Shown: piece after piece, positions 1-64,000 of the stretch
Numbering within the stretch: position 1 is the first letter of the stretch
How the letters are laid out: each line of letters begins with the position of its first letter
NCBI RefSeq assembly: GCF_017348835.2
Contig: NZ_CP071375.1
DNA: 64,000 bases
Reading direction: 5' to 3' (one strand)
Source: Escherichia coli
GTDB lineage: Bacteria > Pseudomonadota > Gammaproteobacteria > Enterobacterales > Enterobacteriaceae
The notes under the pieces: model-generated
Told to the model about the DNA's origin: nothing
Databases searched by the model: none
The model's input: only the letters and a program-made list of their open reading frames with translations
Made by a program: the position numbers and the translations under genes

Positions 1-432
1 AGATGCCAGATAATCCACCAGTTGCTGCACGCTTTGCGGGTCGTGGCTGTTTAGCTCGAAAATCGGCTCTTCGAAGCCCGTCTCAAGCAATAACTTTCGC
101 GTTGCGGCGACGTCAGCATCTGGCATGTCCGTTTTACTGATGACGGCGATTTGCCGTTTGCTGACGCCAATATCCAGCAACCCGGCAGGCAACCGACTTT
201 CCGGGTCATTCGCGCCGTGGACATAGATCAGCATGTCCACATCCTGTAGCGTGGTAATTAAGGCGTGATACCAGCGGGGATGGCTAAAATATTCACCCGG
301 CGTATCAATATCGCCCTTATCATTAAATTCCACGGCCTGTGTTTTTCTGGCGAGGGTATAATTCCCCTGCAACGCATTAAATAACGTTGTTTTTCCTGCC
401 CCGACGGTACCCACAAACGCAATTCGTTTCAT
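1..432 (-). CDS. eutP: EutP ethanolamine-utilisation P-loop protein, N-terminal about 144 codons (3' end lies left of the window)
   Basis: Reverse-strand ATG at 430-432. Translation MKRIAFVGTVGAGKTTLFNALQG... has a Walker A motif and the frame stays open to position 1. It lies directly downstream of eutS as in the eut operon. Confidence 0.8.
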   Translation of the reverse strand, partial: MKRIAFVGTVGAGKTTLFNALQGNYTLARKTQAVEFNDKGDIDTPGEYFSHPRWYHALITTLQDVDMLIYVHGANDPESRLPAGLLDIGVSKRQIAVISKTDMPDADVAATRKLLLETGFEEPIFELNSHDPQSVQQLVDYLAS

Positions 433-444
433 GAATGCCTCGTA

Positions 445-780
445 TTAACTTTTGGTCATTTCACAAAGCGTATAATTTAATAAGCGACCTAAACCGCTGA
501 CGGTTTGTGATAACGCTTCTTCTACTGCGCCCACCGAGCCATAAATCACCAATGCACCACTGAAGCGGTCGAGAAAACCGATATGCACATCAGCGGCTTT
601 CAATGCTAAATCACCGGCGATCATCGCCGTTTCGCCAGGAGTTAGCGTCATAATGCCAATTGCGCCCGCATCCGGAACGCCGATTTTCTTCGCCAGTTCC
701 TCGCCGGGATGCGCGATGAGATGCGCCAGCGTGACCTGTTTGCCGGGCACAAATTCCTGAATGATGCGTTCTTTATCCAT
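445..780 (-). CDS. eutS: EutS bacterial microcompartment shell protein (111 aa from the internal Met of the 135-aa track ORF)
   Basis: The track ORF 445..852 contains [28 protein letters not shown]..., which I recognise as EutS. The start is placed at Met25 to give the known 111-aa length. Confidence 0.85.
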
Positions 781-1028
781 GAGTCGCCGCCTGTGAAAAA
801 CTTTCGTGTATCGTGACAATTTTTCGTCAGAGTAAATAACAAAATTCGGCAAGCGCGTTTAAAAGGTGAGGTAGATCACTAAGAATGGAGAGATATTCGC
901 TGTGGTGCATAAACTTTCATATACAACGCATGAATATAAATAAAATAATATCGAGATATTATATAGACTGCTTTTTTTATTATTCGCAAACTCAGTAATA
1001 AGCTTTACTAATATATTGCAGCCAAACC

Positions 1029-1054
1029 GCTTACCCTGAATATTCAGGGTAAGC
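1029..1054 (-). terminator. Perfect 26-bp palindrome immediately downstream of the maeB stop; probable maeB terminator hairpin
   Basis: GCTTACCCTGAAT/ATTCAGGGTAAGC is read directly, 19 nt after the maeB stop codon. The downstream T-run is weak. Confidence 0.5.
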
Positions 1055-1072
1055 GTGAGAGTTAAAAAAGAA

Positions 1073-3352
1073 TTACAGCGGTTGGGTTTGCGCTTCAACC
1101 ACGGCCAGCGCCACCATGTTGACGATACGACGCACCGATGCGATCGGCGTTAACACATGAACCGGTTTCGCCACGCCCATCAGCACCGGACCGACAGTCA
1201 CACCTTCCGAGCTGGAAACGCGCAGTAAGTTGTAACTAATGCGGGCAGCTTCCATGTTCGGCATCACCAGAATATTGGCAGAACCTTTCAAAGGGCTGTC
1301 CGGCATACGGTCGTTGCGAATCGCTTCCACCAGCGCTGCATCGCCGTGCATTTCACCATCAATCATCAGTTCTGGTGCACGTTCCCTGACCAGTTCCAGC
1401 GCCTGACGCATTTTGCTCGACGACGGGCAGTCAGAAGAACCAAAGTTGGAGTGCGACAACAAAGCAACGCGCGGCTCAATACCAAAACGACGGACAGTTT
1501 CTGCCGCCATCAAGGTGATCTCCGCCAGCTCTTCTGCGTCTGGTTCGTCATTGACGTAGGTATCGGCAATAAAGGTGTTACCACTCGGCAGCAGCAGCGC
1601 GTTCATTGCACCTGCGGTGTGAACGCCATCGTGATAACCAAAGACATTTTTCACCACGCTAAAATGTTCATGATAATCACCCACCGTACCGCAAATCATT
1701 GCATCGGCTTCGCCACGCTGAACCATGATCGCGCCGATCACTGTCGGGTTACTGATCAGCGCCCGCTGCGCCTGTTCCTGAGTGACGCCGCGACGCTTCA
1801 TGATCTGGAAGTATTCGGTCCAGTACTCTTTAAAGCGCGGATCGGATTCGTTATTGACGATCTCAAAATCAACGCCCGCTTTGATCTGCAAGCCCAGTTT
1901 CTGAATGCGCATTTCGATCACGTTCGGACGACCGATAAGGATCGGTTTCGCCAGTCCCAGCGTTACCAGTTCCTGAGTGGCATGCAGAACGCGCGCCTCT
2001 TCCCCTTCCGGCAGAACTACGCGCTTCGGCGCTTTGCGAGCCTGGGAGAAAATCGGCTTCATAAACAGGTTGGTTTTGTAAACGAACTCAGTCAGCTTGT
2101 CGATGTAGACGTCGAAATCAGCAATCGGACGCGTCGCCACGCCCGACTCCATCGCCGCTTTCGCGACCGCAGGAGCGATCTTAACGATCAAGCGCGGATC
2201 AAACGGTTTTGGAATGATGTATTCCGGACCAAAGCTCAGATCCTGATCGCCATACGCTGAAGCCACCACTTCGCTCTGTTCCGCATGGGCCAGTTCTGCA
2301 ATCGCGCGTACCGCCGCCAGTTTCATCTCTTCGTTGATGGCGGTTGCGCCAACGTCCAGCGCGCCACGGAAGATAAACGGGAAGCACAGGACGTTGTTCA
2401 CCTGGTTCGGGTAGTCGGAACGGCCGGTACAGATGATGGCATCCGGACGCACTTCTTTCGCCAGCGGCGGCAGAATTTCCGGTTCCGGGTTCGCCAGCGC
2501 CAGGATCATTGGTGCCCGAGCCATTTTCTTCACCATTTCCTGGGTCAGCACTTTCGGGCCGGAACAGCCGAGGAAAATATCCGCACCTTCAATCACATCA
2601 TCGAGGGTACGTTTGCCGTCATCCACCACCGCATATGCGGCTTTGGTTTCCGCCATGTTTGGCTCACGGCCCTGATAGATAACGCCTTTTGAATCGCAAA
2701 CCACGATGTTATGTTTTTGCAGACCCAACGCTACCAGCAGGTTCATACAGGCGATTGCTGCAGCACCCGCGCCGGAAACCACCATACGCACGTCAGAGAT
2801 GTTTTTCTCCACCACGCGCAAGCCGTTGAGGATGGCGGCAGTGCTGATGATTGCCGTGCCGTGCTGATCGTCGTGGAATACCGGAATATTCATCCGCTCG
2901 CGCAGTTTCTGTTCAATATAGAAACATTCTGGCGCTTTAATGTCTTCGAGGTTGATTCCGCCGAAGGTCGGTTCGAGCGCAGCGACGACTTCAATAAATT
3001 TGTCCGGGTCGAGTTCATCAACTTCAATGTCAAATACATCAATTCCGGCGAATTTCTTAAACAGAACGCCCTTGCCTTCCATCACCGGTTTGCCCGCCAG
3101 CGCGCCAATGTTGCCTAACCCCAGCACCGCCGTACCGTTAGAGATCACCGCCACCAGGTTACCGCGCGCGGTATATTTGTAGGCTTTTAACGGGTCTTTT
3201 TCGATTTCAAGACAAGGTGCGGCAACGCCTGGTGAGTAGGCCAGCGCCAGATCGCGCTGCGTTGCCAGAGGCTTGGTTGGAGAAACCTGGATTTTCCCTG
3301 GAACTGGAAATTCATGGAAATCAAGTGCACTTTGTTTTAACTGGTCATCCAT
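1073..3352 (-). CDS. maeB: NADP-dependent malic enzyme (malic-enzyme domain plus PTA-like C-terminal domain)
   Basis: 759-aa track ORF recognisable as MaeB, with K-12 length and synteny with talA-tktB. Confidence 0.96.
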
Positions 3353-3640
3353 TTGGTTGTTCCTTTCACGTAACGTTCACAAATAAAGTGTGTGGGCAAC
3401 AGCCCCTGCCCACAACGTGGCGCACATTATTACCCTGCCGGAGTCTACAGACTTTGAGCAAGTCCAAACTCTCACCATTAATATAATGTTTTGGTAATAA
3501 TCCTATAACACTGATGTTACCTGCTTAATCCAGCAATACCATGCCTGTCTGCTATGCTTTTTTGATGCGTTTAGCGAAATTTCTCAGAAGTGTGAATTAA
3601 CGCACTCATCTAACACTTTACTTTTCAAGGAGTATTTCCT

Positions 3641-4591
3641 ATGAACGAGTTAGACGGCATCAAACAGTTCACCACTGTCGTGGCAGACAGCGGCGATATT
3701 GAGTCCATTCGCCATTATCATCCCCAGGATGCCACCACCAATCCTTCGCTGTTGCTCAAGGCTGCCGGATTATCACAATATGAGCATTTAATAGACGATG
3801 CTATCGCCTGGGGTAAAAAAAATGGCAAGACCCAGGAACAACAGGTGGTCGCAGCGTGTGACAAACTGGCGGTCAATTTCGGTGCTGAAATCCTCAAAAT
3901 CGTACCCGGTCGCGTGTCAACAGAAGTTGATGCACGCCTCTCTTTTGATAAAGAAAAGAGTATTGAGAAGGCGCGCCATCTGGTGGACTTGTATCAGCAA
4001 CAAGGCGTTGAGAAATCACGCATTCTGATCAAACTGGCTTCGACCTGGGAAGGAATTCGCGCGGCAGAAGAGCTGGAAAAAGAAGGTATTAACTGCAACC
4101 TGACGCTGCTGTTTTCTTTTGCACAGGCGCGGGCCTGTGCAGAAGCGGGCGTTTTTCTGATTTCGCCGTTTGTCGGGCGTATTTATGACTGGTATCAGGC
4201 ACGCAAGCCGATGGACCCGTATGTGGTGGAAGAAGATCCAGGCGTTAAATCAGTACGCAATATCTACGACTACTATAAGCAACACCACTATGAAACCATT
4301 GTGATGGGCGCGAGCTTCCGTCGCACCGAACAAATCCTCGCCTTAACCGGCTGCGATCGACTGACTATCGCACCGAATTTGCTGAAGGAGCTGCAGGAAA
4401 AAGTTTCGCCAGTGGTACGTAAATTAATCCCACCTTCTCAGACGTTCCCACGCCCAGCTCCCATGAGCGAAGCGGAGTTCCGTTGGGAGCACAATCAGGA
4501 TGCGATGGCGGTAGAAAAACTGTCTGAAGGCATTCGTCTATTCGCCGTTGATCAACGCAAACTGGAAGATCTTCTTGCCGCCAAACTATAA
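3641..4591 (+). CDS. talA: Transaldolase A
   Basis: 316-aa ORF of the transaldolase family ([23 protein letters not shown]...), followed by tktB as in K-12. Confidence 0.96.
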
Positions 4592-4610
4592 ACCAGCCAC
4601 GGAGTGTTAT

Positions 4611-6614
4611 ATGTCCCGAAAAGACCTTGCCAATGCGATTCGCGCACTCAGTATGGATGCGGTACAAAAAGCCAATTCTGGTCATCCCGGCGCGCCGATG
4701 GGCATGGCTGATATTGCCGAAGTGCTGTGGAACGATTTTCTTAAACATAACCCTACCGACCCAACCTGGTATGATCGCGACCGCTTTATTCTTTCCAACG
4801 GTCACGCGTCGATGCTGCTCTACAGTTTGCTGCATCTGACCGGTTACGACCTGCCGCTGGAAGAGCTGAAGAACTTTCGTCAACTGCATTCGAAAACCCC
4901 TGGCCACCCGGAAATCGGCTATACGCCCGGAGTTGAAACCACCACCGGTCCTCTTGGACAAGGTTTGGCGAACGCCGTCGGGCTGGCGATAGCGGAACGT
5001 ACGCTGGCTGCACAGTTTAACCAGCCAGACCATGAGATCGTCGATCACTTCACCTATGTGTTTATGGGCGACGGCTGCCTGATGGAAGGTATTTCCCACG
5101 AAGTCTGTTCGCTGGCGGGCACGCTGGGACTGGGCAAGCTGATTGGTTTTTACGATCACAACGGTATTTCGATTGATGGAGAAACCGAAGGCTGGTTTAC
5201 CGACGATACGGCAAAACGTTTTGAAGCCTATCACTGGCATGTGATCCATGAAATCGACGGTCACGATCCGCAGGCGGTGAAGGAAGCGATCCTTGAAGCG
5301 CAAAGCGTGAAAGATAAGCCGTCGCTGATTATCTGTCGTACGGTGATTGGCTTTGGATCGCCGAATAAAGCAGGTAAGGAAGAGGCGCACGGCGCACCGC
5401 TGGGGGAAGAAGAAGTGGCGCTGGCACGGCAAAAACTGGGCTGGCACCATCCGCCATTTGAGATCCCTAAAGATATTTATCACGCCTGGGATGCCCGCGA
5501 AAAAGGCGAAAAAGCGCAGCAGAGCTGGAATGAGAAGTTTGCCGCCTATAAAAAGGCTCATCCGCAACTGGCAGAAGAGTTTACCCGTCGGATGAGCGGT
5601 GGTTTACCGAAGGACTGGGAGAAAACGACTCAGAAATATATCAATGAGTTACAGGCAAATCCGGCGAAAATCGCTACCCGTAAGGCTTCGCAAAATACGC
5701 TTAACGCTTACGGGCCGATGCTACCGGAGCTGCTCGGCGGTTCGGCGGATCTGGCTCCCAGCAACCTGACCATCTGGAAAGGTTCTGTTTCGCTGAAGGA
5801 AGATCCGGCGGGCAACTACATTCACTACGGGGTGCGTGAATTTGGCATGACCGCTATCGCCAACGGCATTGCGCACCACGGCGGCTTTGTGCCGTATACC
5901 GCAACGTTCCTGATGTTTGTTGAATACGCCCGTAACGCCGCGCGGATGGCGGCACTGATGAAAGCGCGGCAGATTATGGTTTATACCCACGACTCAATTG
6001 GTCTGGGCGAAGATGGTCCGACGCACCAGGCTGTTGAGCAACTGGCCAGTCTGCGCTTAACGCCAAATTTCAGCACCTGGCGACCGTGCGATCAGGTGGA
6101 AGCAGCGGTGGGCTGGAAGCTGGCGGTTGAGCGCCACAACGGACCGACGGCACTGATCCTCTCCAGGCAGAATCTGGCCCAGGTGGAACGTACGCCGGAT
6201 CAGGTTAAAGAGATTGCTCGTGGCGGTTATGTGCTGAAAGACAGCGGCGGTAAGCCAGATATTATTTTGATTGCTACCGGTTCAGAGATGGAAATCACCC
6301 TGCAAGCTGCGGAGAAATTAGCAGGAGAAGGTCGCAATGTTCGCGTGGTTTCCCTGCCCTCGACCGATATTTTCGACGCCCAGGATGAGGAATATCGGGA
6401 GTCGGTGTTGCCTTCTAACGTTGCGGCTCGCGTGGCGGTGGAAGCAGGTATTGCCGATTACTGGTACAAGTATGTTGGTCTGAAAGGGGCAATTGTCGGG
6501 ATGACGGGTTATGGGGAATCTGCTCCGGCGGATAAGCTGTTCCCGTTCTTTGGCTTTACCGCCGAGAATATTGTGGCAAAAGCGCATAAGGTGCTGGGAG
6601 TGAAAGGTGCCTGA
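4611..6614 (+). CDS. tktB: Transketolase 2
   Basis: The track ORF 4548..6614 is trimmed to the ATG at 4611 ([27 protein letters not shown]...). GGAG lies 7-10 nt upstream and the trimmed ORF is 667 aa as in K-12. Confidence 0.95.
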
Positions 6615-6618
6615 TGGT

Positions 6619-6705
6619 GATCGCCGGACGCTGATCGCCGGATGCTGATTGCCGGATGCGACGCTGACGCGTCTTATCCGGCCTACAGCGTCTTATCCGG
6701 TCTAC
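6619..6705. repeat. REP/BIME-type extragenic palindromes, preceded by three tandem 14-bp units GATYGCCGGAYGCK
   Basis: Read directly: GATCGCCGGACGCT GATCGCCGGATGCT GATTGCCGGATGCG, then GCCGGATGCGACGCTGACGCGTCTTATCCGGCCTAC and a second CGTCTTATCCGGTCTAC. Confidence 0.8.
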
Positions 6706-6723
6706 ATGTCCCCGCTATTTTGT

Positions 6724-7767
6724 TTAACGGGTGATCCACAACGTGGGCCAGGCGTCTGGCCCATGCCAGTTATCGCAGGTGGGTTCTGCGGCGTAACGCA
6801 CCAGGCGAAAACGCTGACCGTCAAAGCGCCAGCGCGCCTGAATGCCACAATCGCTTAATCCGCGCCCTTTCGCTAAGGTCACCAGCTCACGCGATTTCTC
6901 ATCAAATGTTGCGTTCATCAGTTCCAGTTCATTTGTCTCCTGCCCGTTGTTGAACGGCAAACGCAACCGAACCGGACGCGAGGCTAGTGGCTTTTTACGC
7001 GACACAATCCATGCCAAATCAATGGTGTTATAGGCCCCTGCCTCACAGCTAATCATCATCAGCGCTTTATCATCAGTCAGCGCAGTGACATTCACCTCAC
7101 GACGCAATGGATCAAGCGAGCAGCGCAGACCATTCATCCGCCAGTTTCCATAATCCAGCAAATCGTTGCGTTCTTCGAGTGAGAGTGGCGTCGGCGTTGG
7201 GTTAACCACCACGACCTCTTTCAGCGCAGGCGCGGGCGGTACGCTGAGCGGCGGTTCGTCCCCTTTCTTGATCCACGCGTTTTCACTGCCAACGCGCTTT
7301 TGCTGAGCATCAATAAACAACAACGCCGCTTTTAAGCCACTCAGAGAAATGGTCTGATTGCCGTCGCGTAAGGTGATCGCCTTCCCTTCCTGAATCATCT
7401 GCAAAAACGCGGTGATGGTTGCCGTATCATCGGTTACTAATAACCATGGTGAAATCCGCCACTTGTCACCACTTAACGCCAACGGCTCGCCATCTAACAG
7501 CAGCCGTGGCGCAATTTCCCCTTCAGACGCATCCGGCGACTTCAACCCGCCGCGCTCAATACGTAAAACGGCATCGGTATGCGCCCCGGCGCTGCGGCTC
7601 AGGGTCATCACCAGTCCATTATGATCGCCCGTATTACGCGCCACGCAGAAGTTTTGGTTATTACAGGTGACCTGCCAGTCGGAAAACGCCCGTTGCGCTG
7701 GTGCCGCCCACACCAAAGACGTCGGCAACAAAGCGAAAAAAAAGAGAAGGAAAATGCGATAGCGCAT
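6724..7767 (-). CDS. ypfG: DUF1176-family secreted protein YpfG
   Basis: 347-aa ORF with an N-terminal signal peptide (MRYRIFLLFFFALLPTSLVWA), at the K-12 length and position. Confidence 0.9.
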   Translation of the reverse strand: MRYRIFLLFFFALLPTSLVWAAPAQRAFSDWQVTCNNQNFCVARNTGDHNGLVMTLSRSAGAHTDAVLRIERGGLKSPDASEGEIAPRLLLDGEPLALSGDKWRISPWLLVTDDTATITAFLQMIQEGKAITLRDGNQTISLSGLKAALLFIDAQQKRVGSENAWIKKGDEPPLSVPPAPALKEVVVVNPTPTPLSLEERNDLLDYGNWRMNGLRCSLDPLRREVNVTALTDDKALMMISCEAGAYNTIDLAWIVSRKKPLASRPVRLRLPFNNGQETNELELMNATFDEKSRELVTLAKGRGLSDCGIQARWRFDGQRFRLVRYAAEPTCDNWHGPDAWPTLWITR

Positions 7768-7892
7768 GGACGGTACGACCCCAGAAGTTCAAACAAACAG
7801 CACAAGTCGTATCTTCGTTGCGCAGGTAGCGCGGCTCAATCGGATTTGTCGGATTGAGCCAACAATAAACAACGAAATATTATTGTTATTTT

Positions 7893-8468
7893 TCAGTCCA
7901 TTAAATGTGACGTTTGCAAATAGTTAAGCAATAACACCGTCTTACCGTCACGTATCTCGCCGGTTTTGATCATCTCCAGCGCCTGGCTGAACGGCAGCTC
8001 GAGCACTTCAATATCTTCATCTTCGACACCGCCACCGGCGTTAGCGCGCTGATTGTCACTGTATTCGGCGATAAAAAAGTGGATTAGCTCAGTCACACCG
8101 CCTGGCGACATATACAGTTCAAATAATTTGCGCACTTCACCCACTTCATAGCCCGTCTCTTCAATCGCTTCTTTGCGAATGCACACTTCCGGTTCGTCGT
8201 TATCCAGCAGCCCGGCGCAGGTTTCAATCAGCTGCCCGCTTTCATTGCCATTAACCCAGGTAGCGACACGGAACTGACGAATCAGAACCACGGTCTTTTT
8301 CTTCGCGTTGTACAGGAGGATCGTCGCACCATTACCGCGATCGTAAACTTCACGTTTATGGCGGATAACTTCGCCATCTTTGCGCGTGAGATCGTAAGTA
8401 ATGTTGTGCAGGGTGAAATAGTTATCGGAGAGAATTTTGTCTTTAATGAGGGTGATTTGTTGCGTCAT
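7893..8468 (-). CDS. nudK: GDP-mannose pyrophosphatase (Nudix hydrolase)
   Basis: The track ORF is trimmed to [18 protein letters not shown]... (191 aa). A Nudix box is present ([22 protein letters not shown]). Confidence 0.93.
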
Positions 8469-8535
8469 ACCGACTCCACAGCGCGAAATGAACAATTATC
8501 TTACGCTGTGAAGTCGGGTTTGTCTGCGCAGGCTA

Positions 8536-10515
8536 TCAGTGAGATTTGACTGATTTTACCCCCAGCCAGTCAATAATCCCCTGTGCCGCATGACGTCCTT
8601 CTGCCATTGCGGTAACCACCAGATCCGCACCACGCACGGCGTCACCACCAGCGAAGATTTTCGGATTGGTGGTCTGGTAACGGTACTGGCTTTCCACATC
8701 CGCGATGATGCGGCCCCATTTGTCTACCGTTACACCGTGCGACTCCAGCCACGGCATCCCATGCGGATTGAAGCCAAACGCCATAATCACCGCGTCGGCT
8801 GGCATGACAAATTCACTGCCTTCCACCGGTACTGGACGCCGACGCCCCTGGGCATCCGGCTCGCCAAGACGCGTGCGCAGGAAACGAATCCCGCAGACGT
8901 GACCTTGTTCATTCAGCTCAAGCGCCACCGGCTGGACGTTAAATTCGAAGTTGGCCCCCTCTTCGCGGGCGTTCTTCACCTCTTTCTTCGAGCCTGGCAT
9001 GTTAGCTTCATCACGACGATAAGCGCAGGTGACGTTACTCGCGCCGTGGCGCAGCGCAGTACGCACACAGTCCATCGCGGTGTCGCCGCCGCCCAGTACC
9101 ACGACGTTGAGTCCGGCGGTATTGATAAACGGCTCTTCCGGTAGCTCTTCGAGCCCCATCACCTGTTTAGTGTTGGCGATGAGGAACGGCAGCGCGTCAT
9201 AAACGCCCGGCGCATCTTCATTGGGTAAACCCGCTTTCATGGAACGGTAAGTGCCTACGCCAACGAAGACCGCGTCGTATTGTTCCAAAAGCGAATCCAA
9301 AGAGACATCTTTACCCACTTCACAATTGAGTTCGAAGTGAATCCCCATCGCGCTGAAGATTTCCCGACGACGTGCCAGCAGGGATTTATCCAGTTTGAAA
9401 GAAGGAATGCCGAAAGTGAGCAAGCCACCGATTTCTGGATGGCGATCGTACACCGTCACCGCCACGCCATTGCGGGTCAGAACATCCGCACAGGCCAGCC
9501 CTGCCGGACCTGCACCGATAATCGCCACCCGCTTGTCCACTTTGGTGACATGGCTTAAGTCAGGACGCCAACCTTTCGCCAACGCCTGATCTGAAATGTA
9601 GCGTTCAATGTTGCCGATAGTTACCGCACCGTGCTCATCGCGAATAGTACAGGCACCTTCACACAAACGGTCTTGCGGACAAACGCGTCCGGTAATTTCC
9701 GGCAGGGTGTTGGTCAGGTGAGAAAGCTCGACGGCGGCGTCGATGTTTCCGGCTTTCACCAGTTCAATCCACTGCGGTATATGGTTATGCAGCGGGCAGG
9801 TCCATTCACAAACGCTGTGCTCGCCGCATTTAAGGCAGCGCGAGGCTTCCCGTTGTGCCTGATCGGCACGGAATGGCAGATAAATTTCATCAAAACCGGT
9901 TTTGCGCGCTTCAATCGCCAGTTTATCCGGCTCGCCACGCGCGGGCGTTGCCTGCATTTGCTCGACTTTACTCATTACCGGCATTTCTTGCGCCGCGGTA
10001 CTGGCATGCCACGGTTGATGTTCCTGACGTGCGGTACGCAAGCGACGGGATTTCGCCATGCCTGAGAGTGCGGCGTCAGTGACCAGCTGCAGCGCGTCCG
10101 CCGGGCAATTCTCGACACAGGCAGGACCGTTTTCGCGCCCTGCACAAAGGTCGCATTTATGCGCCGTGGCTTTAACTTTGCCCGCTGCGACGGGTGTCAG
10201 GACGATTTGCATCGTACCAAACGGACAGGCCACCACGCAGGATTTACAGCCAATACACTTTTGCTGATTGACCTGAATGCTGTCATCAACGTGGCTGATT
10301 GCGCCATTAGGGCAGCTACGGGCGCAGGGCGCATCTTCACAATGGTGACAGGTCACTGCACTACGTTGCTGCTGATGTTTGATAACCGTAATTCGGGGAT
10401 GAAAATGATGTTGGCTCAGGACATGTTGCTCATCATTGTGAGCCATGACACAAGCGATTTCACAAGCATGACAACCCAGACATTGCTGACTGTTGGCCAT
10501 AATAAAACGATTCAT
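8536..10515 (-). CDS. aegA: Putative Fe-S / FAD-NAD(P)-binding oxidoreductase AegA (4Fe-4S ferredoxin N-domain plus GltD-like domain)
   Basis: 659-aa ORF with multiple CxxCxxCxxxC clusters and a GAGPAG dinucleotide-binding motif, in K-12 synteny. Confidence 0.93.
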   Translation of the reverse strand: MNRFIMANSQQCLGCHACEIACVMAHNDEQHVLSQHHFHPRITVIKHQQQRSAVTCHHCEDAPCARSCPNGAISHVDDSIQVNQQKCIGCKSCVVACPFGTMQIVLTPVAAGKVKATAHKCDLCAGRENGPACVENCPADALQLVTDAALSGMAKSRRLRTARQEHQPWHASTAAQEMPVMSKVEQMQATPARGEPDKLAIEARKTGFDEIYLPFRADQAQREASRCLKCGEHSVCEWTCPLHNHIPQWIELVKAGNIDAAVELSHLTNTLPEITGRVCPQDRLCEGACTIRDEHGAVTIGNIERYISDQALAKGWRPDLSHVTKVDKRVAIIGAGPAGLACADVLTRNGVAVTVYDRHPEIGGLLTFGIPSFKLDKSLLARRREIFSAMGIHFELNCEVGKDVSLDSLLEQYDAVFVGVGTYRSMKAGLPNEDAPGVYDALPFLIANTKQVMGLEELPEEPFINTAGLNVVVLGGGDTAMDCVRTALRHGASNVTCAYRRDEANMPGSKKEVKNAREEGANFEFNVQPVALELNEQGHVCGIRFLRTRLGEPDAQGRRRPVPVEGSEFVMPADAVIMAFGFNPHGMPWLESHGVTVDKWGRIIADVESQYRYQTTNPKIFAGGDAVRGADLVVTAMAEGRHAAQGIIDWLGVKSVKSH

Positions 10516-10720
10516 AACGACCTTCTTTTTTGGTTGTAAAAACCTTATTCTTTATATGAGTGTTGTTATTACCCGACTTACAGGGGAATCGGCAATGTTC
10601 ATGTGCCCAGAATAAGTAACTATTTCGCTATAAACTGTGGCAGATCAAATAATCCCATCACTGACTAAATTGCGTTTCAGCGAACTGGAACATTAATGAT
10701 TTTTTGTGGAGAAGACGCGT

Positions 10721-12421
10721 GTGATTGTTAAACGACCCGTCTCGGCCAGTCTGGCCCGGGCCTTTTTTTACATTGTGCTGCTGTCGATTCTTTCCACGGG
10801 TATCGCTCTGCTAACTCTGGCGAGCAGTTTGCGCGACGCTGAGGCTATCAATATTGCCGGATCGCTGCGTATGCAGAGTTACCGCCTGGGCTACGACTTG
10901 CAAAGTGGCAGTCCACAACTCAATGCACATCGCCAGTTATTTCAGCAGGCACTGCATTCACCGGTATTAACCAACCTCAACGTCTGGTATGTGCCAGAAG
11001 CAGTAAAAACTCGCTATGCGCATCTGAATGCAAACTGGCTGGAGATGAATAATCGGCTCAGCAAGGGCGATTTGCCGTGGTATCAGGCCAATATTAATAA
11101 TTATGTTAATCAGATAGACCTGTTCGTGCTGGCTTTACAGCACTACGCTGAACGCAAAATGCTGCTGGTGGTGGCGATTTCCCTGGCTGGCGGTATCGGT
11201 ATTTTCACGCTGGTCTTTTTTACTTTGCGCCGCATACGCCATCAGGTGGTTGCCCCGCTGAATCAGCTGGTTACCGCCAGTCAGCGTATTGAACACGGAC
11301 AGTTCGACTCGCCGCCGCTGGATACCAGTCTGCCGAATGAGCTTGGTCTGCTTGCAAAAACCTTTAACCAGATGTCGAGCGAGCTGCATAAATTGTACCT
11401 TTCGCTGGAGGCGTCAGTAGAAGAAAAGACCCGCGATCTCCACGAGGCCAAGCGTCGTCTGGAGGTGTTGTATCAGTGTTCGCAGGCGCTGAACACCAGC
11501 CAGATTGATGTGCATTGTTTCCGCCATATTTTGCAGATTGTTCGCGACAATGAAGCGGCTGAATATCTGGAGCTGAACGTTGGGGATAACTGGCGGATTA
11601 GCGAAGGGCAACCAAACCCGGAATTGCCGATGCAGATTTTACCGGTGACAATGCAAGAGACGGTTTACGGCGAACTGCACTGGCAAAATAGTCACGTTTC
11701 ATCATCAGAACCGCTGCTTAACAGCGTTTCGTCGATGCTGGGACGCGGTTTGTACTTTAATCAGGCGCAGAAGCATTTTCAGCAGTTATTGTTGATGGAA
11801 GAACGTGCGACCATCGCCCGCGAATTGCACGACTCGCTGGCTCAGGTGCTTTCTTACTTACGTATCCAGTTGACGTTACTTAAGCGTTCGATACCGGAAG
11901 ATAACGCCACCGCACAAAGTATCATGGCCGATTTTTCCCAGGCGTTGAATGATGCTTATCGGCAGTTACGCGAGCTGTTGACTACTTTCCGCCTGACGCT
12001 GCAGCAGGCGGATCTCCCCTCCGCGTTGAGGGAAATGCTGGATACGTTACAAAATCAAACCAGCGCCAAACTGACCCTCGACTGCCGTCTGCCAACCCTG
12101 GCACTGGATGCGCAAATGCAGGTGCATTTGTTGCAAATTATTCGCGAAGCGGTGCTGAATGCGATGAAGCACGCCAACGCCAGCGAAATCGCCGTCAGTT
12201 GCGTCACCGCGCCGGACGGCAATCACACGGTTTATATCCGTGATAACGGGATTGGTATCGGTGAACCGAAAGAGCCCGAAGGTCATTATGGACTGAATAT
12301 CATGCGCGAACGCGCGGAACGGCTGGGCGGGACGCTGACTTTTTCACAACCTTCCGGCGGCGGCACGTTAGTGAGTATTAGCTTTCGCTCCGCGGAGGGT
12401 GAGGAAAGTCAGCTGATGTAA
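10721..12421 (+). CDS. narQ: Nitrate/nitrite sensor histidine kinase NarQ
   Basis: The track ORF 10706..12421 is placed at the GTG at 10721 (MIVKRPVSASLARAFF...) to give 566 aa. It has an H-box (ELHDSLAQ) and a HATPase C-terminus. Confidence 0.93.
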   Translation: MIVKRPVSASLARAFFYIVLLSILSTGIALLTLASSLRDAEAINIAGSLRMQSYRLGYDLQSGSPQLNAHRQLFQQALHSPVLTNLNVWYVPEAVKTRYAHLNANWLEMNNRLSKGDLPWYQANINNYVNQIDLFVLALQHYAERKMLLVVAISLAGGIGIFTLVFFTLRRIRHQVVAPLNQLVTASQRIEHGQFDSPPLDTSLPNELGLLAKTFNQMSSELHKLYLSLEASVEEKTRDLHEAKRRLEVLYQCSQALNTSQIDVHCFRHILQIVRDNEAAEYLELNVGDNWRISEGQPNPELPMQILPVTMQETVYGELHWQNSHVSSSEPLLNSVSSMLGRGLYFNQAQKHFQQLLLMEERATIARELHDSLAQVLSYLRIQLTLLKRSIPEDNATAQSIMADFSQALNDAYRQLRELLTTFRLTLQQADLPSALREMLDTLQNQTSAKLTLDCRLPTLALDAQMQVHLLQIIREAVLNAMKHANASEIAVSCVTAPDGNHTVYIRDNGIGIGEPKEPEGHYGLNIMRERAERLGGTLTFSQPSGGGTLVSISFRSAEGEESQLM

Positions 12422-12584
12422 TGCCTCCTACTGACCAAAGAATACTTGCACTTAAGGTTCAGTATAAAAGGGCATGATAATTTACATTAACTCCTTTTTT
12501 TCTCCACGATTGGCTCGTACCTTGCCGCTACAGTGAAGCAAGTCAAGCCTACAACGATACGCAGAAACACGAGGTCCTCTTTTA

Positions 12585-15500
12585 ATGGCGAATTTCTTTA
12601 TTGATCGCCCCATTTTTGCCTGGGTGCTGGCAATCCTGTTGTGTCTGACAGGTACCCTGGCGATTTTTTCATTGCCCGTTGAACAATACCCCGATCTCGC
12701 GCCACCGAATGTGCGAGTGACCGCTAACTATCCCGGCGCATCGGCCCAGACGCTGGAAAACACCGTGACCCAGGTTATCGAGCAAAATATGACCGGCCTC
12801 GATAATCTCATGTATATGTCATCTCAGAGCAGTGGCACCGGTCAGGCATCTGTCACTTTAAGTTTTAAAGCAGGCACCGATCCGGACGAAGCCGTGCAGC
12901 AAGTACAAAACCAGCTGCAATCAGCCATGCGAAAGTTACCGCAGGCGGTGCAAAATCAGGGCGTGACGGTGCGTAAAACCGGCGATACCAATATTCTGAC
13001 CATTGCTTTCGTCTCTACCGATGGTTCGATGGATAAACAGGATATTGCTGATTATGTTGCCAGTAATATTCAGGATCCGTTAAGCCGCGTGAATGGCGTC
13101 GGGGATATCGATGCCTATGGTTCGCAATATTCCATGCGTATCTGGCTGGACCCGGCGAAACTCAACAGTTTCCAGATGACAGCTAAAGATGTCACTGATG
13201 CCATTGAGTCACAGAACGCGCAGATTGCGGTTGGGCAACTTGGGGGTACACCTTCCGTCGATAAGCAGGCGCTCAACGCCACCATTAACGCCCAGTCACT
13301 GCTGCAAACACCAGAACAGTTCCGCGATATCACCTTGCGGGTGAATCAGGACGGCTCAGAAGTAAGGCTGGGCGATGTCGCCACCGTCGAAATGGGGGCG
13401 GAGAAATACGATTATCTTAGCCGCTTCAATGGTAAGCCAGCCTCCGGGTTGGGGGTAAAACTGGCCTCCGGCGCAAACGAAATGGCGACAGCGGAGCTGG
13501 TGCTCAATCGTCTCAACGAGCTGGCGCAGTATTTCCCGCATGGACTGGAATACAAGGTGGCGTATGAAACCACCTCGTTTGTTAAAGCCTCCATTGAAGA
13601 CGTGGTGAAAACGCTGCTGGAAGCTATCGCTCTGGTTTTCCTCGTTATGTATCTGTTCCTGCAAAACTTCCGCGCCACGCTGATACCCACTATCGCCGTG
13701 CCGGTGGTGTTGATGGGAACCTTCTCCGTACTTTACGCCTTCGGTTACAGCGTCAACACCTTAACCATGTTCGCGATGGTGCTGGCGATCGGTCTGCTGG
13801 TGGATGACGCCATCGTGGTGGTGGAAAACGTCGAACGTATTATGAGTGAGGAAGGACTCACTCCTCGCGAAGCCACACGTAAATCGATGGGGCAGATCCA
13901 GGGGGCACTGGTCGGGATTGCGATGGTGCTTTCGGCGGTATTTGTACCAATGGCCTTCTTCGGCGGCACCACCGGTGCCATCTATCGCCAGTTCTCTATT
14001 ACCATTGTTGCGGCGATGGTGCTGTCAGTACTGGTAGCGATGATCCTCACTCCGGCTCTGTGTGCCACGCTACTTAAGCCACTGAAAAAAGGTGAGCATC
14101 ACGGGCAAAAAGGCTTTTTTGCCTGGTTTAACCAGATGTTTAACCGCAACGCCGAACGCTACGAAAAAGGGGTGGCGAAAATTCTCCACCGTAGCCTGCG
14201 CTGGATTGTGATTTATGTCCTGCTGCTTGGCGGCATGGTGTTCCTGTTCCTGCGTTTGCCGACGTCGTTCTTACCGCTGGAAGACCGGGGCATGTTTACT
14301 ACCTCGGTACAATTGCCCAGCGGTTCAACCCAACAACAGACCCTGAAAGTCGTTGAGCAAATCGAGAAATATTACTTCACCCATGAAAAAGACAACATCA
14401 TGTCGGTGTTTGCCACCGTTGGCTCTGGCCCTGGGGGCAACGGGCAAAACGTGGCGCGAATGTTTATCCGCCTGAAAGACTGGAGCGAACGCGACAGTAA
14501 GACCGGCACCTCATTTGCCATTATCGAGCGTGCAACGAAGGCGTTTAACAAGATTAAAGAAGCTCGCGTTATCGCCAGCAGCCCGCCAGCAATTAGCGGT
14601 CTTGGTAGTTCTGCGGGTTTTGATATGGAGTTGCAGGACCACGCTGGAGCAGGTCACGATGCGCTGATGGCAGCACGTAACCAGTTGCTGGCGCTGGCGG
14701 CGGAAAACCCGGAGCTAACCCGTGTGCGCCATAACGGCCTCGATGACAGTCCGCAGTTGCAGATTGATATCGACCAGCGTAAAGCTCAGGCGCTGGGCGT
14801 TGCTATCGACGATATTAACGACACACTGCAAACCGCCTGGGGTTCGAGCTATGTGAATGACTTTATGGATCGCGGTCGCGTGAAGAAAGTCTATGTGCAG
14901 GCAGCTGCGCCGTATCGCATGCTGCCAGATGACATCAATCTCTGGTATGTCCGAAATAAAGATGGCGGCATGGTGCCCTTCTCTGCTTTCGCGACCTCAC
15001 GCTGGGAGACAGGCTCGCCGCGTCTGGAACGCTATAACGGTTATTCTGCGGTTGAGATTGTTGGGGAAGCCGCACCGGGGGTCAGTACCGGTACGGCGAT
15101 GGATATTATGGAATCGTTAGTGAAGCAGTTGCCAAACGGCTTTGGTCTGGAGTGGACGGCGATGTCGTATCAGGAGCGGCTTTCCGGCGCGCAGGCTCCG
15201 GCGCTGTACGCTATTTCCTTGCTGGTGGTATTCCTGTGTCTGGCTGCATTGTATGAAAGCTGGTCGGTACCGTTCTCGGTAATGCTGGTCGTGCCGCTGG
15301 GGGTTATCGGCGCGCTGCTGGCAACCTGGATGCGGGGGCTGGAAAACGACGTTTACTTCCAGGTGGGCCTGTTAACGGTCATTGGTTTATCGGCGAAAAA
15401 CGCCATCCTGATCGTCGAGTTTGCTAACGAGATGAACCAAAAAGGCCACGACCTGTTTGAAGCGACGCTCCACGCCTGCCGTCAGCGTTTACGCCCGATT

Positions 15501-15698
15501 CTGATGACCTCGCTGGCATTTATCTTCGGCGTATTGCCAATGGCAACCAGCACGGGTGCCGGTTCCGGTGGTCAGCATGCGGTGGGTACTGGCGTAATGG
15601 GCGGGATGATTTCAGCTACTATTCTGGCTATTTACTTCGTGCCGCTGTTCTTTGTGCTGGTGCGCCGCCGCTTCCCGCTGAAGCCGCGCCCGGAATAA
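12585..15698 (+). CDS. acrD: RND-family aminoglycoside/multidrug efflux pump AcrD
   Basis: 1037-aa ORF with a typical AcrB/AcrD sequence ([21 protein letters not shown]...), in K-12 synteny. Confidence 0.96.
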
Positions 15699-15709
15699 GC
15701 AATAAAAAA

Positions 15710-15736
15710 GGCGACATGCCAATGTGTCGCCTTTTT
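15710..15736 (+). terminator. Rho-independent terminator of acrD
   Basis: GGCGACA / TGTCGCC stem with an 8-nt loop followed by TTTTT, 12 nt after the acrD stop. Confidence 0.8.
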
Positions 15737-15796
15737 CAACTTTCCGATTAAGAACTTGCTCAGCAGGTTCTTGCTGTTTGTACTTTGTCTCAGGAA

Positions 15797-15856
15797 TTAC
15801 TTACGAAGCATAACTTCAATAAAGTCTTTCCAGTTCCCCAGTTCACGTTCAATCAT
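15797..15856 (-). CDS. ypfM: Small stress-induced protein YpfM (19 aa)
   Basis: The reverse strand reads ATG ATT GAA CGT GAA CTG GGG AAC TGG AAA GAC TTT ATT GAA GTT ATG CTT CGT AAG TAA = MIERELGNWKDFIEVMLRK. This matches my recollection of K-12 YpfM, and it is too short for the ORF track. Confidence 0.6.
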   Translation of the reverse strand: MIERELGNWKDFIEVMLRK

Positions 15857-16218
15857 AACAACCTCTCTTATAATTATGGGTATTCTACGGAAACAATATA
15901 CCGTGGTGAAGCTAATTTACTCGATTGCTGCGATGACTACCTCCGGGGGACAAACCTTATGTAAATACTATGGTCCTGCGGTGATGATTTGTATGTGATA
16001 CACAGCAACATTTCGAGATATTCATACGGCATCTAATACTGATTTAATTCTGGTTAAAATACAGACAGATAACAAGATGAATATTCTTAATGTTTACGTT
16101 AAAAATGTTTAATATTATTTAATAGTTGTTAATTTGAATACTTCGATAATGTTATATTTCCTGATAATCATTTGCAGGCAAAATGTTTTCACCCTTAAAT
16201 GAGTATTTATTCTCATAA

Positions 16219-16593
<375 letters not shown>

Positions 16594-16596
16594 TCT

Positions 16597-17724
16597 ATGT
16601 CGTGCCCGGTTATTGAGCTGACACAACAGCTTATTCGCCGCCCTTCCCTGAGTCCTGATGACGCAGGATGCCAGGCTTTGTTGATTGAACGTTTGCAGGC
16701 GATCGGTTTTACCGTTGAACGCATGGACTTTGCCGATACGCAGAATTTTTGGGCATGGCGTGGGCAAGGTGAAACATTGGCCTTTGCCGGGCATACCGAC
16801 GTGGTGCCGCCTGGCGACGCCGATCGTTGGATCAATCCGCCGTTTGAACCAACCATTCGTGACGGCATGTTATTCGGGCGCGGTGCGGCAGATATGAAAG
16901 GCTCGCTGGCGGCGATGGTGGTAGCTGCAGAACGTTTTGTCGCACAACATCCCAACCATACGGGGCGACTGGCATTTCTGATCACCTCTGATGAAGAAGC
17001 CAGTGCACACAATGGTACGGTAAAAGTCGTCGAAGCGTTAATGGCACGTAATGAGCGTCTCGATTACTGCCTGGTCGGCGAACCGTCGAGTATCGAAGTG
17101 GTAGGTGATGTAGTGAAAAATGGTCGTCGCGGATCGTTAACCTGCAACCTAACCATTCATGGCGTTCAGGGGCATGTTGCCTACCCACATCTGGCTGACA
17201 ATCCGGTACATCGCGCAGCACCTTTCCTTAATGAATTAGTGGCTATTGAGTGGGATCAGGGCAATGAATTCTTCCCGGCGACCAGTATGCAGATTGCCAA
17301 TATTCAGGCGGGAACAGGCAGTAACAACGTTATTCCGGGTGAACTGTTTGTGCAGTTTAACTTCCGCTTCAGCACCGAACTGACTGATGAGATGATCAAA
17401 GCGCAGGTGCTTGCCCTGCTTGAAAAACATCAACTGCGCTATACGGTGGATTGGTGGCTTTCCGGGCAGCCATTTTTGACCGCGCGCGGTAAACTGGTGG
17501 ATGCGGTCGTTAACGCGGTTGAGCACTATAATGAAATTAAACCGCAGCTACTGACCACAGGCGGAACGTCCGACGGGCGCTTTATTGCCCGCATGGGGGC
17601 GCAGGTGGTGGAACTCGGGCCGGTCAATGCCACTATTCATAAAATTAATGAATGTGTGAACGCTGCCGACCTGCAGCTACTTGCCCGTATGTATCAACGT
17701 ATCATGGAACAGCTCGTCGCGTGA
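16597..17724 (+). CDS. dapE: Succinyl-diaminopimelate desuccinylase
   Basis: 375-aa M20-peptidase-family ORF recognisable as DapE. Confidence 0.96.
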
Positions 17725-17751
17725 TGAGTGGTTCTGCAAGAGGAAATAAGC

Positions 17752-17952
17752 ATGGACTGGCTGGCTAAATATTGGTGGATTCTGGTGATTGTCTTTTTGG
17801 TAGGCGTCCTGCTGAACGTGATTAAAGATCTCAAGCGCGTCGACCATAAGAAATTTCTCGCCAACAAGCCGGAGCTTCCCCCGCATCGTGATTTCAACGA
17901 TAAGTGGGACGATGACGACGACTGGCCGAAAAAGGATCAACCGAAGAAGTAA
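17752..17952 (+). CDS. ypfN: Small membrane protein YpfN (UPF0370)
   Basis: The track ORF is trimmed to [27 protein letters not shown]... (66 aa). It has a single TM helix and an acidic C-terminus. Confidence 0.85.
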
Positions 17953-17960
17953 GCTAAGTG

Positions 17961-18037
17961 GCCGGATAAGGCGTTAACGCCGCATCCGGCAATGGTGAAC
18001 GATGCCTGATACGACGCATCACGCGTCTTATCAGGCC
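17961..18037. repeat. REP/BIME element (two inverted REP units)
   Basis: GCCGGATAAGGCGTTAACGCCGCATCCGGC and GCCTGATACGACGCATCACGCGTCTTATCAGGCC are read directly between ypfN and ypfH. Confidence 0.85.
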
Positions 18038-18051
18038 TGGTAATCTGTCTT

Positions 18052-18750
18052 TTACATCATTTCAATCACATCATCATCGCCAGGCTTACCGCCACTTAGC
18101 GCTTCGTCGAAATAATGTTTCGGAATGGTATAACGCAAGTGATCCAGGGCAAATTGCATACTGCGATTGTCGATCGCATGGCCTAAATCCTCCACGATAT
18201 CCAGCGTCACGTCACCACCGGCACTGATTAACGCTTCCTGCGCCGCAACCGCATGCGCCAGATCGATAACCGGATCTTCACCGCCATGAATCAGGTGAAT
18301 TGTCGTTGCTGTAGACGCGGTTTCCGGCAGGCTCGCATAGCGTCCGTTAAAGGCAATGACGCGCGAAGCAAGGCCCGGTTCGGCTTTAATGCTCTCCAGC
18401 GCCATAATCGCGCCTTGTGAGAAACCAATTAGCGCCGTGGCGTTAGCCCCTACTCCGCTCTGTTTCTGCCAGTAGCGCACCGTCTCAATAAACGTCGGCA
18501 TGATGGCATCCACACGCGCCTGGCGATTATCTTCCGTAATACCCTGCACCGAAAACCACTGACGCCCCGCCGGATTACCGCTCGGCTCCGCGCCTCCGAC
18601 ACTCACCACCAGCGCATCCGGGAACAACGGTGCAAACCAACTGCCAATCTCCCCCATCGCTACTGGGTTATCACCGACGCCGTGAAAAAGCAGCAATAAC
18701 TGTTGCGCAGGTTTATCCGGGCTTTGAACAACAAAATGGTCATGTTTCAT
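18052..18750 (-). CDS. ypfH: Esterase/phospholipase-carboxylesterase family protein YpfH
   Basis: The track ORF is trimmed to MKHDHFVVQSPDKPAQQLLLLFHGVGDN... (232 aa). It has a GFSQG nucleophile-elbow motif. Confidence 0.9.
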   Translation of the reverse strand: MKHDHFVVQSPDKPAQQLLLLFHGVGDNPVAMGEIGSWFAPLFPDALVVSVGGAEPSGNPAGRQWFSVQGITEDNRQARVDAIMPTFIETVRYWQKQSGVGANATALIGFSQGAIMALESIKAEPGLASRVIAFNGRYASLPETASTATTIHLIHGGEDPVIDLAHAVAAQEALISAGGDVTLDIVEDLGHAIDNRSMQFALDHLRYTIPKHYFDEALSGGKPGDDDVIEMM

Positions 18751-18823
18751 GGCGAACTCCTTAACTGATGTCATTAATTTTACGCCGCTGACTCACAATG
18801 ACCATGGGAGAAAATTGAAGGAG

Positions 18824-20839
18824 TCAGTGAAAAAATTGCCATTGCGTTATGCGATCGCGCAGACGCTCAGTGCGAACCTCATTAAGTGCGAACAGCGCCT
18901 GTGCGGCCTCTTCCCGCTGACGGACCAGTAACATCTTGCGGCCTGAAAGTTTAAGTGTGGTACATAACTGCGCATCACTGGCGTTTTTCTGTAAACGCCC
19001 ACGCAGCGCCGGTAATGCCAGTTCACTGGTTTGTAGCAGACGCAATAAGCAACCTAACGACGTTAATAGCGGACGATGAGCGAAAGCAAAACCGGCCAGT
19101 TCAAGCCAGTCGTCGTCAGAAAGCACGATATCGTTTAGTGGATCAACAGGAAGCATTTCGCCATTCCACTGCGCGAGAGCTTGCGCATCGCGACGTAAAC
19201 GGTAATGCTCACGTTCAGCCAGCTGTTTACCCGCATCACTCATCGGTAACAGCGCCATCGCCGTATAGCAACCGCTGCTGGCTTCACGATGATTACCCAT
19301 TCGCACCAGCACAAAACCGCAGCGTTGCCAGAAACGCCATAACTCCCCGGTGTAACCAAAACTCACCGAAAGATAGTCGAGGCCAGGCCTATATTGCAAA
19401 GCGCTGGCAATGAGCTGTTGCCCAACGCCTTCGCGCTGACGCGCCGGATGGACTGCAATCCGGCTGACCCGCCGTCCACGCAATGTCGCCGCCAGTGGAT
19501 TGCTGCCGTGCGCCGCCAGCGACTGGGCCACCAGATTACCCCGCGGGCGACGAAAACCTGCCCATACCGCCTGACTGAGTTCTTGAGATAATCCACCCTC
19601 ATCCACCAGCCACAGCGCTCCGGCAATCTCGTTTTCGCCAGCCGCCTGTAAAAAATGTTGCCCTGGTGCATCCATCATCCGGCGTAAATCCAGCGGCGAA
19701 GTCCGGTAGTGCGCACCAGACAATAACTGATAAACCTTTAACGGCGTTTCTGGCTCGATTCGCCATAACGTCTGTTCAAATGCGGAAATGACAATATTGC
19801 CTTGTGGTGTATGGGTGAAGTTTTCATCGTCAAAAACCAGTGCATTACTAACCATTTTTTCCAGCGGGCATCCCTGTGCCCAGCGGATCGGCTGTTGTAG
19901 TTCAAAACGGTGTAAATGCGGAAAGCGAGCGCAAAATTTCAGCAAAAAACCACGTCCGGTGCCTTCGTAGCCCTGCACCGTAGTGGTTAACAACGTTCGA
20001 GGAAAACGCGATACCAGTTGATGCAACAACGGCGCAGGTATGGCTGCGGCTTCGTCGACCACCAGCCAGTCGGCTTGCTCATCGCTGGCTAACAAGGCAT
20101 CCGGCGCAATAAAGCGAAACTTCTCGCCCGCAAATTGTGCCAGTACATCCGTTGCCGCTTTTGCGGGCGCAGTGACAATCGCACTACCCGCAATACGAGA
20201 AATGAGTTGCCCTGCCAGCGCCGATTTACCGCGCCCACGCGCAGCAGTTACCGCTGCCACGCCCGACGGCATGGTCAGTAGCTGCTGTAAGAGTTGCTGT
20301 TGTTCTGGTTGTGGTGCGCCGGTCGCGGGGTGCCAGTCAGTACGGGGAGTAAAATGCGCCAACGAGAACGGCTGGTTTTGCCGCCAGAGGATAGCGTCGT
20401 TATCCGCCGTAAGTACGCGTTTGAAATGCTGGACAAAATGCGGCGTCGCAATAGGGTCAGGGCAATCACTCCAGCGCAGCGAGTCGGCATCAGGTTGGTT
20501 TTCCCACTCTTCCCATACAGGGAGTAACAAAACCAGCCAGCTTCCCGCTTTCAACGTTCCGCTAAGTGCGGCAAAGGCAGCGGCATCAAAGCCGTGGCGG
20601 GCGTCGAATACCGCATGCCGGAACTCGCGCCCAAGTAAAGTTTGTAGTGCCGAGGGAGAACAGTGGTTTTCAGCGACTGGCTGCGGCGAAATCCACAGCC
20701 AGTCGCCAGGTAAGGCATCACGCAACTTAAGCGCATGATCAAAACACCAACCCTCTTCCCCGCTCAACACCAGCAAGCGGCGGATCCCTTCACGTTTCAT
20801 TTGCGCTGTTAATGTGTGAAGCGCAGTCAGTTCAGCCAT
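18824..20839 (-). CDS. tmcA: tRNA(Met) cytidine acetyltransferase TmcA
   Basis: 671-aa ORF with a helicase-like P-loop (ARGRGKSA) and a C-terminal GNAT domain, at the K-12 ypfI/tmcA position. Confidence 0.93.
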   Translation of the reverse strand: MAELTALHTLTAQMKREGIRRLLVLSGEEGWCFDHALKLRDALPGDWLWISPQPVAENHCSPSALQTLLGREFRHAVFDARHGFDAAAFAALSGTLKAGSWLVLLLPVWEEWENQPDADSLRWSDCPDPIATPHFVQHFKRVLTADNDAILWRQNQPFSLAHFTPRTDWHPATGAPQPEQQQLLQQLLTMPSGVAAVTAARGRGKSALAGQLISRIAGSAIVTAPAKAATDVLAQFAGEKFRFIAPDALLASDEQADWLVVDEAAAIPAPLLHQLVSRFPRTLLTTTVQGYEGTGRGFLLKFCARFPHLHRFELQQPIRWAQGCPLEKMVSNALVFDDENFTHTPQGNIVISAFEQTLWRIEPETPLKVYQLLSGAHYRTSPLDLRRMMDAPGQHFLQAAGENEIAGALWLVDEGGLSQELSQAVWAGFRRPRGNLVAQSLAAHGSNPLAATLRGRRVSRIAVHPARQREGVGQQLIASALQYRPGLDYLSVSFGYTGELWRFWQRCGFVLVRMGNHREASSGCYTAMALLPMSDAGKQLAEREHYRLRRDAQALAQWNGEMLPVDPLNDIVLSDDDWLELAGFAFAHRPLLTSLGCLLRLLQTSELALPALRGRLQKNASDAQLCTTLKLSGRKMLLVRQREEAAQALFALNEVRTERLRDRITQWQFFH

Positions 20840-20853
20840 CCCTGCCCCGGAAG

Positions 20854-21717
20854 TTAAATGCTTTTACCAAAAGTATTGCATTGTGCCGGATCGCCGCTGT
20901 CGAAACCACGTTTAAACCAGCTGTAGCGTTGCTGAGAAGTGCCATGAGTGAAACTGTCTGGTACTACTCGCCCCTGACTTTGTTGTTGTAAACGGTCATC
21001 GCCGATGGCCTGCGCCGCGTTCAGCGCCTCTTCCAGATCGCCGGTTTCCAGAACGCCTTGCTGCTGCATACTATGCCCCCAGACACCGGCAAAACAGTCG
21101 GCCTGGAGTTCCATACGCACAGATAAGCGGTTCACTTCCGCCTGCGTCGCGTTTTGTTGCAGTTGACGAACTTTCGGCTCGATGCCTAACAGTTTCTGCA
21201 CATGATGACCGACTTCATGGGCGATAACGTACCCCTGGGCAAAATCGCCATCCGCGCCAAGTTTGTCTTTCATGTCATCATAGAAGGAGAGATCGATATA
21301 AACCGTGCCATCCGCCGGGCAATAGAACGGCCCCATTATGGACTGGCCCGCCCCGCATCCGGTACGCGTCATTCCACGGTACATGACCAGCTTCGGTTGC
21401 TGATAGGTCTTACCCATCTTCTCGAATTGTTGTCCCCAGGTGTCTTCCGTGGTTGCCAGAATCACCGAGGTGAATTTTGCGGCTTCGTCTTCATTTGGGC
21501 TAATTGACCGCGTTGATTGCTGTTGAGAAACCGGCTGCCCGGTCATCAACCCGGTTAAATCAACGCCATAGTAGCCTGCAACCAGCACGACTATCAGTAA
21601 AATCAGCCCGCCTTTACCGCTCGGCAGACGGAAACCGGGACCGCCCATTGACGGACCGCCGGAGCTATTGCGCCTGTCTTCAACATTGTCACTTTCACGT
21701 CGCCCTTGCCAACGCAT
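20854..21717 (-). CDS. ypfJ: Putative neutral zinc metallopeptidase YpfJ
   Basis: 287-aa ORF with an HEVGHH zinc motif and an N-terminal TM segment. Confidence 0.9.
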
Positions 21718-21842
21718 AGATACCTCAACAATATATTCATTATAGAAATGATCGTAGGTGGTTCAGAGGAAGATTACCACAGGAAAGCGGGATGAAATGG
21801 CGGAGGAATGAGCGTTCAATGCACATCTTACGAGAATGGTTG

Positions 21843-21869
21843 TCTTGCCGTGTCAGCAGCACGGCAAGA
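21843..21869 (-). terminator. Stem-loop just downstream of the purC stop (possible terminator; no clear U-run)
   Basis: TCTTGCCGTG / CACGGCAAGA 10-bp stem with a 7-nt loop, 16 nt after the purC stop codon. Confidence 0.4.
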
Positions 21870-21884
21870 TGATGAACAGAAAAA

Positions 21885-22598
21885 TCAGTCCAGCTGTACA
21901 CCCAGGCGGCGGGCGACGGCTTCATAGGCTTCGATCAGGCCACCGAGGCTCTGGCGGAAACGGTCTTTGTCCATTTTCTCCAGCGTTTCTTTGTCCCACA
22001 GGCGGCTACCGTCCGGGGAGAACTCATCACCCAGTACCACTTCGCCTTTGTACAGACCAAATTCCAGCTTGAAGTCGACCAGAATCAGACCAGCATCATC
22101 GAACAGTTTTTTCAGCACGTCGTTCGCTTTGTAGGTCAGCTCTTTCATACGCGCCAGATTCTCTTTGCTTACCCAGCCAAAGGTTTCGCAGTAAGATTCG
22201 TTGACCATCGGATCGTGCATGGCGTCGTTTTTCAGGAACAGATCGAACAGCGGCGGGTTCAGCTCAATACCTTCTTCGATTCCAAGACGTTTCACCAGAG
22301 AGCCCGCAGCACGGTTACGCACGACACACTCAACCGGCACCATATCCAGCTTTTTCACCAGACATTCGGTATCGGAGAGCAGACGCTCCATTTGAGTCGG
22401 GATACCCGCTTCAGCCAGTTTGCTCATAATGAAGTAGTTGAACTTGTTGTTCACCATACCTTTGCGATCAAACTGCTCAATGCGCGCGCCATCCCCTGCT
22501 GACGTATCATTGCGGAATTCGAGCACCAACAGGTCCGGGTTTTCCGTGCTGTATACGGTTTTCGCTTTACCACGATACAACTCAGCTTGCTTTTGCAT
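21885..22598 (-). CDS. purC: SAICAR synthetase
   Basis: The track ORF is trimmed to [28 protein letters not shown]... (237 aa). Confidence 0.96.
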
Positions 22599-22650
22599 CT
22601 TTATCACTCCTGGGTGTGAATTAACGTTTTAAAATCTTTTGCTGTCTGGT

Positions 22651-22704
<54 letters not shown>

Positions 22705-22751
22705 CAAACAAATTTCGTGCGAATTACCGCTAAAATCGCGTTTTCCTGCCG

Positions 22752-22767
22752 ACGCACACGTTTGCGT
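22752..22767 (-). promoter_or_regulatory. Candidate PurR operator (PUR box) upstream of purC
   Basis: ACGCACACGTTTGCGT is a near-perfect palindrome matching the PUR-box consensus ACGCAAACGTTTGCGT type. It lies about 155 nt upstream of the purC ATG. Confidence 0.55.
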
Positions 22768-22810
22768 ATCATATCAGAAAAAAGGGCCGGATGACTCCAG
22801 CCCTGTATTT

Positions 22811-23845
22811 TTACTTGCTAAACGCAGCCTGGAAGACAGCTACCAGCGCGTCGTTCTGACTCTGAGTCAGAGTATGACCTTTCGGATCGATGAACTGTAG
22901 GCTGCTGCGGTTATCTAAATCGCCAACCTGCAGTTTATAGTCACCGGATGCCAGACCTGGATCGCTCGCGCCCAGTTCCTGCCAGTCGCTGTCAGACAGC
23001 GGCTTATAAGTTACGGCCATGTTGCCCTGCGAACGGGTGCTGTCGGTCACTTTCATGCCCACTTTTTCCAGCGCCGCTGGCAGACGTTGCCAAACCACAT
23101 TGAACGGCCCGCGTACGACCAGCATTGGTAAACCGGTGTCATCAGCTGCACTTTGTACGTCCATAGTGGTGGAGGCACGATTTTGCGCAGCGTTCGCGGC
23201 GTCAGTGGCAGATTTATCCAGACCGGCGGAAATAACGTTCATCATCTCCGTGCTGTAACGCTGCATGGAAGCCGCGTCTGCAACCGGTTTGCCCGCCTGT
23301 TCCAGGTTCAGCAGTTTAACCGTAACCGCCTGCTGATAACCCTGCGGCTTAACAGAGATTTGATAACGACCACGATACTGCTCGTCTTCGTCCAGACGGT
23401 TCCATTGTACCCAATCGGTGGTCAGTGTCTGACCAGCATCATCACGTTGGGTGATGGTGTAGTTTTTCGCCTGCAGCACGCTAACCACCTGCGGCCACAG
23501 AGTATTGCCACGGCCATTTTCCACCAGCAATGAAGCGGTATCGCCCGTGAACTGGGTACGCGCGCCAGAAACCAGTGCCAGCGGCTGGGCTGGTGGACGA
23601 ATGTCCAGCGCCTTACCGACAGCACCACTACCGTTGGTCACCGGGATTGCATAATCACCGGAGGTCACCGGCAAAATCATTCCAGCCGGGGCATGAAGCT
23701 CCGCAAGCGGTGCCGCTTCCAGGTAGGCTTCATCACCACTGACCTGACGCTTATAGCGTGAGTCAGAACTACAGGCAGCGAGTAATAAAACAAGCGAAAC
23801 ACCCGCAACCTTTGCCAGGCGCGACTTTTGAACAGAGTAAGCCAT
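22811..23845 (-). CDS. bamC: Outer-membrane protein assembly lipoprotein BamC (NlpB)
   Basis: The track ORF starts at the second Met ([27 protein letters not shown]...), giving 344 aa with an LAAC lipobox. Confidence 0.94.
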
Positions 23846-23861
23846 CAAATCTCCCTAAACT

Positions 23862-24740
23862 TTACAGCAAACCGGCATGCTTAAGCGCCGCTCTGACCGT
23901 CTCACGACCACTGTCGGTGATTGGTGTCATTGGCAGGCGCAGCGTATCGGTCGCCACAAGACCCAGTTCCTTACATGCCCATTTCACCGGGATTGGATTG
24001 GGTTCGACAAATAGTTTGTTGTGTAATGGCATCAGACGCTGATTAATAACGCGTGCCTCGGCAAAATGCCCTTCTGCTGCCAGTTTGCACATCTGGGCCA
24101 TATCACGCGCTGCGACGTTAGCCGTAACGGAAATAACCCCATGACCGCCTAATTGCATGAAGTCCAGCGCGCTCGCATCATCGCCGCTCAGCAGAACAAA
24201 ATCATCTGAAACCAGCTCTTTGATCTGGTTTACACGCGTTAAGTTCCCTGTTGCCTCTTTGATTCCGATAATATTTTTTACTTTCGCCAGACGGCCCACC
24301 GTTTCCGGGAGCAGATCGCAGCCAGTACGGGACGGCACATTATACAGAATTTGCGGCAGGTCAGTATGCTCAGCGATGGCTTTGAAATGCTGATACAAAC
24401 CTTCTTGCGACGGACGATTGTAGTAAGGGGTTACCGTCAGGCAGCCGACGATACCACTGTCATTGAAGCGCTGCGTCAGGCTAATGGCTTCCGCAGTAGC
24501 GTTAGCACCAGTCCCGGCAATCACCGGAATGCGCCCGTCAGCCAGCTCCAGCGTCATCATCACCACATCAGCATGTTCGTCATGATTTAAGGTAGCGGAC
24601 TCGCCAGTGGTGCCAACAGAAACGATCGCCGAAGTACCGCTGGCGACATGATAATCAATCAGTTTTTTCAAGCTAGCCCGACAGACATTACCTTTTTCAT
24701 CCATCGGAGTAACAATCGCGACAATACTTCCCGTGAACAT
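23862..24740 (-). CDS. dapA: 4-hydroxy-tetrahydrodipicolinate synthase
   Basis: The track ORF is trimmed to [24 protein letters not shown]... (292 aa). Confidence 0.96.
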
Positions 24741-24885
24741 GGGCCATCCTCTGTGCAAACAAGTGTCTCAATGGTACGTTTGGTATGGCATTAAAAGCAA
24801 GCAGACAGAACCGTTCTGATTGTTGTATGCATGTTTTTTTTATGCTTTCCTTAAGAACAACTCACCCCTTAAAGGAATAACCAGT

Positions 24886-25458
24886 TTGACACTGTCATCG
24901 CAACATTATCTGGTGATCACTGCGTTGGGTGCCGATCGCCCTGGAATTGTGAACACCATCACCCGTCATGTCAGTAGTTGCGGCTGTAATATTGAAGACA
25001 GTCGCCTGGCGATGCTGGGAGAAGAGTTCACGTTTATCATGCTGCTTTCCGGTTCATGGAATGCCATCACTCTGATTGAATCAACGTTACCGTTGAAAGG
25101 TGCCGAACTGGATCTTTTAATCGTGATGAAGCGCACGACGGCGCGTCCGCGTCCGCCAATGCCAGCATCTGTCTGGGTTCAGGTCGATGTGGCAGACTCC
25201 CCGCATTTAATTGAACGCTTCACAGCACTTTTCGACGCGCATCATATGAACATTGCGGAGCTGGTGTCGCGCACGCAACCTGCTGAAAATGAACGGGCTG
25301 CGCAGTTGCATATTCAGATAACCGCCCACAGCCCCGCATCTGCGGACGCAGCAAATATTGAGCAAGCGTTCAAAGCCCTATGTACAGAACTCAATGCACA
25401 AGGCAGTATTAACGTCGTCAATTATTCCCAACATGATGAACAGGATGGAGTTAAGTAA
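24886..25458 (+). CDS. gcvR: Glycine-cleavage system transcriptional repressor GcvR (two ACT domains), TTG start
   Basis: The track ORF 24820..25458 contains (L)TLSSQHYLVITALGADRPGIVNTI.... A TTG at 24886 gives the 190-aa length I recall for K-12. Confidence 0.85.
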   Translation: MTLSSQHYLVITALGADRPGIVNTITRHVSSCGCNIEDSRLAMLGEEFTFIMLLSGSWNAITLIESTLPLKGAELDLLIVMKRTTARPRPPMPASVWVQVDVADSPHLIERFTALFDAHHMNIAELVSRTQPAENERAAQLHIQITAHSPASADAANIEQAFKALCTELNAQGSINVVNYSQHDEQDGVK

Positions 25459-25928
25459 TGAATCCACTGAAAGCCGGTGATATCGCACCGAAATTTAGCT
25501 TGCCGGATCAAGACGGAGAACAAGTTAATTTGACCGACTTCCAGGGACAGCGTGTTCTGGTTTATTTCTACCCGAAAGCCATGACCCCCGGCTGTACCGT
25601 ACAGGCCTGCGGCTTACGCGATAACATGGATGAGTTGAAAAAAGCGGGCGTTGATGTGCTGGGTATCAGCACCGATAAACCCGAAAAACTCTCCCGTTTT
25701 GCGGAAAAAGAGCTGCTTAACTTCACGCTCCTGTCTGATGAGGACCACCAGGTGTGCGAGCAATTCGGCGTCTGGGGGGAAAAGTCCTTCATGGGCAAAA
25801 CCTACGATGGTATTCATCGCATCAGCTTCCTGATTGACGCTGATGGCAAAATCGAACATGTCTTTGACGATTTCAAAACCAGCAATCACCACGACGTTGT
25901 GCTGAACTGGCTGAAAGAACACGCCTGA
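25458..25928 (+). CDS. bcp: Thiol peroxidase / bacterioferritin comigratory protein
   Basis: 156-aa peroxiredoxin ORF with a PGCT active-site motif. Its ATG overlaps the gcvR stop (TAATG). Confidence 0.95.
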   Translation: MNPLKAGDIAPKFSLPDQDGEQVNLTDFQGQRVLVYFYPKAMTPGCTVQACGLRDNMDELKKAGVDVLGISTDKPEKLSRFAEKELLNFTLLSDEDHQVCEQFGVWGEKSFMGKTYDGIHRISFLIDADGKIEHVFDDFKTSNHHDVVLNWLKEHA

Positions 25929-26014
25929 TTACTTTGCTCCATTCCGTGCTGGCTGCGCTTGTGGTCAGCACACCTCACTTCTCGTGACCAAGATCACATT
26001 CTCACTTTCCCCTG

Positions 26015-26028
26015 CGACACGGGTGTCG
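26015..26028. promoter_or_regulatory. Inverted repeat CGACAC-GG-GTGTCG, candidate upstream activator site for the hyf sigma54 promoter
   Basis: A perfect 6-2-6 palindrome is read directly about 100 bp upstream of the -24/-12 element, a position typical of sigma54 enhancer-binding-protein sites. Confidence 0.4.
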
Positions 26029-26123
26029 AATCCATTTTTTGCTGAACGTTAATGACCATCATTTTTGTACCGTTCAGAATCCAGTTAATTCATAACTTAT
26101 TGAATATATTAAATTAATAAGAC

Positions 26124-26139
26124 TGGCATCCTTTATGCA
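26124..26139 (+). promoter_or_regulatory. Sigma54 (-24/-12) promoter of the hyf operon
   Basis: TGGCATCCTTTATGCA fits TGGCAC-N5-TTGCA with correct GG/GC spacing, about 43 nt upstream of the hyfA ATG. The hyf operon is known to be sigma54-dependent. Confidence 0.7.
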
Positions 26140-26180
26140 ATATGAAATGTAATGTTTCATATCATTTTCAAGGAGCCGAC

Positions 26181-26798
26181 ATGAACCGCTTTGTGGTGGC
26201 CGAACCAATGTGGTGTACAGGATGTAATACCTGTCTCGCTGCCTGTTCGGACGTGCATAAAACGCAAGGTTTACAGCAACACCCGCGCCTGGCCCTGGCG
26301 AAGACGTCAACACTCACTGCCCCTGTCGTGTGTCATCACTGTGAGGAAGCCCCTTGCCTGCAGGTCTGCCCGGTCAATGCCATCTCCCAGAGGGATGATG
26401 CGATCCAACTCAACGAAAGCCTCTGTATTGGCTGCAAGCTTTGCGCCGTGGTCTGCCCATTTGGCGCAATCAGCGCTTCAGGAAGCCGTCCGGTGAATGC
26501 CCCTGCGCAATATGTTTTTCAGGCTGAAGGCTCACTCAAAGACGGCGAAGAAAACGCGCCAACACAACATGCTTTGCTGCGCTGGGAACCGGGTGTCCAG
26601 ACCGTCGCGGTGAAATGCGACCTGTGTGATTTCTTGCCAGAAGGTCCGGCCTGCGTTCGCGCTTGCCCGAATCAGGCGTTACGGCTGATCACCGACGATA
26701 GCCTGCAACGTCAGATGAAAGAAAAACAGCGCCTTGCCGCAAGCTGGTTTGCCAATGGCGGGGAGGATCCCCTTTCCCTCACTCAGGAGCAACGCTAA
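26181..26798 (+). CDS. hyfA: Hydrogenase-4 component A (4Fe-4S ferredoxin-type)
   Basis: The track ORF is trimmed to MNRFVVAEPMWCTGCNTCLAACS... (205 aa), with AAGGAG 7 nt upstream. Confidence 0.94.
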   Translation: MNRFVVAEPMWCTGCNTCLAACSDVHKTQGLQQHPRLALAKTSTLTAPVVCHHCEEAPCLQVCPVNAISQRDDAIQLNESLCIGCKLCAVVCPFGAISASGSRPVNAPAQYVFQAEGSLKDGEENAPTQHALLRWEPGVQTVAVKCDLCDFLPEGPACVRACPNQALRLITDDSLQRQMKEKQRLAASWFANGGEDPLSLTQEQR

Positions 26799-28816
26799 TG
26801 GATGCCCTGCAATTATTAACCTGGTCGCTGATCCTCTATCTGTTTGCCAGTCTGGCTTCGCTGTTTTTACTCGGTCTGGACAGACTGGCTATTAAGCTTT
26901 CCGGCATCACATCGCTGGTGGGCGGCGTGATTGGCATTATCAGCGGAATTACGCAATTACATGCAGGCGTAACTTTAGTCGCCCGTTTTGCCACCCCTTT
27001 TGACTTTGCCGATTTAACCCTGCGAATGGATAGCCTCTCGGCATTTATGGTGCTGGTTATCTCCTTGCTGGTGGTGGTTTGTTCGCTCTATTCATTGACT
27101 TACATGCGCGAATACGAGGGCAAAGGCGCGGCGGCGATGGGCTTCTTTATGAATATTTTCATCGCATCGATGGTTGCCCTGCTGGTGATGGACAACGCTT
27201 TTTGGTTCATCGTGCTGTTTGAAATGATGTCACTGTCTTCCTGGTTTCTGGTCATTGCCAGGCAGGATAAAACGTCGATCAACGCTGGCATGCTCTACTT
27301 TTTTATCGCCCACGCCGGATCGGTGCTGATTATGATCGCCTTCTTGCTGATGGGACGCGAAAGCGGCAGCCTCGATTTTGCCAGTTTCCGCACGCTTTCA
27401 CTTTCTCCGGGGCTGGCGTCGGCGGTGTTCCTGCTGGCCTTTTTCGGTTTTGGCGCGAAAGCCGGAATGATGCCGTTGCACAGCTGGTTGCCGCGCGCTC
27501 ACCCTGCCGCACCATCGCACGCTTCGGCGTTGATGTCTGGCGTAATGGTCAAAATCGGTATTTTCGGCATCCTGAAAGTAGCGATGGATCTGCTGGCGCA
27601 AACGGGTTTGCCGCTGTGGTGGGGCATTCTGGTGATGGCGATCGGCGCAATCTCCGCGCTCCTGGGCGTGCTATATGCGCTGGCGGAACAGGATATCAAA
27701 CGGCTGCTGGCCTGGAGTACCGTCGAAAACGTCGGCATTATTTTGCTGGCAGTCGGTGTGGCGATGGTCGGTCTGTCACTGCACGACCCGCTGCTCACCG
27801 TGGTTGGACTGCTCGGCGCACTGTTTCATCTGCTCAACCATGCGCTGTTCAAAGGGCTGCTATTTCTCGGCGCGGGTGCGATTATTTCGCGTTTGCATAC
27901 CCACGACATGGAAAAAATGGGGGCACTGGCAAAACGGATGCCGTGGACAGCCGCAGCATGCCTGATTGGTTGCCTCGCGATATCAGCCCTTCCTCCGCTG
28001 AATGGTTTTATCAGCGAATGGTACACCTGGCAGTCGCTGTTCTCACTAAGTCGTGTGGAAGCCGTAGCGCTACAACTTGCGGGTCCTATTGCTATGGTAA
28101 TGCTGGCAGTCACTGGTGGGCTGGCAGTAATGTGCTTCGTAAAAATGTACGGTATTACTTTCTGTGGTGCGCCGCGCAGTACACACGCTGAAGAGGCACA
28201 GGAAGTGCCAAATACGATGATCGTCGCCATGCTACTGCTCGCGGCACTCTGCGTATTAATTGCGCTTAGTGCCAGTTGGCTGGCACCGAAGATAATGCAT
28301 ATTGCCCATGCGTTTACCAATACCCCTCCCGTCACTGTCGCCAGCGGAATAGCACTTGTACCCGGCACGTTTCATACACAGGTCACCCCCTCATTACTGT
28401 TGCTGTTACTACTGGCGATGCCTTTGCTGCCTGGCCTTTACTGGCTGTGGTGTCGTTCGCGCCGCGCAGCGTTTCGTCGCACAGGAGATGCCTGGGCATG
28501 CGGCTACAGCTGGGAAAACGCGATGGCTCCGTCAGGCAATGGCGTGATGCAGCCGCTGCGTGTGGTCTTCTCTGCGTTATTTCGTCTACGACAACAGCTC
28601 GACCCTACGCTGAGGCTAAATAAAGGTCTTGCGCACGTCACCGCCAGGGCTCAGAGCACAGAACCCTTCTGGGATGAGCGGGTGATCCGCCCCATCGTGA
28701 GCGCCACCCAACGGCTGGCCAAAGAAATACAGCATCTGCAAAGCGGCGACTTTCGTCTCTATTGCCTGTATGTGGTCGCCGCACTGGTTGTGCTGCTAAT
28801 CGCTATTGCCGTCTAA
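26798..28816 (+). CDS. hyfB: Hydrogenase-4 component B (NuoL/MrpA-like antiporter subunit)
   Basis: 672-aa polytopic membrane ORF. Its start overlaps the hyfA stop (TAATG). Confidence 0.94.
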   Translation: MDALQLLTWSLILYLFASLASLFLLGLDRLAIKLSGITSLVGGVIGIISGITQLHAGVTLVARFATPFDFADLTLRMDSLSAFMVLVISLLVVVCSLYSLTYMREYEGKGAAAMGFFMNIFIASMVALLVMDNAFWFIVLFEMMSLSSWFLVIARQDKTSINAGMLYFFIAHAGSVLIMIAFLLMGRESGSLDFASFRTLSLSPGLASAVFLLAFFGFGAKAGMMPLHSWLPRAHPAAPSHASALMSGVMVKIGIFGILKVAMDLLAQTGLPLWWGILVMAIGAISALLGVLYALAEQDIKRLLAWSTVENVGIILLAVGVAMVGLSLHDPLLTVVGLLGALFHLLNHALFKGLLFLGAGAIISRLHTHDMEKMGALAKRMPWTAAACLIGCLAISALPPLNGFISEWYTWQSLFSLSRVEAVALQLAGPIAMVMLAVTGGLAVMCFVKMYGITFCGAPRSTHAEEAQEVPNTMIVAMLLLAALCVLIALSASWLAPKIMHIAHAFTNTPPVTVASGIALVPGTFHTQVTPSLLLLLLLAMPLLPGLYWLWCRSRRAAFRRTGDAWACGYSWENAMAPSGNGVMQPLRVVFSALFRLRQQLDPTLRLNKGLAHVTARAQSTEPFWDERVIRPIVSATQRLAKEIQHLQSGDFRLYCLYVVAALVVLLIAIAV

Positions 28817-28826
28817 GGAAATCACC

Positions 28827-29774
28827 ATGAGACAAACTCTTTGCGACGGATATCTGGTCATTTTTGCGTTAGCACAGGCCGTGATTCTGCTGATGCTAAC
28901 CCCACTTTTTACGGGTATTTCCCGGCAGATACGCGCGCGTATGCACTCCCGCCGCGGGCCTGGGATCTGGCAGGATTATCGCGATATCCACAAACTGTTT
29001 AAACGCCAGGAAGTTGCGCCGACATCTTCAGGTCTGATGTTCCGCCTGATGCCGTGGGTATTAATCAGCAGCATGCTGGTGCTGGCGATGGCCCTACCAC
29101 TATTTATTACCGTTTCCCCTTTTGCGGGCGGCGGCGATCTGATCACCCTTATCTATCTTCTTGCCCTGTTTCGTTTTTTCTTTGCTCTTTCAGGGCTGGA
29201 TACCGGAAGCCCGTTTGCGGGAGTCGGTGCCAGTCGCGAGTTGACGCTCGGCATTCTGGTCGAACCCATGCTCATTCTCTCACTGCTGGTATTGGCGCTG
29301 ATAGCGGATTCCACGCATATCGAGATGATCAGCAATACGCTGGCGATGGGCTGGAACTCGCCGCTAACCACCGTACTGGCGTTACTGGCCTGTGGTTTTG
29401 CCTGCTTCATTGAGATGGGAAAAATTCCCTTTGATGTTGCTGAAGCAGAACAGGAATTACAGGAAGGCCCGCTGACCGAATATTCCGGTGCCGGGCTGGC
29501 GCTGGCGAAATGGGGGCTGGGGCTGAAACAGGTCGTGATGGCAGCACTGTTTGTGGCCCTGTTTCTGCCCTTTGGGCGCGCGCAAGAACTTTCTCTCGCC
29601 TGCCTGCTGACTTCACTTGTCGTTACGCTGCTCAAGGTTTTGCTGATTTTTGTACTGGCCTCAATCGCAGAAAACACGCTGGCACGCGGGCGTTTTTTAC
29701 TCATTCACCATGTGACCTGGCTTGGCTTCAGCCTTGCTGCGCTTGCATGGGTCTTCTGGTTAACCGGTCTGTAA
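28827..29774 (+). CDS. hyfC: Hydrogenase-4 component C (NuoH-like membrane subunit)
   Basis: The track ORF is trimmed to MRQTLCDGYLVIFALAQAV... (315 aa). Confidence 0.93.
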   Translation: MRQTLCDGYLVIFALAQAVILLMLTPLFTGISRQIRARMHSRRGPGIWQDYRDIHKLFKRQEVAPTSSGLMFRLMPWVLISSMLVLAMALPLFITVSPFAGGGDLITLIYLLALFRFFFALSGLDTGSPFAGVGASRELTLGILVEPMLILSLLVLALIADSTHIEMISNTLAMGWNSPLTTVLALLACGFACFIEMGKIPFDVAEAEQELQEGPLTEYSGAGLALAKWGLGLKQVVMAALFVALFLPFGRAQELSLACLLTSLVVTLLKVLLIFVLASIAENTLARGRFLLIHHVTWLGFSLAALAWVFWLTGL

Positions 29775-29790
29775 GGAGCACTGACGGAAT

Positions 29791-31230
29791 ATGGAAAATC
29801 TTGCTCTGACGACGTTAATGCTGCCTTTTATCGGCGCACTGGTCGTTTCGTTTTCGCCACAACGTCGGGCCGCCGAATGGGGGGTTTTGTTCGCCGCGCT
29901 GACCACGCTGTGCATGTTGTCGCTGATCTCCGCGTTTTATCAGGCCGATAAAGTTGCCGTCACGTTGACGTTGGTCAACGTGGGGGATGTGGCATTGTTT
30001 GGCCTGCTCATTGATCGCGTGAGTACGCTGATTCTGTTTGTGGTGGTGTTTCTCGGTTTGCTGGTCACGATCTACTCCACGGGTTATCTGACGGATAAAA
30101 ATCGCGAACACCCGCATAACGGCACGAATCGTTATTACGCATTTTTGCTGGTGTTTATCGGCGCGATGGCGGGACTGGTACTCTCCTCGACGCTGCTCGG
30201 TCAGTTGTTGTTTTTTGAAATTACGGGCGGCTGCTCCTGGGCGTTGATCAGTTATTATCAGAGCGATAAAGCGCAGCGTTCAGCACTAAAAGCGTTGCTT
30301 ATCACCCATATCGGTTCGTTGGGGTTGTATCTTGCCGCCGCCACGCTGTTTTTGCAGACCGGAACGTTTGCGCTTAGCGCGATGAGCGAGTTACACGGCG
30401 ACGCACGTTATCTGGTTTATGGCGGCATCCTGTTTGCCGCGTGGGGGAAATCGGCCCAGCTACCGATGCAAGCGTGGCTACCGGACGCAATGGAAGCGCC
30501 AACACCGATCAGCGCCTATCTCCACGCCGCATCGATGGTGAAAGTGGGCGTTTACATTTTTGCCCGCGCCATTATCGACGGCGGCAATATCCCGCATGTG
30601 ATTGGCGGTGTTGGCATGGTCATGGCCCTGGTCACCATTCTTTATGGCTTCCTGATGTATTTGCCACAGCAGGATATGAAGCGGTTGCTGGCCTGGTCGA
30701 CCATCACTCAACTTGGCTGGATGTTCTTCGGCTTGTCGCTCTCCATCTTCGGCTCGCGGCTGGCGCTGGAGGGTAGCATCGCCTACATCGTCAACCACGC
30801 GTTCGCTAAAAGCCTGTTTTTCCTTGTAGCAGGTGCGCTGAGTTACAGCTGCGGCACGCGCTTGTTGCCGCGTCTGCGTGGCGTATTGCACACCCTGCCG
30901 TTGCCAGGCGTGGGTTTCTGCGTAGCAGCGCTGGCGATTACCGGTGTGCCGCCGTTCAACGGCTTCTTCAGTAAATTCCCGCTGTTTGCCGCCGGTTTTG
31001 CGTTGTCAGTGGAGTACTGGATCCTGCTGCCCGCCATGATTCTGCTGATGATTGAATCGGTCGCCAGTTTCGCCTGGTTTATTCGCTGGTTTGGTCGCGT
31101 CGTGCCGGGCAAACCGAGCGAGGCCGTCGCCGATGCCGCACCGCTGCCAGGGTCAATGCGCCTGGTGTTGATTGTACTGATTGTGATGTCGCTGATTTCC
31201 AGCGTAATCGCCGCGACCTGGTTGCAGTAA
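29791..31230 (+). CDS. hyfD: Hydrogenase-4 component D (NuoM/N-like antiporter subunit)
   Basis: 479-aa membrane ORF in hyf operon order. Confidence 0.93.
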   Translation: MENLALTTLMLPFIGALVVSFSPQRRAAEWGVLFAALTTLCMLSLISAFYQADKVAVTLTLVNVGDVALFGLLIDRVSTLILFVVVFLGLLVTIYSTGYLTDKNREHPHNGTNRYYAFLLVFIGAMAGLVLSSTLLGQLLFFEITGGCSWALISYYQSDKAQRSALKALLITHIGSLGLYLAAATLFLQTGTFALSAMSELHGDARYLVYGGILFAAWGKSAQLPMQAWLPDAMEAPTPISAYLHAASMVKVGVYIFARAIIDGGNIPHVIGGVGMVMALVTILYGFLMYLPQQDMKRLLAWSTITQLGWMFFGLSLSIFGSRLALEGSIAYIVNHAFAKSLFFLVAGALSYSCGTRLLPRLRGVLHTLPLPGVGFCVAALAITGVPPFNGFFSKFPLFAAGFALSVEYWILLPAMILLMIESVASFAWFIRWFGRVVPGKPSEAVADAAPLPGSMRLVLIVLIVMSLISSVIAATWLQ

Positions 31231-31241
31231 GGAGATGATGA

Positions 31242-31892
31242 ATGACCGGTTCTATGATCGTAAATAATCTGGCGGGACTGATGATGCTGACATCGCTGTT
31301 TGTGATTAGCGTCAAAAGCTATCGCCTGTCATGCGGATTTTACGCCTGCCAGTCGCTGGTGCTGGTGTCTATTTTCGCCACTCTCTCGTGCCTGTTCGCC
31401 GCAGAGCAACTGCTGATCTGGTCTGCCAGCGCCTTTATCACCAAAGTGCTGCTGGTACCGTTAATCATGACTTACGCTGCACGAAATATTCCCCAGAACA
31501 TCCCGGAAAAAGCGTTATTCGGTCCGGCAATGATGGCACTGCTCGCGGCGTTAATTGTCCTGCTTTGCGCATTTGTCGTTCAGCCCGTGAAGCTACCGAT
31601 GGCTACCGGGCTGAAACCGGCGCTGGCGGTAGCGTTAGGTCATTTTCTGCTTGGCCTGCTGTGCATTGTCAGCCAGCGCAATATCCTGCGGCAAATTTTT
31701 GGTTACTGCCTGATGGAAAACGGCTCCCATCTGGTGCTGGCGCTTCTTGCCTGGCGAGCACCGGAACTGGTGGAAATAGGTATCGCTACCGACGCCATCT
31801 TCGCCGTCATTGTGATGGTGTTACTGGCAAGAAAAACATGGCGTACCCACGGCACGCTGGACGTGAACAACTTGACCGCGCTGAAGGGATAA
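31242..31892 (+). CDS. hyfE: Hydrogenase-4 component E (membrane subunit)
   Basis: 216-aa membrane ORF in hyf operon order. Confidence 0.92.
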
Positions 31893-31896
31893 TGAG

Positions 31897-33477
31897 ATGA
31901 GTTATTCTGTGATGTTCGCTTTACTCCTGCTCACGCCGCTGCTTTTTTCGCTGCTCTGTTTTGCCTGCCGGAAACGGGGGCACTCTGCGACTCGCGCGGT
32001 GACAGTATTACATAGCTTAGGGATCACACTACTGCTGATTCTGGCACTCTGGGTGGTCCAAACCGCCGCTGATGCGGGAGAAATATTCGCTGCGGGACTG
32101 TGGCTTCATATTGATGGTCTGGGCGGTTTGTTCCTCGCCATTCTTGGTGTGATTGGCTTTCTTACCGGTGTTTACTCGATTGGCTACATGCGTCATGAAG
32201 TGGAGCACGGCGAGCTTTCACCCGTTACGCTGTGCGATTACTACGGTTTCTTCCATCTGTTTTTGTTCACCATGCTGCTGGTTGTTACCAGCAATAACCT
32301 GATTGTGATGTGGGCGGCGATCGAAGCCACCACCTTAAGCTCGGCGTTTCTGGTAGGCATTTACGGTCAGCGTTCATCGCTGGAAGCTGCATGGAAGTAC
32401 ATCATTATTTGTACTGTTGGTGTCGCTTTTGGTCTGTTCGGTACCGTGCTGGTATACGCCAACGCCGCCAGCGTTATGCCGCAGGCAGAAATGGCGATAT
32501 TCTGGAGCGAGGTTCTTAAGCAATCGTCCTTGCTTGATCCAACATTAATGCTGTTGGCCTTTGTGTTTGTGCTAATTGGCTTTGGTACCAAAACCGGGCT
32601 ATTTCCCATGCACGCCTGGCTGCCGGATGCTCACAGTGAAGCGCCGAGTCCGGTCAGCGCCCTACTCTCCGCCGTATTGCTGAACTGCGCGCTGTTGGTG
32701 CTGATTCGCTATTACATCATTATTTGCCAGGCCATCGGCAGCGATTTCCCCAACCGGTTGTTGCTCATCTTCGGCATGTTGTCGATTGCCGTGGCGGCAT
32801 TTTTCATTCTGGTACAGCGGGACATTAAGCGTCTGCTGGCGTACTCCAGCGTGGAGAACATGGGACTGGTCGCGGTGGCGCTAGGCATTGGCGGGCCGCT
32901 GGGAATTTTTGCCGCGCTGCTGCACACCTTAAACCACAGTCTAGCAAAAACGCTGCTGTTCTGCGGTTCCGGCAATGTACTGCTCAAGTACGGCACGCGC
33001 GATCTCAACGTCGTCTGTGGGATGCTCAAAATCATGCCATTTACCGCCGTGCTGTTTGGCGGCGGTGCGCTGGCGCTGGCAGGGATGCCGCCCTTCAACA
33101 TTTTTCTTAGCGAATTTATGACCGTTACCGCCGGACTGGCACGTAATCACCTGCTGATTATCGTCCTGCTGTTATTGCTGTTAACGCTGGTGCTGGCGGG
33201 CCTGGTACGGATGGCTGCGCGGGTGTTAATGGCGAAACCGCCGCAGGCCGTTAACCGGGGTGATCTCGGCTGGTTGACCACCTCGCCAATGGTGATTCTG
33301 CTGGTCATGATGCTGGCGATGGGAACGCATATTCCACAACCTGTCATCAGGATCCTGGCGGGCGCTTCCACTATAGTCCTCTCAGGGACGCACGACCTGC
33401 CTGCACAACGTAGTACCTGGCATGATTTTTTGCCTTCAGGCACCGCATCTGTTTCGGAGAAACACAGTGAACGTTAA
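31897..33477 (+). CDS. hyfF: Hydrogenase-4 component F (NuoN/M-like antiporter subunit)
   Basis: 526-aa membrane ORF in hyf operon order. Confidence 0.93.
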
Positions 33478-35182
33478 TTCATCGTCAAATCGTGGCGAAG
33501 CGATTCTCGCCGCCCTGAAAACGCAGTTCCCCGGCGCGGTGCTGGATGAAGAGCGACAAACGCCTGAACAGGTCACCATTACGGTGAAAATCAATCTGCT
33601 GCCTGACGTTGTGCATTATCTTTATTATCAACATGATGGCTGGCTTCCGGTCCTGTTTGGCAACGACGAGCGGACACTTAACGGTCATTACGCGGTTTAT
33701 TATGCCCTTTCTATGGAAGGGGCCGAAAAATGCTGGATCGTGGTGAAGGCACTGGTCGATGCCGACAGTCGGGAGTTTCCGTCAGTCACACCGCGCGTCC
33801 CTGCCGCGGTCTGGGGCGAGCGAGAAATTCGCGATATGTACGGGCTGATTCCGGTTGGCCTGCCGGATCAGCGTCGCCTGGTGTTGCCCGATGACTGGCC
33901 GGAAGATATGCATCCGCTACGCAAAGATGCGATGGATTATCGACTGCGCCCTGAACCGACGACTGATTCCGAAACGTATCCGTTTATCAATGAGGGCAAC
34001 AGCGATGCGCGGGTGATCCCTGTCGGCCCGCTGCATATCACCTCCGATGAACCGGGTCACTTCCGCTTGTTTGTGGATGGCGAGCAAATTGTCGATGCTG
34101 ATTACCGCCTGTTTTATGTCCATCGCGGCATGGAGAAACTGGCAGAAACGCGGATGGGCTACAACGAAGTGACTTTCTTATCGGACCGCGTGTGTGGGAT
34201 TTGCGGTTTTGCCCACAGTGTGGCCTATACCAACTCGGTTGAAAATGCACTGGGGATTGAGGTGCCGCAACGAGCGCATACCATTCGCTCGATTCTGCTG
34301 GAAGTCGAACGGCTACACAGTCATTTGCTCAACCTTGGCCTCTCCTGCCATTTTGTTGGATTTGATACCGGCTTTATGCAATTTTTCCGCGTGCGGGAAA
34401 AGTCAATGACAATGGCGGAATTGCTGACCGGGTCGCGTAAAACCTACGGTCTGAATCTGATTGGTGGTGTTCGCCGCGATATTCTCAAAGAGCAACGTCT
34501 GCAAACGCTGAAACTGGTGCGCGAGATGCGCGCCGACGTGTCGGAGCTGGTAGAAATGCTGCTTGCCACGCCGAATATGGAACAACGCACTCAGGGCATT
34601 GGCATTCTCGACCGACAAATCGCCCGTGATTATAGCCCTGTAGGGCCGCTGATCCGCGGCAGTGGTTTTGCCCGTGATTTGCGCTTTGATCACCCCTACG
34701 CCGACTACGGCAATATTCCAAAAACACTGTTTACCTTTACTGGCGGCGATGTCTTCTCCCGCGTGATGGTCCGTGTCAAAGAGACGTTTGATTCGCTGGC
34801 AATGCTGGAATTTGCCCTCGACAACATGCCGGATACCCCACTGCTGACCGAAGGCTTTAGCTATAAACCTCACGCATTCGCGCTGGGCTTTGTTGAAGCG
34901 CCACGCGGTGAAGACGTGCACTGGAGCATGCTCGGTGATAACCAAAAATTGTTCCGCTGGCGCTGTCGTGCCGCCACCTACGCCAACTGGCCGGTGCTGC
35001 GTTACATGCTACGCGGCAATACCGTTTCTGACGCACCGCTGATTATCGGTAGCCTTGATCCCTGCTACTCCTGTACCGACCGTGTGACGCTGGTAGATGT
35101 GCGCAAGCGCCAGTCAAAAACCGTGCCGTATAAAGAGATCGAACGCTACGGCATTGATCGTAACCGTTCGCCGCTGAAGTAA
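33467..35182 (+). CDS. hyfG: Hydrogenase-4 large subunit (NiFe; NuoC-NuoD-like fusion), GTG start
   Basis: The track ORF 33422..35182 is placed at a GTG at 33467 preceded by GGAGAA, giving (M)[16 protein letters not shown]... (571 aa). It has N-terminal RVCGICG and C-terminal DPCYSCTDR Ni-binding motifs. The exact start is uncertain. Confidence 0.9.
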
Positions 35183-35191
35183 GGACAGAAG

Positions 35192-35737
35192 ATGCTGAAG
35201 TTACTGAAAACTATTATGCGCGCCGGAACCGCGACGGTGAAATATCCCTTCGCGCCACTGGAGGTCAGCCCAGGCTTTCGCGGGAAACCGGACCTGATGC
35301 CCAGCCAATGTATTGCCTGCGGTGCCTGCGCCTGTGCTTGTCCGGCAAATGCGCTGACTATCCAGACCGACGACCAGCAAAATTCGCGCACCTGGCAGCT
35401 CTATCTGGGGCGTTGTATTTACTGCGGACGTTGTGAAGAAGTGTGCCCGACCAGAGCCATTCAGCTTACCGATAACTTTGAACTGACCGTCACCAATAAA
35501 GCCGATCTCTATACCCGCGCGACGTTCCATCTACAACGTTGCAACCGTTGCGAACGCCCGTTTGCCCCGCAAAAAACCGTCGCACTGGCTGCTGAATTGT
35601 TGGCACAGCAACAAAATGCGCCACAAAACCGCGAAATGTTGCGGGCGCAAGCGAGCGTCTGCCCGGAGTGCAAACAACGCGCGACGCTGATCAACGACGA
35701 TACAGATGTACCGCTGGTGGCTAAGGAGCAGCTATGA
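35192..35737 (+). CDS. hyfH: Hydrogenase-4 component H (2x4Fe-4S ferredoxin, NuoI-like)
   Basis: 181-aa ORF with [12 protein letters not shown] and [12 protein letters not shown] motifs. Confidence 0.94.
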
Positions 35738-36492
35738 GTCCAGTGCTTACACAACATGTCAGCCAGCCCATCACGCTGGACGAGCAAACGCAAAAGATGA
35801 AGCGGCATTTGCTACAGGATATCCGTCGCTCGGCTTACGTTTATCGCGTCGATTGCGGCGGCTGCAACGCCTGTGAAATCGAAATTTTTGCCGCCATCAC
35901 ACCCTTATTCGACGCAGAACGTTTTGGCATTAAGGTTGTTTCATCACCGCGTCACGCCGATATTTTGTTATTTACTGGCGCAGTCACCCGGGCGATGCGT
36001 ATGCCTGCACTTCGGGCGTATGAGTCTGCCCCCGATCATAAAATCTGTGTTTCCTACGGCGCGTGCGGTGTCGGCGGCGGTATTTTCCACGATCTCTACA
36101 GCGTCTGGGGCGGCAGCGACACCATTGTCCCCATTGATGTTTGGATCCCCGGCTGCCCGCCAACACCGGCCGCCACCATTCACGGTTTCGCCGTGGCGCT
36201 CGGTTTGCTGCAACAGAAGATTCACGCGGTGGATTATCGCGATCCCACCGGGGTGACTATGCAACCGTTGTGGCCGCAGATCCCGCCATCACAGCGTATC
36301 GCCATTGAGCGAGAAGCGCGGCGGCTGGCGGGCTATCGTCAGGGGCGAGAAATTTGCGATCGGCTCCTGCGCCATTTAAGCGACGATCCTACAGGAAATC
36401 GGGTTAACACCTGGTTGCGCGATGCCGACGATCCACGTCTCAATAGTATCGTTCAGCAACTCTTTCGCGTACTCCGGGGGTTACATGACTGA
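35734..36492 (+). CDS. hyfI: Hydrogenase-4 small subunit (NuoB-like)
   Basis: 252-aa ORF with CGGCNACE and GCPP motifs. It overlaps the hyfH stop. Confidence 0.94.
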
Positions 36493-36898
36493 AGAGTGCG
36501 GGGAAATTGTTTTCTGGACGCTGCGAAAAAAGTTTGTCGCCAGTAGCGACGAGATGCCGGAACACAGCTCTCAGGTAATGTATTACTCGCTAGCTATCGG
36601 CCATCACGTTGGCGTGATTGATTGTCTGAATGTCGCCTTCCGCTGCCCACTGACGGAATACGAAGATTGGCTTGCACTGGTCGAAGAGGAGCAAGCCCGA
36701 CGTAAGATGCTGGGGGTGATGACTTTTGGTGAGATTGTTATTGACACCAGCCACACCGCCCTGTTGACCCGGGCATTCGCGCCACTGGCGGATGACGCGA
36801 CGTCTGTGTGGCAGGCGCGTAGCATTCAATTCATTCATCTGTTGGATGAAATTGTGCAGGAACCGGCCATCTATCTGATGGCCAGAAAAATTGCGTGA
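36485..36898 (+). CDS. hyfJ: Hydrogenase-4 component J (HycH-like maturation/processing factor)
   Basis: The track ORF is trimmed to [27 protein letters not shown]... (137 aa). Confidence 0.9.
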
Positions 36899-36927
36899 GA
36901 AGGATTTCTCATTAATAAGGACTGTTG

Positions 36928-38939
36928 ATGGCTATGTCAGACGAGGCGATGTTTGCCCCGCCGCAAGGAATAACAATTGAAGCGGTAAACGGAATGCTCG
37001 CGGAGCGGTTAGCACAGAAACACAGCAAGGCGTCTTTATTACGCGCCTTCATCCCGCTGCCGCCGCCGTTCAGCCCGGTACAACTTATTGAGCTGCATGT
37101 TCTCAAAAGCAACTTCTATTACCGCTACCATGATGATGGCAGCGATGTGACGGCAACAACAGAGTATCAGGGCGAGATGGTCGATGATTCGCGCCACGCC
37201 GTCCTTCTCGGCAGTAGTGGAATGGCGGAGCTACGCTTTATTCGTACCCACGGCAGCCGTTTTACTCCCCAGGATTGCACACTGTTTAACTGGCTGGCGC
37301 GGATAATCACCCCGGTTCTGCAATCATGGCTCAATGATGAAGAACAGCAGGTGGCGCTGCGTTTGCTGGAGAAAGATCGCGATCATCATCGGGTACTGGT
37401 TGATATTACTAATGCAGTGCTGTCACATCTTGATCTCGACGATCTGATCGCTGACGTCGCCCGTGAGATCCATCATTTTTTCGGTCTGGCTTCAGTCAGT
37501 ATGGTACTGGGAGATCATCGAAAGAACGATAAGTTCAGCCTGTGGTGCAGCGATCTTTCTGCCTCACATTGTGCGTGTCTGCCACGCAATATGCCTGGCG
37601 ACAGTGTATTGCTGACACAAACGCTACAAACCCGACAACCGACCTTGACGCACCGTGCAGACGATCTGTTTCTCTGGCAACGCGACCCGTTATTACACTT
37701 ACTTGCATCTAACGGCTGCGAATCTGCGCTCCTGATACCGCTTACCTTTGGCAACCATACACCGGGTGCATTGTTGCTGGCGCATACCTCTTCCACTCTC
37801 TTTAGTGAGGAAAACTGCCAGCTACTACAACACATAGCCGATCGCATCGCTATTGCCGTTGGCAATGCCGATGCCTGGCGTAGCATGACCGATTTGCAGG
37901 AAAGTTTGCAGCAAGAAAACCACCAGCTTAGCGAGCAGCTCCTTTCGAATCTGGGCGTCGGTGACATTATCTATCAAAGCCAGGCAATGGAAGACCTGCT
38001 CCAGCAGGTAGATATTGTGGCGAAGAGCGACAGTACGGTGTTGATTTGTGGTGAAACCGGAACCGGCAAAGAGGTGATCGCCAGAGCGATCCATCAACTT
38101 AGCCCGCGACGCGACAAGCCGCTGGTCAAAATCAACTGCGCTGCCATCCCCGCCAGTCTTCTGGAAAGTGAGTTATTCGGTCATGACAAAGGGGCGTTTA
38201 CTGGTGCGATTAATACCCATCGTGGTCGTTTTGAAATTGCCGATGGCGGCACGTTGTTTCTCGATGAAATTGGCGATCTGCCGTTAGAACTTCAGCCTAA
38301 ATTGCTGCGCGTATTGCAGGAGCGGGAAATTGAGCGTCTCGGCGGGAGTAGAACGATCCCGGTGAATGTCAGAGTCATTGCCGCCACCAACCGTGATTTG
38401 TGGCAAATGGTTGAAGATCGCCAGTTTCGCAGCGATCTCTTTTATCGCCTGAATGTCTTCCCACTGGAATTGCCGCCGCTACGCGACCGTCCGGAAGATA
38501 TCCCTCTTTTAGCAAAACATTTCACGCAAAAAATGGCGCGCCATATGAATCGCGCAATTGACGCCATCCCGACCGAGGCACTACGCCAGTTGATGTCGTG
38601 GGATTGGCCGGGCAACGTGCGCGAGCTGGAAAACGTGATTGAGCGGGCGGTACTGTTGACTCGTGGTAACAGTCTGAATTTACATCTAAATGTCCGACAA
38701 AGCCGTTTACTGCCGACGCTAAATGAAGATTCAGCGCTTCGCAGTTCAATGGCGCAGTTGCTGCACCCGACGACGCCAGAGAATGACGAAGAAGAACGTC
38801 AGCGCATTGTTCAGGTATTGCGAGAAACCAATGGCATTGTTGCGGGCCCCGTGGCGCGGCGACACGATTAGGGATGAAGCGCACCACGCTGCTGTCACGA
38901 ATGCAGCGTCTGGGGATCTCGGTTCGCGAGGTGTTGTAA
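36928..38939 (+). pseudogene. hyfR: hyfR, sigma54-dependent activator (GAF + AAA+), frameshifted before the C-terminal HTH
   Basis: The main frame (MAMSDEAMFAPPQG... with GETGTGKE Walker A and GAFTGA motifs) ends ...NGIVAGPVARRHD* at 38871. The -1 frame reads GPRGAATRLGMKRTTLLSRMQRLGISVREVL* ending at 38939. The frames join at the C-run 38847-38850. Confidence 0.85.
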
Positions 38940-38960
38940 TCTGTTTTTGCAGGAGTATGC

Positions 38961-39809
38961 ATGAGAAATAAACTCTCTTTCGACTTGCAGTTGAGCGCCA
39001 GAAAAGCGGCAATCGCTGAACGGATTGCCGCCCATAAAATTGCCCGCAGTAAAGTGTCGGTCTTTTTAATGGCGATGTCCGCTGGCGTGTTTATGGCGAT
39101 CGGATTTACTTTTTACCTTTCCGTTATCGCCGATGCCCCGTCTTCACAGGCATTAACCCATCTGGTGGGCGGCCTTTGCTTTACACTCGGCTTTATTTTG
39201 CTGGCGGTTTGCGGCACCAGCCTGTTCACCTCGTCGGTAATGACGGTGATGGCAAAAAGTCGGGGCGTTATTAGTTGGCGAACTTGGCTGATTAACGCAC
39301 TTCTGGTGGCCTGCGGTAATCTGGCAGGTATTGCCTGTTTCAGTTTGTTAATCTGGTTTTCCGGGCTGGTAATGAGTGAAAACGCGATGTGGGGAGTCGC
39401 GGTTTTACACTGCGCCGAGGGCAAAATGCATCATACATTTACTGAATCTGTCAGCCTCGGCATTATGTGCAATCTGATGGTTTGCCTGGCGCTGTGGATG
39501 AGTTATTGCGGGCGTTCATTATGCGACAAAATCGTCGCCATGATTTTGCCCATCACCCTGTTTGTCGCCAGTGGCTTTGAGCACTGTATCGCCAATTTGT
39601 TTGTGATTCCGTTCGCCATTGCCATTCGCCATTTCGCCCCTACCTCCTTCTGGCAACTGGCGCACTGTAGCGCAGACAATTTTCCTGCACTGACGGTAAG
39701 CCATTTTATTACCGCCAATCTGCTCCCGGTGATGCTGGGTAATATTATCGGCGGTGCAGTGCTGGTGAGTATGTGTTATCGGGCTATTTATTTACGTCAG
39801 GAATCCTGA
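38961..39809 (+). CDS. focB: Formate/nitrite transporter-family channel FocB
   Basis: 282-aa FNT-family membrane ORF at the end of the hyf locus. Confidence 0.93.
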   Translation: MRNKLSFDLQLSARKAAIAERIAAHKIARSKVSVFLMAMSAGVFMAIGFTFYLSVIADAPSSQALTHLVGGLCFTLGFILLAVCGTSLFTSSVMTVMAKSRGVISWRTWLINALLVACGNLAGIACFSLLIWFSGLVMSENAMWGVAVLHCAEGKMHHTFTESVSLGIMCNLMVCLALWMSYCGRSLCDKIVAMILPITLFVASGFEHCIANLFVIPFAIAIRHFAPTSFWQLAHCSADNFPALTVSHFITANLLPVMLGNIIGGAVLVSMCYRAIYLRQES

Positions 39810-39814
39810 AAAAT

Positions 39815-39842
39815 CAGCCCGGCGAAACAGTTCGTCGGGCTG
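39815..39842. terminator. Bidirectional stem-loop between the convergent genes focB and perM
   Basis: CAGCCCGGCGAA / TTCGTCGGGCTG 12-bp stem (one G.T pair) with a 4-nt loop, read directly. Confidence 0.6.
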
Positions 39843-39846
39843 AAGA

Positions 39847-40908
39847 TTATTCTTGCGCTATTTGCCCATCGGGCCAGGCGTGGATCACGGCTTTGATCAG
39901 CGTCGCCAACGGAATGGCGAAGAATACGCCCCAGAATCCCCACAAACCACCGAAGATCACCACCGATAAAATAATCACCAGCGGATGCAGGTTAACCGCT
40001 TCGGAGAATAACACCGGTACTAACAGGTTGCCGTCCAGCGCCTGAATAATCAGATACACCGCGAAGCAGCTCCAGAATTCCGTGCCAGCACCAAACTGGA
40101 ATAGCGCCACGCCTATCACCGGAATGGTCACCACAAATGCGCCAATGTACGGAATAAGTACCGAGAAGCCGACCAGCACCGCCAGCAGCAGCGAATAGTT
40201 CAGCCCAAAGAGCAAGAACCCCAGCCAGGTGGCGATCCCCACCACGATCATCTCCAGCACTTTGCCGCGGATATAGTTGGTGATTTGTTGATTCATCTCC
40301 TTCCACACCTGTCCTGCCAGTCCACGGTTACGCGGCAGCACCCGGCGAACGGCATTCAGCATCTGCTCTTTGTCTTTCAGCAGGAAGAAGACCATCAATG
40401 GTACCAGCACCAGATAGACGGCAATGGTCAGCAAACCGACCAGCGAGGCGAGGGAAATTTTCACCACCGAATCGCCCATGGTCAGCATCCGACTGCGCAT
40501 ATTTTCGGCCATTGCATCAATAATGCCCGCATCCATTAACGCCGGATAGCGGCGCGGCAACGTGGCGGCAAAGTCAGAAAGCTTATTGAGCATCCCCGGC
40601 ATATCGCGGATTAAGTAGATGCCCTGCTGCCAGGCGATAGGCAGTACCACGAACGCCATCAGTAGCAATATACCGACGAAAACCACCAATACAATCGACG
40701 TCGCCCAGCGGCGGGAGCAGCCAATAGATTGCAGGCGCACGGTTGGCCATTCCAGCAAATAGGCCAGCACAATAGCCACCAGCAACGGAGCAAGCAGGCC
40801 ACTAAAGAAAAAGATAATGCCAAATCCGGCAACTAAAATAACCAGCAAGGCAATCGCTTCCGGGTCGCTAAAACGGCGGCGATACCATTGCATCAACATT
40901 TCGAGCAT
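39847..40908 (-). CDS. perM: AI-2E-family putative permease PerM (YfgO)
   Basis: 353-aa polytopic membrane ORF at the K-12 position and length. Confidence 0.92.
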   Translation of the reverse strand: MLEMLMQWYRRRFSDPEAIALLVILVAGFGIIFFFSGLLAPLLVAIVLAYLLEWPTVRLQSIGCSRRWATSIVLVVFVGILLLMAFVVLPIAWQQGIYLIRDMPGMLNKLSDFAATLPRRYPALMDAGIIDAMAENMRSRMLTMGDSVVKISLASLVGLLTIAVYLVLVPLMVFFLLKDKEQMLNAVRRVLPRNRGLAGQVWKEMNQQITNYIRGKVLEMIVVGIATWLGFLLFGLNYSLLLAVLVGFSVLIPYIGAFVVTIPVIGVALFQFGAGTEFWSCFAVYLIIQALDGNLLVPVLFSEAVNLHPLVIILSVVIFGGLWGFWGVFFAIPLATLIKAVIHAWPDGQIAQE

Positions 40909-41120
40909 AAAGACCTTCCCTGAACCTCAAGAGCGGGATTGCGATCCGCAATTGTATCGAAATGTCACAAAAAAGACTTCGCTTTTTATGACGGATTCAG
41001 GAAACTGAAAAGTCATTTGAGTGGGCTAATCTTCGCCGTTACACTCAAAGGCGGCGCGGTGGGAACGATATTTCACAGTATCGGTCAAATGACTATCTTC
41101 AGAAATACAGGATAGAGGTT

Positions 41121-42584
41121 ATGTTCAGGCAGTTGAAAAAAAACCTGGTTGCAACCCTCATTGCTGCTATGACCATTGGTCAGGTAGCCCCGGCGTTTGC
41201 CGACAGCGCAGACACCTTGCCGGATATGGGAACCTCCGCAGGAAGCACGCTTTCCATTGGTCAGGAAATGCAGATGGGCGACTATTATGTCCGCCAGCTA
41301 CGCGGCAGCGCGCCGTTAATTAATGACCCGCTGTTAACGCAATATATTAATTCGCTGGGGATGCGTCTGGTTTCGCATGCCAATTCGGTTAAGACACCGT
41401 TTCATTTCTTTCTGATCAACAACGACGAAATTAACGCCTTTGCTTTCTTTGGCGGCAACGTGGTGCTGCACTCTGCCCTGTTCCGTTATTCCGATAACGA
41501 AAGTCAACTGGCTTCAGTTATGGCGCACGAAATCTCCCACGTCACCCAACGTCACCTGGCGCGAGCGATGGAAGATCAGCAGCGCAGCGCGCCGCTGACC
41601 TGGGTCGGCGCGTTAGGTTCTATTTTACTGGCGATGGCCAGTCCGCAGGCGGGGATGGCGGCGCTGACCGGTACACTGGCGGGAACGCGTCAGGGGATGA
41701 TCAGTTTCACCCAGCAAAATGAACAGGAAGCGGACCGCATTGGTATTCAGGTGCTGCAACGCTCAGGATTCGATCCGCAGGCGATGCCGACCTTCCTCGA
41801 AAAATTGCTCGATCAGGCGCGTTACTCCTCGCGTCCGCCGGAAATTTTATTGACTCACCCGTTGCCGGAAAGTCGTCTGGCAGATGCCCGCAACCGTGCT
41901 AATCAGATGCGCCCGATGGTGGTGCAGTCGTCGGAAGATTTCTATCTGGCGAAAGCGCGCACACTGGGGATGTATAATTCCGGACGTAACCAGCTCACCA
42001 GTGATTTGCTGGATGAATGGGCGAAAGGAAACGTTCGTCAGCAACGAGCAGCACAATATGGTCGTGCTTTACAGGCGATGGAAGCCAATAAATACGACGA
42101 GGCGCGTAAAACGCTGCAACCGTTACTGGCGGCAGAACCTGGCAACGCATGGTATCTCGATCTGGCTACTGATATCGATCTTGGGCAAAACAAAGCCAAT
42201 GAGGCGATCAATCGTCTGAAAAATGCCCGCGATTTACGCACCAATCCGGTGTTGCAGCTCAACCTGGCGAACGCTTATCTGCAAGGCGGTCAACCACAAG
42301 AAGCGGCCAATATTCTTAATCGCTACACCTTTAATAATAAAGATGACAGTAACGGCTGGGATTTACTGGCACAGGCGGAAGCCGCGCTAAATAACCGCGA
42401 TCAGGAACTGGCTGCGCGAGCAGAAGGTTATGCGCTCGCCGGGCGACTCGATCAGGCTATTTCGCTGTTGAGTAGCGCCAGTTCGCAGGTGAAATTAGGC
42501 AGCCTGCAACAAGCGCGTTACGATGCGCGCATCGACCAGTTACGCCAGCTGCAGGAACGCTTTAAGCCTTATACCAAGATGTAA
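41121..42584 (+). CDS. bepA: Periplasmic beta-barrel assembly-enhancing protease BepA (M48 peptidase + TPR)
   Basis: 487-aa ORF with a signal peptide, an HEISH zinc motif and a TPR-like C-terminus. Confidence 0.94.
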
Positions 42585-42604
42585 TTCGCATTAAAGGAAG
42601 AACA

Positions 42605-42964
42605 ATGACCAAACAGGTAAAAATCTACCATAACCCACGCTGTTCAAAGAGCCGGGAAACGCTGAACCTGCTGAAAGAAAACGGCGTGGAGCCAGAAGTG
42701 GTGCTCTACCTTGAGACACCCGCCGATGCGGCAACGCTGCGCGATTTGCTGAAAATGCTGGGGATGAATAGCGCCCGTGAATTGATGCGCCAGAAAGAGA
42801 ATCTTTATAAAGAACTGAACCTGGCTGACAGTTCGCTTAGCGAAGAGGCGCTGATTCAGGCAATGGTGGATAATCCGAAGCTGATGGAGCGCCCGATTGT
42901 GGTCGCGAATGGCAAAGCGCGGATTGGTCGTCCACCGGAGCAGGTACTGGAAATCGTGGGTTAA
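42605..42964 (+). CDS. yfgD: ArsC-family arsenate-reductase-like protein YfgD
   Basis: 119-aa ORF (MTKQVKIYHNPRCSKSRETLNLL...). Confidence 0.92.
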   Translation: MTKQVKIYHNPRCSKSRETLNLLKENGVEPEVVLYLETPADAATLRDLLKMLGMNSARELMRQKENLYKELNLADSSLSEEALIQAMVDNPKLMERPIVVANGKARIGRPPEQVLEIVG

Positions 42965-42993
42965 GATGTGCTCCATCGCTAGTTGAAGCACAT

Positions 42994-43087
42994 TGCCGGA
43001 TGCGACGCTTGCCACGTCTTATCCGGCCTACGAATACTATGGATTAACTTCGCGTAGTTCGGATAAGGCGTTCGCGCCGCATCCGAC
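42994..43087. repeat. REP/BIME element (two inverted REP units)
   Basis: TGCCGGATGCGACGCTTGCCACGTCTTATCCGGCCTAC and GTTCGGATAAGGCGTTCGCGCCGCATCCGAC are read directly. Confidence 0.85.
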
Positions 43088-43101
43088 AATAAACACCTTA
43101 T

Positions 43102-43803
43102 CTACAACTTCAGAATTTCTTTCACAAACGGAATGGTCAGCTTACGTTGCGCGGTAATCGACGCACGATCCAACTGATCCAACGTCATAAATAGCGTGCG
43201 CATTTCTCTGTCGAGCCGCTTCAGCAAGAAACGCCCCACATCTTCCGGCAGTTCAAAACCACGCAAACGCGCGCGTAACTGTAGCGCCTGCAACTTATCT
43301 TCATCAGAAAGTGGCTGCAATTTGTAGATCTGCCCCCAGTCGAGTCGCGACGCGAGATCCGGTAATCCCAGATTCAACTGCCGCGGTGGACGATCGCCGG
43401 TGATCAACAACCGTGTTTTGCCCGATTCCAGAATTCGATTGTAGAGATCGAAAATCGCCATCTCCCACAACTCATCGCCTGCAATACACTCAATGTTGTC
43501 GATACAGACCAGCGACAAATGCTCCATACCGTCAAGCACTTCCGGAACAAACCAGGTGCGTTTATCCAGCGGGACATAGCCCACCGCATCGCCACGCTGC
43601 GACAATTCCGCGCAAGCCGCGTGCAGCAGATGGCTGCGCCCCGCGCCTTCGCGTGCCCAGAGATAGATGTAACCGCTATGTTCCTGACGCAGCACGTTTT
43701 GCAGCGCGGCCAGTAAAGAGGAGTTATCCCCCGGCCAGAAACTTGCAAAGGTTTCGTCGTCAGGAAGATAAAGTGGCAAAGAGAGCTGTGCCGGTGTGTT
43801 CAG
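43102..43803 (-). CDS. hda: DnaA-inactivating AAA+ protein Hda (RIDA), CTG start
   Basis: The track ORF 43102..43848 contains (L)[21 protein letters not shown].... Hda is known to initiate at a CUG, giving 233 aa, so the start is placed at the CTG at 43803. Confidence 0.88.
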
Positions 43804-43868
43804 AGATACCTCAACCAGGATTTCACAAAATCGCGAGAAGTTTACCACAGAATCCCATGATGTTTGAA

Positions 43869-43889
43869 CCGGGCAGCAACACTGCCCGG
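43869..43889 (-). terminator. Stem-loop after the uraA stop (possible terminator)
   Basis: CCGGGCAG / CTGCCCGG 8-bp stem with a 5-nt loop, 9 nt after the uraA stop. The U-run is weak. Confidence 0.45.
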
Positions 43890-43897
43890 TCGGTACA

Positions 43898-45187
43898 TTA
43901 TTTGTCTGTTATATCCGCGTCTTCTGCGTCCAGCACCACTTCTTCAGGGCGCAGCACACTGATCAGTTTGAAAATCAAACTTAAGCCGATACCGACGATG
44001 GTCGCCAGCGCCATACCTTTCAACTCCGCCGCGCCGATGTTTACCTTCGCGCCACTGACGCCGATGATCAAAATCACGGAAGTCAGGATCAGGTTCTGTG
44101 CTTTGTTGTAATCCACTTTCGATTCGATCAAAACACGAATACCGGAAGCACCGATGACACCATAAAGCAGCAGCGAAACGCCGCCCATCACCGGCAATGG
44201 GATCATCTGGATAGCGGCAGCCAGTTTACCGACGCAGGAAAGCAGGATAGCGAAAATCGCCGCCCCGCCGATAACCCAAGTACTGTAAACACGGGTGATC
44301 GCCATCACGCCAATGTTTTCTCCGTAAGTGGTATTTGGCGTAGAGCCAAAGAAGCCGGAGATCACGGTCGACAGGCCGTTAGCAAACATCGAACGGTGCA
44401 AACCTGGATCGCGCAGCAGATCTTTTTTGACGATATTAGCCGTTACTACCAGGTGCCCTACGTGTTCGGCAATAACCACTAACGCCGCTGGCAGAATAGT
44501 CAGAATGGCAAACCACTCGAAGCGCGGCGTATAGAGGGTTGGCAGCGCAAACCAGTGAGCATTAATAATCGGCGTGGTATCGACAATTCCCATTGCGAAA
44601 GAGAGCGCGTACCCCACCAGCACGCCAATTAAAATCGGGATAATTGCCAGGAAACCACGGAACAGCACGGAACCTAAAACCGTGACCGCCAGGGTGGTAA
44701 TAGAGATGATGATGGTTTTGGAGTCTGGCGTTTGCCCTTCAGCCGGGAGTAAACCCGCCATACCGGCAGCTACGCCCGCCAGCTCCAGACCGATGACGGC
44801 AACGATTGCGCCCATTGCCGCAGGTGGAAACAGCACGTCCAGCCAGCCGGTCCCCGCTTTCTTCACGATAAAAGAAACCAGGCAGAACAGCACGCCGCAC
44901 ATAATAAAGCCGCCCAGCGCGACTTCATACCCTAACGGCAACAGTAACAATACCGGTGAAATAAAGGCAAAGCTGGAACCAAGATAAGCCGGAATTTTCC
45001 CTTTACAGATGAAGAGATACAGCAGCGTTCCAATACCGTTAAATAACAGTACAGTCGCCGGGTTAATATGAAATAAGACGGGCACCAGGACGGTTGCACC
45101 AAACATGGCGAACAAATGTTGCAAACTAAGCGGGATTGTCTGTAAAAGTGGCGGTCTTTCACTCACCCCGATAGCACGGCGCGTCAT
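43898..45187 (-). CDS. uraA: Uracil:proton symporter
   Basis: The track ORF is trimmed to [33 protein letters not shown]... (429 aa). Confidence 0.95.
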
Positions 45188-45227
45188 AGTATTATCCTCT
45201 GTATTATGTGTTATAGGCGCTTTACTC

Positions 45228-45257
45228 AAAAAAAAGCCGACTCTTAAAGTCGGCTTT
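45228..45257 (-). terminator. Rho-independent terminator/attenuator between upp and uraA
   Basis: On the reverse strand an AGCCGACT / AGTCGGCT stem is followed by a run of 8 T, 16 nt after the upp stop. Confidence 0.8.
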
Positions 45258-45272
45258 AATTATTTTTATTCT

Positions 45273-45899
45273 TTATTTCGTACCAAAGATTTTGTCACCG
45301 GCATCGCCGAGGCCCGGAATAATGTATCCGTGCTCGTTCAGTCCCTGATCAATCGATGCGGTATACAGTTCGACGTCCGGGTGCGCTTTTTCCAGCGCAG
45401 CGATACCTTCTGGCGCAGCTACCAGCACCAGAACTTTGATGCTGCTGCAGCCCGCTTTTTTCAGCAGGTCGATGGTCGCGATAACGGAACCACCGGTTGC
45501 CAGCATTGGGTCAACGATCAGCGCCATACGCTCATCGATGTTAGAAACCAGTTTCTGGAAGTACGGTACCGGCTCCAGCGTTTCTTCATTACGGTACATA
45601 CCGACAACGCTGATGCGCGCGCTCGGAACGTTTTCCAGCACACCGTCCATCATACCAAGACCCGCACGCAGAATTGGCACAACGGTAATTTTCTTACCTT
45701 TGATCTGGTCGATTTCTACCGGGCCGTTCCAGCCTTCGATAGTTACTTTTTCCGTTTCGAGGTCGGCGGTCGCTTCGTAAGTCAGCAGGCTACCCACTTC
45801 GGAAGCGAGTTCGCGAAAGCGCTTGGTGCTGATATCTTGCTCACGCATCAGTCCCAACTTGTGTTTGACGAGTGGGTGTTTGACTTCCACGATCTTCAT
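45273..45899 (-). CDS. upp: Uracil phosphoribosyltransferase
   Basis: The track ORF is trimmed to [25 protein letters not shown]... (208 aa). Confidence 0.96.
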
Positions 45900-46144
45900 A
45901 CTCTTTCTCCTTTGAGGGGCAGCCACAAAAAAAATCGACGGATTATACCTCCTTTCTTCAAGGCGGCAATATTATTTTCGTTGACTTTAGTCAAAATGAT
46001 AACGGTTTGAGATAAAGTTATTTTATATTCAAATGGTTATGAAAGAAGATTATTCCATCCGAAAACTAACCTTTGCCCTGGCACAAGTCTTCTTTCGCCG
46101 CGCGCCTGGGGAAAAGACGTGCAAAAAGGTTGTGTAAAGCAGTC

Positions 46145-46160
46145 TCGCAAACGTTTGCTT
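46145..46160 (+). promoter_or_regulatory. PurR operator (PUR box) of purMN
   Basis: TCGCAAACGTTTGCTT contains the perfect palindrome GCAAACGTTTGC, matches the PUR-box consensus and lies about 65 nt upstream of the purM start. Confidence 0.75.
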
Positions 46161-46205
46161 TCCCTGTTAGAATTGCGCCGAATTTTATTTTTCTACCGCA
46201 AGTAA

Positions 46206-47260
<1,055 letters not shown>

Positions 47261-47261
<1 letters not shown>

Positions 47262-47899
47262 TGAATATTGTGGTGCTTATTTCCGGCAACGGAAGTAATT
47301 TACAGGCAATTATTGACGCCTGTAAAACCAACAAAATTAAAGGCACCGTACGGGCAGTTTTCAGCAATAAGGCCGACGCGTTCGGCCTTGAACGCGCCCG
47401 CCAGGCGGGTATTGCAACGCATACGCTCATCACCAGCGCGTTTGACAGTCGTGAAGCCTATGACCGGGAGTTGATTCATGAAATCGACATGTACGCACCC
47501 GATGTGGTCGTGCTGGCTGGTTTTATGCGCATTCTCAGCCCGGCGTTTGTCTCCCACTATGCCGGGCGTTTGCTGAACATTCACCCTTCTCTGCTGCCGA
47601 AATATCCCGGATTACACACCCATCGTCAGGCGCTGGAAAATGGCGATGAAGAGCACGGTACATCGGTGCATTTCGTCACCGATGAACTGGACGGTGGCCC
47701 GGTTATTTTACAGGCGAAAGTCCCGGTATTTGCTGGTGATACGGAAGATGACGTCACCGCCCGCGTGCAAACCCAGGAACACGCCATTTATCCACTGGTG
47801 ATTAGCTGGTTTGCCGATGGTCGTCTGAAAATGCACGAAAACGCCGCGTGGCTGGATGGTCAACGTCTGCCGCCGCGGGGCTACGCTGCCGACGAATAA
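47261..47899 (+). CDS. purN: GAR transformylase
   Basis: 212-aa ORF whose start overlaps the purM stop (TAATG). Confidence 0.96.
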
Positions 47900-47916
47900 T
47901 GCCCCCGTAGTTAAAG

Positions 47917-47941
47917 CGCCAGCTCTGCCGCTGGCGTTTTT
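47917..47941 (+). terminator. Rho-independent terminator of purMN
   Basis: CGCCAGC / GCTGGCG stem with a 6-nt loop followed by TTTTT. Confidence 0.75.
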
Positions 47942-48070
47942 CAATTCACCTGTAAATCGCAAGCTCCAGCAGTTTTTTTCCCCCTTTTCTGGCATAGTTG
48001 GACATCTGCCAATATTGCTCGCCATAATATCCAGGCAGTGTCCCGTGAATAAAACGGAGTAAAAGTGGTA

Positions 48071-51683
<3,613 letters not shown>

Positions 51684-51689
51684 TGCTTT

Positions 51690-51716
51690 GCGGGCCGACG
51701 AGAAATGTCGACCCGC
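51690..51716. terminator. Bidirectional stem-loop between the convergent genes ppx and pdeF
   Basis: GCGGGCCGAC / GTCGACCCGC (9 of 10 positions paired) with a 7-nt loop, read directly. Confidence 0.5.
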
Positions 51717-51721
51717 ATTAT

Positions 51722-53965
51722 TCAGGCACTTTCGCGAATGGGTTCGATTTCATTCAGCGTATCAATTAACGGTTGCGGCTTACCAATAAGATAACCCTGC
51801 ATATAATCGATCCCCAAAGAGAGCACTGCCTCGCGGATCTCTTCGTTTTCAACGTACTCTGCCACTACCAGCATTTTCTTCATTCGCGCCAGGTGGCAAA
51901 TCGATGCCACTATCTGATAATCCAGACTATTTGACACAATATTGCGGATAAAACTGCCGTCAATTTTAAGCAGATCGGCATTCACATTTTTAAGCCGCGC
52001 ATAGCTGGCGTAGCCGGTGCCGAAATCATCAATCGCAATCTGGCAGCCTAATTCCTGAAGATGCTGCAAGGTGATTTGCGCCTGCTTAACATTGGTCAGA
52101 GCATTACTTTCGGTGACTTCAAAAATAAGTTGCCACGCTTCAATCTGATATTTAGCCAGCAACTGACTGACTTCAACAGGAAAACGAGCCTGACATACCG
52201 AGGTTGGAGACAGATTAATAGCAAAACGGTGAGCGGGCATCTTCGCTCTGTTTTCAGCCATAAATTGCAGCGTATGCTCAATGACCCACATGTCGATACT
52301 CGACGATAAACCAAATTCGTGCGCGACCGGCAAGAAGCTATCGGGGCTGATCAGTTCATCATTCTCACCTTTCATGCGCAGAAGAATTTCATGGTAAACA
52401 TCACCACGCATACCGGTAATTGGCTGGGCCATCAGGAAAAAATGGTTGTGTTCCAGCGCCTGCTGTAGTCGATTCATCATCGCGACTTTATCTTTCAATT
52501 CGCGTTGCAAATACATTGCCCCGCGACGCTGCATATTTTCCGGGGCGTTGGTCACGATGGAAAGTTCGGCGACCGTATTTAGCTCTCCCAGCAGCAGGTA
52601 GATATAATTCACTGGCGAGCGCACATAGCAGTAACTGACGCCAATCTGCGGTTGCATCGGCATGCCATCCCAAAAGAAACGAAATTGCTTGAGATGGCTA
52701 TCCAGTGCGGTAATGCGCTCCTGGTGCGATTCTGTATTCAGTCGCAGCGCGAGATCGTTACCCGAAAGCTGATAAACATCTTCACCCGGTTCCAGCAATG
52801 GTGACAGCCAGTGAGAAAGTTTTTGCTTGTATTGAATCCGCAGCATGATGCCATAGTTTTTAACCAGCATTTCCATGCCAGGGATGCGTAAATAACAAAG
52901 CGCAGACCAGGGGGCATCACGCAACGCGCGATTCAGGGCGCGAACATTTGGCAGATGAACCACCGGGTCCACATACGCAAGCCGCTGAATGCGTCTGACT
53001 ACCGTTCTCTGACGGGTTGCCAGTACAGCCATATAATTGACAATAAAAGAGAATACCAGATAACTGGAGGAGGTTATGGTCAGCTGCGTGGTATAGCCGG
53101 GATAAATGGGAATGTAATTTTGATAGCTGTGGATGCTGATCATCAACACGACCGCCCAGAGCAGTGAAATCAGCTTATAACCATAGCGCATCGCTCCCCA
53201 CATCATCAGGGGCAGCAATAATGACAAGGTATAATTGGTGCTAAAAATTGTGCTTTTTTCATTTAACGGCATGCATAACAGCAACAGTAAAGCACCTAAT
53301 GCCAGTAGCCAGAGTGCGAACTCTTTTTTGGTGACTTTGACATCAACCTGCTGTTTTAATTGCGAATAATAACTACGTAAATAAAACGGATTTCGAACTA
53401 CCCGAATGATGAAGTAGCACAGCGGGACACCAATCAGATTGCCCACCAGTAAGGCCTGATAATTGATTAAAGTCCCGAGGTTAAAAGGCATGACACCGAC
53501 CAGATTTTCTCTGCTCGCCAGTAATCCTACAAATGCAGCAAACTGGAAAAGTATCAGAAACAGCGTTGCAGGAAACACAATCTGCCAGAATATACGCTGG
53601 GAAATTAAACGGGTATCACCATGTGAAACGTTGTTACGCCGGGGAGTAAAGACCCTGTAACCGCCCCAACAGAGAATGATAATGATGATAAAATTAGCCG
53701 TTAATGAGAGCGTTTCGTAAAAACCCAGCTCTGCATATTTGCGGACAAAAATCCCTAAGGCGATCCCTGGCAATGCCGCCCAGCTGAAAAACATCATCAT
53801 GCTGATCATCAGTGCCAAAGGCAGATAAAAGAGAAAAACCTCACCGGAAGAAATATGCGCGAAAGTATTAATGTGGGCGAAAATAGGCAAGATTAAAGAA
53901 GGCAGGAACAGCGGAAGCCCCCACCATTTATCACGTATTTTTATATAAGTTGCATTCAGTTTCAT
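51722..53965 (-). CDS. pdeF: c-di-GMP phosphodiesterase PdeF/YfgF (MASE1 membrane domain, degenerate GGDEF, EAL)
   Basis: 747-aa ORF with an N-terminal polytopic region and a C-terminal EAL domain (EVTES...DDFGTGYAS), at the K-12 position. Confidence 0.93.
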   Translation of the reverse strand: MKLNATYIKIRDKWWGLPLFLPSLILPIFAHINTFAHISSGEVFLFYLPLALMISMMMFFSWAALPGIALGIFVRKYAELGFYETLSLTANFIIIIILCWGGYRVFTPRRNNVSHGDTRLISQRIFWQIVFPATLFLILFQFAAFVGLLASRENLVGVMPFNLGTLINYQALLVGNLIGVPLCYFIIRVVRNPFYLRSYYSQLKQQVDVKVTKKEFALWLLALGALLLLLCMPLNEKSTIFSTNYTLSLLLPLMMWGAMRYGYKLISLLWAVVLMISIHSYQNYIPIYPGYTTQLTITSSSYLVFSFIVNYMAVLATRQRTVVRRIQRLAYVDPVVHLPNVRALNRALRDAPWSALCYLRIPGMEMLVKNYGIMLRIQYKQKLSHWLSPLLEPGEDVYQLSGNDLALRLNTESHQERITALDSHLKQFRFFWDGMPMQPQIGVSYCYVRSPVNYIYLLLGELNTVAELSIVTNAPENMQRRGAMYLQRELKDKVAMMNRLQQALEHNHFFLMAQPITGMRGDVYHEILLRMKGENDELISPDSFLPVAHEFGLSSSIDMWVIEHTLQFMAENRAKMPAHRFAINLSPTSVCQARFPVEVSQLLAKYQIEAWQLIFEVTESNALTNVKQAQITLQHLQELGCQIAIDDFGTGYASYARLKNVNADLLKIDGSFIRNIVSNSLDYQIVASICHLARMKKMLVVAEYVENEEIREAVLSLGIDYMQGYLIGKPQPLIDTLNEIEPIRESA

Positions 53966-54316
53966 AGATGCTCAGCAGAATCCCCCACATCCTGAAGGAG
54001 GTGTATTCAGACAGGCATCCCACCTGACTTCGAATGATGATTATTCATCACTATAGAGAGCATTGATTCTAAGTGTCATATGAAAGTTCCAATTGATATA
54101 TATCAAACAAAATAACCCTGATTAATGAATTATTACGTTTATCATGTTAATTCATCATTATTACATCATCATTGTAAATAATTAAATTAACTTCCATAAC
54201 ATTAAAATATGTATCCACTGACGCTTTTTTACATAACGAAGAATTGACCATTTTGTCCTGTTGTGCCTTAATGTAAGTACCGTCCACAGCGTGGGACATA
54301 CTTCAAGGAACCTTTT

Positions 54317-54508
54317 GTGAGTCAGGCAACCAGTATGCGAAAACGACACCGATTTAACAGTCGCATGACCCGTATCGTACTGCTCATCAGCTTTATCTTC
54401 TTCTTTGGCCGTTTTATCTACTCGTCCGTCGGTGCCTGGCAGCACCATCAGAGCAAAAAAGAAGCTCAGCAATCCACACTCTCCGTCGAATCACCGGTAC
54501 AACGTTAG
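54317..54508 (+). CDS. yfgG: Small membrane protein YfgG
   Basis: 63-aa ORF (MSQATSMRKRHRFNSRMTRIVLLISFIFFFGRF...) divergent from pdeF as in K-12. Confidence 0.8.
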   Translation: MSQATSMRKRHRFNSRMTRIVLLISFIFFFGRFIYSSVGAWQHHQSKKEAQQSTLSVESPVQR

Positions 54509-54601
54509 CGGTTACCTTCTCCACTTTCACAGAACATAACGGCACTTTGAACCGCCCCGGAAATCCTGGAGACTAAACTCCCTGAGAAAGAGGTAAACAG
54601 G

Positions 54602-54928
54602 ATGACTAAAAATACTCGTTTTTCCCCCGAAGTCCGTCAGCGGGCGATTCGTATGGTTCTGGAAAGTCAGGATGAATATGACTCACAGTGGGCGGCAATT
54701 TGTTCCATTGCCCCAAAGATTGGCTGTACGCCGGAGACTCTGCGTGTCTGGGTTCGCCAGCATGAGCGGGATACCGGGAGTGGTGATGGTGGACTCACCA
54801 CCGCTGAACGTCAGCGTCTGAAAGAGCTGGAACGTGAAAATCGTGAACTGCGCCGCAGTAACGATATCCTTCGCCAGGCTTCCGCTTATTTTGCGAAGGC
54901 GGAGTTCGACCGCCTCTGGAAAAAATAA
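54602..54928 (+). CDS. IS3-family transposase OrfA (HTH/leucine-zipper)
   Basis: 108-aa [26 protein letters not shown]... ending at an A6 run followed by TAA. Confidence 0.95.
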
Positions 54929-55815
54929 TGCCACTGCTGGATAAGCTGCGTGAGCAGTACGGGGTCGGACCGGTATGCAGCGAACTGCATATTGCCCCGT
55001 CAACGTATTACCATTGTCAGCAACAGCGACATCATCCGGATAAACGCAGTGCCCGTGCGCAGCACGATGACTGGCTGAAGAAAGAGATACAGCGCGTATA
55101 CGATGAAAATCACCAGGTATACGGTGTGCGTAAAGTCTGGCGTCAGTTGTTACGGGAAGGTATCAGAGTGGCCAGATGCACTGTGGCACGTCTCATGGCA
55201 GTTATGGGACTTGCCGGTGTTCTCCGGGGTAAAAAGGTCCGCACTACCGTCAGCCGGAAAGCCGTTGCCGCATGCGACCGCGTAAACCGTCAGTTCGTGG
55301 CAGAACGTCCAGACCAGTTGTGGGTGGCTGATTTTACCTGGGTAAGCACATGGCAGGGCTTCGTTTATGTGGCGTTCATCATTGATGTGTTCGCCGGATA
55401 CATCGTGGGATGGCAGGTCTCATCATCCATGGAAACAACATTCGTGCTGGATGCACTGGAGCAGGCGTTGTGGGCCCGTCGGCCGTCCGGCACAATCCAT
55501 CACAGTGATAAAGGTTCTCAGTATGTATCGCTGGCCTACACGCAGCGGCTTAAGGAAGCCGGATTACTGGCATCAACAGGGAGTACTGGCGACTCGTATG
55601 ACAACGCGATGGCTGAGAGCATCAATGGTCTTTACAAAGCGGAGGTAATACACCGTAAGAGCTGGAAAAACCGGACAGAAGTGGAACTGGCCACACTAAC
55701 GTGGGTGGACTGGTATAACAATCGACGATTGCTGGAAAGGCTGGGCCATATTCCTCCGGCAGAAGCAGAAAAAGCTTATTATGCTTCCATCGGAAATAAT
55801 GATCTGGCAGCCTGA
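54928..55815 (+). CDS. IS3-family transposase OrfB (DDE catalytic domain), in the -1 frame relative to OrfA
   Basis: 295-aa ORF with DDE residues in WVADFT, HHSDKGSQY and NAMAESIN. The -1 frame is open from 54862, so an OrfAB fusion by programmed frameshifting at the A6 run is possible. Confidence 0.95.
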   Translation: MPLLDKLREQYGVGPVCSELHIAPSTYYHCQQQRHHPDKRSARAQHDDWLKKEIQRVYDENHQVYGVRKVWRQLLREGIRVARCTVARLMAVMGLAGVLRGKKVRTTVSRKAVAACDRVNRQFVAERPDQLWVADFTWVSTWQGFVYVAFIIDVFAGYIVGWQVSSSMETTFVLDALEQALWARRPSGTIHHSDKGSQYVSLAYTQRLKEAGLLASTGSTGDSYDNAMAESINGLYKAEVIHRKSWKNRTEVELATLTWVDWYNNRRLLERLGHIPPAEAEKAYYASIGNNDLAA

Positions 55816-55857
55816 GTTCACAGATAAAACACTCTCCAGGAAACCCGGGGCGGTTCA

Positions 55858-55964
55858 AACTCGTACAGTGGCGTACCACTGGGGTCCATTCCTTCAAGTC
55901 TCAGGGAAGCCTCTGCTTTGCGGAAGCCCTCAATGCGTAACCGTGTATAGGGAGTCCTAGACAT
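55858..55964 (-). pseudogene. 5' fragment (35 codons) of a VbhA-like (Fic-associated) antitoxin gene, cut by the IS
   Basis: The reverse strand reads AAGGAAAAAC ATG TCT AGG ... = MSRTPYTRLRIEGFRKAEASLRLEGMDPSGTPLYE, running straight into the IS right end. The A.ASLRLEG..PS motif is typical of VbhA-family antitoxins. Confidence 0.55.
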
Positions 55965-56045
55965 GTTTTTCCTTTGAGTTGCAGGAGTGAGGTTCGCTCA
56001 GTGAAAGCGTCAGCTCACGCAACCTCGTTAACTGACGCGCGTGAT

Positions 56046-57446
56046 TCAAGATTTATTATTACCCGATAAGCTATCACCGGCAAAATCATCATGTTCGCGG
56101 TTATCCCGACGAGTAGCTGTTTGTTTACTTATCTGAGTCGCCAACTCCTCTCCAATAGTTTGTTGGGCACGAGAAGAACTGCTACTTCGCTTCATTCTCT
56201 GGTACTCAGCAGCTCCGTTAGCCATGCTGCTTCCCATATGGCTTGCCATGCGGCCAGCACGCGAGAATGAAGCAAACCCCTGACTTCCTCCACTGGCGCT
56301 ACCTGAACTGCTCCCTGCAGACGAACCACTGTAACCGCCTGAGGTTTGGCCTCCAGAAGTATCTACAGAACCGGTATCTTCCCCGCCGCCAAATCCTCCA
56401 CCGGAACCGCCTCCGCTGCCTGAACCAGATTCTTCGTCCATGGCAGCTTGCGCAGACTCGAATGCTGCCTTTAATGCTGAAGCTCCGCCGCTGACTTGAG
56501 CTGATGCCCCCATTGCCATTGCTCCAGCACCGCTGATGGCAGTAGCGGCTGCGCCGGTAATCATACCCGCCCCAAATCCACCAATCCCTTGTAAAGAAGC
56601 CCCTCCTACAACACCTGATAACAACAGTGGTAGCTTATTAGTTAATACTAACAGGATAATTGACGCCAGAAGCAAAACTATAAGACTATTAAGATCAGGA
56701 ACATCATCTTTAATAAGAGAAAAATATTGATCTATAAATGATTGTCCAATCCCAATAATTAATGTCATCGTGAATAATTGAATGCCAATCGATAAAACAG
56801 TTCGTAAGTAATTAATTGCTATATCAGAGGTCCATTTCGAACCACCAAACCCAAGCAATATAACTCCTGCATAACATAACACCCATGCAGAAACCAACAT
56901 GATTAGCATATTTATCGCTATAAGGGACATCACTACCAAAACGATTATCGCGACTGTTATCATAATGGTGGATATCATTGGCGACCAAATTGATGCGGCT
57001 GAACTGATCTTGGTTAATATCGCAAACGCCATATCAACTATGCTTGAGGGAGAAATACCAATACTTATTTCTAAAGCGTTTGCTGCAAGTTGTCTCATTG
57101 AATTAATTATGGATTGCGATATGGATGGACCGTTGATTAAAAGATAATAAAAAAAACCAATGACGGCAAAAAAGCGAACTATTTCAGCAAGTACCCCTGT
57201 CAACCCTTCCCCTTGCATCGCCATCATACCAAATGTCCAAACCATACTTATTAATACCAGCCCCCAGAAGAGCCAATTTGCATAGTCAGCAATTACTGCT
57301 GTCCATGTACTGGCTACTTGTTGAAACTTATCTAATAAAGTATCAAGTAGCCCGCTACTATCTAATTGACCAGCATAGGCATTAATAGAAAAGAAAAGTA
57401 TGATACCTAAAAAGGTGAGCTTACTTACTATTTTCATGATTACCAT
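56046..57446 (-). CDS. trbL: TrbL/VirB6-family type IV secretion membrane protein with a Gly/Ser-rich C-terminal tail
   Basis: 466-aa ORF with a signal peptide, multiple TM segments and trbJ-trbK-trbL synteny. The low-complexity tail reads GSGSGGGSGGGFGGGEDTGS.... Confidence 0.8.
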   Translation of the reverse strand: MVIMKIVSKLTFLGIILFFSINAYAGQLDSSGLLDTLLDKFQQVASTWTAVIADYANWLFWGLVLISMVWTFGMMAMQGEGLTGVLAEIVRFFAVIGFFYYLLINGPSISQSIINSMRQLAANALEISIGISPSSIVDMAFAILTKISSAASIWSPMISTIMITVAIIVLVVMSLIAINMLIMLVSAWVLCYAGVILLGFGGSKWTSDIAINYLRTVLSIGIQLFTMTLIIGIGQSFIDQYFSLIKDDVPDLNSLIVLLLASIILLVLTNKLPLLLSGVVGGASLQGIGGFGAGMITGAAATAISGAGAMAMGASAQVSGGASALKAAFESAQAAMDEESGSGSGGGSGGGFGGGEDTGSVDTSGGQTSGGYSGSSAGSSSGSASGGSQGFASFSRAGRMASHMGSSMANGAAEYQRMKRSSSSSRAQQTIGEELATQISKQTATRRDNREHDDFAGDSLSGNNKS

Positions 57447-57613
57447 TCTCGTTTAGGGCTTGGTTTATTATTACTCCGTAGAGCACATTTATCGTATTTA
57501 TGTTCATCAAATTTATTATCTGGCATCGATAAACAATCTTTATCATTTTTATCGCAAGAACATATGGCCAATAAACTGATCAGAATAAATACAATCAAAA
57601 AATTATCTTTCAT
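57440..57613 (-). CDS. Small lipoprotein in the TrbK (entry-exclusion) position
   Basis: The track ORF 57440..57631 is trimmed to an ATG at 57613 preceded by GGTGAGGAA, giving MKDNFLIVFILISLLAICSCDKND... with a signal peptide plus Cys. The TrbK assignment is positional only, because I see no sequence similarity to RP4 TrbK. Confidence 0.55.
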   Translation of the reverse strand: MKDNFLIVFILISLLAICSCDKNDKDCLSMPDNKFDEHKYDKCALRSNNKPSPKREW

Positions 57614-57624
57614 TCTGCGTTTCC

Positions 57625-58419
57625 TCACCAAATTCGCTTCGGGCTTGGTGTATTCTCTCCAGCTAACGCTTTTTCATCAGCGGCTATCTGTTGTGATTCT
57701 TTATCTGCCTGAGCCTGTGCCAGTGTTGCTGCAGCGTTTTGTTGGGCTACCAGAAGTGAGCGGATTTGCAGTAACTGATTTGTCTGTGCACTGGCAAGCT
57801 GGTTTGCCGCCTGAATAGCTTCCATTTGCCCTTGTGCGCCGCTTGCCTGAGTTTGTAATTCGGCAAGATTATCAGCATCGCTCTGCAGGGTGTTCTGCTG
57901 CTCGTCAATTACCTTAAATACTGCGTCATTGGCCTTTTTACGCGCCCCTGAGCTATTCTGTTCAGCTTCACGCAGTGCACTAATTTCAGACGCGGTACAT
58001 TCAACATTGCTGTTAAAGCAAGACGATGTCCTGTAGTAGTTAACATCCTGATAGCGTTTCAGGTACGCATCGAGACTCCCGGCCTGATTCTTGTAGTAAT
58101 TAAGGGTATCCTGCACCTGCAACAATTTATTAATTGTTGAATTTGCCTGGTCCCAGATATAGGCCGCAGGAGCTACGGTGTTCTGCAGCATGTTTTCATA
58201 CTGCTGCAGCTGCGTCTGGTACTGCTGGATTTGTTTAGTCACAGCCTGAACGTTGTTAACTGCGCTGATTGTGGTCTGAACCACATTAGTGCCATCAATA
58301 ACGGGAATTCCGGCCTTCACCGGTAATGCCATGACGGACGCCACGAAAGGAACTATTAAAGCTTTTTTAGCGGCTAAAATCCCTCTTTGTGATGAAACCA
58401 CTCGGAACTTTAAATTCAT
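57625..58419 (-). CDS. trbJ: TrbJ/VirB5-family type IV secretion protein
   Basis: 264-aa ORF with a strong RBS (AAGAGGTGA), a signal peptide and the coiled-coil-rich Q/N-rich sequence typical of P-type TrbJ. Confidence 0.8.
   Translation of the reverse strand: MNLKFRVVSSQRGILAAKKALIVPFVASVMALPVKAGIPVIDGTNVVQTTISAVNNVQAVTKQIQQYQTQLQQYENMLQNTVAPAAYIWDQANSTINKLLQVQDTLNYYKNQAGSLDAYLKRYQDVNYYRTSSCFNSNVECTASEISALREAEQNSSGARKKANDAVFKVIDEQQNTLQSDADNLAELQTQASGAQGQMEAIQAANQLASAQTNQLLQIRSLLVAQQNAAATLAQAQADKESQQIAADEKALAGENTPSPKRIW
58366..58378. promoter_or_regulatory. KorB-operator-like palindrome TTTAGCGGCTAAA inside the 5' end of trbJ
   Basis: An exact 13-mer matching the IncP O_B consensus TTTAGCSGCTAAA lies 41-53 nt downstream of the trbJ ATG. 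Confidence 0.6.
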
Positions 58420-58462
58420 TTGCTCACCTCTTTTTCAACAGATTAGTAATATTTAACACTCT

Positions 58463-58476
58463 GTCTGTTAACAGAC
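58463..58476. promoter_or_regulatory. Perfect 14-bp palindrome GTCTGTTAACAGAC between traJ-like and trbJ (candidate operator or promoter-overlapping site)
   Basis: Read directly. It lies 44-57 nt upstream of the trbJ ATG and contains a TTAACA -35-like hexamer. Confidence 0.3.
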
Positions 58477-58499
58477 GCAGGTATATAGGAAACCACACA

Positions 58500-58853
58500 T
58501 TATTTATCCAAGATTTTATCCATAATGTTCCTTAGTTCTTGCCGAGTTGATTCTATTTTCGCAAGCAAGGTTCTTATCAGTGTGGGTGAAAAATCAACTG
58601 TTCGAGGATCATTTGCGAGCCATAATTTAAGTAATCCGCCAAGTCTTCCAAGATCAGCATTTACTCGGCTAAGTTCATTAACCTGTTTTATATCTACGAT
58701 AGAATCAACCTGATAACCCATTGCAACTCTACGAACAAAACAGGCAACACTTAATCCAGATGCTTCTGCATTTTCTTGGATGAGAATTTTTTCTTCGGGT
58801 AAACAATAAACTTTTATTGGCGTACTATTTTTTCTAGTCTGAGTAACTTTCAT
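58500..58853 (-). CDS. traJ: TraJ-like oriT-binding relaxosome accessory protein (IncP TraJ / MobC-type RHH)
   Basis: The track ORF 58500..58865 is placed at an ATG at 58853 preceded by GGAGAG. TPIKVYCLPEEK...VNADLGRLGGLLKLWLANDPRT...LLAKIE is colinear with RP4 TraJ as I recall it (PPIKVYCLPDER...INGDLGRLGGLLKLWLTDDPRT...LLAKIE). Confidence 0.85.
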   Translation of the reverse strand: MKVTQTRKNSTPIKVYCLPEEKILIQENAEASGLSVACFVRRVAMGYQVDSIVDIKQVNELSRVNADLGRLGGLLKLWLANDPRTVDFSPTLIRTLLAKIESTRQELRNIMDKILDK

Positions 58854-58868
58854 ATAGCTCTCCATACA

Positions 58869-58984
58869 GGCGGTAGCCTGGCAGCCTCGCAGAGCAGGAC
58901 GCCCTTGAGCCGCGATGCGGCGAATAGGGAGTGGTAAAGTTGGAACACCGTAGCGGTGGGCCCACTTTACATGTCCTGCCCTGC
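58869..58984 (+). other. IncP-type origin of transfer (oriT); predicted nick between 58978 and 58979 on the + strand
   Basis: The sequence is colinear with the RP4/RK2 oriT as I recall it. It shares an identical 18-mer CAGCCTCGCAGAGCAGGA (58882-58899), GCGAATAGGGA, GGAACACC, the hairpin CACCG-TAG-CGGTG, GGTGGGCC and the nick core GTCCTG/CCC (RP4 ATCCTG/CCC). Its position upstream of traJ is the same as in RP4. Confidence 0.8.
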
Positions 58985-59246
58985 AGTTGCCGTTGTATAT
59001 CTGTGCACGACAATGTGTATTTCAGTGTACAGGATGTGTTTTCTTAGCGTATTAATATAGGATTACTGGAGTAAATTTCTGCAGCAAATGTGTTTTTTGC
59101 AAGGAAACTATATTTCTCCCTTTTGAAAATGACCTTTAGTAGTTATAAATGGACGTCCACCAACTGTATTTATGTTTCGATATATTGTAAGAAGTCTTTC
59201 ATTTTCCGATGCACTTTTTTACTTACCTTGTCAGAGCATGTGCATT

Positions 59247-59271
59247 GCAGATTTTAGCGGCTAAAATCTGC
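59247..59271. promoter_or_regulatory. KorB-operator-like site embedded in a 25-bp perfect palindrome GCAGATTTTAGC-G-GCTAAAATCTGC
   Basis: Read directly. The core TTTAGCGGCTAAA is at 59253-59265, in the non-coding region between oriT and the iterons. Confidence 0.65.
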
Positions 59272-59397
59272 CTCCCTATGCCTAAAGCTAGGGGCGTACC
59301 TCATATGTCATAAAATCTACCTCAAGTGTCAATATACCAAACGTGTAAGTAATCTCTTCTTCTGGCGTACAACCATCGGTCTTTGGCCGATTCTAGA

Positions 59398-59431
59398 TTT
59401 GAAAGCGCCTGCTCAGGCAGGTGATTTCAAA
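59398..59431. other. Imperfect 15-bp inverted repeat (hairpin) next to the iterons; candidate oriV structural element
   Basis: TTTGAAAGCGCCTGC-tcag-GCAGGTGATTTCAAA has 13 of 15 positions complementary. Confidence 0.35.
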
Positions 59432-59481
59432 GCCTGAATATACTGGTTGATCCTGAATAACCTGCAAAGGAGTTAAAAAAT

Positions 59482-59565
59482 CAGGCCTCTGTAGCACACT
59501 GGCGGGCCGTTACAGCACATCACCGGGCCGTAACGACACGTTACCGGGCCGTTGTAGCTCGTTTT
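59482..59565 (+). repeat. Iterons: three good and one degenerate 21-bp direct repeats (candidate IncQ-type oriV)
   Basis: The units start at 59503, 59524 and 59545: CGGGCCGTTACAGCACATCAC, CGGGCCGTAACGACACGTTAC, CGGGCCGTTGTAGCTCGTTTT, with exact 21-bp periodicity. A degenerate unit at 59482 matches 12 of 21. The last unit overlaps the repC-like stop codon. Confidence 0.7.
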
Positions 59566-60314
59566 ATCCTAGAATTTTGTATCTCAATGCCAATCGCTAG
59601 AAATTGTTTGCTATCTTCTTTTAATCTCCGCCGATAGTTACGTAATGTCATATTATTGGTACCTTCACCACTGACAGCTAAAATTAATGTATCAATATGC
59701 CAGCCGCCTTTAGGATCGTGCTTATGTGTTAATATATGACGTGCAACTGCTTGGCTAATACCATGCTGGAGACGAGCAATAGGACCTGGATCATGATGAA
59801 AATGCAAATCTCGCTTCAACAACATTACCAATGCAACACCCAAGCGTACTCTCCATAGGTTACGTTCACCACCAGTTAGAGGATTACGCCTAGTCATTGG
59901 TGAGGGTACGACATGGTCAATTAAACCGCCTAGAATGCAATAACCGTTTTTTTCTAAATCTGGCGTTACTATTTCAACAGTTGCCACACGTAGATCAACG
60001 AGTAGTTTTTTAATTCGATCATAACTGTATTGTGCATCGGATAGAGTTCGGCGTACTTTCGCTGGATCTACTAATAACTCGATTCCTCCATCAGAAATTT
60101 CTCGACGTTTCTCGGCCACATAGAGCATTGTTTCCACAATATCCGCATGACGTTGTCCTAGTCTTCCGGTAACTCGACAACGACCAAAACTAGTCTCCAT
60201 CCACTGCCCCTTCAGCGCCAAGGGACGTTGACTTGGTTGGTACAGAATGACTCTAGCCTGCAGAGCTGTGCTAGTAGGTGTAACTTTATTACCAGTTATC
60301 ATTTTCTGCACCAC
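59541..60314 (-). CDS. repC: IncQ RepC-like iteron-binding replication initiator
   Basis: 257-aa ORF directly downstream of the repA-like gene. The C-terminal half (...HILTHKHDPKGGWHIDTLILAVSG...RNYRRRLKED...) aligns by eye with RSF1010 RepC (...RLCGWIDPGKTGKASIDTLCGYVW...RKRRQRVREA...). The start is either GTG 60314 or ATG 60302. Confidence 0.7.
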   Translation of the reverse strand: MVQKMITGNKVTPTSTALQARVILYQPSQRPLALKGQWMETSFGRCRVTGRLGQRHADIVETMLYVAEKRREISDGGIELLVDPAKVRRTLSDAQYSYDRIKKLLVDLRVATVEIVTPDLEKNGYCILGGLIDHVVPSPMTRRNPLTGGERNLWRVRLGVALVMLLKRDLHFHHDPGPIARLQHGISQAVARHILTHKHDPKGGWHIDTLILAVSGEGTNNMTLRNYRRRLKEDSKQFLAIGIEIQNSRIKRATTAR

Positions 60315-60330
60315 TCAATGAAGACATACA

Positions 60331-61146
60331 TTATTTTGCTATTTGTTTTTTATTCTTCGATTTGAGTTGCGTTATCCTTAATACTCCTCCCTCATGTCTC
60401 TGTAACCAACGTTCTGGCGTACGTTCTCCATAATTTGCTTTATTTATTCCAAATCTAACAAATTGACCTCGAACATCATCAGAAATATCATACGTCTTCG
60501 CTTCTAAGGCGGTCATGCCCGCCAGATAAGATTGCCACCGTATATTATCAACCAGGACGCTACTACCCCTGCTTGCCTGCTGTATATCACCAACTCCCAT
60601 CGTGGCAGAGCCTTTGTTTGAATGGTGTAGAAATATAATCGAACACCCTGTATCAGCAGCAATACCTTCTAGCTTTCCAATGACTTTGGACATTGCTCCG
60701 CTATTATTTTCATCTTCCTGGTGGAAACGGCGAAGAGTATCCAAAATTATTAACCGTCTACTTTTTGAAATCTCATTAATCAAGTTGCTCCAACCTGGCG
60801 AGAAAATATTTGGACACTTCCCTACCAAAGGTTCGACAAGTAGCTTATCAGCAACAATCTGCTGCTGACGTGCTGTTAGATATTTTCCCAAAGCATATAG
60901 ACGATGGTGAATGATGGTTGCAGAGTCCTCCACAGGTAAATATGCCACTAACCCCGTTGGATATTCACCAAAGTTTAAAAGATCTACACCACAAGTAATC
61001 TGCACAGCCAGTTGCAATGCCAGCATTGACTTTCCAACGCCTCCCGGAGAAACAATCGCTCCGATAGTACCAATAGCCAAATTAGGCAAGACGTAATCAA
61101 TTGGTTGCGGCTTAGCTTCAAATGCTTCCATTATGTTCAATGACAT
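60331..61146 (-). CDS. repA: IncQ RepA-like hexameric replicative helicase (RecA/AAA fold)
   Basis: 271-aa ORF. IDYVLPNLAIGTIGAIVSPGGVGKSMLALQLA...LDTLRRFH...IAADTGCSIIFLHH..KG...QQASRGSSVLVDNIRWQSYL is near-colinear with RSF1010 RepA as I recall it. Walker A and B motifs are present. Confidence 0.85.
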   Translation of the reverse strand: MSLNIMEAFEAKPQPIDYVLPNLAIGTIGAIVSPGGVGKSMLALQLAVQITCGVDLLNFGEYPTGLVAYLPVEDSATIIHHRLYALGKYLTARQQQIVADKLLVEPLVGKCPNIFSPGWSNLINEISKSRRLIILDTLRRFHQEDENNSGAMSKVIGKLEGIAADTGCSIIFLHHSNKGSATMGVGDIQQASRGSSVLVDNIRWQSYLAGMTALEAKTYDISDDVRGQFVRFGINKANYGERTPERWLQRHEGGVLRITQLKSKNKKQIAK

Positions 61147-61151
61147 TGCTG

Positions 61152-61382
61152 TTACCTACCTAAAACAATACCGGGTCTGGCTGCTTTAAACATTGCTGAT
61201 TTACGATCCGCAATCCACTGTTCCACTTCGGATAACTGCCATGCAACATTTCGGCTCGTAAGTGCTATACGGCGAGGAAACTCGCCTCGCTGTTCAAGGT
61301 TATAAATAGTGCGGGCTGACAATGGGATCATTTCCAGAAGTGTTTTTCTGTTAATGAGCGTGCTATGTGCCTTTGTTTGCAT
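61152..61382 (-). CDS. alpA: AlpA-family (MerR-type HTH_17) regulator/excisionase
   Basis: The track ORF 61152..61403 is placed at an ATG at 61382 preceded by GGAGGAAGG, giving MQTKAHSTLINRKTLLEMIPLSARTIYNLEQRGEFPRRI.... This is the typical AlpA/Xis motif, located 5 nt upstream of repA. Confidence 0.8.
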   Translation of the reverse strand: MQTKAHSTLINRKTLLEMIPLSARTIYNLEQRGEFPRRIALTSRNVAWQLSEVEQWIADRKSAMFKAARPGIVLGR

Positions 61383-61459
61383 CTGCCTTCCTCCTGTTTC
61401 CAATCAGGCCTATACAATGCCAAGCATTACCACTTGCTAAAACCTATTCATTGGCTAAA

Positions 61460-62431
61460 ATGGTTGACATGAAAATTACTATCTGGGAAGGCTGTGACCT
61501 CACAGTTGCAGCTGCAATTAAATTATTTGTAGAGCGTAGTTCTCCGTACTCCATATTTTCACGGAGGTATCCAATACTGCGTCTCATACAGGAAGTTATT
61601 GATCCAGCAGTAGCTGATTATGTAAATTCCCTGCCACCAAGTCATAAAGACTACATTTCTGGAGTAAATCTAGGATTTAGTGAAGTACTTAAAAAATTGG
61701 GTTTAAACGTCGTAGTACAGGCACAAAGACTTCTTTTGCGTAATTTCGTTCTGACTTTAGATCAACAAACTTCTCTTGATAAATGCTTTACCGCTACGAT
61801 TGAGTCTCTTATTGAATTAGTCAGTGAATGCGCATCCAAGCGGCCGAAGAAATCCTCTCCTGCAAAAGGAGTAACTATAAATTCACAGCGTAAGCTCGGT
61901 TATTGCGAGTTCTGCGGTAATCTAACCGAATTTTCCAAGTTGATCAGTGAGATATCAGAATTTGTTGCTAACGATAATGAGTTCCCCGTTCATGAAAAAC
62001 AGGTCCTTAGTCATCGATATTGTTCTGACCATAGGCCCAAACTCACCAATGGTCTATGGAATCCCAAATACAGACAAGGAAAGCGGTCTCTCGAACAGTT
62101 CAATAAAGAATTAATAAGGCTTAGACGGCAATGCGCTAAACCTCATAAAGCTAACGCAAACACAGGGGATATATTGATTGATACATATTTTCATGAGTGG
62201 ATGCAGGGTCAAACTTTAACCCCAGCAGATCTAGATAAACTTAGGAATATCGCCAGACGAATGGTTGACTCCAAATTCACTGATACTAAGAAAAAAATAA
62301 TCATATTAAAACACCAAGGTTTTAACCAGTTTGAAACCGCACAGGTTTTAGAAAAAAATCACTACACAACTATGACAAAGCAGGCTGTGTCCAAGGCCTT
62401 AGCGTCTGTGAGGAAAGAATTTTATATTTAA
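61460..62431 (+). CDS. Hypothetical protein with a CxxC...CxxH motif and a C-terminal HTH-like (sigma70 region 4/LuxR-like) segment; divergent from alpA
   Basis: The long track ORF 61367..62431 has its first 31 codons overlapping alpA, so I place the start at 61460 or 61469. No good RBS is visible and the start is uncertain. Motifs are GYCEFCG...YCSDH and ...ILKHQGFNQFETAQVLEKNHYTTMTKQAVSKALASVRKEF. Confidence 0.55.
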   Translation: MVDMKITIWEGCDLTVAAAIKLFVERSSPYSIFSRRYPILRLIQEVIDPAVADYVNSLPPSHKDYISGVNLGFSEVLKKLGLNVVVQAQRLLLRNFVLTLDQQTSLDKCFTATIESLIELVSECASKRPKKSSPAKGVTINSQRKLGYCEFCGNLTEFSKLISEISEFVANDNEFPVHEKQVLSHRYCSDHRPKLTNGLWNPKYRQGKRSLEQFNKELIRLRRQCAKPHKANANTGDILIDTYFHEWMQGQTLTPADLDKLRNIARRMVDSKFTDTKKKIIILKHQGFNQFETAQVLEKNHYTTMTKQAVSKALASVRKEFYI

Positions 62432-62853
62432 AATAGTATATCCACGAGCTATTATGGTGGCAGTTTAAGTCTTAATACCATCCACTTTATTGAATTATAA
62501 CCAGCCACTTACGAAGGTTTTTCGCGATTACCCTGCTTCAAATTGATGATTTTGAAAATACAGTATTATAGTTTATTGTTTGTAGCGCAGCTGTAAGCGT
62601 TATGCAAAATGGATCACAGTGATACGACCTCACCAGTAAATCACTGAAGCCGATCTGTAATGACATAGAACGAATTGGTTTTATGGTTATGCAATGGCTC
62701 ATCCCCTTACTTGTCCCTGACCATAAAAAGCATTCGCTTTCCTGAAAGCAAGTCTAAGCCAAGGGGCGTTTACAGTTGTCTTATCTTGACTCATTAGGTA
62801 CTGGCTTAATGATTAGAATCATGTCGGTGGCATTTAGGTCCAAATATGCCCAA

Positions 62854-62872
62854 AATTTTAGCAGCTAAAATT
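62854..62872. promoter_or_regulatory. KorB-operator-like palindrome, variant centre (AATTTTAGC-A-GCTAAAATT)
   Basis: A 9-1-9 perfect palindrome is read directly with core TTTAGCAGCTAAA at 62857-62869, in a non-coding gap. Confidence 0.55.
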
Positions 62873-63008
62873 CGTCTTCTCATGTAGGGTCAAGAAGCTT
62901 ATGACTAAACCTATTGATTATGTGAATTACCTTGTGAGTAATACTCGTAGGATGGAATCTTCCAAAACTCTGACAATTCACTCTGAATGCATGGTAACAA
63001 AGAACAGT

Positions 63009-63638
63009 TTAAACCATGGTCTGTTCAGCGTTAAATTTCTCAAGATAGACTTCCATTTCGCGAGTCCACCTAGGGGTAGGTACCGAGGTGATCATTAGCC
63101 AAGGAAACCACCATACAAGCATGAAGAGTAACATAAGCGGTGCGATCATTTCGGCCGAAGAATGAGAAACTATATACATAATGAATAATATTAGTAGAAC
63201 TGTGTTTACAATCTGACCTACCAGAAAAAGACGCCAGCGAAAACAATGCCATTTCCTGTTGAACACAATCCGTCCATCCCGTTCTTCGAGCCAGTTACGC
63301 CACGGCTTGAGATAACCAGCCCGCAACCCATAACGATCACACATTATTACAGCCAAATCCTGCAGCCGATAATTATACAAGCCTGTGAGCCGATAAAGGC
63401 TGCGCTGACGAAGCTCACGCTTTGCCAGACGGACCGCATTTTTATTCAAATATGGCTGTGTCAGCATTTGCTCTAGCCGGCGCTTCCTAAGATTGAGTAG
63501 TCCACGAAATACACTTCCAGATTCAGCATTAATTACTCTGTGACGAACTACACCGAGTGCAATATAGATACACAGCAATAGCCAGCCGGTCTTAGGGTAT
63601 TGATTCATCCATTGTATAATTACAGACAACTCAGGCAC
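63009..63638 (-). CDS. Hypothetical membrane protein (one N-terminal and two C-terminal TM helices, basic central domain), GTG start
   Basis: 209-aa track ORF with hydrophobic segments TGWLLLCIYIALGVV, LFLVGQIVNTVLLILFIMYIV and MIAPLMLLFMLVWWFPWLMI. I recognise no family. Confidence 0.6.
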   Translation of the reverse strand: MPELSVIIQWMNQYPKTGWLLLCIYIALGVVRHRVINAESGSVFRGLLNLRKRRLEQMLTQPYLNKNAVRLAKRELRQRSLYRLTGLYNYRLQDLAVIMCDRYGLRAGYLKPWRNWLEERDGRIVFNRKWHCFRWRLFLVGQIVNTVLLILFIMYIVSHSSAEMIAPLMLLFMLVWWFPWLMITSVPTPRWTREMEVYLEKFNAEQTMV

Positions 63639-63689
63639 TTTTATTTTTCCTTTTTATGCAATCCAGATAAAACCAGTAAAGATTCAGTA

Positions 63690-63708
63690 AATTTTAGCGG
63701 CTAAAATT
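63690..63708. promoter_or_regulatory. KorB-operator-like palindrome AATTTTAGC-G-GCTAAAATT upstream of the membrane-protein gene
   Basis: A 9-1-9 perfect palindrome has its core TTTAGCGGCTAAA at 63693-63705. It lies 52-70 nt upstream of the GTG at 63638 and 54 nt downstream of the int stop. Confidence 0.65.
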
Positions 63709-63761
63709 GCTCTCCTGGCGTAGAAAAAAGAAGCACACCAACTTAACTTACTGATTATTAA

Positions 63762-64000
63762 CTACTTACTAGTCCATTCATCAATCATATTCGCCCAATC
63801 TTGTAGCATCTCAGCCCTCTGCTCACGATATTCTGCCTTGTTATAAACAGCTCGTACCCCTTTTTGTTCATGGGCAAGGCTCTTCTCAATCCAGTCAGTA
63901 TTGTACCCGGCCTCATGTAGCAAGGTGCTGGCTGTACGCCGTAAGTCATGGGGACCAAACTTAGGCAACAACTCCCCTTCTTTCTGAGCCAGGCGATACG
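63762..64000 (-). CDS. int: Tyrosine recombinase (P4-type integrase), C-terminal about 79 codons; the 5' part lies right of the window
   Basis: The frame is open to the window edge. It reads ...YRLAQKEGELLPKFGPHDLRRTASTLLHEAGYNTDWIEKSLAHEQKGVRAVYNKAEY..., containing the HxLRxT box, LAH and the catalytic-Tyr region. Confidence 0.85.
   Translation of the reverse strand, partial: YRLAQKEGELLPKFGPHDLRRTASTLLHEAGYNTDWIEKSLAHEQKGVRAVYNKAEYREQRAEMLQDWANMIDEWTSK

Follow-up and report, generated by a model that had tools for sequence, protein, structure and literature searches.

The hyfR gene in the window, by which we mean the whole stretch of 64,000 nucleotides of Escherichia coli DNA that was analysed (GCF_017348835.2, NZ_CP071375.1), is divided between two overlapping reading frames, and the question is what this division represents. 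The initial annotation left three options open: a recent inactivation of the activator of hydrogenase-4, a sequencing error, or a slippage-prone switch. Here, we ask which base is missing, whether the allele is real, how old it is, and what the remaining protein could still do.

The truncated hyfR frame is found on the plus strand at 36928..38871. It starts with the ATG at 36928, consists of 647 codons and terminates in ETNGIVAGPVARRHD followed by a TAG, as seen both in the ORF listing and when the sequence is read from 38700 to 39000. This TAG (38869..38871, plus strand) is a premature stop in the shifted frame; residues 1-641 of the product are wild type and are followed by six novel ones, VARRHD. 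A second frame is open from 38787, overlaps the first by 28 codons (38787 to 38871) and ends at 38939 with GPRGAATRLGMKRTTLLSRMQRLGISVREVL and a stop, which is the normal C-terminus of HyfR. When one base is added to the window hyfR, a 670-aa protein is obtained whose last 163 residues (508-670) are exactly those of HyfR in K-12 and ATCC 8739, and the second frame is therefore not a chance ORF. The orphaned 3' end in the original frame (38850..38939, plus strand) encodes RGAATRLGMKRTTLLSRMQRLGISVREVL up to the stop, i.e., helices 2 and 3 of a Fis-type HTH. It contains no additional lesion, but 90 nt are too short for this to carry much weight. The initial annotation had given the same frames with the same ends, and they were all recovered when the ORFs were reread. 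The ATG used here is also the start that PGAP assigns to hyfR in PE164 and F2_81, two complete genomes discussed below. A TTG is present three bases 5' of this ATG and lengthens the mechanical ORF by one codon.

In K-12, hyfR (b2491) encodes a paralogue of FhlA, the sigma54-dependent activator of hyf (hydrogenase-4/FHL-2), and the gene order hyfABCDEFGHIJ-hyfR-focB is the same as in the window. The repaired window protein is identical to K-12 HyfR at 662 of 670 residues, with none of the eight substitutions past residue 344, and both have the same architecture of GAF, AAA+ and Fis-type HTH. Compared with K-12 HyfR, the window protein as it stands loses the last 29 residues, by a 1-nt deletion in codon 639, and gains VARRHD. 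The loss of one nucleotide relative to intact hyfR, proposed in the initial annotation, is thus directly visible in the alignments to K-12 and ATCC 8739.

The ten genes hyfABCDEFGHIJ (26181..36898, plus strand) are open, with 0 internal stops and 97-99.6% amino acid identity to K-12. The downstream gene focB (38961..39809, plus strand) is intact, encodes 282 aa and has its own AGGAG ribosome-binding site. Upstream of hyfA, both the sigma54-type -24/-12 element TGGCATCCTTTATGCA (26124..26139, plus strand, TGGCAT-N5-ATGCA) and the palindrome CGACACGGGTGTCG (26015..26028, plus strand) are identical to K-12. The palindrome is the presumed activator-binding site, and we infer that CGACACGGGTGTCG acts as the upstream activating sequence. 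The initial annotation had described the ten structural genes, focB, the promoter and the palindrome as intact, and the comparison with K-12 agrees in each case.

The position of the missing base is masked at the protein level. The intact alleles read GTT GCC GGG CCC CGT GGC (V A G P R G), while the window reads GTT GCG GGC CCC GTG GCG (V A G P V A). Val-Ala-Gly-Pro is identical in either register, so the proteins part only after Pro641, just past a run of four C, and the true site is hidden. At the nucleotide level, Ala codon 639 has lost one of its two C (GCC to GC; CC doublet at window position 38843/38844), 3-4 nt upstream of the four-C run. The lesion itself occupies 38842..38844 on the plus strand, with GCG in the window where intact alleles have GCC and then G. 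In the alignments to ATCC 8739 and K-12, the intact TTGCCGGGCCCCG is opposed to TTGC-GGGCCCCG in the window, and all seven intact close relatives that were compared (L012-L018) read GGCATTGTTGCCGGGCCCCGTGGCG at this site.

The initial annotation had instead placed the switch point in the four-C run and seen there a loss from five C to four. The run is indeed present, at 38847..38850 on the plus strand. However, it is unchanged from the wild type, as K-12, ATCC 8739 and the seven close relatives all have the same CCCC, and the C5-to-C4 homopolymer loss is therefore ruled out. A survey of the length of this run in strains of the lineage had been proposed; it revealed no length variation, with CCCC in all seven intact relatives. 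The annotation had also given K-12 HyfR as a protein of 670 aa ending in this peptide, and had named as grounds for giving up its reading that K-12 might have the same four C together with a different C-terminus. The first is the case, while the second is not, since the K-12 comparison gives both the length and the end peptide as stated there. The locus is a cautionary case: where residues are alike in both frames around an indel, the apparent switch point can be several bases away from the true mutation, and a neighbouring homopolymer is easily blamed for it.

Long-read assemblies are known to suffer from single-base indels in GC-rich runs. It could therefore be argued that the missing C is a sequencing or assembly error, and that the genome truly contains CC and an intact hyfR. 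An artefact of this kind may even be present in the hyfH gene of PE164, where a change from AAAAACC to AAAAAAA is seen relative to the window. A 501-nt query around the lesion matched ~4,290 complete E. coli genomes, and the hyfR 3' region is missing from ~21% of complete E. coli genomes. Without a gap, the query matches only two complete genomes, PE164, from a pig in China, and F2_81, from a pig in Australia. Similarly, an 81-nt probe centred on the lesion is found exactly in 2 of the 4,290 genomes, and the repaired 82-mer in 2,764. In both carriers, PGAP already labels hyfR as 'frameshifted' (PE164: NZ_CP114128.1, LZG51_RS06205; F2_81: NZ_CP043542.1, CPH39_RS06415). Their lesion is identical to that of the window and there is no difference at hyfR.

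The two genomes are not copies of each other. PE164 is colinear with the window across the 64 kb, with 6 substitutions, while F2_81 differs by 8 substitutions in the first 52 kb and has a different island farther on, as well as an IS3 copy elsewhere. As PE164 and F2_81 differ both in island content and in the position of IS3, they are distinct strains with a common lesion. A separate difference is seen in pdeF: the window has an intact copy, PE164 has one with a nonsense mutation, and in F2_81 the gene is split by IS3.

One listing gives at least 19 contigs with the exact 647-aa product, and it was read on at least 24 contigs, assembled independently of each other, in NCBI, ENA and Logan. At the DNA level, the assemblies of the public runs ERR3970200 and SRR21743672 contain GC-GGGCCCC, i.e., the same lesion. 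An error would have to recur in the window, in two complete genomes that come from different laboratories and continents, and in these contigs, the Logan assemblies of public runs among them. It would also have to spare closely related drafts, in which CC is intact and no sign of a systematic artefact is seen. Further, the affected context is a doublet and not a long homopolymer, and the deletion state tracks the SNP phylogeny described below. With two structurally different complete genomes, at least 24 contigs and this phylogeny, the allele is real, and an artefact is very unlikely.

The intact relatives show that the deletion is recent. The repaired 670-aa HyfR exists verbatim in public data, on at least 58 listed contigs (121 index blocks). 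In five intact draft relatives, hyfR is the same at 2,013 of 2,013 nt except for the extra C, and 14 kb of flanks contain 3-5 real SNPs relative to the window. This is the pattern of a frameshift pseudogene, a single indel against otherwise identical intact orthologues, and it is seen for all five. The SNP comparison covers a small sample of five carriers (the window, PE164, F2_81, L010 and L011) and the seven intact relatives, one of which (L014) has a non-colinear stretch in its neighbourhood.

The seven intact relatives share G35544, A39666 and G44279. Among the carriers, L011 retains both G35544 and A39666, and A35544 is found in F2_81. T39666 is added to A35544 in the window, PE164 and L010, and the window and PE164 also have A44279, a position at which L010 and L011 lack coverage. 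The carrier SNPs form a perfectly nested series, without homoplasy or reversion among the five carriers and seven intact relatives. Because the flanking SNPs nest the carriers in one clade in this manner, a single origin is supported: the deletion is a recent, single event on an existing haplotype, followed by ordinary accumulation of SNPs.

The same comparison bears on the idea of a phase-variable contingency switch, in which frequent changes in tract length would turn DNA binding by HyfR on and off. Both states do occur among very close relatives, and a second, independent indel is known at the same HTH-coding position in the O157:H7 strain TB21-1 (NZ_CP038292.1), where hyfR is likewise annotated as 'frameshifted'. 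However, TB21-1, which belongs to an unrelated lineage, has lost 14 bp between CGG microhomologies, compared with 1 nt in the window, and its lesion does not result from slippage. In the window, it is a CC doublet that has mutated, and its adjacent runs are just GGG and CCCC, both unchanged. There is only one alternative length, the carriers are monophyletic without reversion in the sample, and the allele is found in 2 of 4,290 complete genomes. The features of a contingency locus were looked for, and neither a long homopolymer or multi-copy repeat at the site nor repeated gain and loss among the five carriers and seven intact relatives was found. A contingency switch is hardly credible here. 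Of the three options raised at the outset, the nesting of the SNPs supports the recent inactivation, while the independent assemblies speak against a sequencing error, and the lack of a tract and of reversion against a slippage-prone switch.

A frameshifted gene could still give rise to a full-length protein by recoding. The deletion created a formal X_XXY_YYZ heptamer, G_GGC_CCC, in the 0 frame at 38844..38850 (plus strand), and from the sequence and the codon table a -1 slip at this heptamer would yield exactly wild-type HyfR. It can therefore be speculated that slippage here, or elsewhere in the overlap of the two frames, makes enough functional full-length HyfR. The C_CC.Y tetramer is described as somewhat frameshift-prone in E. 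coli (PMC4066793), and for two test proteins, the non-programmed suppression of 1-nt deletions amounted to as much as 1-10% in aggregate (PMC10861913). However, among the heptamers listed as exceeding 0.1% without a stimulator, G_GG.C_CC.C does not appear, and the sibling G_GG.C_CC.A stays below the threshold even with the IS3 pseudoknot (PMC4066793). According to the same work, heptamer motifs in E. coli without a stimulator give ~0.02-0.5% frameshifting (PMC4066793).

No stimulatory structure was detected in the downstream RNA at 38844-38930, where the fold has a z-score of +0.82 and is equalled or surpassed by 156 of 200 shuffles. Inspection of the sequence upstream of the heptamer also revealed no Shine-Dalgarno-like stimulator. 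The two-frame arrangement is not conserved, as it is present in 2 of 4,290 genomes. Thus, among the hallmarks of programmed -1 frameshifting, the window has the heptamer, in a formal sense only, and lacks a proven efficiency, a stimulator and conservation. Programmed frameshifting as a designed feature is rejected on the basis of the z-score, the poor class of the heptamer and the lack of conservation, and recoding at a level sufficient for function is distinctly improbable. It is possible that trace amounts of full-length HyfR arise by non-programmed slippage, but nothing suggests selection for such slippage.

The truncated protein retains most of its recognisable domains. In both the truncated and the intact HyfR, Pfam identifies GAF at 169-311 (PF01590 and PF13185 cover 168-311), Sigma54_activat (PF00158) at 347-513 with 251 bits, and AAA_lid_14 at 519-585. 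The translation of the truncated protein contains the motifs GETGTGKE (Walker A) and GAFTGA. A C-terminal HTH belongs to the established architecture of sigma54 enhancer-binding proteins. In intact HyfR, HTH_8 is found at 621-661 with 21.0 bits, slightly under its gathering score of 22, while in the 647-aa product no Pfam match to HTH_8 is seen. The NCBIfam FhlA model gives the same picture, aligning to position 690 of 692 for the intact protein and 664 of 692 for the truncated one, whose score is ~50 bits lower. Among the NCBIfam matches listed there is no HyfR-specific model; the best is the FhlA equivalog, under its cut-off, as expected because HyfR is a paralogue of FhlA. Both sets of profiles agree with the earlier description of the 647-aa product as a protein with GAF and AAA+ but no HTH.

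The HTH of intact HyfR is a putative one, assigned by family-level alignment. When the C-terminal 72 aa were searched against solved structures, a single marginal match was obtained, to the HTH of FleQ (E = 0.12), from which the helix boundaries can be placed approximately. By this alignment, the Fis-type domain at the C-terminus keeps just its first helix, EERQRIVQVLRETNG, while the 29 lost residues hold the HTH proper, GAATRLGM-KRTTLLSRMQRLG. Set against the sigma54 enhancer-binding proteins of the FhlA/HyfR type, the window product has the AAA+ domain, the GAF domain and orthology to K-12, but no in-frame Fis-type HTH. It is a broken member of the family and not a new architecture.

We suggest, with a probability of roughly 0.8, that the window contains a recent loss-of-function allele of hyfR, or at best a strongly weakened one, which has a single origin and is inherited vertically in a small lineage. 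The proposed course of events is the following. In codon 639 (Ala), a single C of the CC doublet was lost, so that the hyfR frame is left after Pro641 and six unrelated residues and a stop follow. The product retains the N-terminal region, the GAF sensor and the AAA+ domain for interaction with sigma54, including GAFTGA and the lid. From its domain architecture, a HyfR lacking the HTH is predicted not to be tetherable to the enhancer upstream of hyfA. Because without the HTH it would not be concentrated at the upstream site, HyfR-dependent activation of the hyf promoter would probably be lost or greatly reduced, and whatever FhlA provides would remain. The mutation is passed on vertically in a small E. 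coli lineage, whose sequenced complete genomes come from pigs.

The allele is probably neutral or nearly so, and neutrality is an assumption of the proposed history. It can be motivated by the contribution of hydrogenase-4 in E. coli, which is small if it can be detected at all, and by about one fifth of complete genomes being without the locus. Skibinski et al. 2002 reportedly found that FhlA activates hyf too, that a chromosomal hyfR knockout left hyfA-lacZ expression unchanged, and that the chromosomal expression of hyfR is weak. The evidence that FHL-2 is active in E. coli K-12 is inconsistent (PMC13645896), and when the hyf promoter was swapped there was still no Hyd-4-dependent H2 production (PMC7654741). 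In Pectobacterium atrosepticum, which has an active FHL-2, deletion of hyfR leaves very low activity (PMC7384014).

Some activity may remain in the truncated HyfR. Activation from solution, at lower efficiency, is still possible for enhancer-binding proteins that lack their DNA-binding domain; engineered proteins of this kind achieve it at sigma54 promoters, ~10-fold weaker than the cognate tethered activator (PMC3844500). As the GAF and AAA+ domains, the GAFTGA motif and the lid are all intact, and as the allele has lasted long enough for intercontinental spread and a few SNPs, the truncation might alter regulation instead of abolishing it. The protein could be an enhancer-independent, perhaps promiscuous activator, or it could be dominant-negative by mixing with FhlA or by titrating the sigma54 holoenzyme or the effector. 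However, activation from solution usually requires overexpression, whereas chromosomal hyfR is reportedly weakly expressed. The regulatory GAF domain remains, and the protein is consequently not constitutive in the manner of DctD250. A single indel without any compensatory change in a tiny clade is also the pattern of a neutral pseudogene, and the unrelated 14-bp deletion at the same place in the O157:H7 strain fits relaxed constraint. We therefore consider altered regulation by a non-null HyfR unlikely.

A further step would be that the HTH-less HyfR is kept because it is useful, either by activating without a tether or by modulating the FhlA/sigma54 formate regulon in a dominant manner, perhaps supplemented by -1 slippage at a low level at G_GGC_CCC. 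If true, the regulation of formate-hydrogen metabolism would be rewired in this lineage and not lost. This is improbable, and the loss or strong weakening of HyfR remains our preferred explanation.

The allele is an ordinary lineage-specific pseudogene, and its lesion is already in the RefSeq annotation of both complete carrier genomes. What is added here is the corrected site of the mutation, the evidence that the allele is real, the identification of its intact progenitor allele and the support for a single recent origin. For hydrogenase-4 the loss matters little, as the role of hyf in E. coli is already doubtful. The lesion in the window, the deletion in TB21-1 and the absence of hyf from about one fifth of genomes together fit relaxed selection on the regulation of hyf. 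The lineage and its intact sisters, among them GCA_900195445.1 and GCA_020514385.1, also form a natural near-isogenic pair, which could be used to ask whether chromosomal HyfR acts in wild E. coli.

Enhancer-binding proteins without a DNA-binding domain exist in nature, for instance FlgR of Helicobacter and CtcC of Chlamydia. The closest engineered likeness is DctD250, which, as the truncated HyfR, contains the AAA+ domain for interaction with sigma54 without a C-terminal HTH, so that contact with the holoenzyme from solution would be possible in principle; from solution, it is ~10-fold weaker than the cognate NtrC at one promoter (PMC3844500). However, these proteins are constructs that were overexpressed or architectures that evolved and are conserved, while the HyfR of the window lies a single mutational step from an intact gene. 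It is confined to a tiny clade, and the coding sequence of its orphaned HTH is still present downstream.

The loss of the HyfR helix-turn-helix (HTH) is not confined to the lineage of the window. In E. coli O157:H7 TB21-1 (NZ_CP038292.1), hyfR carries a 14-bp deletion, CGGgccccgtggcgCGG, which is flanked by CGG microhomologies and lies at 2535-2550 of the extracted locus, equivalent to 38844-38856 in the window. This deletion is independent of the single-nucleotide deletion in the window, yet it is located at exactly the same spot, and the gene is likewise annotated as 'frameshifted'. The HTH of HyfR has therefore been lost in a second, unrelated lineage at the same GC-rich patch.

Changes are also found in close relatives of the window in which hyfR is intact. 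In one of them, L014 (ENA ERZ9514769; 1-2550), the first 1.4 kb, covering hyfD-hyfF, is not colinear with the window; no gene of hyfE size is called in this stretch, and a 530-aa gene is called at the position of the 526-aa hyfF of the other loci. Both L014 and a second such relative, L015, have a C-to-T change in focB at the equivalent of window position 39798, and focB is called there as 279 aa versus 282 aa, i.e. three codons less. Thus, lesions are accumulating elsewhere in the hyf-focB cluster too, within the same clone.

Across the species, of 5,426 complete E. coli genomes a single one matches no part of the 24-kb query. About 1,130 of the 5,426 (about 21%) have no megablast match to the 3' region of hyfR, which suggests that the hyf cluster, 26181-39809 in the window, is missing from a substantial share of E. 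coli.

Two further differences concern the records. The PGAP call of hyfG (33467-35182) uses a GTG start, and the protein is 571 aa in PE164 and F2_81, the two complete genomes sharing the hyfR deletion, whereas the K-12 record gives 555 aa; the discrepancy lies in the annotation of the start site and is not a sequence lesion. In hyfH, at 35577-35578, PE164 has AAAAAAA, which turns a Thr of HyfH into Lys; the sequence is AAAAACC in the window, in F2_81 and in every other relative. As the two adjacent changes lengthen the A-run, this is possibly an assembly error in the PE164 record.

Downstream, an IS3-family element (54546-55857), whose transposase has a programmed frameshift, adjoins yfgG in the window and PE164, while in F2_81 it is located inside pdeF. 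Past it, at about 55900-64000, the window and PE164 contain what is left of an integrative or conjugative element (TrbL, TrbJ, TraJ, a RepA-family helicase, a LuxR-family regulator and a tyrosine integrase). In their place, F2_81 has yfgH-yfgI followed by a defence-type island with DprA, RecQ and ABC-three-component genes.

In the window, the pdeF gene (51722-53965, minus strand), which encodes an anaerobic c-di-GMP phosphodiesterase, is a full-length ORF of 747 aa. Different lesions inactivate it in the two complete genomes closest to the window: PE164 carries W353* as well as Y454H, and in F2_81 the gene is split by the IS3-family insertion. Two independent knock-outs in three near-identical strains hint that pdeF is selected against, or is lost during laboratory or host adaptation.

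Follow-up and report, generated by a model that had tools for sequence, protein, structure and literature searches.

An IS629-like element beside the scar of a probable 8.8-kb adjacent deletion in Escherichia coli PE164

Introduction

In O157:H7 Escherichia coli, the insertion sequences IS629 and IS1203 are 1,310 bp long, with inverted-repeat tips, a -1 frameshift between orfA and orfB, an ALIL pseudoknot and a high copy number in each genome. Deletions next to the IS are common in these bacteria, and so are copies that lack a matching duplication (PMC3271280, PMC9943667). The element described here, from strain PE164, resembles them in all these respects. It differs from IS629 of O157:H7 in its sequence, which is 94.1% identical to a copy of strain Sakai, and in its host, a porcine O108:H9 hybrid of aEPEC and ExPEC. 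Also in contrast to O157:H7, no iee gene was matched on the PE164 chromosome or annotated on its plasmid, pPE164.

Several families of elements are associated with deletions of neighboring DNA. Replicative deletions by elements of the IS26, IS1 and Tn3 type keep the IS, lose DNA on one side, leave no duplication and bring a new flank directly against the IS tip, all of which applies to PE164. Their chemistry is replicative and of the cointegrate type, for which deletions are canonical, whereas the IS3 family transposes by copy-out-paste-in. Hence, the route taken here must differ from theirs. Among IS3-family elements, IS150 was reportedly associated with deletions of the rbs operon in the Lenski long-term lines, for which Cooper et al. 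are said to have proposed, in the Journal of Bacteriology in 2001, a second insertion followed by IS-IS recombination. A resident IS3-family copy reportedly forms the fixed end of those deletions and the distal end is variable, which is akin to what we observe; the IS and the locus are different, and the deletions were parallel and selected there, whereas a single event is seen here. Adjacent deletions that retain the IS have also been reported for the IS3 family by Kanai et al. (2022), the endpoints sharing 6 bp of homology at most (PMC8860574). They extend outwards from one inverted repeat, keep the IS in some of the products and have no significant endpoint homology, as in PE164. They were obtained on a plasmid, with induced transposase, and span hundreds of bp, whereas the event in PE164 is natural, chromosomal and 8.8 kb long.

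The locus also belongs to an island of a described type. PIME/GIsul2-like elements at guaA share a core set made of int, an alpA-like gene, luxR, repA, traJ, trbJ and trbL (bioRxiv 10.64898/2026.01.12.698999; PMC9376610). The island analyzed here is like them in this core set, in its integration at the 3' end of guaA (accompanied, in the related strain F2_81, by a 15-bp direct repeat) and in having an accessory defence region that adjoins the transfer module. It is unlike them in that PE164 has lost the accessory region and attL, which leaves a fixed remnant, and in that the PE164 island is devoid of sul2/ISCR2 and of resistance genes.

Results

Sequences compared

The window, i.e., the whole stretch of 64,000 nucleotides of E. 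coli DNA under analysis, holds a region that the chromosome of PE164 (NZ_CP114128.1) matches end to end, including the junction between yfgG and the IS. The window and the RefSeq record of PE164 have six differences in 30,101 bases, and at four of these six positions the window agrees with F2_81. Judging from these sequences, the window is the PE164 version of the region or that of a near-identical sister, and two slightly different sequences share the junction. PE164 was obtained from a piglet and is a hybrid of aEPEC and ExPEC with serotype O108:H9; its closed hybrid Unicycler assembly comprises one chromosome and one plasmid of 41.7 kb (PMC12233904). Insertion sequences go unmentioned in the paper describing that genome (PMC12233904). 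The relative used throughout is F2_81, isolated from a pig in Australia. Its flanks, compared over 20.6 kb to the left and 9.9 kb to the right, are 99.96% identical to those of PE164, and the two strains have a frameshift in hyfR in common. Counts among complete genomes refer to a sample of 5,426 complete E. coli genomes, and the comparisons with PE164 rest on assembled sequence records.

The IS629-like element and its junctions

The window carries an intact element with TG...CA ends (Table 1), which we read directly from the sequence as starting with TGAACCGCCCCGG and finishing with CCGGGGCGGTTCA. It has the traits of the IS3 family (IS629/IS1203 group): orfA and orfB overlap at a -1 frameshift signal, and the RefSeq annotation of PE164 gives a joined OrfAB with programmed frameshift; OrfA has an HTH domain and OrfB an rve DDE domain; the inverted repeats are imperfect, with TG...CA tips and TGAACCGCCCCGG at both ends. 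The alignment to the Sakai copy covers 1,310 bp without gaps, and its identity falls below the 95% line for isoforms. IS629 subtypes diverge by 4-5% from one another (PMC3271280). The observed identity is consistent with this divergence, and on the sequence "IS629-like" seems a fair label.

Table 1. Features of the window around the junction between yfgG and the IS629-like element
Feature	Position	Strand	Basis
yfgG (63 aa), last chromosomal gene before the breakpoint	54317-54508	+	ORF list; YfgG family protein in PE164 annotation
Native yfgG 3' flank, 39 bp, ending in ...GGCACTT	54509-54547		Identical to F2_81 L002:23671-23709
IS629-like element of the IS3 family, intact, 1,310 bp	54548-55857	+	Sequence, domains, other copies
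Left terminal inverted repeat (IRL), begins with 5'-TG	54548-54572	+	22 of 25 positions match IRR
orfA, 108 aa, HTH_Tnp_1	54602-54928	+	Pfam PF01527, E=2.9e-12
ALIL frameshift-stimulating pseudoknot	54883-54999	+	Rfam RF01497, 120.3 bits (gathering score 50)
orfB, 295 aa, HTH_21 (PF13276) and rve DDE (PF00665), -1 frame relative to orfA	54928-55815	+	rve E=1.5e-26
Right terminal inverted repeat (IRR), CA-3' end on + strand	55833-55857	-	Comparison with IRL
Remnant of 144-aa HigA-family antitoxin gene, first 35 codons and 2 nt	55858-55964	-	Intact homologues; HigA domain in the missing part
Surviving guaA-proximal arm of PIME/GIsul2-like integrative mobilizable island, without attL	55858-64000, continuing past the window end to guaA		RefSeq PE164 annotation, Pfam
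trbL	56046-57437	-	RefSeq annotation; Pfam TrbL
trbJ	57625-58419	-	RefSeq annotation
traJ	58500-58853	-	RefSeq annotation; Pfam NikA-like
Hypothetical gene	59541-60302	-	RefSeq annotation
repA-type helicase	60331-61146	-	RefSeq annotation; Pfam AAA_25
alpA-like HTH	61152-61382	-	RefSeq annotation; Pfam Phage_AlpA
luxR	61460-62431	+	RefSeq annotation
Hypothetical gene	63009-63638	-	RefSeq annotation
Integrase	from 63762	-	RefSeq annotation; Pfam Phage_integrase

The copy in the window is one base off three others (both copies of F2_81 and one on pPE164), and the PE164 chromosome matches the element at around 31 further places. IS629-like copies number around 33. From its intactness, its closeness to these copies and the number of further chromosomal copies, we judge that the element is active. 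A single-base, synonymous difference at position 1151 of the IS separates the window from the RefSeq record of PE164, and for this reason the position is uninformative as a marker of recombination.

The IS lies 39 bp from the yfgG stop, and its 3-bp flanks, CTT on the left (54545-54547) and AAC on the right (55858-55860), do not match. A target duplication of 3-4 bp is thus missing at this copy. Perfect duplications of this length are present at the five sibling copies that we checked (TTT, GTT, (A)TAC, TGG, and (G)CCC), all with TG...CA ends. The missing duplication at the window copy is explained if a deletion joined the flanks of two different loci, as argued below. When both ends of the IS are shifted outwards by 1 bp, to TTGAACC...GGTTCAA, the flanks become ACT and ACT. 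To the right, an ORF on the minus strand starting at 55964 keeps 35 native codons (to 55860), its codon 36 straddles the end of the IS, and the resulting chimeric ORF of 48 aa (55818-55964) continues into the element. The preliminary description of this DNA had given the same TG...CA termini, 39-bp gap, unmatched CTT and AAC, shifted ACT pair and abutment at codon 35, all of which we recovered by reading the sequence and the ORF list. A scan for promoters and terminators between 54200 and 56200 gave nothing that exceeds the shuffled expectation.

An 8.8-kb segment is missing from PE164

In F2_81, the genes to the left of the IS are, in order, yfgG, yfgH, yfgI, a DprA-like gene, a RecQ-like gene, a DUF2326 gene, two ABC-3C genes, and the truncated HigA gene. 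To its right come trbL, trbJ, traJ, a hypothetical gene, repA, the HTH gene, luxR, a second hypothetical gene, int, and guaA. The right junction of the IS is identical to that of the window (GGTTCA followed directly by AACTCGTAC). On the left, F2_81 has 8,813 bp more than PE164, in one contiguous segment between GGCACTT and the IS (L002:23710-32522): its alignment to PE164 stops at L002:23709 and picks up again at the IS. The native flank of yfgG in F2_81 reads ...GGCACTT/CGCTG (GGCACTTCGCTG), continuing past L002:23709 with CGCTGTCGG and running on into yfgH. In the window the breakpoint is at 54547/54548. The size of the deletion carries an ambiguity of 1 bp, because a T precedes the IS in F2_81 too, and the last T before the breakpoint may be either this one or the chromosomal one. 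The ambiguity would also allow for a break that lies 1 nt beyond the tip of the IS and so lacks the precision of a transposase.

The left junction, between yfgG and the IS, was found only in PE164, i.e., in one of the 5,426 complete genomes, and the right junction, IS followed by AACTCG, only in PE164 and F2_81 in the same sample. The deleted segment, which includes yfgH and yfgI, has some match in 5,424 of these genomes, and on this ground we take the order yfgG-yfgH-yfgI to be ancestral. We found no match to it in the PE164 chromosome and none across the plasmid collection, and pPE164 carries none of it. A chimeric query that combined an anchor with yfgH and yfgI had one place in PE164 (the anchor only) against two in every control strain. 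Hence, the segment was lost, not moved. IS-IS recombination that inverted or translocated the segment and left reciprocal flanks is ruled out, since neither the chromosome nor the plasmid of PE164 retains any of the 8.8 kb; the event being a deletion and not an inversion, no reciprocal pair of flanks is possible.

In summary, one endpoint lies at the TG tip of the IS (within 1 bp), the IS and the flank on its other side are the same as in F2_81, there is no duplication, and the missing DNA, contiguous in F2_81, is absent from the rest of the PE164 genome. Such a pattern is characteristic of adjacent deletions mediated by an IS, and from these comparisons we consider it very probable that an IS-associated adjacent deletion left the junction between yfgG and the IS as its scar. 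The preliminary description had inferred an IS-mediated deletion, or recombination between two copies, with loss of part of the island and of the genes that follow yfgG, and had proposed a comparison with a relative that carries the island together with yfgH and yfgI. F2_81 is such a relative, and the 8,813 bp that it holds and PE164 lacks support this inference.

The insertion into the antitoxin gene is older than the deletion

The gene cut by the right end of the IS has intact homologues of 144 aa in five E. coli and eight other Enterobacterales genomes. An intact homologue matches HigA (TIGR02607) with 63.5 bits, against a cut-off of 47.7, at residues 66-136, and this part is deleted in the window. 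The ORF had been described as VbhA-like. There is indeed a weak resemblance at the N-terminus, but the N-terminal 66 aa of the intact homologue reach only 12.1 bits (E=0.2) with the Pfam profile of VbhA (PF18495), below its cut-off of 25.9 bits, and the 48-aa ORF of the window had no VbhA match when searched against Pfam. We thus rejected a VbhA identity: what remains encodes the N-terminus of a protein of 144 aa with a HigA C-terminal half, i.e., of a HigA-family antitoxin.

At least seven draft or metagenome contigs also encode the chimeric ORF of 48 aa across the right junction, and the three that we inspected each end in or just before the IS. Since the right junction is common to F2_81 and to at least seven contigs, the IS entered the antitoxin gene earlier, and this insertion is the more widespread event in the lineage. 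The junction with yfgG is a later event, confined to PE164. Hence, the early observation that the IS cuts a reverse-strand gene stands, but the cut predates the event that created the junction with yfgG.

The intact homologues also reveal the target of this primary insertion. They read ...GGACTCG... (TTAAYGGACTCGTA), which became GGA-T-(IS)-A-ACTCG, i.e., an imperfect 3-bp duplication, GAt/aAC, of GAC. The added length is 1,310 + 3 bp, which fits a 3-bp duplication of GAC. The adjoining base has been replaced at each tip of the IS, a C by a T on the left and a G by an A on the right, making the inverted repeat longer by 1 bp, and the AAC of the right flank does not form one half of a clean duplication. 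The imperfection is unremarkable in itself, since matching duplications flank only 21 of the 47 IS629 sites of O157 genomes (PMC3271280). An allele of the island gene with three extra bases (GGATAACTCG) would make the primary insertion duplication-free. A pattern scan of contigs allowing a gap of 0-4 nt found only GGACTCG in homologous genes; the gapped matches were unrelated sequences, and this allele was ruled out. One might also suppose that the T and A at the tips are not accidental, one nucleotide of the circle-junction spacer (A-N-T) of the donor having been retained per 5' end in gap repair. On the sequence alone we regard this as very improbable. If it were true, the window copy may act as a unit of 1,312 bp, the PE164 junction GGCACT-T-IS would have formed at the extended end, and a non-canonical end-processing step in IS3-family integration would have been recorded.

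How the deletion may have arisen

The comparison with F2_81 indicates a succession of two events. In an ancestor common to both strains, an IS629-like element inserted into the gene of the 144-aa HigA-family antitoxin, beside trbL. The line leading to PE164 then lost the 8,813 bp between the left terminus of the IS and the point 39 bp downstream of yfgG, which fused the 3' flank of yfgG directly to the IRL and left the IS and its right flank untouched. Two routes may account for the second event. A second copy could have inserted into the CTT site, in the same orientation, before homologous recombination took place between the two copies. Or else the cleaved 3'-OH of the IRL could have undergone an aberrant intramolecular strand transfer to a distant site, with resolution by replication. 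Either way, CTT and AAC come from two different loci, and no duplication is expected. The two routes have identical products and are inseparable by sequence.

We slightly prefer recombination between two copies, giving it roughly an even chance, as it is the orthodox route for an IS that transposes by copy-out-paste-in, a process known to regenerate the donor (bioRxiv 10.1101/2023.06.07.543989). The junction predicted for its two-copy intermediate, the right end of the IS followed by CTTCGCTG, occurs in none of the 5,426 complete E. coli genomes. This leaves the route without direct support and is still compatible with a transient intermediate.

The same result favors a deletion in one step, catalyzed by the transposase, in which the 3'-OH of the resident IRL would attack the same strand 8.8 kb away in place of the partner end, and replication would give a deleted chromosome with the IS. 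The breakpoint exactly at the canonical TG tip also speaks for it, and IS3 transposase was seen to produce IS-retaining adjacent deletions in no more than a day, whether IEE was present or not (PMC8860574). Canonical copy-out-paste-in, by regenerating the donor, requires an extra resolution step for such an outcome (bioRxiv 10.1101/2023.06.07.543989), and the product is indistinguishable from that of the two-step route. All in all, we regard a one-step deletion as a serious contender whose chances are somewhat below even.

Copies that are within one base of each other are classic collapse points, and an assembler may have collapsed two IS copies flanking the 8.8-kb segment. We find such an artefact very unlikely, given that the assembly is a closed hybrid one made with Unicycler, with one chromosome and one plasmid (PMC12233904), that the segment is in no PE164 record, and that the window and the RefSeq record, with their six differences in 30.1 kb, both carry the junction. 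The chance is slimmer still that the IS-excision enhancer, together with a break made by the transposase at the IS end, led to microhomology-mediated end joining. The one base (T) of possible microhomology at the junction would suit this process, but the iee gene of Sakai (ECs_1305) was unmatched on the chromosomes of PE164 and F2_81 (megablast with a chimeric query of anchor and iee, of which only the anchor matched, at one place in each), no iee-like gene is annotated on pPE164, the sole plasmid, and IEE events typically remove the IS, which is intact here.

This leaves the ACT triplets. The one on the left is native sequence of the yfgG flank and the one on the right native sequence of the island gene, and in F2_81 they are separated by 8.8 kb, with the IS between them. 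Since they are native to two loci at such a distance, the match is coincidental, and we attribute it to chance on the basis of these sequences. A junction between the yfgG flank and the short ORF might have existed beforehand and received a 1,312-bp unit (TTGAACC...GGTTCAA) that duplicated 3 bp, ACT. Such a simple insertion would account for ACT on both sides after the 1-bp shift. It has a negligible probability, and we consider it refuted by the sequences of the flank and of the island gene: the native flank (GGCACTTCGCTG) runs into yfgH in F2_81 and in essentially all E. coli, the ACT on the right is part of the GGACTCG that the intact island gene has in 13 genomes, the two ACT sites are 8.8 kb apart in a relative with the same IS, and the sibling copies show TG...CA ends with clean duplications. 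The uninterrupted junction with a single ACT, which the preliminary description had named as the arrangement that relatives would show in this case, is not what they have: the flank of yfgG continues to yfgH, and the island gene reads GGACTCG.

Consequences for the island at guaA

All the genes of the PIME/GIsul2-like core set (int, the alpA-like gene, luxR, repA, traJ, trbJ, and trbL) are present according to the annotation and Pfam. F2_81 has two copies of a 15-bp direct att repeat (AAATCATTCCCACTC), one located between yfgI and the DprA-like gene, the other in the 3' end of guaA. PE164 no longer has this pair, the copy on the side of yfgI being inside the deleted segment; the copy on the side of guaA stays, outside the window. 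The deletion removed yfgH, yfgI, attL, PsyrTA, the DUF2326/ABC-3C module, and the 3' 109 codons of the antitoxin gene. In the deleted cargo, PsyrA was identified with E=1.6e-136 and PsyrT with E=6.6e-278, and a PDC-M68B-like DUF2326 protein is encoded together with the ABC-3C genes. As attL is lost, the remnant of the island would, judging from its sequence, no longer be able to excise by recombination between attL and attR.

Discussion

The deletion in PE164 is an ordinary, strain-specific case of the well-known genome decay driven by insertion sequences. It bears on no open mechanistic question, and its consequences are local to the strain. These consequences are nevertheless concrete: PE164 is a natural double knockout of yfgH and yfgI, the two anti-phage defence modules of the island, PsyrTA and DUF2326/ABC-3C, are gone, and a mobilizable island has been turned into a fixed remnant without attL. 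The junction between yfgG and the IS could serve as a marker of the lineage. More generally, the locus provides a clean, dated example of a proliferating IS629-like element, with around 33 copies, eroding both core genes and the cargo of a mobile element in a porcine aEPEC/ExPEC hybrid lineage.

Recurrent IS insertion around yfgG and the island

The neighbourhood of yfgG and the island is a repeated target of IS insertion. IS629-like elements have inserted independently in the adjoining genes pdeF (in F2_81) and yfgI (in CE10 and IAI39), and strain WS3294A has another IS3-family insertion, within the island cargo. Two further copies of the window's IS are found on pPE164, the sole plasmid of PE164. 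The copy within IS2 is flanked by a GTT duplication and the copy in umuC by (A)TAC. Six positions distinguish the latter from the window copy, which means that at least two sequence variants of the IS are present together in the strain.

The duplication at the primary insertion, in the antitoxin gene, is imperfect. The intact target reads GGACTCG and became GGA-T-[IS]-A-ACTCG upon insertion; hence, in the expected GAC/GAC repeat, the base next to the IS is altered on either side, and this lengthens the inverted repeat by 1 bp. Five sibling IS copies are surrounded by clean duplications of 3-4 bp.

Features of the window and of the compared loci (L001, PE164 chromosomal locus; L002, same region in F2_81; L003, CE10 locus; L029, pPE164)
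Feature	Position	Remark
hyfR	window about 36928-38939; L001:3029-5040	annotated as frameshifted in PE164 and F2_81
IS copies of pPE164	L029:21024-22333 and 32182-33491	one within an IS2 copy, one in umuC
IS629-like insertion in pdeF, F2_81	L002:20003-21312	TTT duplication
IS629-like insertion in yfgI, CE10/IAI39	L003:7821-9130 (CE10)	(G)CCC duplication
Primary insertion, antitoxin gene	window 55857/55858; L002:32520-32523 / 33832-33836	imperfect duplication
Differences, window vs RefSeq PE164	window 35577-35578, 46003, 52606, 52908, 55698
Accessory region	L002:25285-31880	absent from window by deletion; PsyrTA pair and DUF2326/ABC-3C module

Comparison with the PE164 record

Over 30,101 bases, there are 6 differences between the window and the PE164 record in RefSeq, and at four of these the window has the F2_81 base. 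One of the four, 52908, lies in pdeF, where codon 353 is TGG in the window and TAG, an internal stop, in RefSeq; pdeF, annotated as a pseudogene in the latter, is thus intact in the window (747 aa). The hyfR pseudogene common to PE164 and F2_81 supports the close relationship of these strains.

Cargo of the island

In F2_81, the PsyrTA pair of the accessory region consists of DprA-like and RecQ-like genes, and the DUF2326/ABC-3C module is a match to PDC-M68, a PADLOC candidate. The cargo at this position varies between strains; others have DUF262 pairs, UvrD/ATP-dependent endonuclease genes, or PP2C/vWA genes there. The accessory region of the human isolate 2018-11-1BCC (NZ_AP027902.1) contains mcr-1.1, which places this colistin-resistance gene on the chromosome, inside a mobilizable island integrated at guaA.

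Follow-up and report, generated by a model that had tools for sequence, protein, structure and literature searches.

An IS-truncated PIME1-type integrative mobilizable element beside guaA in Escherichia coli, with predicted KorB operator sites

Introduction

The right-hand end of a 64,000-nucleotide stretch of Escherichia coli DNA (contig NZ_CP071375.1; this whole stretch is called the window here) holds replication, transfer and integrase genes bordered on the left by an insertion sequence (IS). The question is what kind of element these genes form and how much of it is left. A sequence-only reading had likened the layout to the GIsul2 islands, which insert at the 3' end of guaA.

Results

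The island is what is left of a PIME1-type integrative mobilizable element (type PIME1EcRHB23-C07; Perta et al., bioRxiv 10.64898/2026.01.12.698999): the 9.4 kb nearest int, of which 8.1 kb lie inside the window. All the sequence-based features that define the PIME1 subfamily in that preprint were found in it, the assignment being based on these published criteria and on a size-matching relative of 22,187 bp, not on the type element itself. Each gene of the order given in the sequence-only reading was found at its place, as follows.

54548-55857, plus strand: IS3-family insertion sequence of 1310 bp, at which the truncated island ends on the left
55860-55964, minus strand: HTH_3 gene remnant, first 35 codons (identity to the N-terminus of the protein in the intact relative L002; Pfam HTH_3)
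56046-57446, minus strand: trbL, VirB6-like mating-pore protein (Pfam TrbL, 1.4e-29; NCBIfam TrbL_P equivalog, 2.4e-80)
57440-57631, minus strand: trbK-position ORF, 63 aa (ORF list; position)
57625-58419, minus strand: trbJ, VirB5-like (NCBIfam TrbJ equivalog, 7.5e-114)
58366-58378, unstranded: predicted KorB operator (O_B) site 1, TTTAGCGGCTAAA, within the trbJ 5' end
58500-58865, minus strand: traJ, oriT-binding relaxosome accessory protein (Pfam NikA-like, 8e-23; NCBIfam TraJ equivalog, 2.6e-47)
58883-58984, minus strand: IncP-type oriT and traJ leader (inverted repeat; RP1/p591229_1 alignment; Rfam traJ-II)
59026-59565, minus strand: putative oriV (AT-rich tract, repeats, iterons)
59253-59265, unstranded: O_B site 2, TTTAGCGGCTAAA, in the extended palindrome GCAGATTTTAGCCGCTAAAATCTGC, between oriT and iterons
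59541-60302/60314, minus strand: repC-position ORF, 253-257 aa (position; iterons at stop codon)
60331-61146, minus strand: repA, RepA-family helicase (Pfam AAA_25, 9e-29)
61152-61382/61403, minus strand: alpA, probable excisionase/regulator (Pfam Phage_AlpA, 7.5e-13)
61460-62431, plus strand: luxR, LuxR-family regulator, divergent from alpA (homologue names)
62857-62869, unstranded: O_B site 3, TTTAGCAGCTAAA, one mismatch, downstream of luxR
63009-63638, minus strand: predicted membrane protein, 209 aa (ORF and hydrophobic segments)
63693-63705, unstranded: O_B site 4, TTTAGCGGCTAAA, 57 bp downstream of the int stop codon
63762-64000, minus strand: int 3' part, P4-type tyrosine integrase (annotation and Pfam domains of the full protein in the PE164 record)

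Judged from its sequence, the design is a mosaic in which a P4-type integrase stands with a RepA helicase and its iterons and with an oriT, TraJ, TrbJKL and O_B sites that proved to be of IncP type, as had been proposed. From position 43858 to its end, the window differs from the E. coli PE164 chromosome by 4 mismatches over 20 kb. There, the guaA 3' end comes after int, and a 16-bp att sequence, AAATCATTCCCACTCA, spans the guaA stop codon, which bears out the expectation that int abuts guaA with att beyond the right edge. The published GIsul2 integration site, GAGTGGGA (PMC9376610), is contained within these 16 bp. In window-equivalent positions, int runs to about 64952 and the att core, on the guaA stop codon, lies at about 65254-65269; the island's right end and the att site fall beyond the window. 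The full PE164 integrase has 396 aa with Arm-DNA-bind_3, Phage_int_M and Phage_integrase domains (Pfam).

The element at the left boundary is one that we take to be IS629-like; databases support the IS3 family for it but give only 'IS3 family', not the specific name IS629 that had been put forward. Its terminal inverted repeats, TGAACCGCCCC.../...GGGGCGGTTCA, were read straight from the sequence, it has orfA/orfB with an ALIL frameshift pseudoknot (Rfam, 120 bits; 54883-54999), and identical full-length copies are found on many plasmids. The IS is flanked by CTT and AAC, and a target-site duplication is therefore absent. Sequence comparison with the intact relative L002 shows about 5.7 kb swapped for the IS, which marks a deletion of yfgH, yfgI, the int-distal att, the cargo and the adjacent HTH gene beyond 35 codons. 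The loss of the chromosomal yfgH-yfgI interval, suspected beforehand, is confirmed, both genes being missing. No second att copy was found in the window or in the PE164 record (L001). A single att site remains, with which Int-mediated excision is expected to fail, and the copy would represent a stranded remnant after an IS-associated deletion.

The closest intact relatives, L002 and L086, are 98.8% and 94.2% identical to the island and lie between yfgI and guaA. The 16-bp repeats that delimit them are perfect and stand 13.7 kb and 22.2 kb apart; the 94%-identical relative measures 22,187 bp, in agreement with the published 22.2 kb. Within the att repeats, neither a relaxase, a coupling protein, other trb genes, trfA nor korA/korB was found in them, and 80 loci, drawn from three classes of proteobacteria, show this reduced gene set again. 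The 35 residues of the remnant are identical to the N-terminus of a 144-aa HTH_3 protein of L002 (PGAP 'HigA family antitoxin'), whose gene adjoins trbL in both L002 and L086, and no toxin gene was found beside it in either. The truncated antitoxin gene of the earlier reading is thus a truncated HTH gene, but one of the backbone. Beyond trbL, the relatives carry a Helicase+DUF2290 pair or an ABC-three-component/AAA ATPase set (PADLOC); their cargo is anti-phage, not ars/CR2/sul2, and such defence cargo is shared with PIME1.

In the transfer module, TrbL is 59-62% identical to that of the enterobacterial IncP-1-like plasmid p591229_1 (CP073604), 47% to that of RP1 and 45% to that of GIsul2; TrbJ is 85%, 56% and 54% identical, respectively, and TraJ 69% (p591229_1) and 54% (RP1), with no counterpart of traJ in GIsul2. 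The module is therefore nearer to p591229_1 than to RP1, also in the oriT core (80% vs 72%). The oriT region aligns with 88/123 identities to RP1 and 96/120 to p591229_1, and scores 86.9 bits with Rfam traJ-II (gathering score 40). It has a 17-nt inverted repeat (58934-58950/58954-58970), like the 17-bp repeat of the PIME1EcRHB23-C07 oriT (Perta et al.), and a nic-like GTCCTG|CCC at 58973-58981 (plus strand), 8 nt past the block 58934-58970. The trbK-position ORF had no family match (Pfam, NCBIfam); its N-terminus is signal-peptide/lipobox-like, the L002 version is annotated as a 57-aa hypothetical protein, and a trbK role is suggested by position.

The IncQ replication design that had been proposed stands for the RepA-family helicase with iterons and not for the repC-position ORF, whose identification as IncQ RepC was rejected, sequence similarity being undetectable. 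This ORF had no match in Pfam, NCBIfam or PADLOC, nor by BLASTP with GIsul2 RepC, and hhalign gave a probability of 13.5% against IncQ RepC; the two types exclude each other there, with 28 loci having the one and 28 the other. A low-confidence protein model (pLDDT 64) had RctB domains 2-3 as best PDB match (E 6.4e-4). Position, the iterons at its stop codon and this model make it a probable iteron-binding initiator. RepA lacks, by alignment, 14 C-terminal codons that the relatives have. The putative oriV comprises an AT-rich tract (59026-59225, 62-78% AT), a 2x21-bp repeat (59297-59331), a 23-nt inverted repeat (59390-59439) and three 21-bp direct repeats or iterons (59503-59565) overlapping the stop codon of the repC-position ORF; no DnaA box was found in it allowing one mismatch. 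A functional iteron oriV has been mapped downstream of repA in PIME1Mm (Perta et al.).

The luxR gene is a hallmark of PIME1. Its product had no Pfam match, and among its 373 homologues, many carrying the name LuxR family, the Cys/His columns C149, C152, C188 and H191 are invariant. Both luxR and alpA are essential for PIME1 excision (Perta et al.), and GIsul2 alpA promotes excision (PMC9376610). The 209-aa membrane protein, without family match in Pfam, NCBIfam and PADLOC, is encoded between O_B sites 3 and 4 by a gene limited to an enterobacterial subgroup among related loci.

A search with the consensus TTTAGCSGCTAAA yielded four O_B matches in the window (three exact, one with one mismatch), all within the island, with 0.11 expected by chance. 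Across 80 loci, the 596 kb of core-gene spans contained 140 exact sites and the 780 kb outside them 7; none was found in relatives without IncP-type tra/trb genes. Of the identical 13-mer, p591229_1 has 12 copies, and 8 are present within the first 50 kb of RP1. Site 1 is inherited from IncP trb DNA, because RP1 (26687; trbJ start 26664), p591229_1 (40203) and GIsul2 (L003 12234) carry an equivalent site. Many related loci have a site at the position of site 2. Site 3 sits in a 57-nt segment (about 62842-62898) duplicated at about 63678-63734, and an equivalent of site 4 beside the luxR/alpA module is present in 60/79 related loci; the sites downstream of luxR/alpA are mostly 22-52 bp from the stop codon, in flanking sequence unrelated between loci.

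It is possible, though we consider it doubtful, that these sites are passive passengers left from the IncP DNA that supplied the transfer module. The trbJ-5' site and the one just after traJ match IncP plasmid positions exactly, and a Morganella PIME1 relative (L087) retains just the traJ and trbJ sites with none by luxR, so that the luxR-side site is not universally required. However, intergenic DNA specific to the island contains two or three of the sites (by luxR/alpA/int, and between oriT and iterons), and the luxR/alpA-side site falls into 25 unrelated flanking-sequence classes and two gene arrangements, against a chance expectation, calculated from pattern degeneracy, of about 6e-4 per locus. 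The absence of sites from loci without IncP-type transfer genes also speaks against passive carriage. No O_A site was found within the island; this absence, and KorB being a repressor, make it harder to explain how KorB binding would switch the island on.

Discussion

Taken jointly, the results are best explained by a PIME1-type element at the guaA 3' end, preserved as an IS-truncated remnant, with KorB operators that would couple its intact relatives to a helper plasmid; we give this reading a probability of about 0.88. The island is a decayed copy of a known island type adjoining guaA that depends on IncP plasmids for movement, and the copy itself is ordinary. It differs from PIME1 in being cut by the IS, without distal att, cargo and yfgH-yfgI, and in a RepA 14 C-terminal residues short.

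It is very improbable that the island is a GIsul2 copy (Nigro & Hall 2011; Harmer et al. 2017; PMC9376610) from which an IS-mediated deletion took the toxin, the ars operon, CR2 and sul2, as the sequence-only reading had supposed. Both integrate at GAGTGGGA and share the order int-alpA-repA-initiator-trbJ-K-L, with trbJ-K-L after the replication genes and an O_B in the trbJ 5' end, and Int and AlpA are 87% and 79% identical. However, the DNA comparison that had been suggested disclosed only patches of 67-69% identity covering 14% of the query, and RepA, TrbJ and TrbL are 62%, 54% and 45% identical. GIsul2 has an IncQ-type RepC, lacks O_B by the regulatory module, and has no counterpart of the repC-position ORF, TraJ, LuxR or the membrane protein. 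None of its cargo (ptaRNA1 toxin, ars, CR2, sul2) was found in this island, whose 35-codon remnant matches the backbone HTH gene of PIME1 relatives and not the ptaRNA1 toxin locus, and the cargo of the nearest intact relatives argues against such a loss. The precise assignment is PIME1, with GIsul2-like elements as a sister subfamily, and the island is a cousin of GIsul2 rather than a derivative.

Slightly less credible still is that the island is what remains of an integrated IncP plasmid or an integrative conjugative element whose type IV secretion system used to be complete. The homologous oriT, TraJ, TrbJ and TrbL and the identical O_B shared with IncP-1 plasmids (RP4/RP1, p591229_1) would suit it, but the island has only four transfer genes and lacks trfA/oriV and korA-incC-korB, and the att-bounded intact relatives, at only 13.7-22.2 kb, lack the relaxase, the coupling protein and the remaining trb genes as well as trfA and korA/korB, their reduced set being found again in the 80 loci. 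An origin of int in an unrelated P4-like prophage or satellite whose own att sites would leave out the 55.9-63.7 kb genes had been named beforehand as refuting the sequence-only reading. It was rejected in spite of the P4-type integrase (Arm-DNA-bind_3) and the prophage-type alpA, since the sole att repeats of the intact relatives enclose everything from int through to the cargo past trbL, and genes for structural proteins, a primase or packaging of a phage or satellite were not found. The replication module resembles RSF1010 in its RepA-family helicase, the gene at the initiator position behind it and its roughly three iterons of 20-21 bp, and repA homology to RSF1010 is on record (Perta et al.); unlike that IncQ replicon, the island is chromosomally integrated and has no recognisable RepC or RepB primase (Pfam, NCBIfam).

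For an intact PIME1-type element, a life cycle can be proposed whose first four steps draw on experiments with close relatives (IncP-specific excision, int/luxR/alpA requirement, repA-oriV replicon and oriT tests; Perta et al.), the fifth and the roles of KorB being our own suggestion. The element would be silent at guaA until entry of an IncP-1 plasmid leads to excision between the two 16-bp att repeats, for which the LuxR-family regulator, AlpA and Int would all be required. The circle would replicate from the iteron origin via RepA, probably with the repC-position protein, and TraJ on the IncP-like oriT inverted repeat would allow transfer by a relaxase and the helper mating pore. TrbJ, the TrbK-position protein and TrbL probably stand in for helper pore and exclusion components.

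Whenever an IncP plasmid is present, the predicted O_B sites of the island are probably bound by KorB, and in intact relatives they most likely couple island to helper, either feeding into regulation or serving as borrowed centromeres. By this inference, PIME1 would resemble SGI1 with its IncC helper, an integrative mobilizable element with helper-ParB binding sites whose copies stabilise the island and destabilise the helper (PMC10954446), although the two lack homology and in SGI1 it is the activator AcaCD that senses the helper, whereas KorB, a repressor and sliding clamp, would act in PIME1. Replicating PIME1 reduces pB10 copy number, and the preprint counts the sensing of the helper and incompatibility with it among its open questions, with no mention of KorB or O_B (Perta et al.). 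The O_B sites are the most useful lead from this island, and conserved KorB sites may account for the way in which these islands sense a helper plasmid or make use of it.

Results

Gene content, GIsul2 and PIME1

An ORF list together with Pfam and NCBIfam searches reproduced the right-to-left gene order proposed earlier for the island, whose G+C content is 42.3% vs 52.1% in the remaining window. No match was returned when the membrane, LuxR-family and repC-position proteins were searched with PADLOC.

Features of the island and the adjoining IS, from right to left
63762-64000 (-), 3' part of int, tyrosine integrase (ORF list, domain searches)
63009-63638 (-), membrane-like ORF of 209 aa without family match
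61460-62431 (+), LuxR-family regulator of 323 aa (family name from databases)
61152-61382 (-), alpA (ORF list)
60331-61146 (-), repA, RepA-family helicase (Pfam AAA_25)
59541-60314 (-), ORF of 253-257 aa following repA (repC-position ORF)
between repC-position ORF and traJ, intergenic region of 675 bp
traJ (NCBIfam TraJ equivalog), then trbJ, a 63-aa trbK-position ORF, trbL and a short gene remnant
54548-55857, IS3-family element of 1310 bp with clear terminal inverted repeats and an ALIL frameshift pseudoknot; IS629-like, although annotations read only "IS3 family"

The sequence-only reading had likened the layout to the GIsul2 islands and proposed a BLASTN comparison. Against two GIsul2-bearing plasmids, DNA identity was 67-69% over 9-14% of the query, which rules out a near-identical GIsul2 backbone, and the complete GIsul2 on pHUSEC411like resembled the window only in patches at the same 67-69%. 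At the protein level, identity to GIsul2 was 87% for Int, 79% for AlpA, 62% for RepA, 54% for TrbJ and 45% for TrbL, and BLASTP found no GIsul2 match for the repC-position ORF, TraJ, the LuxR-family and membrane proteins or the trbK-position ORF. Both elements have closely related integrases and insert at GAGTGGGA in the guaA 3' end; in contrast, the island has no IncQ-type repC after repA by BLASTP, Pfam or NCBIfam, there is no trace in the window of the GIsul2 cargo (toxin-antitoxin, ars operon, CR2 and sul2), and the remnant beside trbL is another gene. By these comparisons they are different elements with a shared integration module and overall plan.

Pseudomonadota integrative mobilizable elements (PIMEs) were defined in a preprint of January 2026 (10.64898/2026.01.12.698999), in which PIME1 comprises elements with core genes oriented like the integrase and with a regulatory region that holds a luxR transcribed divergently from alpA. 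All five genes that define PIMEs were matched here in Pfam and NCBIfam (int being completed from the near-identical record of strain PE164), all of them on the minus strand, and the luxR-family gene (61460-62431, +) diverges from alpA (61152-61382, -). Moreover, the relative in RM10042 measures 22,187 bp, in agreement with the published 22.2 kb of the E. coli type element PIME1EcRHB23-C07. On the published criteria and this relative, we assign the island to PIME1, so that it belongs to an already described family and is not novel in itself. According to the same preprint, int, luxR and alpA are each essential for excision, repA plus a downstream iteron origin is a working replicon, and the accessory regions of relatives carry immune systems; excision of relatives is induced by the IncP-1 plasmids pB10 and pKJK5 and not by IncN, IncX or IncL/M plasmids (10.64898/2026.01.12.698999).

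The LuxR-family regulator (alignment A2) displayed invariant C149, C152, C188 and H191 (CxxC...CxxH) before a C-terminal helix-turn-helix, a set that suggests a zinc-binding module. Pfam found no domain in this protein, and its AlphaFold model (pLDDT 63, pTM 0.41) was judged too poor for a fold search. A Morganella relative at guaA (GCA_003390295.1), also of PIME1, has two large ORFs separating luxR from int. On the far side of its trbL, a ptaRNA1-type toxin gene (a type known from GIsul2) precedes a DUF2971 gene and a caspase-like peptidase gene.

Integration site and truncation

A megablast search of complete E. coli genomes matched 305 records, and in 30 of them a single match spanned 80% or more of the query. 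The part of the window from 43858 onwards differs by four mismatches from the chromosome of PE164, a pig isolate in which int is complete (396 aa, with P4-type arm-binding, central and catalytic domains) and the guaA 3' end lies about 300 bp beyond it. Two of the four differences (52606 and 52908) are in pdeF (51722-53965), an intact ORF of 747 aa in the window; the PE164 gene has an internal stop and is a pseudogene according to RefSeq. The window therefore derives from a sister strain and not from PE164. The intact island of Br_167_kylling (98.8% identical) is bounded by perfect 16-bp direct repeats (AAATCATTCCCACTCA) 13.7 kb apart, one adjoining yfgI and the other spanning the final codons of guaA and its stop codon, and identical 16-bp repeats spaced 22,187 bp were found in RM10042 (94% identical). 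This att repeat includes GAGTGGGA, the published GIsul2 target at the guaA 3' end (PMC9376610). These repeats, and the presence of that target within the att core, bear out the prediction that guaA and a direct repeat lie to the right of the window. PE164 carries a single copy of the core, on the guaA side just outside the window; the window has none, and the distal att is absent. Judged from these alignments, the ancestor was flanked by att on both ends at guaA and the window copy is not.

Compared with Br_167_kylling, the chromosome is colinear to 37-39 bp beyond yfgG; next comes the IS, after which the island continues from within an HTH gene. The missing interval amounts to 5.7 kb and includes yfgH, yfgI, the distal att, a small ORF, the DUF2290, helicase and resolvase-pseudogene sequences, and most of the HTH gene. 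Thus, the guaA-side att and this comparison uphold the earlier view of a GIsul2-family-like island at guaA that was cut by an IS together with yfgH-yfgI. The IS is flanked by CTT and AAC, and this lack of a target duplication fits either an IS-mediated adjacent deletion or a recombination between two IS copies.

The supposed loss of ars, CR2 and sul2 is not supported: there is no sign that the island ever carried this set, which left no trace in the window and differs from the cargo of the relatives. In Br_167_kylling the latter (16043-18871) is a two-gene Helicase+DUF2290 system, whose proteins give full-length matches to PADLOC defence models (4.9e-298 for the helicase, 3.1e-81 for DUF2290), followed by the resolvase pseudogene. 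In RM10042 its place is taken by an ABC-three-component/AAA ATPase set together with a Fic/DOC protein and further genes. The interrupted gene encodes a 144-aa HTH_3 protein, of which the window retains exactly the first 35 codons. PGAP names it a HigA-family antitoxin, and the sequence-only reading had called it a truncated antitoxin gene. In both relatives, however, the HTH gene adjoins trbL and is not accompanied by a toxin gene, so that it looks like part of the backbone and not like the remnant of a toxin-antitoxin pair. Since one att site is missing, excision, replication and transfer by an IncP helper are predicted to be lost, and the window copy is a truncated, probably immobile member of the family.

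Replication module

The stop codon of the repC-position ORF lies within an array of three 21-bp direct repeats (ACGGCCCG...), beyond which come inverted and direct repeats and an AT-rich tract; no DnaA box was found in the origin region at one mismatch or fewer. The proposal of IncQ replication stood for the RepA-family helicase, the iterons and the IncQ-like layout, and RepC remained unproven. Pfam, NCBIfam and BLASTP to the GIsul2 RepC returned no sign of an IncQ RepC in the repC-position ORF, a search of PDB sequences for RepC homology gave a best E of 0.63, and hhalign of this family against IncQ RepC (two 28-locus alignments) gave a probability of 13.5%. Because the island proteins include neither a RepC homologue nor a primase (RepB), "IncQ-like design" is a fair description and "IncQ replicon" is not.

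We believe, with moderate confidence, that the repC-position ORF encodes an initiator. In the slot after repA of 80 related loci, this family was present in 28 and an IncQ-type RepC in another 28, never together, and such mutual exclusion argues for an equivalent function. The only significant PDB matches of its AlphaFold model, itself of low confidence (pLDDT 64), were to domains 2-3 of RctB, an initiator from Vibrio; these domains are winged helices of the kind seen in iteron initiators, and the match lends the initiator reading weak support. Public databases mostly label the family (homologues P0121-P0240) "ABC transporter ATPase"; the ORF matched no Pfam domain or ATPase motif, and the label is probably a propagated misannotation.

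RepA (60331-61146) is 14 residues shorter at its C-terminus than its 99%- and 92%-identical relatives. In these relatives repA runs at its 3' end into the beginning of the ORF that follows, and the premature stop may uncouple the translation of both.

Transfer module

The IncP features that had been claimed (oriT, traJ, trbJ, trbL and O_B, the KorB operator) were all recovered by alignment, family and pattern searches, and a trbK-position ORF is present as well. Unlike an IncP-1 backbone, the island is devoid of trfA/oriV, korA-incC-korB, the full trb and tra operons and the KorA operator O_A. The E. coli type element is described as carrying traJ but no relaxase, and its IncP-like oriT as having a 17-bp inverted repeat by a conserved nic site (10.64898/2026.01.12.698999). 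Here, the inverted repeat is at 58934-58950/58954-58970 with GTCCTG|CCC 8 nt further on. The region could be aligned with the oriT sequences of the IncP-1 plasmid RP1 and an IncP-1-like plasmid from E. coli, and it matched Rfam traJ-II with 86.9 bits.

The module was nearer to that of the enterobacterial IncP-1-like plasmid p591229_1 (CP073604) than to that of RP1.

Identity of the island transfer module to p591229_1 and to RP1
TrbJ: 85% and 56%
TraJ: 69% and 54%
TrbL: 59-62% and 47%
oriT core: 80% and 72%

It has been reported that pB10 and pKJK5 induce the E. coli element but do not mobilise it (10.64898/2026.01.12.698999). Taken with the resemblance in Trb, TraJ and oriT sequences, this makes p591229_1-type plasmids a candidate natural helper of E. 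coli PIME1. The oriT segment (58869-59013) was also found, unannotated and with 76-91% identity, in plasmids of 3-10 kb from Serratia, Pantoea, Klebsiella, E. coli and E. marmotae, which may be mobilizable plasmids that share the relaxosome of the island.

KorB operators

KorB is a ParB-family global regulator and the partition protein of IncP-1 plasmids, and we take the 13-bp palindrome TTTAGCSGCTAAA to be the exact consensus of its operator. Its operators have been described as 12 palindromic 13-bp sites (PMC10954446). Allowing at most one mismatch, the pattern occurred 12 times in p591229_1 and eight times in the first 50 kb of RP1, where chance predicts no occurrence in either sequence, and four times in the 64-kb window (0.11 expected), all inside the island:

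O_B sites of the island
Site 1, 58366, trbJ 5' end
Site 2, 59253, between oriT and the iterons
Site 3, 62857, downstream of luxR, with one mismatch
Site 4, 63693, 57 bp beyond the int stop codon

Site 1 was inherited, as RP1, p591229_1 and GIsul2 carry an O_B at the same place; the other three are in island-specific DNA. A promoter scan was uninformative (22 sites vs 14.9 expected), with a -10-like TAAAAT overlapping site 3.

Conservation was assessed in 80 loci of gamma-, beta- and alphaproteobacterial genomes, all of which encode a LuxR-family homologue of 43-99% identity. Exact O_B sites numbered 140 in the core-gene spans (596 kb) vs seven in the flanks (780 kb). With one mismatch allowed, an O_B followed luxR, or alpA where the latter comes after luxR, in 60 of the 79 evaluable loci, in most cases at 22-52 bp from the stop. 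This site was still present in 25 classes of unrelated flanking sequence after related flanks were collapsed, a figure in which the frequency of occurrence is meaningful and column conservation is not, the flanks having been anchored on the pattern itself. Where cargo lies between the regulatory module and int, the O_B stays on the regulatory side, and sites directly behind traJ and within the origin region are recurrent among the related loci too. Exact sites were present in 51 of 52 loci with an IncP-type TraJ or TrbJ, and the 14 loci devoid of them include Pseudomonas loci (TraJ and TrbL only 33-38% identical) and others without any tra or trb match.

Two observations run counter to this picture: the Morganella locus has O_B beside traJ and trbJ only, which departs from the luxR-side conservation, and no match to O_A was found in the island. 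Five Pseudomonas loci (L067-L069, L074 and L075) are LuxR/AlpA/Int islands with distant TraJ/TrbL (33-38%), a different arrangement and no O_B, and may represent a lineage within the family that adapted to a helper other than IncP. In the window, two 57-nt segments that are 72% identical (62842-62898 and 63678-63734), each centred on an O_B, bracket the membrane-protein gene, an arrangement that looks like cargo inserted at the regulatory-side operator or along with its duplication. In the E. coli subgroup, too, this gene is flanked by two sites within partly repeated 57-nt segments.

Discussion

We give a probability of about one half to the hypothesis that the conserved KorB operators are a physical link of PIME1 islands to their IncP helpers. 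By analogy, we infer that KorB supplied by the helper would bind the predicted O_B sites of the island. The KorB of an incoming IncP-1 plasmid would load at the O_B on the luxR/alpA/int side and at the site between oriT and the replication origin, with two possible outcomes. In one, KorB would alter the expression of the excision switch (luxR/alpA/int), and this would constitute the helper sensor. KorB is a repressor and a sliding clamp (PMC11790492), and as a repressor it could play an activating role only through a double-negative circuit. In the other, the excised multicopy island would be partitioned by IncC-KorB and titrate KorB from the plasmid. Such titration would explain the report that the copy number of pB10 falls only when the island excises and replicates, described as a "potential incompatibility" (10.64898/2026.01.12.698999). 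The closest precedent is SGI1, in which mimics of the IncC helper parS bind the helper ParB, stabilising the island and destabilising the plasmid (PMC10954446). KorB is mentioned neither in the PIME preprint (10.64898/2026.01.12.698999), where the operators do not appear either, nor in the GIsul2 paper (PMC9376610), and no publication that connects KorB with GIsul2 or PIMEs turned up in our literature searches.

The window copy, with one att and no cargo, adds little; further work is better directed at the conserved KorB operators and at the candidate helper lineage. This family spreads anti-phage systems, and sul2 in the GIsul2 branch, across Proteobacteria, and the conserved O_B make testable two questions left by the only experimental study, namely how the island senses IncP plasmids and why it depresses plasmid copy number.

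Follow-up and report, generated by a model that had tools for sequence, protein, structure and literature searches.

PIME1 elements are mobilizable, integrate at guaA and are triggered to excise by IncP-1 plasmids (Perta et al., bioRxiv 10.64898/2026.01.12.698999). Induction is specific to this plasmid group (pB10 and pKJK5 induce; IncN, IncX and IncL/M plasmids do not), and IncP-induced excision has been shown for PIME1EcRHB23-C07 and PIME1MmNCTC12028. In PIME1Mm, luxR is essential for induction, as is alpA. The PIME1 oriV is of the iteron type and lies downstream of rep; a repA-oriV clone has apparent segregation defects, and when PIME1Mm replicates, pB10 becomes less abundant and colonies are smaller. 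The same preprint, the source of all these observations, makes no mention of KorB, operators, ParB or palindromes.

Another IME, SGI1, has two sites that imitate the parS of its IncC helper. They bind the helper's ParB, stabilise SGI1 and expel the plasmid; for strong incompatibility the small protein Sci was required in addition (Muranyi et al., NAR 2024, PMC10954446). On IncP-1 plasmids, a promoter repressed by KorB has O_B 4-10 bp, or 45 to >1000 bp, upstream of it, and the promoter itself often holds a KorA or TrbA operator. From O_B, KorB can slide over as much as ~1.5 kb.

A truncated PIME1 family member next to guaA

The window (the whole 64,000-nucleotide stretch of E. coli DNA analyzed here, matched at 100% by the chromosome of strain PE164) holds an island that is an IS3-truncated member of the PIME1 family, next to guaA. 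Its core has 41-44% GC, versus 50-54% for the chromosome. The core genes specified in the methods of Perta et al. are present, all on the minus strand, and the hallmark 'LuxR-family' regulator (61460-62431, plus strand; RefSeq annotation) is divergent from an alpA-type regulator or excisionase-like HTH gene (61152-61403, minus strand; Pfam PF05930, E 7.5e-13). The 3' end of the tyrosine integrase gene int (63762-64000, minus strand) runs past the window (27763-28953 of locus L001), and guaA comes next (29258-30835 of L001).

An IncP-type oriT (58866-58995, plus strand; Rfam traJ-II RF01760, 86.9 bits) contains a 17-nt inverted repeat at 58934-58970 and the nic region ACTTTACATGTCCTGCCC; it is 74% identical to the oriT of pJJ1886_4, with an identical nic region. 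The accompanying transfer genes, all on the minus strand, are traJ, encoding a NikA-like relaxosome accessory protein (58500-58865; Pfam PF21983, E 8e-23; 64% identity to pJJ1886_4 TraJ), trbJ (57625-58419; RefSeq annotation; 85% amino acid identity to pJJ1886_4 TrbJ and 57% to R751 TrbJ) and the VirB6-type trbL (56046-57446; Pfam PF04610, E 1e-29; 56% amino acid identity to pJJ1886_4 TrbL). Replication genes, also on the minus strand, encode a RepA-type helicase (AAA_25; 60331-61146; Pfam PF13481, E 9e-29) and a 257-aa protein without a family match, a putative initiator in the RepC position (59541-60314), whose gene is kept beside repA in PIME1 loci, with an IncQ-type RepC in its place in others. 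A repeat search places a putative oriV of three 21-bp-spaced iterons (CGGGCCGT...) at 59503-59558. An integrated IncP-1 plasmid can be ruled out as the identity of the island: only trbJ, trbL, traJ and oriT are present, as against trfA/oriV, korA-incC-korB and full trb and tra operons, and island replication is of the RepA-helicase/iteron type.

Beyond luxR lies a conserved noncoding segment (62560-62850, plus strand), 79-84% identical at the nucleotide level in variants that share just 40% LuxR identity; it has no Rfam match, and its folding z-score is -1.94 on the plus strand and -0.06 on the minus strand. The cargo is a 209-aa predicted membrane protein (63009-63638, minus strand; no Pfam or NCBIfam match), whose plasmid homologues are confined to Pantoea and Escherichia plasmids (30-48% identity).

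The left part of the island is truncated by an IS3-family element (54602-55815, plus strand), and comparison with other strains shows that yfgH, yfgI, cargo and most of higA are missing from the window copy. With its left end gone, this copy is probably unable to excise, so that the sites described below may be functionless in the present strain. The truncation had not been part of the sequence-only reading of this DNA; nor had the descent of one of the sites from an IncP trbJ gene.

O_B sites in the window and in related loci

A motif scan of the window finds four exact matches to TTTAGCNGCTAAA, all inside 58366-63705, starting at 58366, 59253 and 63693 (centre G) and at 62857 (centre A). Shuffling gives an expectation of 0.01 matches, with four in 0 of 100 shuffles; base composition predicts 0.26 O_B sites per 4.6-Mb E. 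coli genome, and ~0.0005 in the 5.3-kb stretch that holds the sites. The flanking E. coli chromosome has none (173 kb, six strains). The sequence-only reading, which had placed four O_B palindromes in 58366-63708, is borne out. The 13-bp palindrome TTTAGC(G/C)GCTAAA is exact at three of the four sites; the central A of site 3 is absent from all 24 plasmid sites compared.

Site 1 (TTTAGCGGCTAAA, 58366-58378) occupies codons 14-18 of trbJ, the ILAAK stretch of the signal peptide, and extends to TTTTAGCGGCTAAAA only. Site 2 (59247-59271, core 59253-59265), between oriT and the oriV iterons, is a 25-bp perfect palindrome (12+1+12), as had been claimed. Site 3 (TTTAGCAGCTAAA, 62857-62869) lies 3' of luxR, abutting the conserved noncoding segment, at the left edge of the cargo slot, and site 4 (63693-63705) at its right edge, between int, whose stop is ~57 bp upstream, and the membrane-protein gene, 55 bp downstream. 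Sites 2, 3 and 4 extend to ATTTTAGC-N-GCTAAAAT, in agreement with the earlier count of three extended sites, and the 16-mer ATTTTAGCGGCTAAAA of an RK2 KorB-loading oligonucleotide is present within sites 2 and 4. Two further GCTAAAAT half-sites that had been pointed out fared differently: that at 61454 coincides in part with the start codon of luxR and belongs to a fully conserved stretch, but that at 59677 is within a coding region and is not kept in relatives (GCTAATAT). About 0.4 isolated half-sites are expected in 8 kb at island composition (an estimate), so that two are unremarkable.

There are 15 copies of the O_B 13-mer in pJJ1886_4 and nine within the first 50 kb of R751, two plasmids with korA-incC-korB of their own, and the flanks of the island sites match those typical of pJJ1886_4 and low-GC enterobacterial IncP-1-like plasmids. 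The site at the trbJ 5' end is homologous in pJJ1886_4 (L003 22143), R751 (L036 25579), GIsul2 (L009 11552) and nearly all PIME1 loci; by this homology, site 1 is an ancestral IncP-1 site inherited inside trbJ. Sites 2-4 are in island-specific DNA for which no plasmid homology was found.

Among PIME1-type loci, 40 of 41 carry O_B (98 sites in total, from Escherichia to Vibrio, Proteus and Kerstersia), with 0 to 4 sites per family member: EcPF16, an element of Perta et al., has four, and Proteus-type relatives with traI and a retron have two. A 27-locus subset has 67 sites in 220 kb of core versus one in 397 kb of flanks. The sites keep to the same gene ends (5' in trbJ, 3' in luxR and int), in flanking DNA that cannot be aligned. 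In alignment, site 2 is an invariant block of 17-18 nt whose neighbouring DNA cannot be aligned with that of the EcPF16 and WP3 variants; the 17-mer is unchanged in the unalignable intergenic DNA of variants with 40% LuxR identity and differing Rep proteins, and sites 2-4 are the sole invariant blocks of diverged intergenic regions. On such comparative grounds, the O_B sites are under selection.

Where luxR converges on int or cargo, the most conserved non-coding O_B is found between the two 3' ends. In other lineages the luxR-proximal site is 25-35 bp past the luxR stop, or overlaps it; the int-proximal site of enterobacterial PIME1 loci is 67-72 bp from int. The luxR-proximal site is present in the luxR-bearing elements examined, with the exceptions of Lonsdalea and Serratia, where it is absent, and Oceanisphaera, which has a half-site remnant; GIsul2, without luxR, has kept only the trbJ site. 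In the Kerstersia type the entire convergent gap is ~32 bp, with no room for a promoter, so that the placement looks more like that of a loading site or centromere than that of a classical operator at a promoter. A consensus scan found no convincing promoter beside any of the four window sites.

A regulon in cis, in which the replicon bearing O_B encodes korB, is not what the island presents. Island open reading frames contain no ParB or KorB Pfam domain, and korB, incC and korA are found neither in the island nor in 20 kb beyond the window, where int is followed by guaA, guaB and xseA. DNA searches of 5,426 complete E. coli genomes with IncP-1 korA-incC-korB did not return strain PE164 among the matches listed (best 60 of 63; best 60 of 68). 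KorB, IncC and KorA are likewise not encoded in the 27 PIME1 loci searched with their flanks, and KorA operators, of which the plasmid has four, are lacking in the island. The sequence-only reading had no korB in sight within its view and had named a homologue just beyond the window as the finding that would turn the sites into plain cis-regulation; its first statement holds over the wider range, and the 20 kb contain no such homologue.

Candidate readers of the sites

On balance we lean towards the view that the four palindromes are IncP-1 KorB sites without korB, borne by a PIME1-type IME, at which a helper's KorB would load, with centromere mimicry and titration as the outcome. The earlier proposal, that a co-resident IncP plasmid supplies the KorB for these orphan operators and the island is thereby tied to a helper, is now the best-supported reading, given PIME1 membership, sites identical to those of R751 and pJJ1886_4, the lack of KorB, IncC and KorA in 27 loci, and conservation across genera. 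We infer KorB binding in vivo, partition and titration, the last two being the most likely role. The sites would be idle while the island is alone in the chromosome; on entry of an IncP-1-type helper, its KorB (a ParB-family CTP-dependent clamp) would load at island O_B, the helper's IncC-KorB system would take over partition of the island once it is excised and replicating, and the multiplied O_B copies would compete with the plasmid for KorB, diminishing helper copy number or stability. Partition and titration would account for the reported drop in pB10 copy number, an effect measured on PIME1MmNCTC12028, with O_B counted here in Proteus-type relatives instead. On the other hand, a centromere needs no fixed place, and the conserved positions relative to genes hint at a position-dependent, regulatory role.

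A regulatory role of this sort, compatible with partition, is a possibility to which we give distinctly less credence: KorB at the orphan sites may be the signal of helper arrival, or part of it, that switches on excision and replication. It might block convergent or antisense transcription into luxR, or slide from O_B and displace silencing proteins from the core, as VirB and BisD, which are ParB-like, do. The IncP-1 specificity of induction and the requirement for luxR and alpA are as expected of such a signal, as are the AT-richness of the core and the presence of O_B no more than 35 bp from the luxR stop across lineages with 40-54% LuxR identity; since luxR is ~1 kb long, the alpA-luxR promoters are within the sliding range of KorB. 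Two papers (PMC10770331, PMC12409273) indicate that ParB-like CTP clamps can activate genes. Against this, KorB is known solely as a repressor on its own plasmid, the island offers no KorA operator to lock the clamp and no convincing promoter next to any O_B site, the luxR-proximal site is lacking in Lonsdalea and Serratia and reduced to a half-site in Oceanisphaera, and the number of sites varies from 0 to 4. The bolder version, in which KorB at orphan O_B, chiefly at the luxR 3' end, is the long-sought helper signal of PIME1 and the same sites double as a stolen centromere, we consider unlikely; if true, it would mean that an IME eavesdrops on its helper's global regulator via operators alone.

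It is improbable that the palindromes are merely O_B-like and are bound by a protein of the island itself, for which the LuxR-family regulator would be the most plausible candidate. GerE/LuxR-type HTH dimers bind palindromes, the LuxR-type protein has a GerE-type HTH, one O_B sits just past its gene, and this site travels with luxR (GIsul2 lacks both). However, the 13-mer equals the plasmid operator down to pJJ1886_4-typical flanks, the same site is found in trbJ of plasmids without such a regulator, the sites are invariant though LuxR diverges to 40% identity, and autoregulation would lead one to expect the operator in front of luxR rather than behind it. In the AlphaFold model of the protein (pLDDT 80.6), only the C-terminal HTH matches known folds (GerE, NarL or sigma-4); a ParB-like fold is absent, and the protein does not resemble KorA, TrbA or KorB. 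The earlier suggestion that the 61460-62431 HTH protein has taken over the sites thus gained no positive support.

Most improbable of all is that the sites are neutral relics of the IncP-1 ancestry of the tra/trb modules with no present function. Site 1 speaks for this: it came with trbJ, is constrained by signal-peptide coding, and is the one site that GIsul2 retains. Against it, sites 2-4 lie outside plasmid-homologous DNA as the only invariant blocks amid diverged sequence, and a neutral 13-17 bp would not outlast the divergence seen among gamma- and beta-proteobacteria, where protein identity falls to 40-54%.

Comparison with known systems

The KorB-O_B regulon and centromere of IncP-1 plasmids (RK2/RP4, R751) shares with the island an identical palindrome and, at the trbJ 5' end, a homologous site. 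The island differs in being without korB, incC and korA in cis and without KorA operators, in having no identifiable O_B-proximal promoters, and in the central A of one site.

AcaCD sites on SGI1 and MGIs are read by IncC or SXT activators. There too, an IME has sites for a regulator encoded only by the helper; AcaCD, however, is a promoter-acting activator, whereas KorB acts in repression and partition, and the island sites are not at recognisable promoters.

With PIME1 as described (Perta et al., bioRxiv 2026), the island has in common the divergent luxR and the IncP-like oriT with its 17-nt inverted repeat and traJ, and differs in the IS3 truncation of the window copy.

SGI1 (PMC10954446) differs in its helper, which is IncC and not IncP-1, and in that KorB is also a global transcriptional repressor and sliding clamp of its plasmid. 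In PIME1 as many as four sites stand at fixed boundaries between modules, including one within coding sequence, their function is inferred, and no Sci-like factor is identified. Nevertheless, both are IMEs with copies of the helper's ParB-binding site and no parB gene, an arrangement that makes the island a candidate helper-centromere mimic; both replicate once the helper has induced their excision, and it is on such replication that incompatibility with the helper depends.

The island and its palindromes

The window has a 100% match in the E. coli PE164 chromosome, and the GC content of the island stretch is 41-44%, as against 50-54% elsewhere. Following an IS3-family element (54602-55815, with an adjacent segment at 55816-56045), the order is trbL, trbJ, traJ, an IncP-type oriT, three iterons, the gene for a 257-aa protein, a RepA helicase, alpA, a divergently oriented 'LuxR-family' gene, a 209-aa membrane protein and a tyrosine integrase that adjoins guaA, just past the window end. 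The layout is that of PIME1, a subfamily of Pseudomonadota integrative mobilizable elements. Neither the family nor its reliance on IncP plasmids is new: PIMEs, recently described, number ~1,100 IncP-dependent elements through which defence systems and resistance genes spread (bioRxiv 10.64898/2026.01.12.698999). In PE164 the IS3-family element stands where the left side of the island would be: the left end is gone, as are yfgH, yfgI, the defence cargo and most of higA, which strains 2017.20.01CC and EH41 do have. The copy is thus a remnant, probably incapable of excision.

The iterons (59503-59558; 21-bp spacing, CGGGCCGT core) overlap the 3' end of the gene for the 257-aa protein and constitute a probable oriV. 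The 257-aa protein, which has no family match, occupies the position taken by an IncQ-type RepC in related elements. The 'LuxR-family' regulator (61460-62431) carries an invariant CxxC...C..H motif (C149, C152, C188, H191) and, in its predicted structure, a large helical N-terminal part that has no structural match; its helix-turn-helix (HTH) likeness (to GerE, NarL and sigma-4) is limited to the last ~50 residues. By homologue comparison, the 209-aa membrane protein does not belong to the IncP backbone.

The sequence-only reading had noted four palindromes of the KorB-operator (O_B) type in this island, and the pattern count bears this out: TTTAGCNGCTAAA has exactly four matches in the 64-kb window, at 58366-58378, 59253-59265, 62857-62869 (a variant with A at its centre) and 63693-63705 (sites 1 to 4), and zero outside these, compared with 0.01 in dinucleotide shuffles of the window. 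The expectation from base composition is 0.26 sites per whole E. coli genome and ~0.0005 in the 5.3-kb stretch holding the four. None occurs in the adjoining chromosome of six E. coli strains, 173 kb in all. Site 2 is, as described, the core of a perfect 25-bp palindrome (59247-59271; 12+1+12), and three of the four sites do carry the ATTTTAGC-N-GCTAAAAT extension. Two extra half-sites that had been listed with them are rejected as features, because the one at 59677 is not kept in relatives and the other, at 61454, overlaps the luxR start codon within a uniformly conserved stretch. Directly to the right of site 2 are two direct repeats of TACCTCAWRTGTCA, 21 bp apart (59297-59331); the EcPF16 and WP3 variants of PIME1 retain the second copy together with its surroundings, and the repeats may serve as a binding site for an island protein.

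At the level of sequence, the four palindromes are the IncP-1 KorB operator. The 13-mer occurs 15 times, mostly as (A)TTTTAGCSGCTAAAA(T), in pJJ1886_4, a low-GC IncP-1-like plasmid with trfA, korA-incC-korB, full sets of trb and tra genes and four KorA operators; it occurs nine times in the first 50 kb of R751 (IncP-1beta), the IncP-1 comparison plasmid. The oligonucleotide used for in vitro loading of RK2 KorB includes the 16-mer ATTTTAGCGGCTAAAA, which is also found in window sites 2 and 4. In pJJ1886_4 and R751 an O_B lies in the first trbJ codons, where it encodes (F/V)LAAK in the signal peptide; its counterpart by homology in the window is site 1, which was therefore inherited with trbJ. 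(Recombination at O_B as the source of the traJ-trbJ junction was considered and rejected: the geometry does not fit, with 80 bp and 14 trbJ codons preceding the site.) The flanking bases of the island sites are closer to those of pJJ1886_4 than to those of R751; position -1, for example, is T in 90 of 98 PIME sites, 13 of 15 in pJJ1886_4 and 5 of 9 in R751.

Neither a KorA operator (GTTTAGCTAAAC) nor a KorC operator was found in the island. A TrbA-like pattern has a single 1-mismatch match there, at 59178, but the pattern itself is doubtful, as the pJJ1886_4-type plasmid has no match to it. Promoter scans around the sites returned weak consensus matches only, one of which, an extended -10 on the - strand made by the A-centre variant at site 3, is not conserved in other lineages.

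Conservation of the sites and absence of korB

The sample comprises 41 PIME1-type loci, some of them near-duplicates, from Escherichia, Shigella, Dickeya, Citrobacter, Yersinia, Phytobacter, Lonsdalea, Pseudescherichia, Serratia, Erwinia, Salmonella, Providencia and Proteus types, Vibrio, Aeromonas, Halomonas, Gilvimarinus, Thalassospira, Oceanisphaera and Kerstersia. LuxR-homologue look-ups yielded the decayed Providencia elements and the Proteus elements with traI and a retron; the RHB23-C07 element is not among the E. coli matches listed. At least one O_B is present in 40 of the 41 loci, for a total of 98 sites. In a 27-locus subset, the element cores (220 kb) hold 67 sites and the flanks (397 kb) a single one, located beside a traJ.

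Four positions recur. The first is within or directly upstream of the trbJ 5' end, and is the only one occupied in GIsul2, a relative that has no luxR. The second, between oriT and the replication module, and the fourth, 67-72 bp from the int stop, are seen in enterobacterial elements. The third is at the luxR stop or 25-35 bp past it, in lineages with 40-54% LuxR identity; these include V. cholerae, Kerstersia (whose entire luxR-int gap is ~32 bp) and the Proteus elements that have traI and a retron. The window type has 40% LuxR identity with EcPF16 (one of the elements of bioRxiv 10.64898/2026.01.12.698999) and WP3 and a different Rep protein, and the O_B-containing 17-mer is all that stays invariant in intergenic DNA that cannot otherwise be aligned.

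The statement that no korB is in sight holds: a domain search finds no ParB/KorB domain in the island ORFs, and the 20 kb past the window contains guaA, guaB, xseA and housekeeping genes and no korB. KorB, IncC and KorA of an IncP-1-like plasmid have no tblastn match, whatever the coverage, in 27 PIME1-type loci searched together with as much as 10 kb of flanking DNA. With no KorB in cis, the sites are therefore orphans in the resident state. Among 5,426 complete E. coli genomes, korA-incC-korB of the pJJ1886_4 type is carried by plasmids in 63, and RP4-type genes are present in five laboratory strains; PE164 and the PIME1 hosts listed are absent from the matches listed. No strain with both PIME1 and an IncP plasmid is found among the hosts listed, which is uninformative since only ~1.2 would be expected by chance (from ~107 PIME1 hosts and 63 plasmid hosts).

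The luxR-int interval

The interval between luxR and int (window 62870-63692; 23218-24432 and 11053-15038 in the PIME1-type loci L008 and L032, respectively) is a cargo hotspot, bracketed in enterobacterial elements by two O_B sites (3 and 4 in the window). The slot holds a membrane protein in the window, a hypothetical protein and an EexN lipoprotein in WP3, and Gabija-like UvrD and OLD genes in V. cholerae, whereas it is empty in EcPF16; a retron is a further cargo type. The Oceanisphaera element retains only half an O_B at its cargo junction (L024, ~10985-11000), which suggests that cargo insertions happen at or beside an O_B site.

Between luxR and site 3 lies a noncoding segment of ~290 nt (62560-62850). 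It keeps 79-84% identity in PIME1 variants with LuxR proteins only 40% identical; in those variants it is located between the two luxR-int O_B sites. The predicted fold of its + strand is better than that of shuffled sequence (z -1.94), as against a z of -0.06 for the - strand. A long-range stem (CGCAGCTGTAAGCG/CGTTTACAGTTG) has eight pairs with compensatory changes among only three sequence types compared. The segment has no Rfam match, and could be an sRNA, a luxR 3' UTR or a single-stranded DNA element of the transferred strand.

Possible roles of orphan KorB sites

KorB is a ParB-family, CTP-dependent clamp that loads at O_B, slides up to ~1.5 kb and, once KorA or TrbA has locked it, represses promoters. 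It is also the centromere-binding protein of IncP-1 partition (RK2). The proposal that the island sites are orphan operators for the KorB of an IncP plasmid is supported by all of the computational evidence. KorB of a helper would load on the orphan O_B sites, which would thus mimic the helper's centromere and titrate KorB. This is placed first, with moderate confidence, because it fits three things: the lower abundance of the IncP-1 plasmid pB10, the apparent segregation defects associated with repA-oriV, and the placement of the sites. Replicating PIME1 reduces pB10 abundance and colony size, described as 'potential incompatibility' with cause and inducer left open; the excised element replicates to ~8 copies, pB10 decreases only upon excision and replication, and a repA-oriV clone shows apparent segregation defects (bioRxiv 10.64898/2026.01.12.698999). 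The most conserved site lies between convergent gene ends, in a gap without room for a promoter, a placement more in keeping with a loading or centromere site than with a classical operator.

A second possibility, compatible with partition but held more tentatively, is that KorB at the orphan sites signals the presence of a helper. Excision of PIME1 is triggered by the IncP-1 plasmids pB10 and pKJK5 and not by IncN, IncX or IncL/M, and induction requires int, luxR and alpA, all essential (bioRxiv 10.64898/2026.01.12.698999). An O_B is tied to the 3' end of that essential luxR, the alpA-luxR promoters are inside KorB sliding range, and gene activation by other ParB-like clamps, VirB and BisD, is described in two papers (PMC10770331, PMC12409273). 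On the other hand, KorB is known solely as a repressor, and neither a KorA operator nor a clear promoter is found beside the sites. That the island's own LuxR-type protein has taken over the palindromes, as the sequence-only reading alternatively proposed, is improbable: nothing speaks positively for it, the protein having only a generic GerE/sigma-4-type HTH and being unrelated to KorB, KorA and TrbA. Least probable of all is that the sites are neutral relics; for sites 2-4 this is excluded, since they are conserved although the island-specific DNA around them has diverged.

Returning to the KorB of a helper, pJJ1886_4-type low-GC IncP-1 plasmids are, on sequence grounds, the likely cognate helpers of E. 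coli PIME1 elements, because the oriT nic region ACTTTACATGTCCTGCCC (window 58866-58995; 3789-4137 in the pJJ1886_4-type plasmid L004) is identical in island and plasmids, TraJ and TrbJ are 64% and 85% identical, and the O_B flanks match. E. coli PIME1 is induced but not mobilised by pB10 and pKJK5 (bioRxiv 10.64898/2026.01.12.698999), which such a cognate pairing may explain.

The text of that preprint nowhere mentions KorB, operator, ParB or palindrome, and no paper was found that ties KorB sites to GIsul2-type or guaA islands; orphan KorB sites thus appear new to the searchable literature. They make two questions testable, how the helper is detected and how its copy number is depressed. The closest precedent is SGI1, which carries two mimics of the parS of its IncC helper that are bound by the helper's ParB, is stabilised by the helper ParABS system, and expels the plasmid in dependence on its own replication (PMC10954446). 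Orphan O_B sites on PIME1 are a close parallel to the SGI1-IncC pair: if the proposed role is correct, a CTP-dependent ParB clamp acts in trans on a foreign element, and centromere mimicry by hijackers extends from SGI1 and IncC to IncP-1, the best-studied broad-host-range plasmids.

Follow-up and report, generated by a model that had tools for sequence, protein, structure and literature searches.

Relatives of the element analysed here are integrative mobilizable elements whose dependence on IncP is accepted or has been shown (PMC5704250; bioRxiv 10.64898/2026.01.12.698999). GIsul2 and the IncP island family have been reviewed by Guedon et al. (PMC5704250), and the PIME elements were named by Perta et al. 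(bioRxiv 10.64898/2026.01.12.698999, January 2026), with the subfamily PIME1 being characterised by alpA together with a divergent luxR-family gene. IncP plasmids act as inducers of PIME1 elements, and excision, replication or mobilisation in response to an IncP plasmid was shown for two members in the preprint. PIME1EcRHB23-C07 from E. coli, located beside guaA, is 22.2 kb in size with a large accessory region. Excision of this E. coli type element is triggered by pB10 (called simply IncP in the preprint) and by pKJK5, yet neither plasmid efficiently mobilises the element or its cloned oriT-traJ fragment, and the authors suspect another helper. The oriT of PIME1Mm is a working one, and a related PIME that adds traI to the same layout is mobilised efficiently (bioRxiv 10.64898/2026.01.12.698999).

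For RP4, it is known that TraJ binds the nic-proximal arm of the oriT repeat at a distance of 8 bp from nic, that TraI depends on TraJ for strand-specific cleavage, and that the side with traJ enters the recipient last (PMC7314908). The nick region follows the consensus (C/T)ATCCTG(C/T), and the hexanucleotide ATCCTG was reported to be required in vitro by both RP4 TraI and VirD2 (PMC3772185).

Here, we analysed a stretch of 64,000 nucleotides from E. coli (the 64-kb window), which is 100% identical to the chromosome of the pig isolate E. coli PE164. We consider it likely that this stretch holds the oriT of a guaA-integrated PIME1-subfamily element, helper-dependent as proposed, and that this particular copy has been fixed in the chromosome by an insertion sequence. 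The element type is already described and partly characterised in the literature; only the nomination of a helper and the KorB-operator sites go beyond the literature consulted.

Organisation of the island and comparison with described elements

Starting from guaA, the gene order in PE164 is int, a 209-aa ORF, a divergent gene annotated as luxR, alpA, a repA helicase gene and an ORF in the position of repC, followed by iterons, oriT, traJ, trbJ, trbK and trbL. Outside the island, the window consists of core E. coli chromosome, running from eut to yfgG. On the integration and replication side, the island contains:

63762-64000, minus strand: 3' end of a tyrosine integrase gene, cut by the window end (last 239 nt; the full gene has 1191 nt in PE164)
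61460-62431, plus strand: divergent regulator, LuxR family by RefSeq annotation only
61152-61382, minus strand: alpA-type regulator (Pfam Phage_AlpA, 7.5e-13)
60331-61146, minus strand: RepA-family helicase (Pfam AAA_25, 9e-29; RefSeq product name)
59541-60302, minus strand: protein of unknown family in the RepC position, neighbouring the RepA-family helicase gene
59503-59558, plus strand: three direct repeats (CGGGCCGTWAC...) with 21 bp spacing, putative iteron oriV

Both guaA and the proximal att site are situated just beyond the window, and int abuts the guaA 3' end in PE164. [quoted passage not shown] In addition, alpA and the luxR-annotated gene show the divergent arrangement that is the hallmark of PIME1, with the LuxR label coming from RefSeq and no Pfam or NCBIfam match for this ORF. 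No Pfam or NCBIfam match was found for the RepC-position protein either; its homologues with 62-65% identity are encoded beside a RepA helicase in mobilizable plasmids of 5-9 kb. The 209-aa ORF (start codon at 63638) received no Pfam or NCBIfam assignment and gave weak matches to membrane-protein families only. The three direct repeats may represent an iteron oriV, as suggested by the neighbouring rep genes and by analogy to the oriV of PIME1Mm.

This organisation fits well with PIME1EcRHB23-C07, which has int, alpA, the divergent luxR-family gene, repA, traJ, trbJ and trbL, lacks traI, uses the guaA site and possesses an IncP-like oriT with a 17-bp inverted repeat, in line with the 17-nt arms found in the window. 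In contrast to its 22.2 kb, the window copy keeps only about 9.4 kb. GIsul2 (Nigro & Hall 2011; Harmer et al. 2017) also combines a tyrosine integrase at the guaA 3' end with RepA/RepC-type genes and trbJ-trbK-trbL, lacks a relaxase and a coupling protein and is proposed to use an IncP helper (PMC5704250). It differs in that no TraJ-type accessory factor is listed (PMC5704250), in its sul2/CR2 and ars cargo and, according to the preprint, in a low overall sequence similarity (bioRxiv 10.64898/2026.01.12.698999). The IncP island of Brucella suis and Burkholderia glumae and PIME1MmNCTC12028 share traJ, trbJ, trbL and an IncP-type oriT with the window element, but each comes with a MOBP relaxase TraI of its own, and the IncP island with TraK in addition, whereas the window element has neither. 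Insertion at guaA is also stated for the B. suis IncP island and for both characterised PIME1 elements. A functional analogy only exists to SGI1 and its IncA/C helpers: this relaxase-less island carries a few replacement T4SS subunits and exploits regulators and the partition system of its helper (PMC5704250; PMC10954446), whereas its sequences are unrelated, its subunits are of the MPF_F and not the MPF_T type, and both oriT type and integration site are different. Taken together, we classify the element as an integrative mobilizable element inserted at guaA, belonging to the GIsul2/PIME family and fitting the subfamily PIME1, the type element having been compared by its description only.

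The IncP-type oriT

The earlier note had proposed an RP4-like oriT from a quoted string of 116 nt, which corresponds exactly to 58869-58984, and from an RP4 oriT sequence given for comparison. This RP4 sequence was correct, as it is identical at 121/121 positions to plasmid pRP4 (CP152305.1, 51121-51241, between traJ and traK), which served as our RP4 reference. Multiple alignments with the oriT regions of RP4, R751, pMCR_1511, pDS1 and pJJ1886_4 led to the following assignment:

58869-58984, plus strand: IncP-type oriT core, 78% identity to RP4 oriT
58882-58899, plus strand: 18-mer CAGCCTCGCAGAGCAGGA, identical in RP4, pMCR_1511 and pDS1
58934-58970, no strand: imperfect inverted repeat (arms of 17 nt, loop of 3 nt) homologous to the 19-bp repeat of RP4
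58973-58979, plus strand: nick core GTCCTG/C, assigned by homology (consensus from PMC3772185)
58985-59078, plus strand: segment conserved among the islands and specific to them, leading side of nic, in the position of the plasmid traK-promoter / TraK-binding region

The pairwise alignment with RP4 is global and colinear, with 96 matches in 123 columns (78%). Its score of 61 lies well above chance, as shuffled sequences reached -11.9 +/- 5.1 (n=2000; z = 14.3), and we therefore regard the resemblance as real. Identity of the oriT core amounts to 73% for R751, 81.5% for pMCR_1511 and 79% for pDS1, and blastn searches against plasmid traJ-oriT regions gave E-values from 1e-25 to 5e-49. All of these plasmid oriTs (RP4/R751, pJJ1886_4, pMCR_1511, pDS1) have the 18-mer, a GAATA(A/G)GG block, the imperfect repeat, the 8-nt spacer and TCCTG/CCC in common with the window, and their traJ likewise points away from oriT. 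The 18-mer, already recognised as identical to RP4 in the earlier note, is matched by R751 over its last 16 nt, and a conserved TTGAG...GCGAATAGGG block is located between the 18-mer and the inverted repeat. The plus strand of 58869-58984 is predicted to be the transferred strand.

A hairpin on the 5' side of the nick region is indeed present, but not as the 5-3-5 structure described initially: CACCG-TAG-CGGTG is only the perfect inner part of a longer, imperfect repeat with 17-nt arms (58934-58950 and 58954-58970), which are 82% complementary and for which a DNA fold was computed. Its mismatches are found at the same internal positions as in the RP4 19-bp repeat, with which it is colinear. 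Among the relatives, the inner arms read AACACCG/CGGTGGG versus ATAACCTG/CAGGTTAG with complementarity being kept, and we argue from these compensatory changes that the palindrome is under selection.

Eight nucleotides past the repeat, as in RP4, the nick core reads GTCCTG/CCC (58973-58978/58979), so that the TCCTG/CCC previously noted as common to RP4 is in place and the nick is predicted between 58978 and 58979. With its flanking bases the window reads TGTCCTG/C, of which TCCTG/C and the flanking bases match the consensus, whereas the hexanucleotide starts with G instead of A. The earlier note saw this deviation at position -6 correctly; however, it is not peculiar to the element. The same ACATGTCCTG/CCC occurs in the conjugative MOBP/MPF_T plasmids pDS1 and pJJ1886_4 and in a plasmid-like contig of Salmonella diarizonae, while RP4, R751 and pMCR_1511 do not have G at this position. 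Since pJJ1886_4 and pDS1 are conjugative, G at -6 is compatible with a working oriT in this clade. Given the reported requirement of RP4 TraI for ATCCTG, the variant may nevertheless influence the choice of the helper. In the PIME1 preprint the nic site is described as 'conserved'; in the window, however, position -6 departs from the classical consensus.

Two further ideas about this region were examined and set aside. G at -6 was considered as a possible specificity determinant; the TraI proteins of pJJ1886_4 (G) and pMCR_1511 (A) are 89% identical overall but only 74% identical over the first 300 aa, which speaks neither for nor against it. A long-range pairing between the 18-mer and the nick region, via a 12-nt inverted copy, would predict covariation of the -6 base with its partner, for which we found C/G at 5 loci, T/A at 110 and A/A or C/A at 5. 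The pairing is unproven, because all C/G loci stem from a single lineage of enterobacteria and the island of EcPF16 does not follow the rule.

On the other side of nic, similarity to plasmids ends near 59000, about 20 nt beyond nic. The plasmid CGCCAAGGAAAGTCTACAC on the traK-promoter / TraK-binding side is swapped for island-specific DNA in the window element, and 58985-59078 is conserved at 82-100% among islands that have unrelated DNA farther downstream. The plasmid oriTs differ in having traK and the TraK-binding/traKp region on the side opposite to traJ. Both the missing TraK-binding side and the changed first base of the ATCCTG hexanucleotide count against our main reading.

Mobilisation genes and absent transfer functions

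Adjacent to oriT, four genes of the IncP transfer system are encoded:

58500-58853, minus strand: traJ, 117 aa, oriT-recognising relaxosome accessory protein (Pfam NikA-like, 8e-23)
57625-58419, minus strand: trbJ, VirB5-like (NCBIfam TrbJ, 379 bits)
57440-57613, minus strand: trbK-like lipoprotein gene, 57 aa, flanked by trbJ and trbL in the entry-exclusion position
56046-57437, minus strand: trbL, VirB6-like (Pfam TrbL, 1.4e-29; NCBIfam TrbL_P, 270 bits)

The traJ start codon (ATG at 58853) is 16 nt away from the oriT segment and the gene reads away from it; a sigma-70 promoter scan revealed no traJ promoter. TraJ passes the NCBIfam TraJ equivalog model with 159.8 bits (cut-off 134) and is 68% identical to TraJ of pDS1, 64% to pJJ1886_4, 60% to pMCR_1511, 54% to RP4 and 46% to R751. 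Considering these homologies and the alignments above, 58869-58984 is a genuine IncP-type oriT with its cognate TraJ, as far as this can be read from sequence.

As stated in the earlier note, trbJ is the next gene after traJ, with a spacer of only 80 bp. Compared with pJJ1886_4, TrbJ shows 85% identity at the amino acid and 86% at the nucleotide level, and TrbL 56% identity. The TrbK-like protein is only 25% identical to TrbK of pJJ1886_4 and had no HMM match in Pfam or NCBIfam; it has a signal/lipobox-like N-terminus, and its C-terminal KPSPKREW is common to TrbK of R751.

TraJ, TrbJ, the TrbK-like lipoprotein and TrbL are the only IncP transfer proteins encoded in the 64-kb window. Using proteins of RP4, R751, pMCR_1511 and pJJ1886_4 as tblastn queries, we found no TraI (four variants), TraG, TraF, TraK/L/M or TrbB/C/E/F/G/I in the window, and no genes for KorB, IncC or KorA. 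The lack of traI and traG next to traJ therefore extends to the whole window, and the search of the island for a MOB_P relaxase, as suggested initially, came back empty for TraI. The host genome PE164 is also absent among the 60 listed of 63 records matching the pJJ1886_4-type traI. RP4/R751 and the enterobacterial IncP-like plasmids differ in this respect, as they have traI downstream of traJ. With its own relaxase, coupling protein and full T4SS lacking in the window, the element is neither self-transmissible nor a mobilizable element that encodes a relaxase.

Relatives and distribution

In Br_167_kylling, HS, EcPF16 and MB64, intact relatives occupy the same site with an unchanged gene order. 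Beyond it follow higA and defence cargo, which in Br_167_kylling comprises helicase/DUF2290 genes, and the elements are closed by a direct repeat that copies 16 bp of the guaA 3' end (AAATCATTCCCACTCA). None of the four contains traI. The window-type traJ-oriT is present in 109 of 5426 complete E. coli genomes and is chromosomal every time.

A pattern scan of species-representative genomes, with a pattern including the 16-nt core of the 18-mer, yielded at least 120 IncP-type oriTs, 68 of which had sufficient flanking sequence for assigning a layout. The plasmid-like order traJ-traI was most frequent (32), and traJ-traI-trbJ was found five times. The layout of the window, traJ-trbJ without traI, occurred in 10 cases and a GIsul2-like layout with trbJ only in 6; of the other 15, 12 lacked all three genes, 2 had only traI and 1 had only traJ.

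Truncation by an IS3-family element

The island in the window is truncated on its trbL side by an insertion sequence:

54548-55857, plus strand: IS3-family insertion sequence, 1310 bp

The flanking positions 53000-54545 and 55859-57000 match positions 12591-14136 and 19860-21001 of Br_167_kylling (L002), and the 1313 bp in between (54546-55858) stand in place of 5.7 kb. In Br_167_kylling, these 5.7 kb contain yfgH and yfgI as well as the distal att repeat, and in addition the DUF2290/DEAD-helicase cargo, a resolvase pseudogene and most of higA. In agreement with this, no second copy of the att core was found between pdeF and trbL (17000-20100 of L001). Thus, the distal att repeat and the defence cargo are not retained in this genome and the IS is located in their place, and we regard the window element as a truncated PIME member and not as a different family.

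As the distal att site has been lost to the IS, excision mediated by Int should be impossible. What remains is a chromosomally fixed oriT module whose leading side points toward rep-alpA-int-guaA.

A candidate helper plasmid and a possible transfer route

According to the earlier note, the element looked like a mobilizable passenger that needs an IncP-type relaxase and T4SS in trans. The relaxase-less layout with a real oriT and TraJ supports this reading for the element type, but the present copy should no longer be excisable. The suggested RP4- or R751-type helper is probably wrong, because pB10 and pKJK5 fail to mobilise the E. coli type element efficiently; for that element, the mating test with classical IncP helpers suggested in the earlier note has thereby in effect been carried out. 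We take pB10 to be an IncP-1beta and pKJK5 to be an IncP-1epsilon plasmid.

The sequence comparisons point in another direction. At the nucleotide level, trbJ is 86% identical to pJJ1886_4 in the window and 94% in the EcPF16 island, and based on this 86-94% identity we nominate pJJ1886_4-type plasmids as natural helper. The repeat of the EcPF16 island is identical to that of pJJ1886_4, and the repeat arms of the window differ from pMCR_1511 at three bases, two in the distal and one in the nic-proximal arm. The GTCCTG form of the nick core likewise links the window to pJJ1886_4 and pDS1. TraI of the pJJ1886_4/pMCR_1511-type plasmids is only 47% identical to TraI of RP4 and R751. On these grounds, the enterobacterial IncP-like clade of pJJ1886_4, pMCR_1511 and pDS1 appears to be the more likely natural helper compared with the classical IncP-1 alpha, beta or epsilon plasmids. 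A pJJ1886_4-type plasmid is found in 63 of 5426 E. coli genomes, and the island and the candidate helper co-occur in at most 1 of 303 genomes with about 2.7 expected, which is no enrichment and also not significantly below expectation.

By homology to the RP4 system, transfer of such an element could proceed as follows. An incoming IncP-type plasmid would lead to Int/AlpA/LuxR-dependent excision and RepA-dependent replication, both of which were shown for related elements (bioRxiv 10.64898/2026.01.12.698999). Island TraJ would bind the nic-proximal arm of its own 17-bp repeat and then recruit the TraI relaxase of the helper, which would cut the plus strand between G58978 and C58979. TraG and the Trb T4SS of the helper would export the strand 5' to 3', with the oriV/rep/alpA/int side entering the recipient first and traJ last. 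TrbJ, TrbK and TrbL of the island would probably replace their counterparts in the pilus and exclusion system of the helper, in line with the proposal that these proteins modify the helper apparatus or its exclusion system (PMC5704250).

Predicted KorB operators

Using the KorB operator (OB) core TTTAGCSGCTAAA as OB site (PMC11790492), we found four KorB-operator sequences in the window, compared to 0.11 expected by chance; three of them are perfect and the fourth deviates at one base. All four fall inside the island:

58366-58378, no strand: predicted KorB operator, consensus TTTAGCGGCTAAA, inside the trbJ 5' end
59253-59265, no strand: predicted KorB operator, consensus, between nic and the iterons
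62857-62869, no strand: KorB-operator-like site TTTAGCAGCTAAA, one mismatch, intergenic
63693-63705, no strand: KorB operator consensus, beside the int 3' end and 55-67 nt upstream of the 209-aa ORF

A site as at 58366 is also present in trbJ of R751 and pJJ1886_4. The second site forms the centre of a perfect 25-bp palindrome with 12-nt arms (59247-59271), and islands of the window type and the HS type, although their surroundings are not homologous, both retain an operator between nic+196 and nic+274 on the leading side. Each of the relatives examined contains one to four KorB-operator sequences. No KorA operator was detected in the window.

The occurrence of four KorB-operator sequences without korB suggests that the island is wired to the KorB of its helper. 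In the PIME1 preprint KorB is not mentioned, and the helper-derived inducer is called unknown (bioRxiv 10.64898/2026.01.12.698999). By analogy, it is quite possible, if short of probable, that helper KorB plugs into the island, either for the timing of expression or as a borrowed centromere, and that the true helper belongs to the pJJ1886_4/pMCR_1511 clade. With a helper from this clade, it would become understandable that the E. coli element responds to pB10 and pKJK5 by induction but is not mobilised by them. If KorB acts as a borrowed centromere, this may result in helper incompatibility or a drop in copy number as reported for a related PIME. In this context, SGI1 is known to hijack the parABS system of IncC plasmids (PMC10954446).

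Alternative explanations

Three other readings of the locus have to be weighed. Firstly, oriT-traJ-trbJKL could be a non-functional fossil, left over from an IncP plasmid or ICE that once integrated and is now decaying, with an unused oriT. Such decay would suit the IS truncation of the window copy and the traJ pseudogene of the EcPF16 relative; however, the compact gene order with intact ORFs recurs in the 109 E. coli genomes and, at species level, in at least 10 further representatives. The deviation of the nick core from ATCCTG also speaks for a fossil, whereas the nick core is invariant among these elements and the repeat arms vary in a compensatory manner. Similarly, the failure of pB10 and pKJK5 to mobilise the E. 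coli type element speaks for a fossil, whereas a related PIME that combines this layout with traI is mobilised efficiently, and the 86-94% nucleotide identity of trbJ with circulating plasmids points to ongoing exchange. We therefore consider a fossil unlikely.

Secondly, the module could act as an anti-plasmid device, in which oriT is a decoy for the relaxosome, the TrbK-like protein confers entry exclusion and the operators titrate KorB of incoming IncP plasmids. This would suit an island with defence-system cargo, as carried by the relatives, and would make use of the TrbK-like lipoprotein and of the four KorB-operator sequences without a korB gene. The abundance of pB10 falls when PIME1Mm replicates (bioRxiv 10.64898/2026.01.12.698999), but interference and mobilisation are compatible, as SGI1 does both (PMC10954446), and the oriT of PIME1Mm works as a transfer origin. 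Island and plasmid are rarely found together, yet their co-occurrence is not significantly under expectation. A device directed mainly against plasmids thus seems very unlikely.

Finally, self-sufficient nicking by an unrecognised relaxase among the three island ORFs without family assignment (the RepC-position protein, the 209-aa or the 323-aa ORF), with only the T4SS being borrowed, is highly improbable, as this oriT type is cut by MOBP TraI in all characterised cases, the RepC-position protein accompanies the RepA helicase in small plasmids typed as mobilizable, the 209-aa ORF matches only membrane-protein families, weakly, and no relaxase signature was found with Pfam, NCBIfam or tblastn.

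Implications

The reading as oriT of a helper-dependent PIME1-subfamily element, fixed by an IS in this copy, fits into the picture already drawn in the literature that relaxase-less islands can travel although they have kept no more than an oriT, one specificity protein and three subunits for pilus or exclusion, and that they spread defence systems and, in the case of GIsul2, resistance genes. If confirmed, the present copy would be an example of how IS-mediated deletion immobilises such islands and leaves a chromosomal oriT by guaBA.

Enterobacterial IncP-like plasmids can carry mcr and ESBL genes. If our nomination is confirmed, plasmids of this group with a size of ~40-60 kb, including the mcr-1 plasmid pMCR_1511, would be the candidate helper for the E. 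coli PIME1 subtype. Likewise, the KorB sites, if confirmed, would provide a testable route by which the island may sense, exploit or destabilise its helper.

KorB operators and other candidate regulatory sites

All four predicted KorB operators in the window fall within the island, against a chance expectation of 0.11:

58366-58378, 59253-59265, 62857-62869 and 63693-63705: sequences matching the KorB-operator (OB) consensus, the third with one mismatch

Despite these four sequences, no korB, incC or korA was found in the 64-kb window. Related islands carry one to four such sequences, which are kept in E. coli and in other genera, and KorB operators in such islands are mentioned neither in the PIME preprint (bioRxiv 10.64898/2026.01.12.698999) nor in the other literature that we searched. 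The island holds two further elements:

58463-58476: perfect 14-bp palindrome GTCTGTTAACAGAC, within the 80-bp traJ-trbJ spacer
59297-59310 and 59318-59331: motif TACCTCA(T/A)(A/G)TGTCA, two copies 21 bp apart

Since no T run follows the palindrome, it could serve as an operator. A further copy of the TACCTCA motif is present in the otherwise unrelated HS-type sequence (E. coli HS locus L009, ~14744-14764), ~70 nt beyond a KorB operator. HS-type islands also carry TTTTAGCTAAAC ~380 nt beyond the nick site, an 11/12 match to the KorA operator GTTTAGCTAAAC; this KorA-operator-like site is absent from the window-type island.

Complementarity between the nick region and the conserved 18-mer

The 18-mer of the oriT contains an inverted copy of the nick region:

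58889-58900 versus 58973-58984: 12-nt inverted copy, 11/12 complementary

Of the 120 surveyed oriTs, 115 show covariation between the base at -6 of the predicted nick and its partner in the 18-mer, the pair being either C/G or T/A; the C/G pairs all belong to one lineage, and one island violates the rule. This complementarity might reflect a long-range stem, formed by the T-strand or by the leader RNA of traJ.

Putative oriV and IS-mediated truncation

59390-59565: putative oriV with direct repeats and an inverted repeat
59390-59439: its inverted repeat, with 23-nt arms
59503-59558: its three repeats at 21-bp spacing
54548-55857: IS3-family element, 1310 bp, junctions 54545/54546 and 55858/55859

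The putative oriV adjoins an ORF of unknown family (59541-60302), whose 62-65% homologues lie next to a RepA helicase in mobilizable enterobacterial plasmids of 5-9 kb, where they are annotated as 'ABC transporter ATPase'. The IS3-family element stands in place of 5.7 kb comprising yfgH, yfgI, the distal att, defence cargo and most of higA, all of which is retained in strain Br_167_kylling, whose island is otherwise 98.8% identical. Outside the island, annotation of the identical PE164 genome lists pdeF (51722-53965) as a pseudogene with an internal stop and hyfR (36928-38939) as frameshifted.

Relationship to IncP-like plasmids

Compared with the enterobacterial IncP-like plasmid pJJ1886_4, the island TrbJ (57625-58419) is 85% identical and TrbL 56%, whereas the adjacent TrbK-like lipoprotein (57440-57613) reaches only 25% identity to TrbK. 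A switch in exclusion specificity would be expected to leave such a combination of high TrbJ and low TrbK-like identity. A mosaic oriT is found in the island of E. coli EcPF16, in which traJ is a pseudogene:

L010 (EcPF16 locus) 14001-14520: mosaic oriT

Its traJ-proximal part is nearly identical to plasmid pMCR_1511; its inverted repeat matches the pJJ1886_4 repeat at every base, and trbJ is 94% identical to its pJJ1886_4 counterpart. This mosaic provides evidence that the islands have recombined with pMCR_1511/pJJ1886_4-type plasmids.
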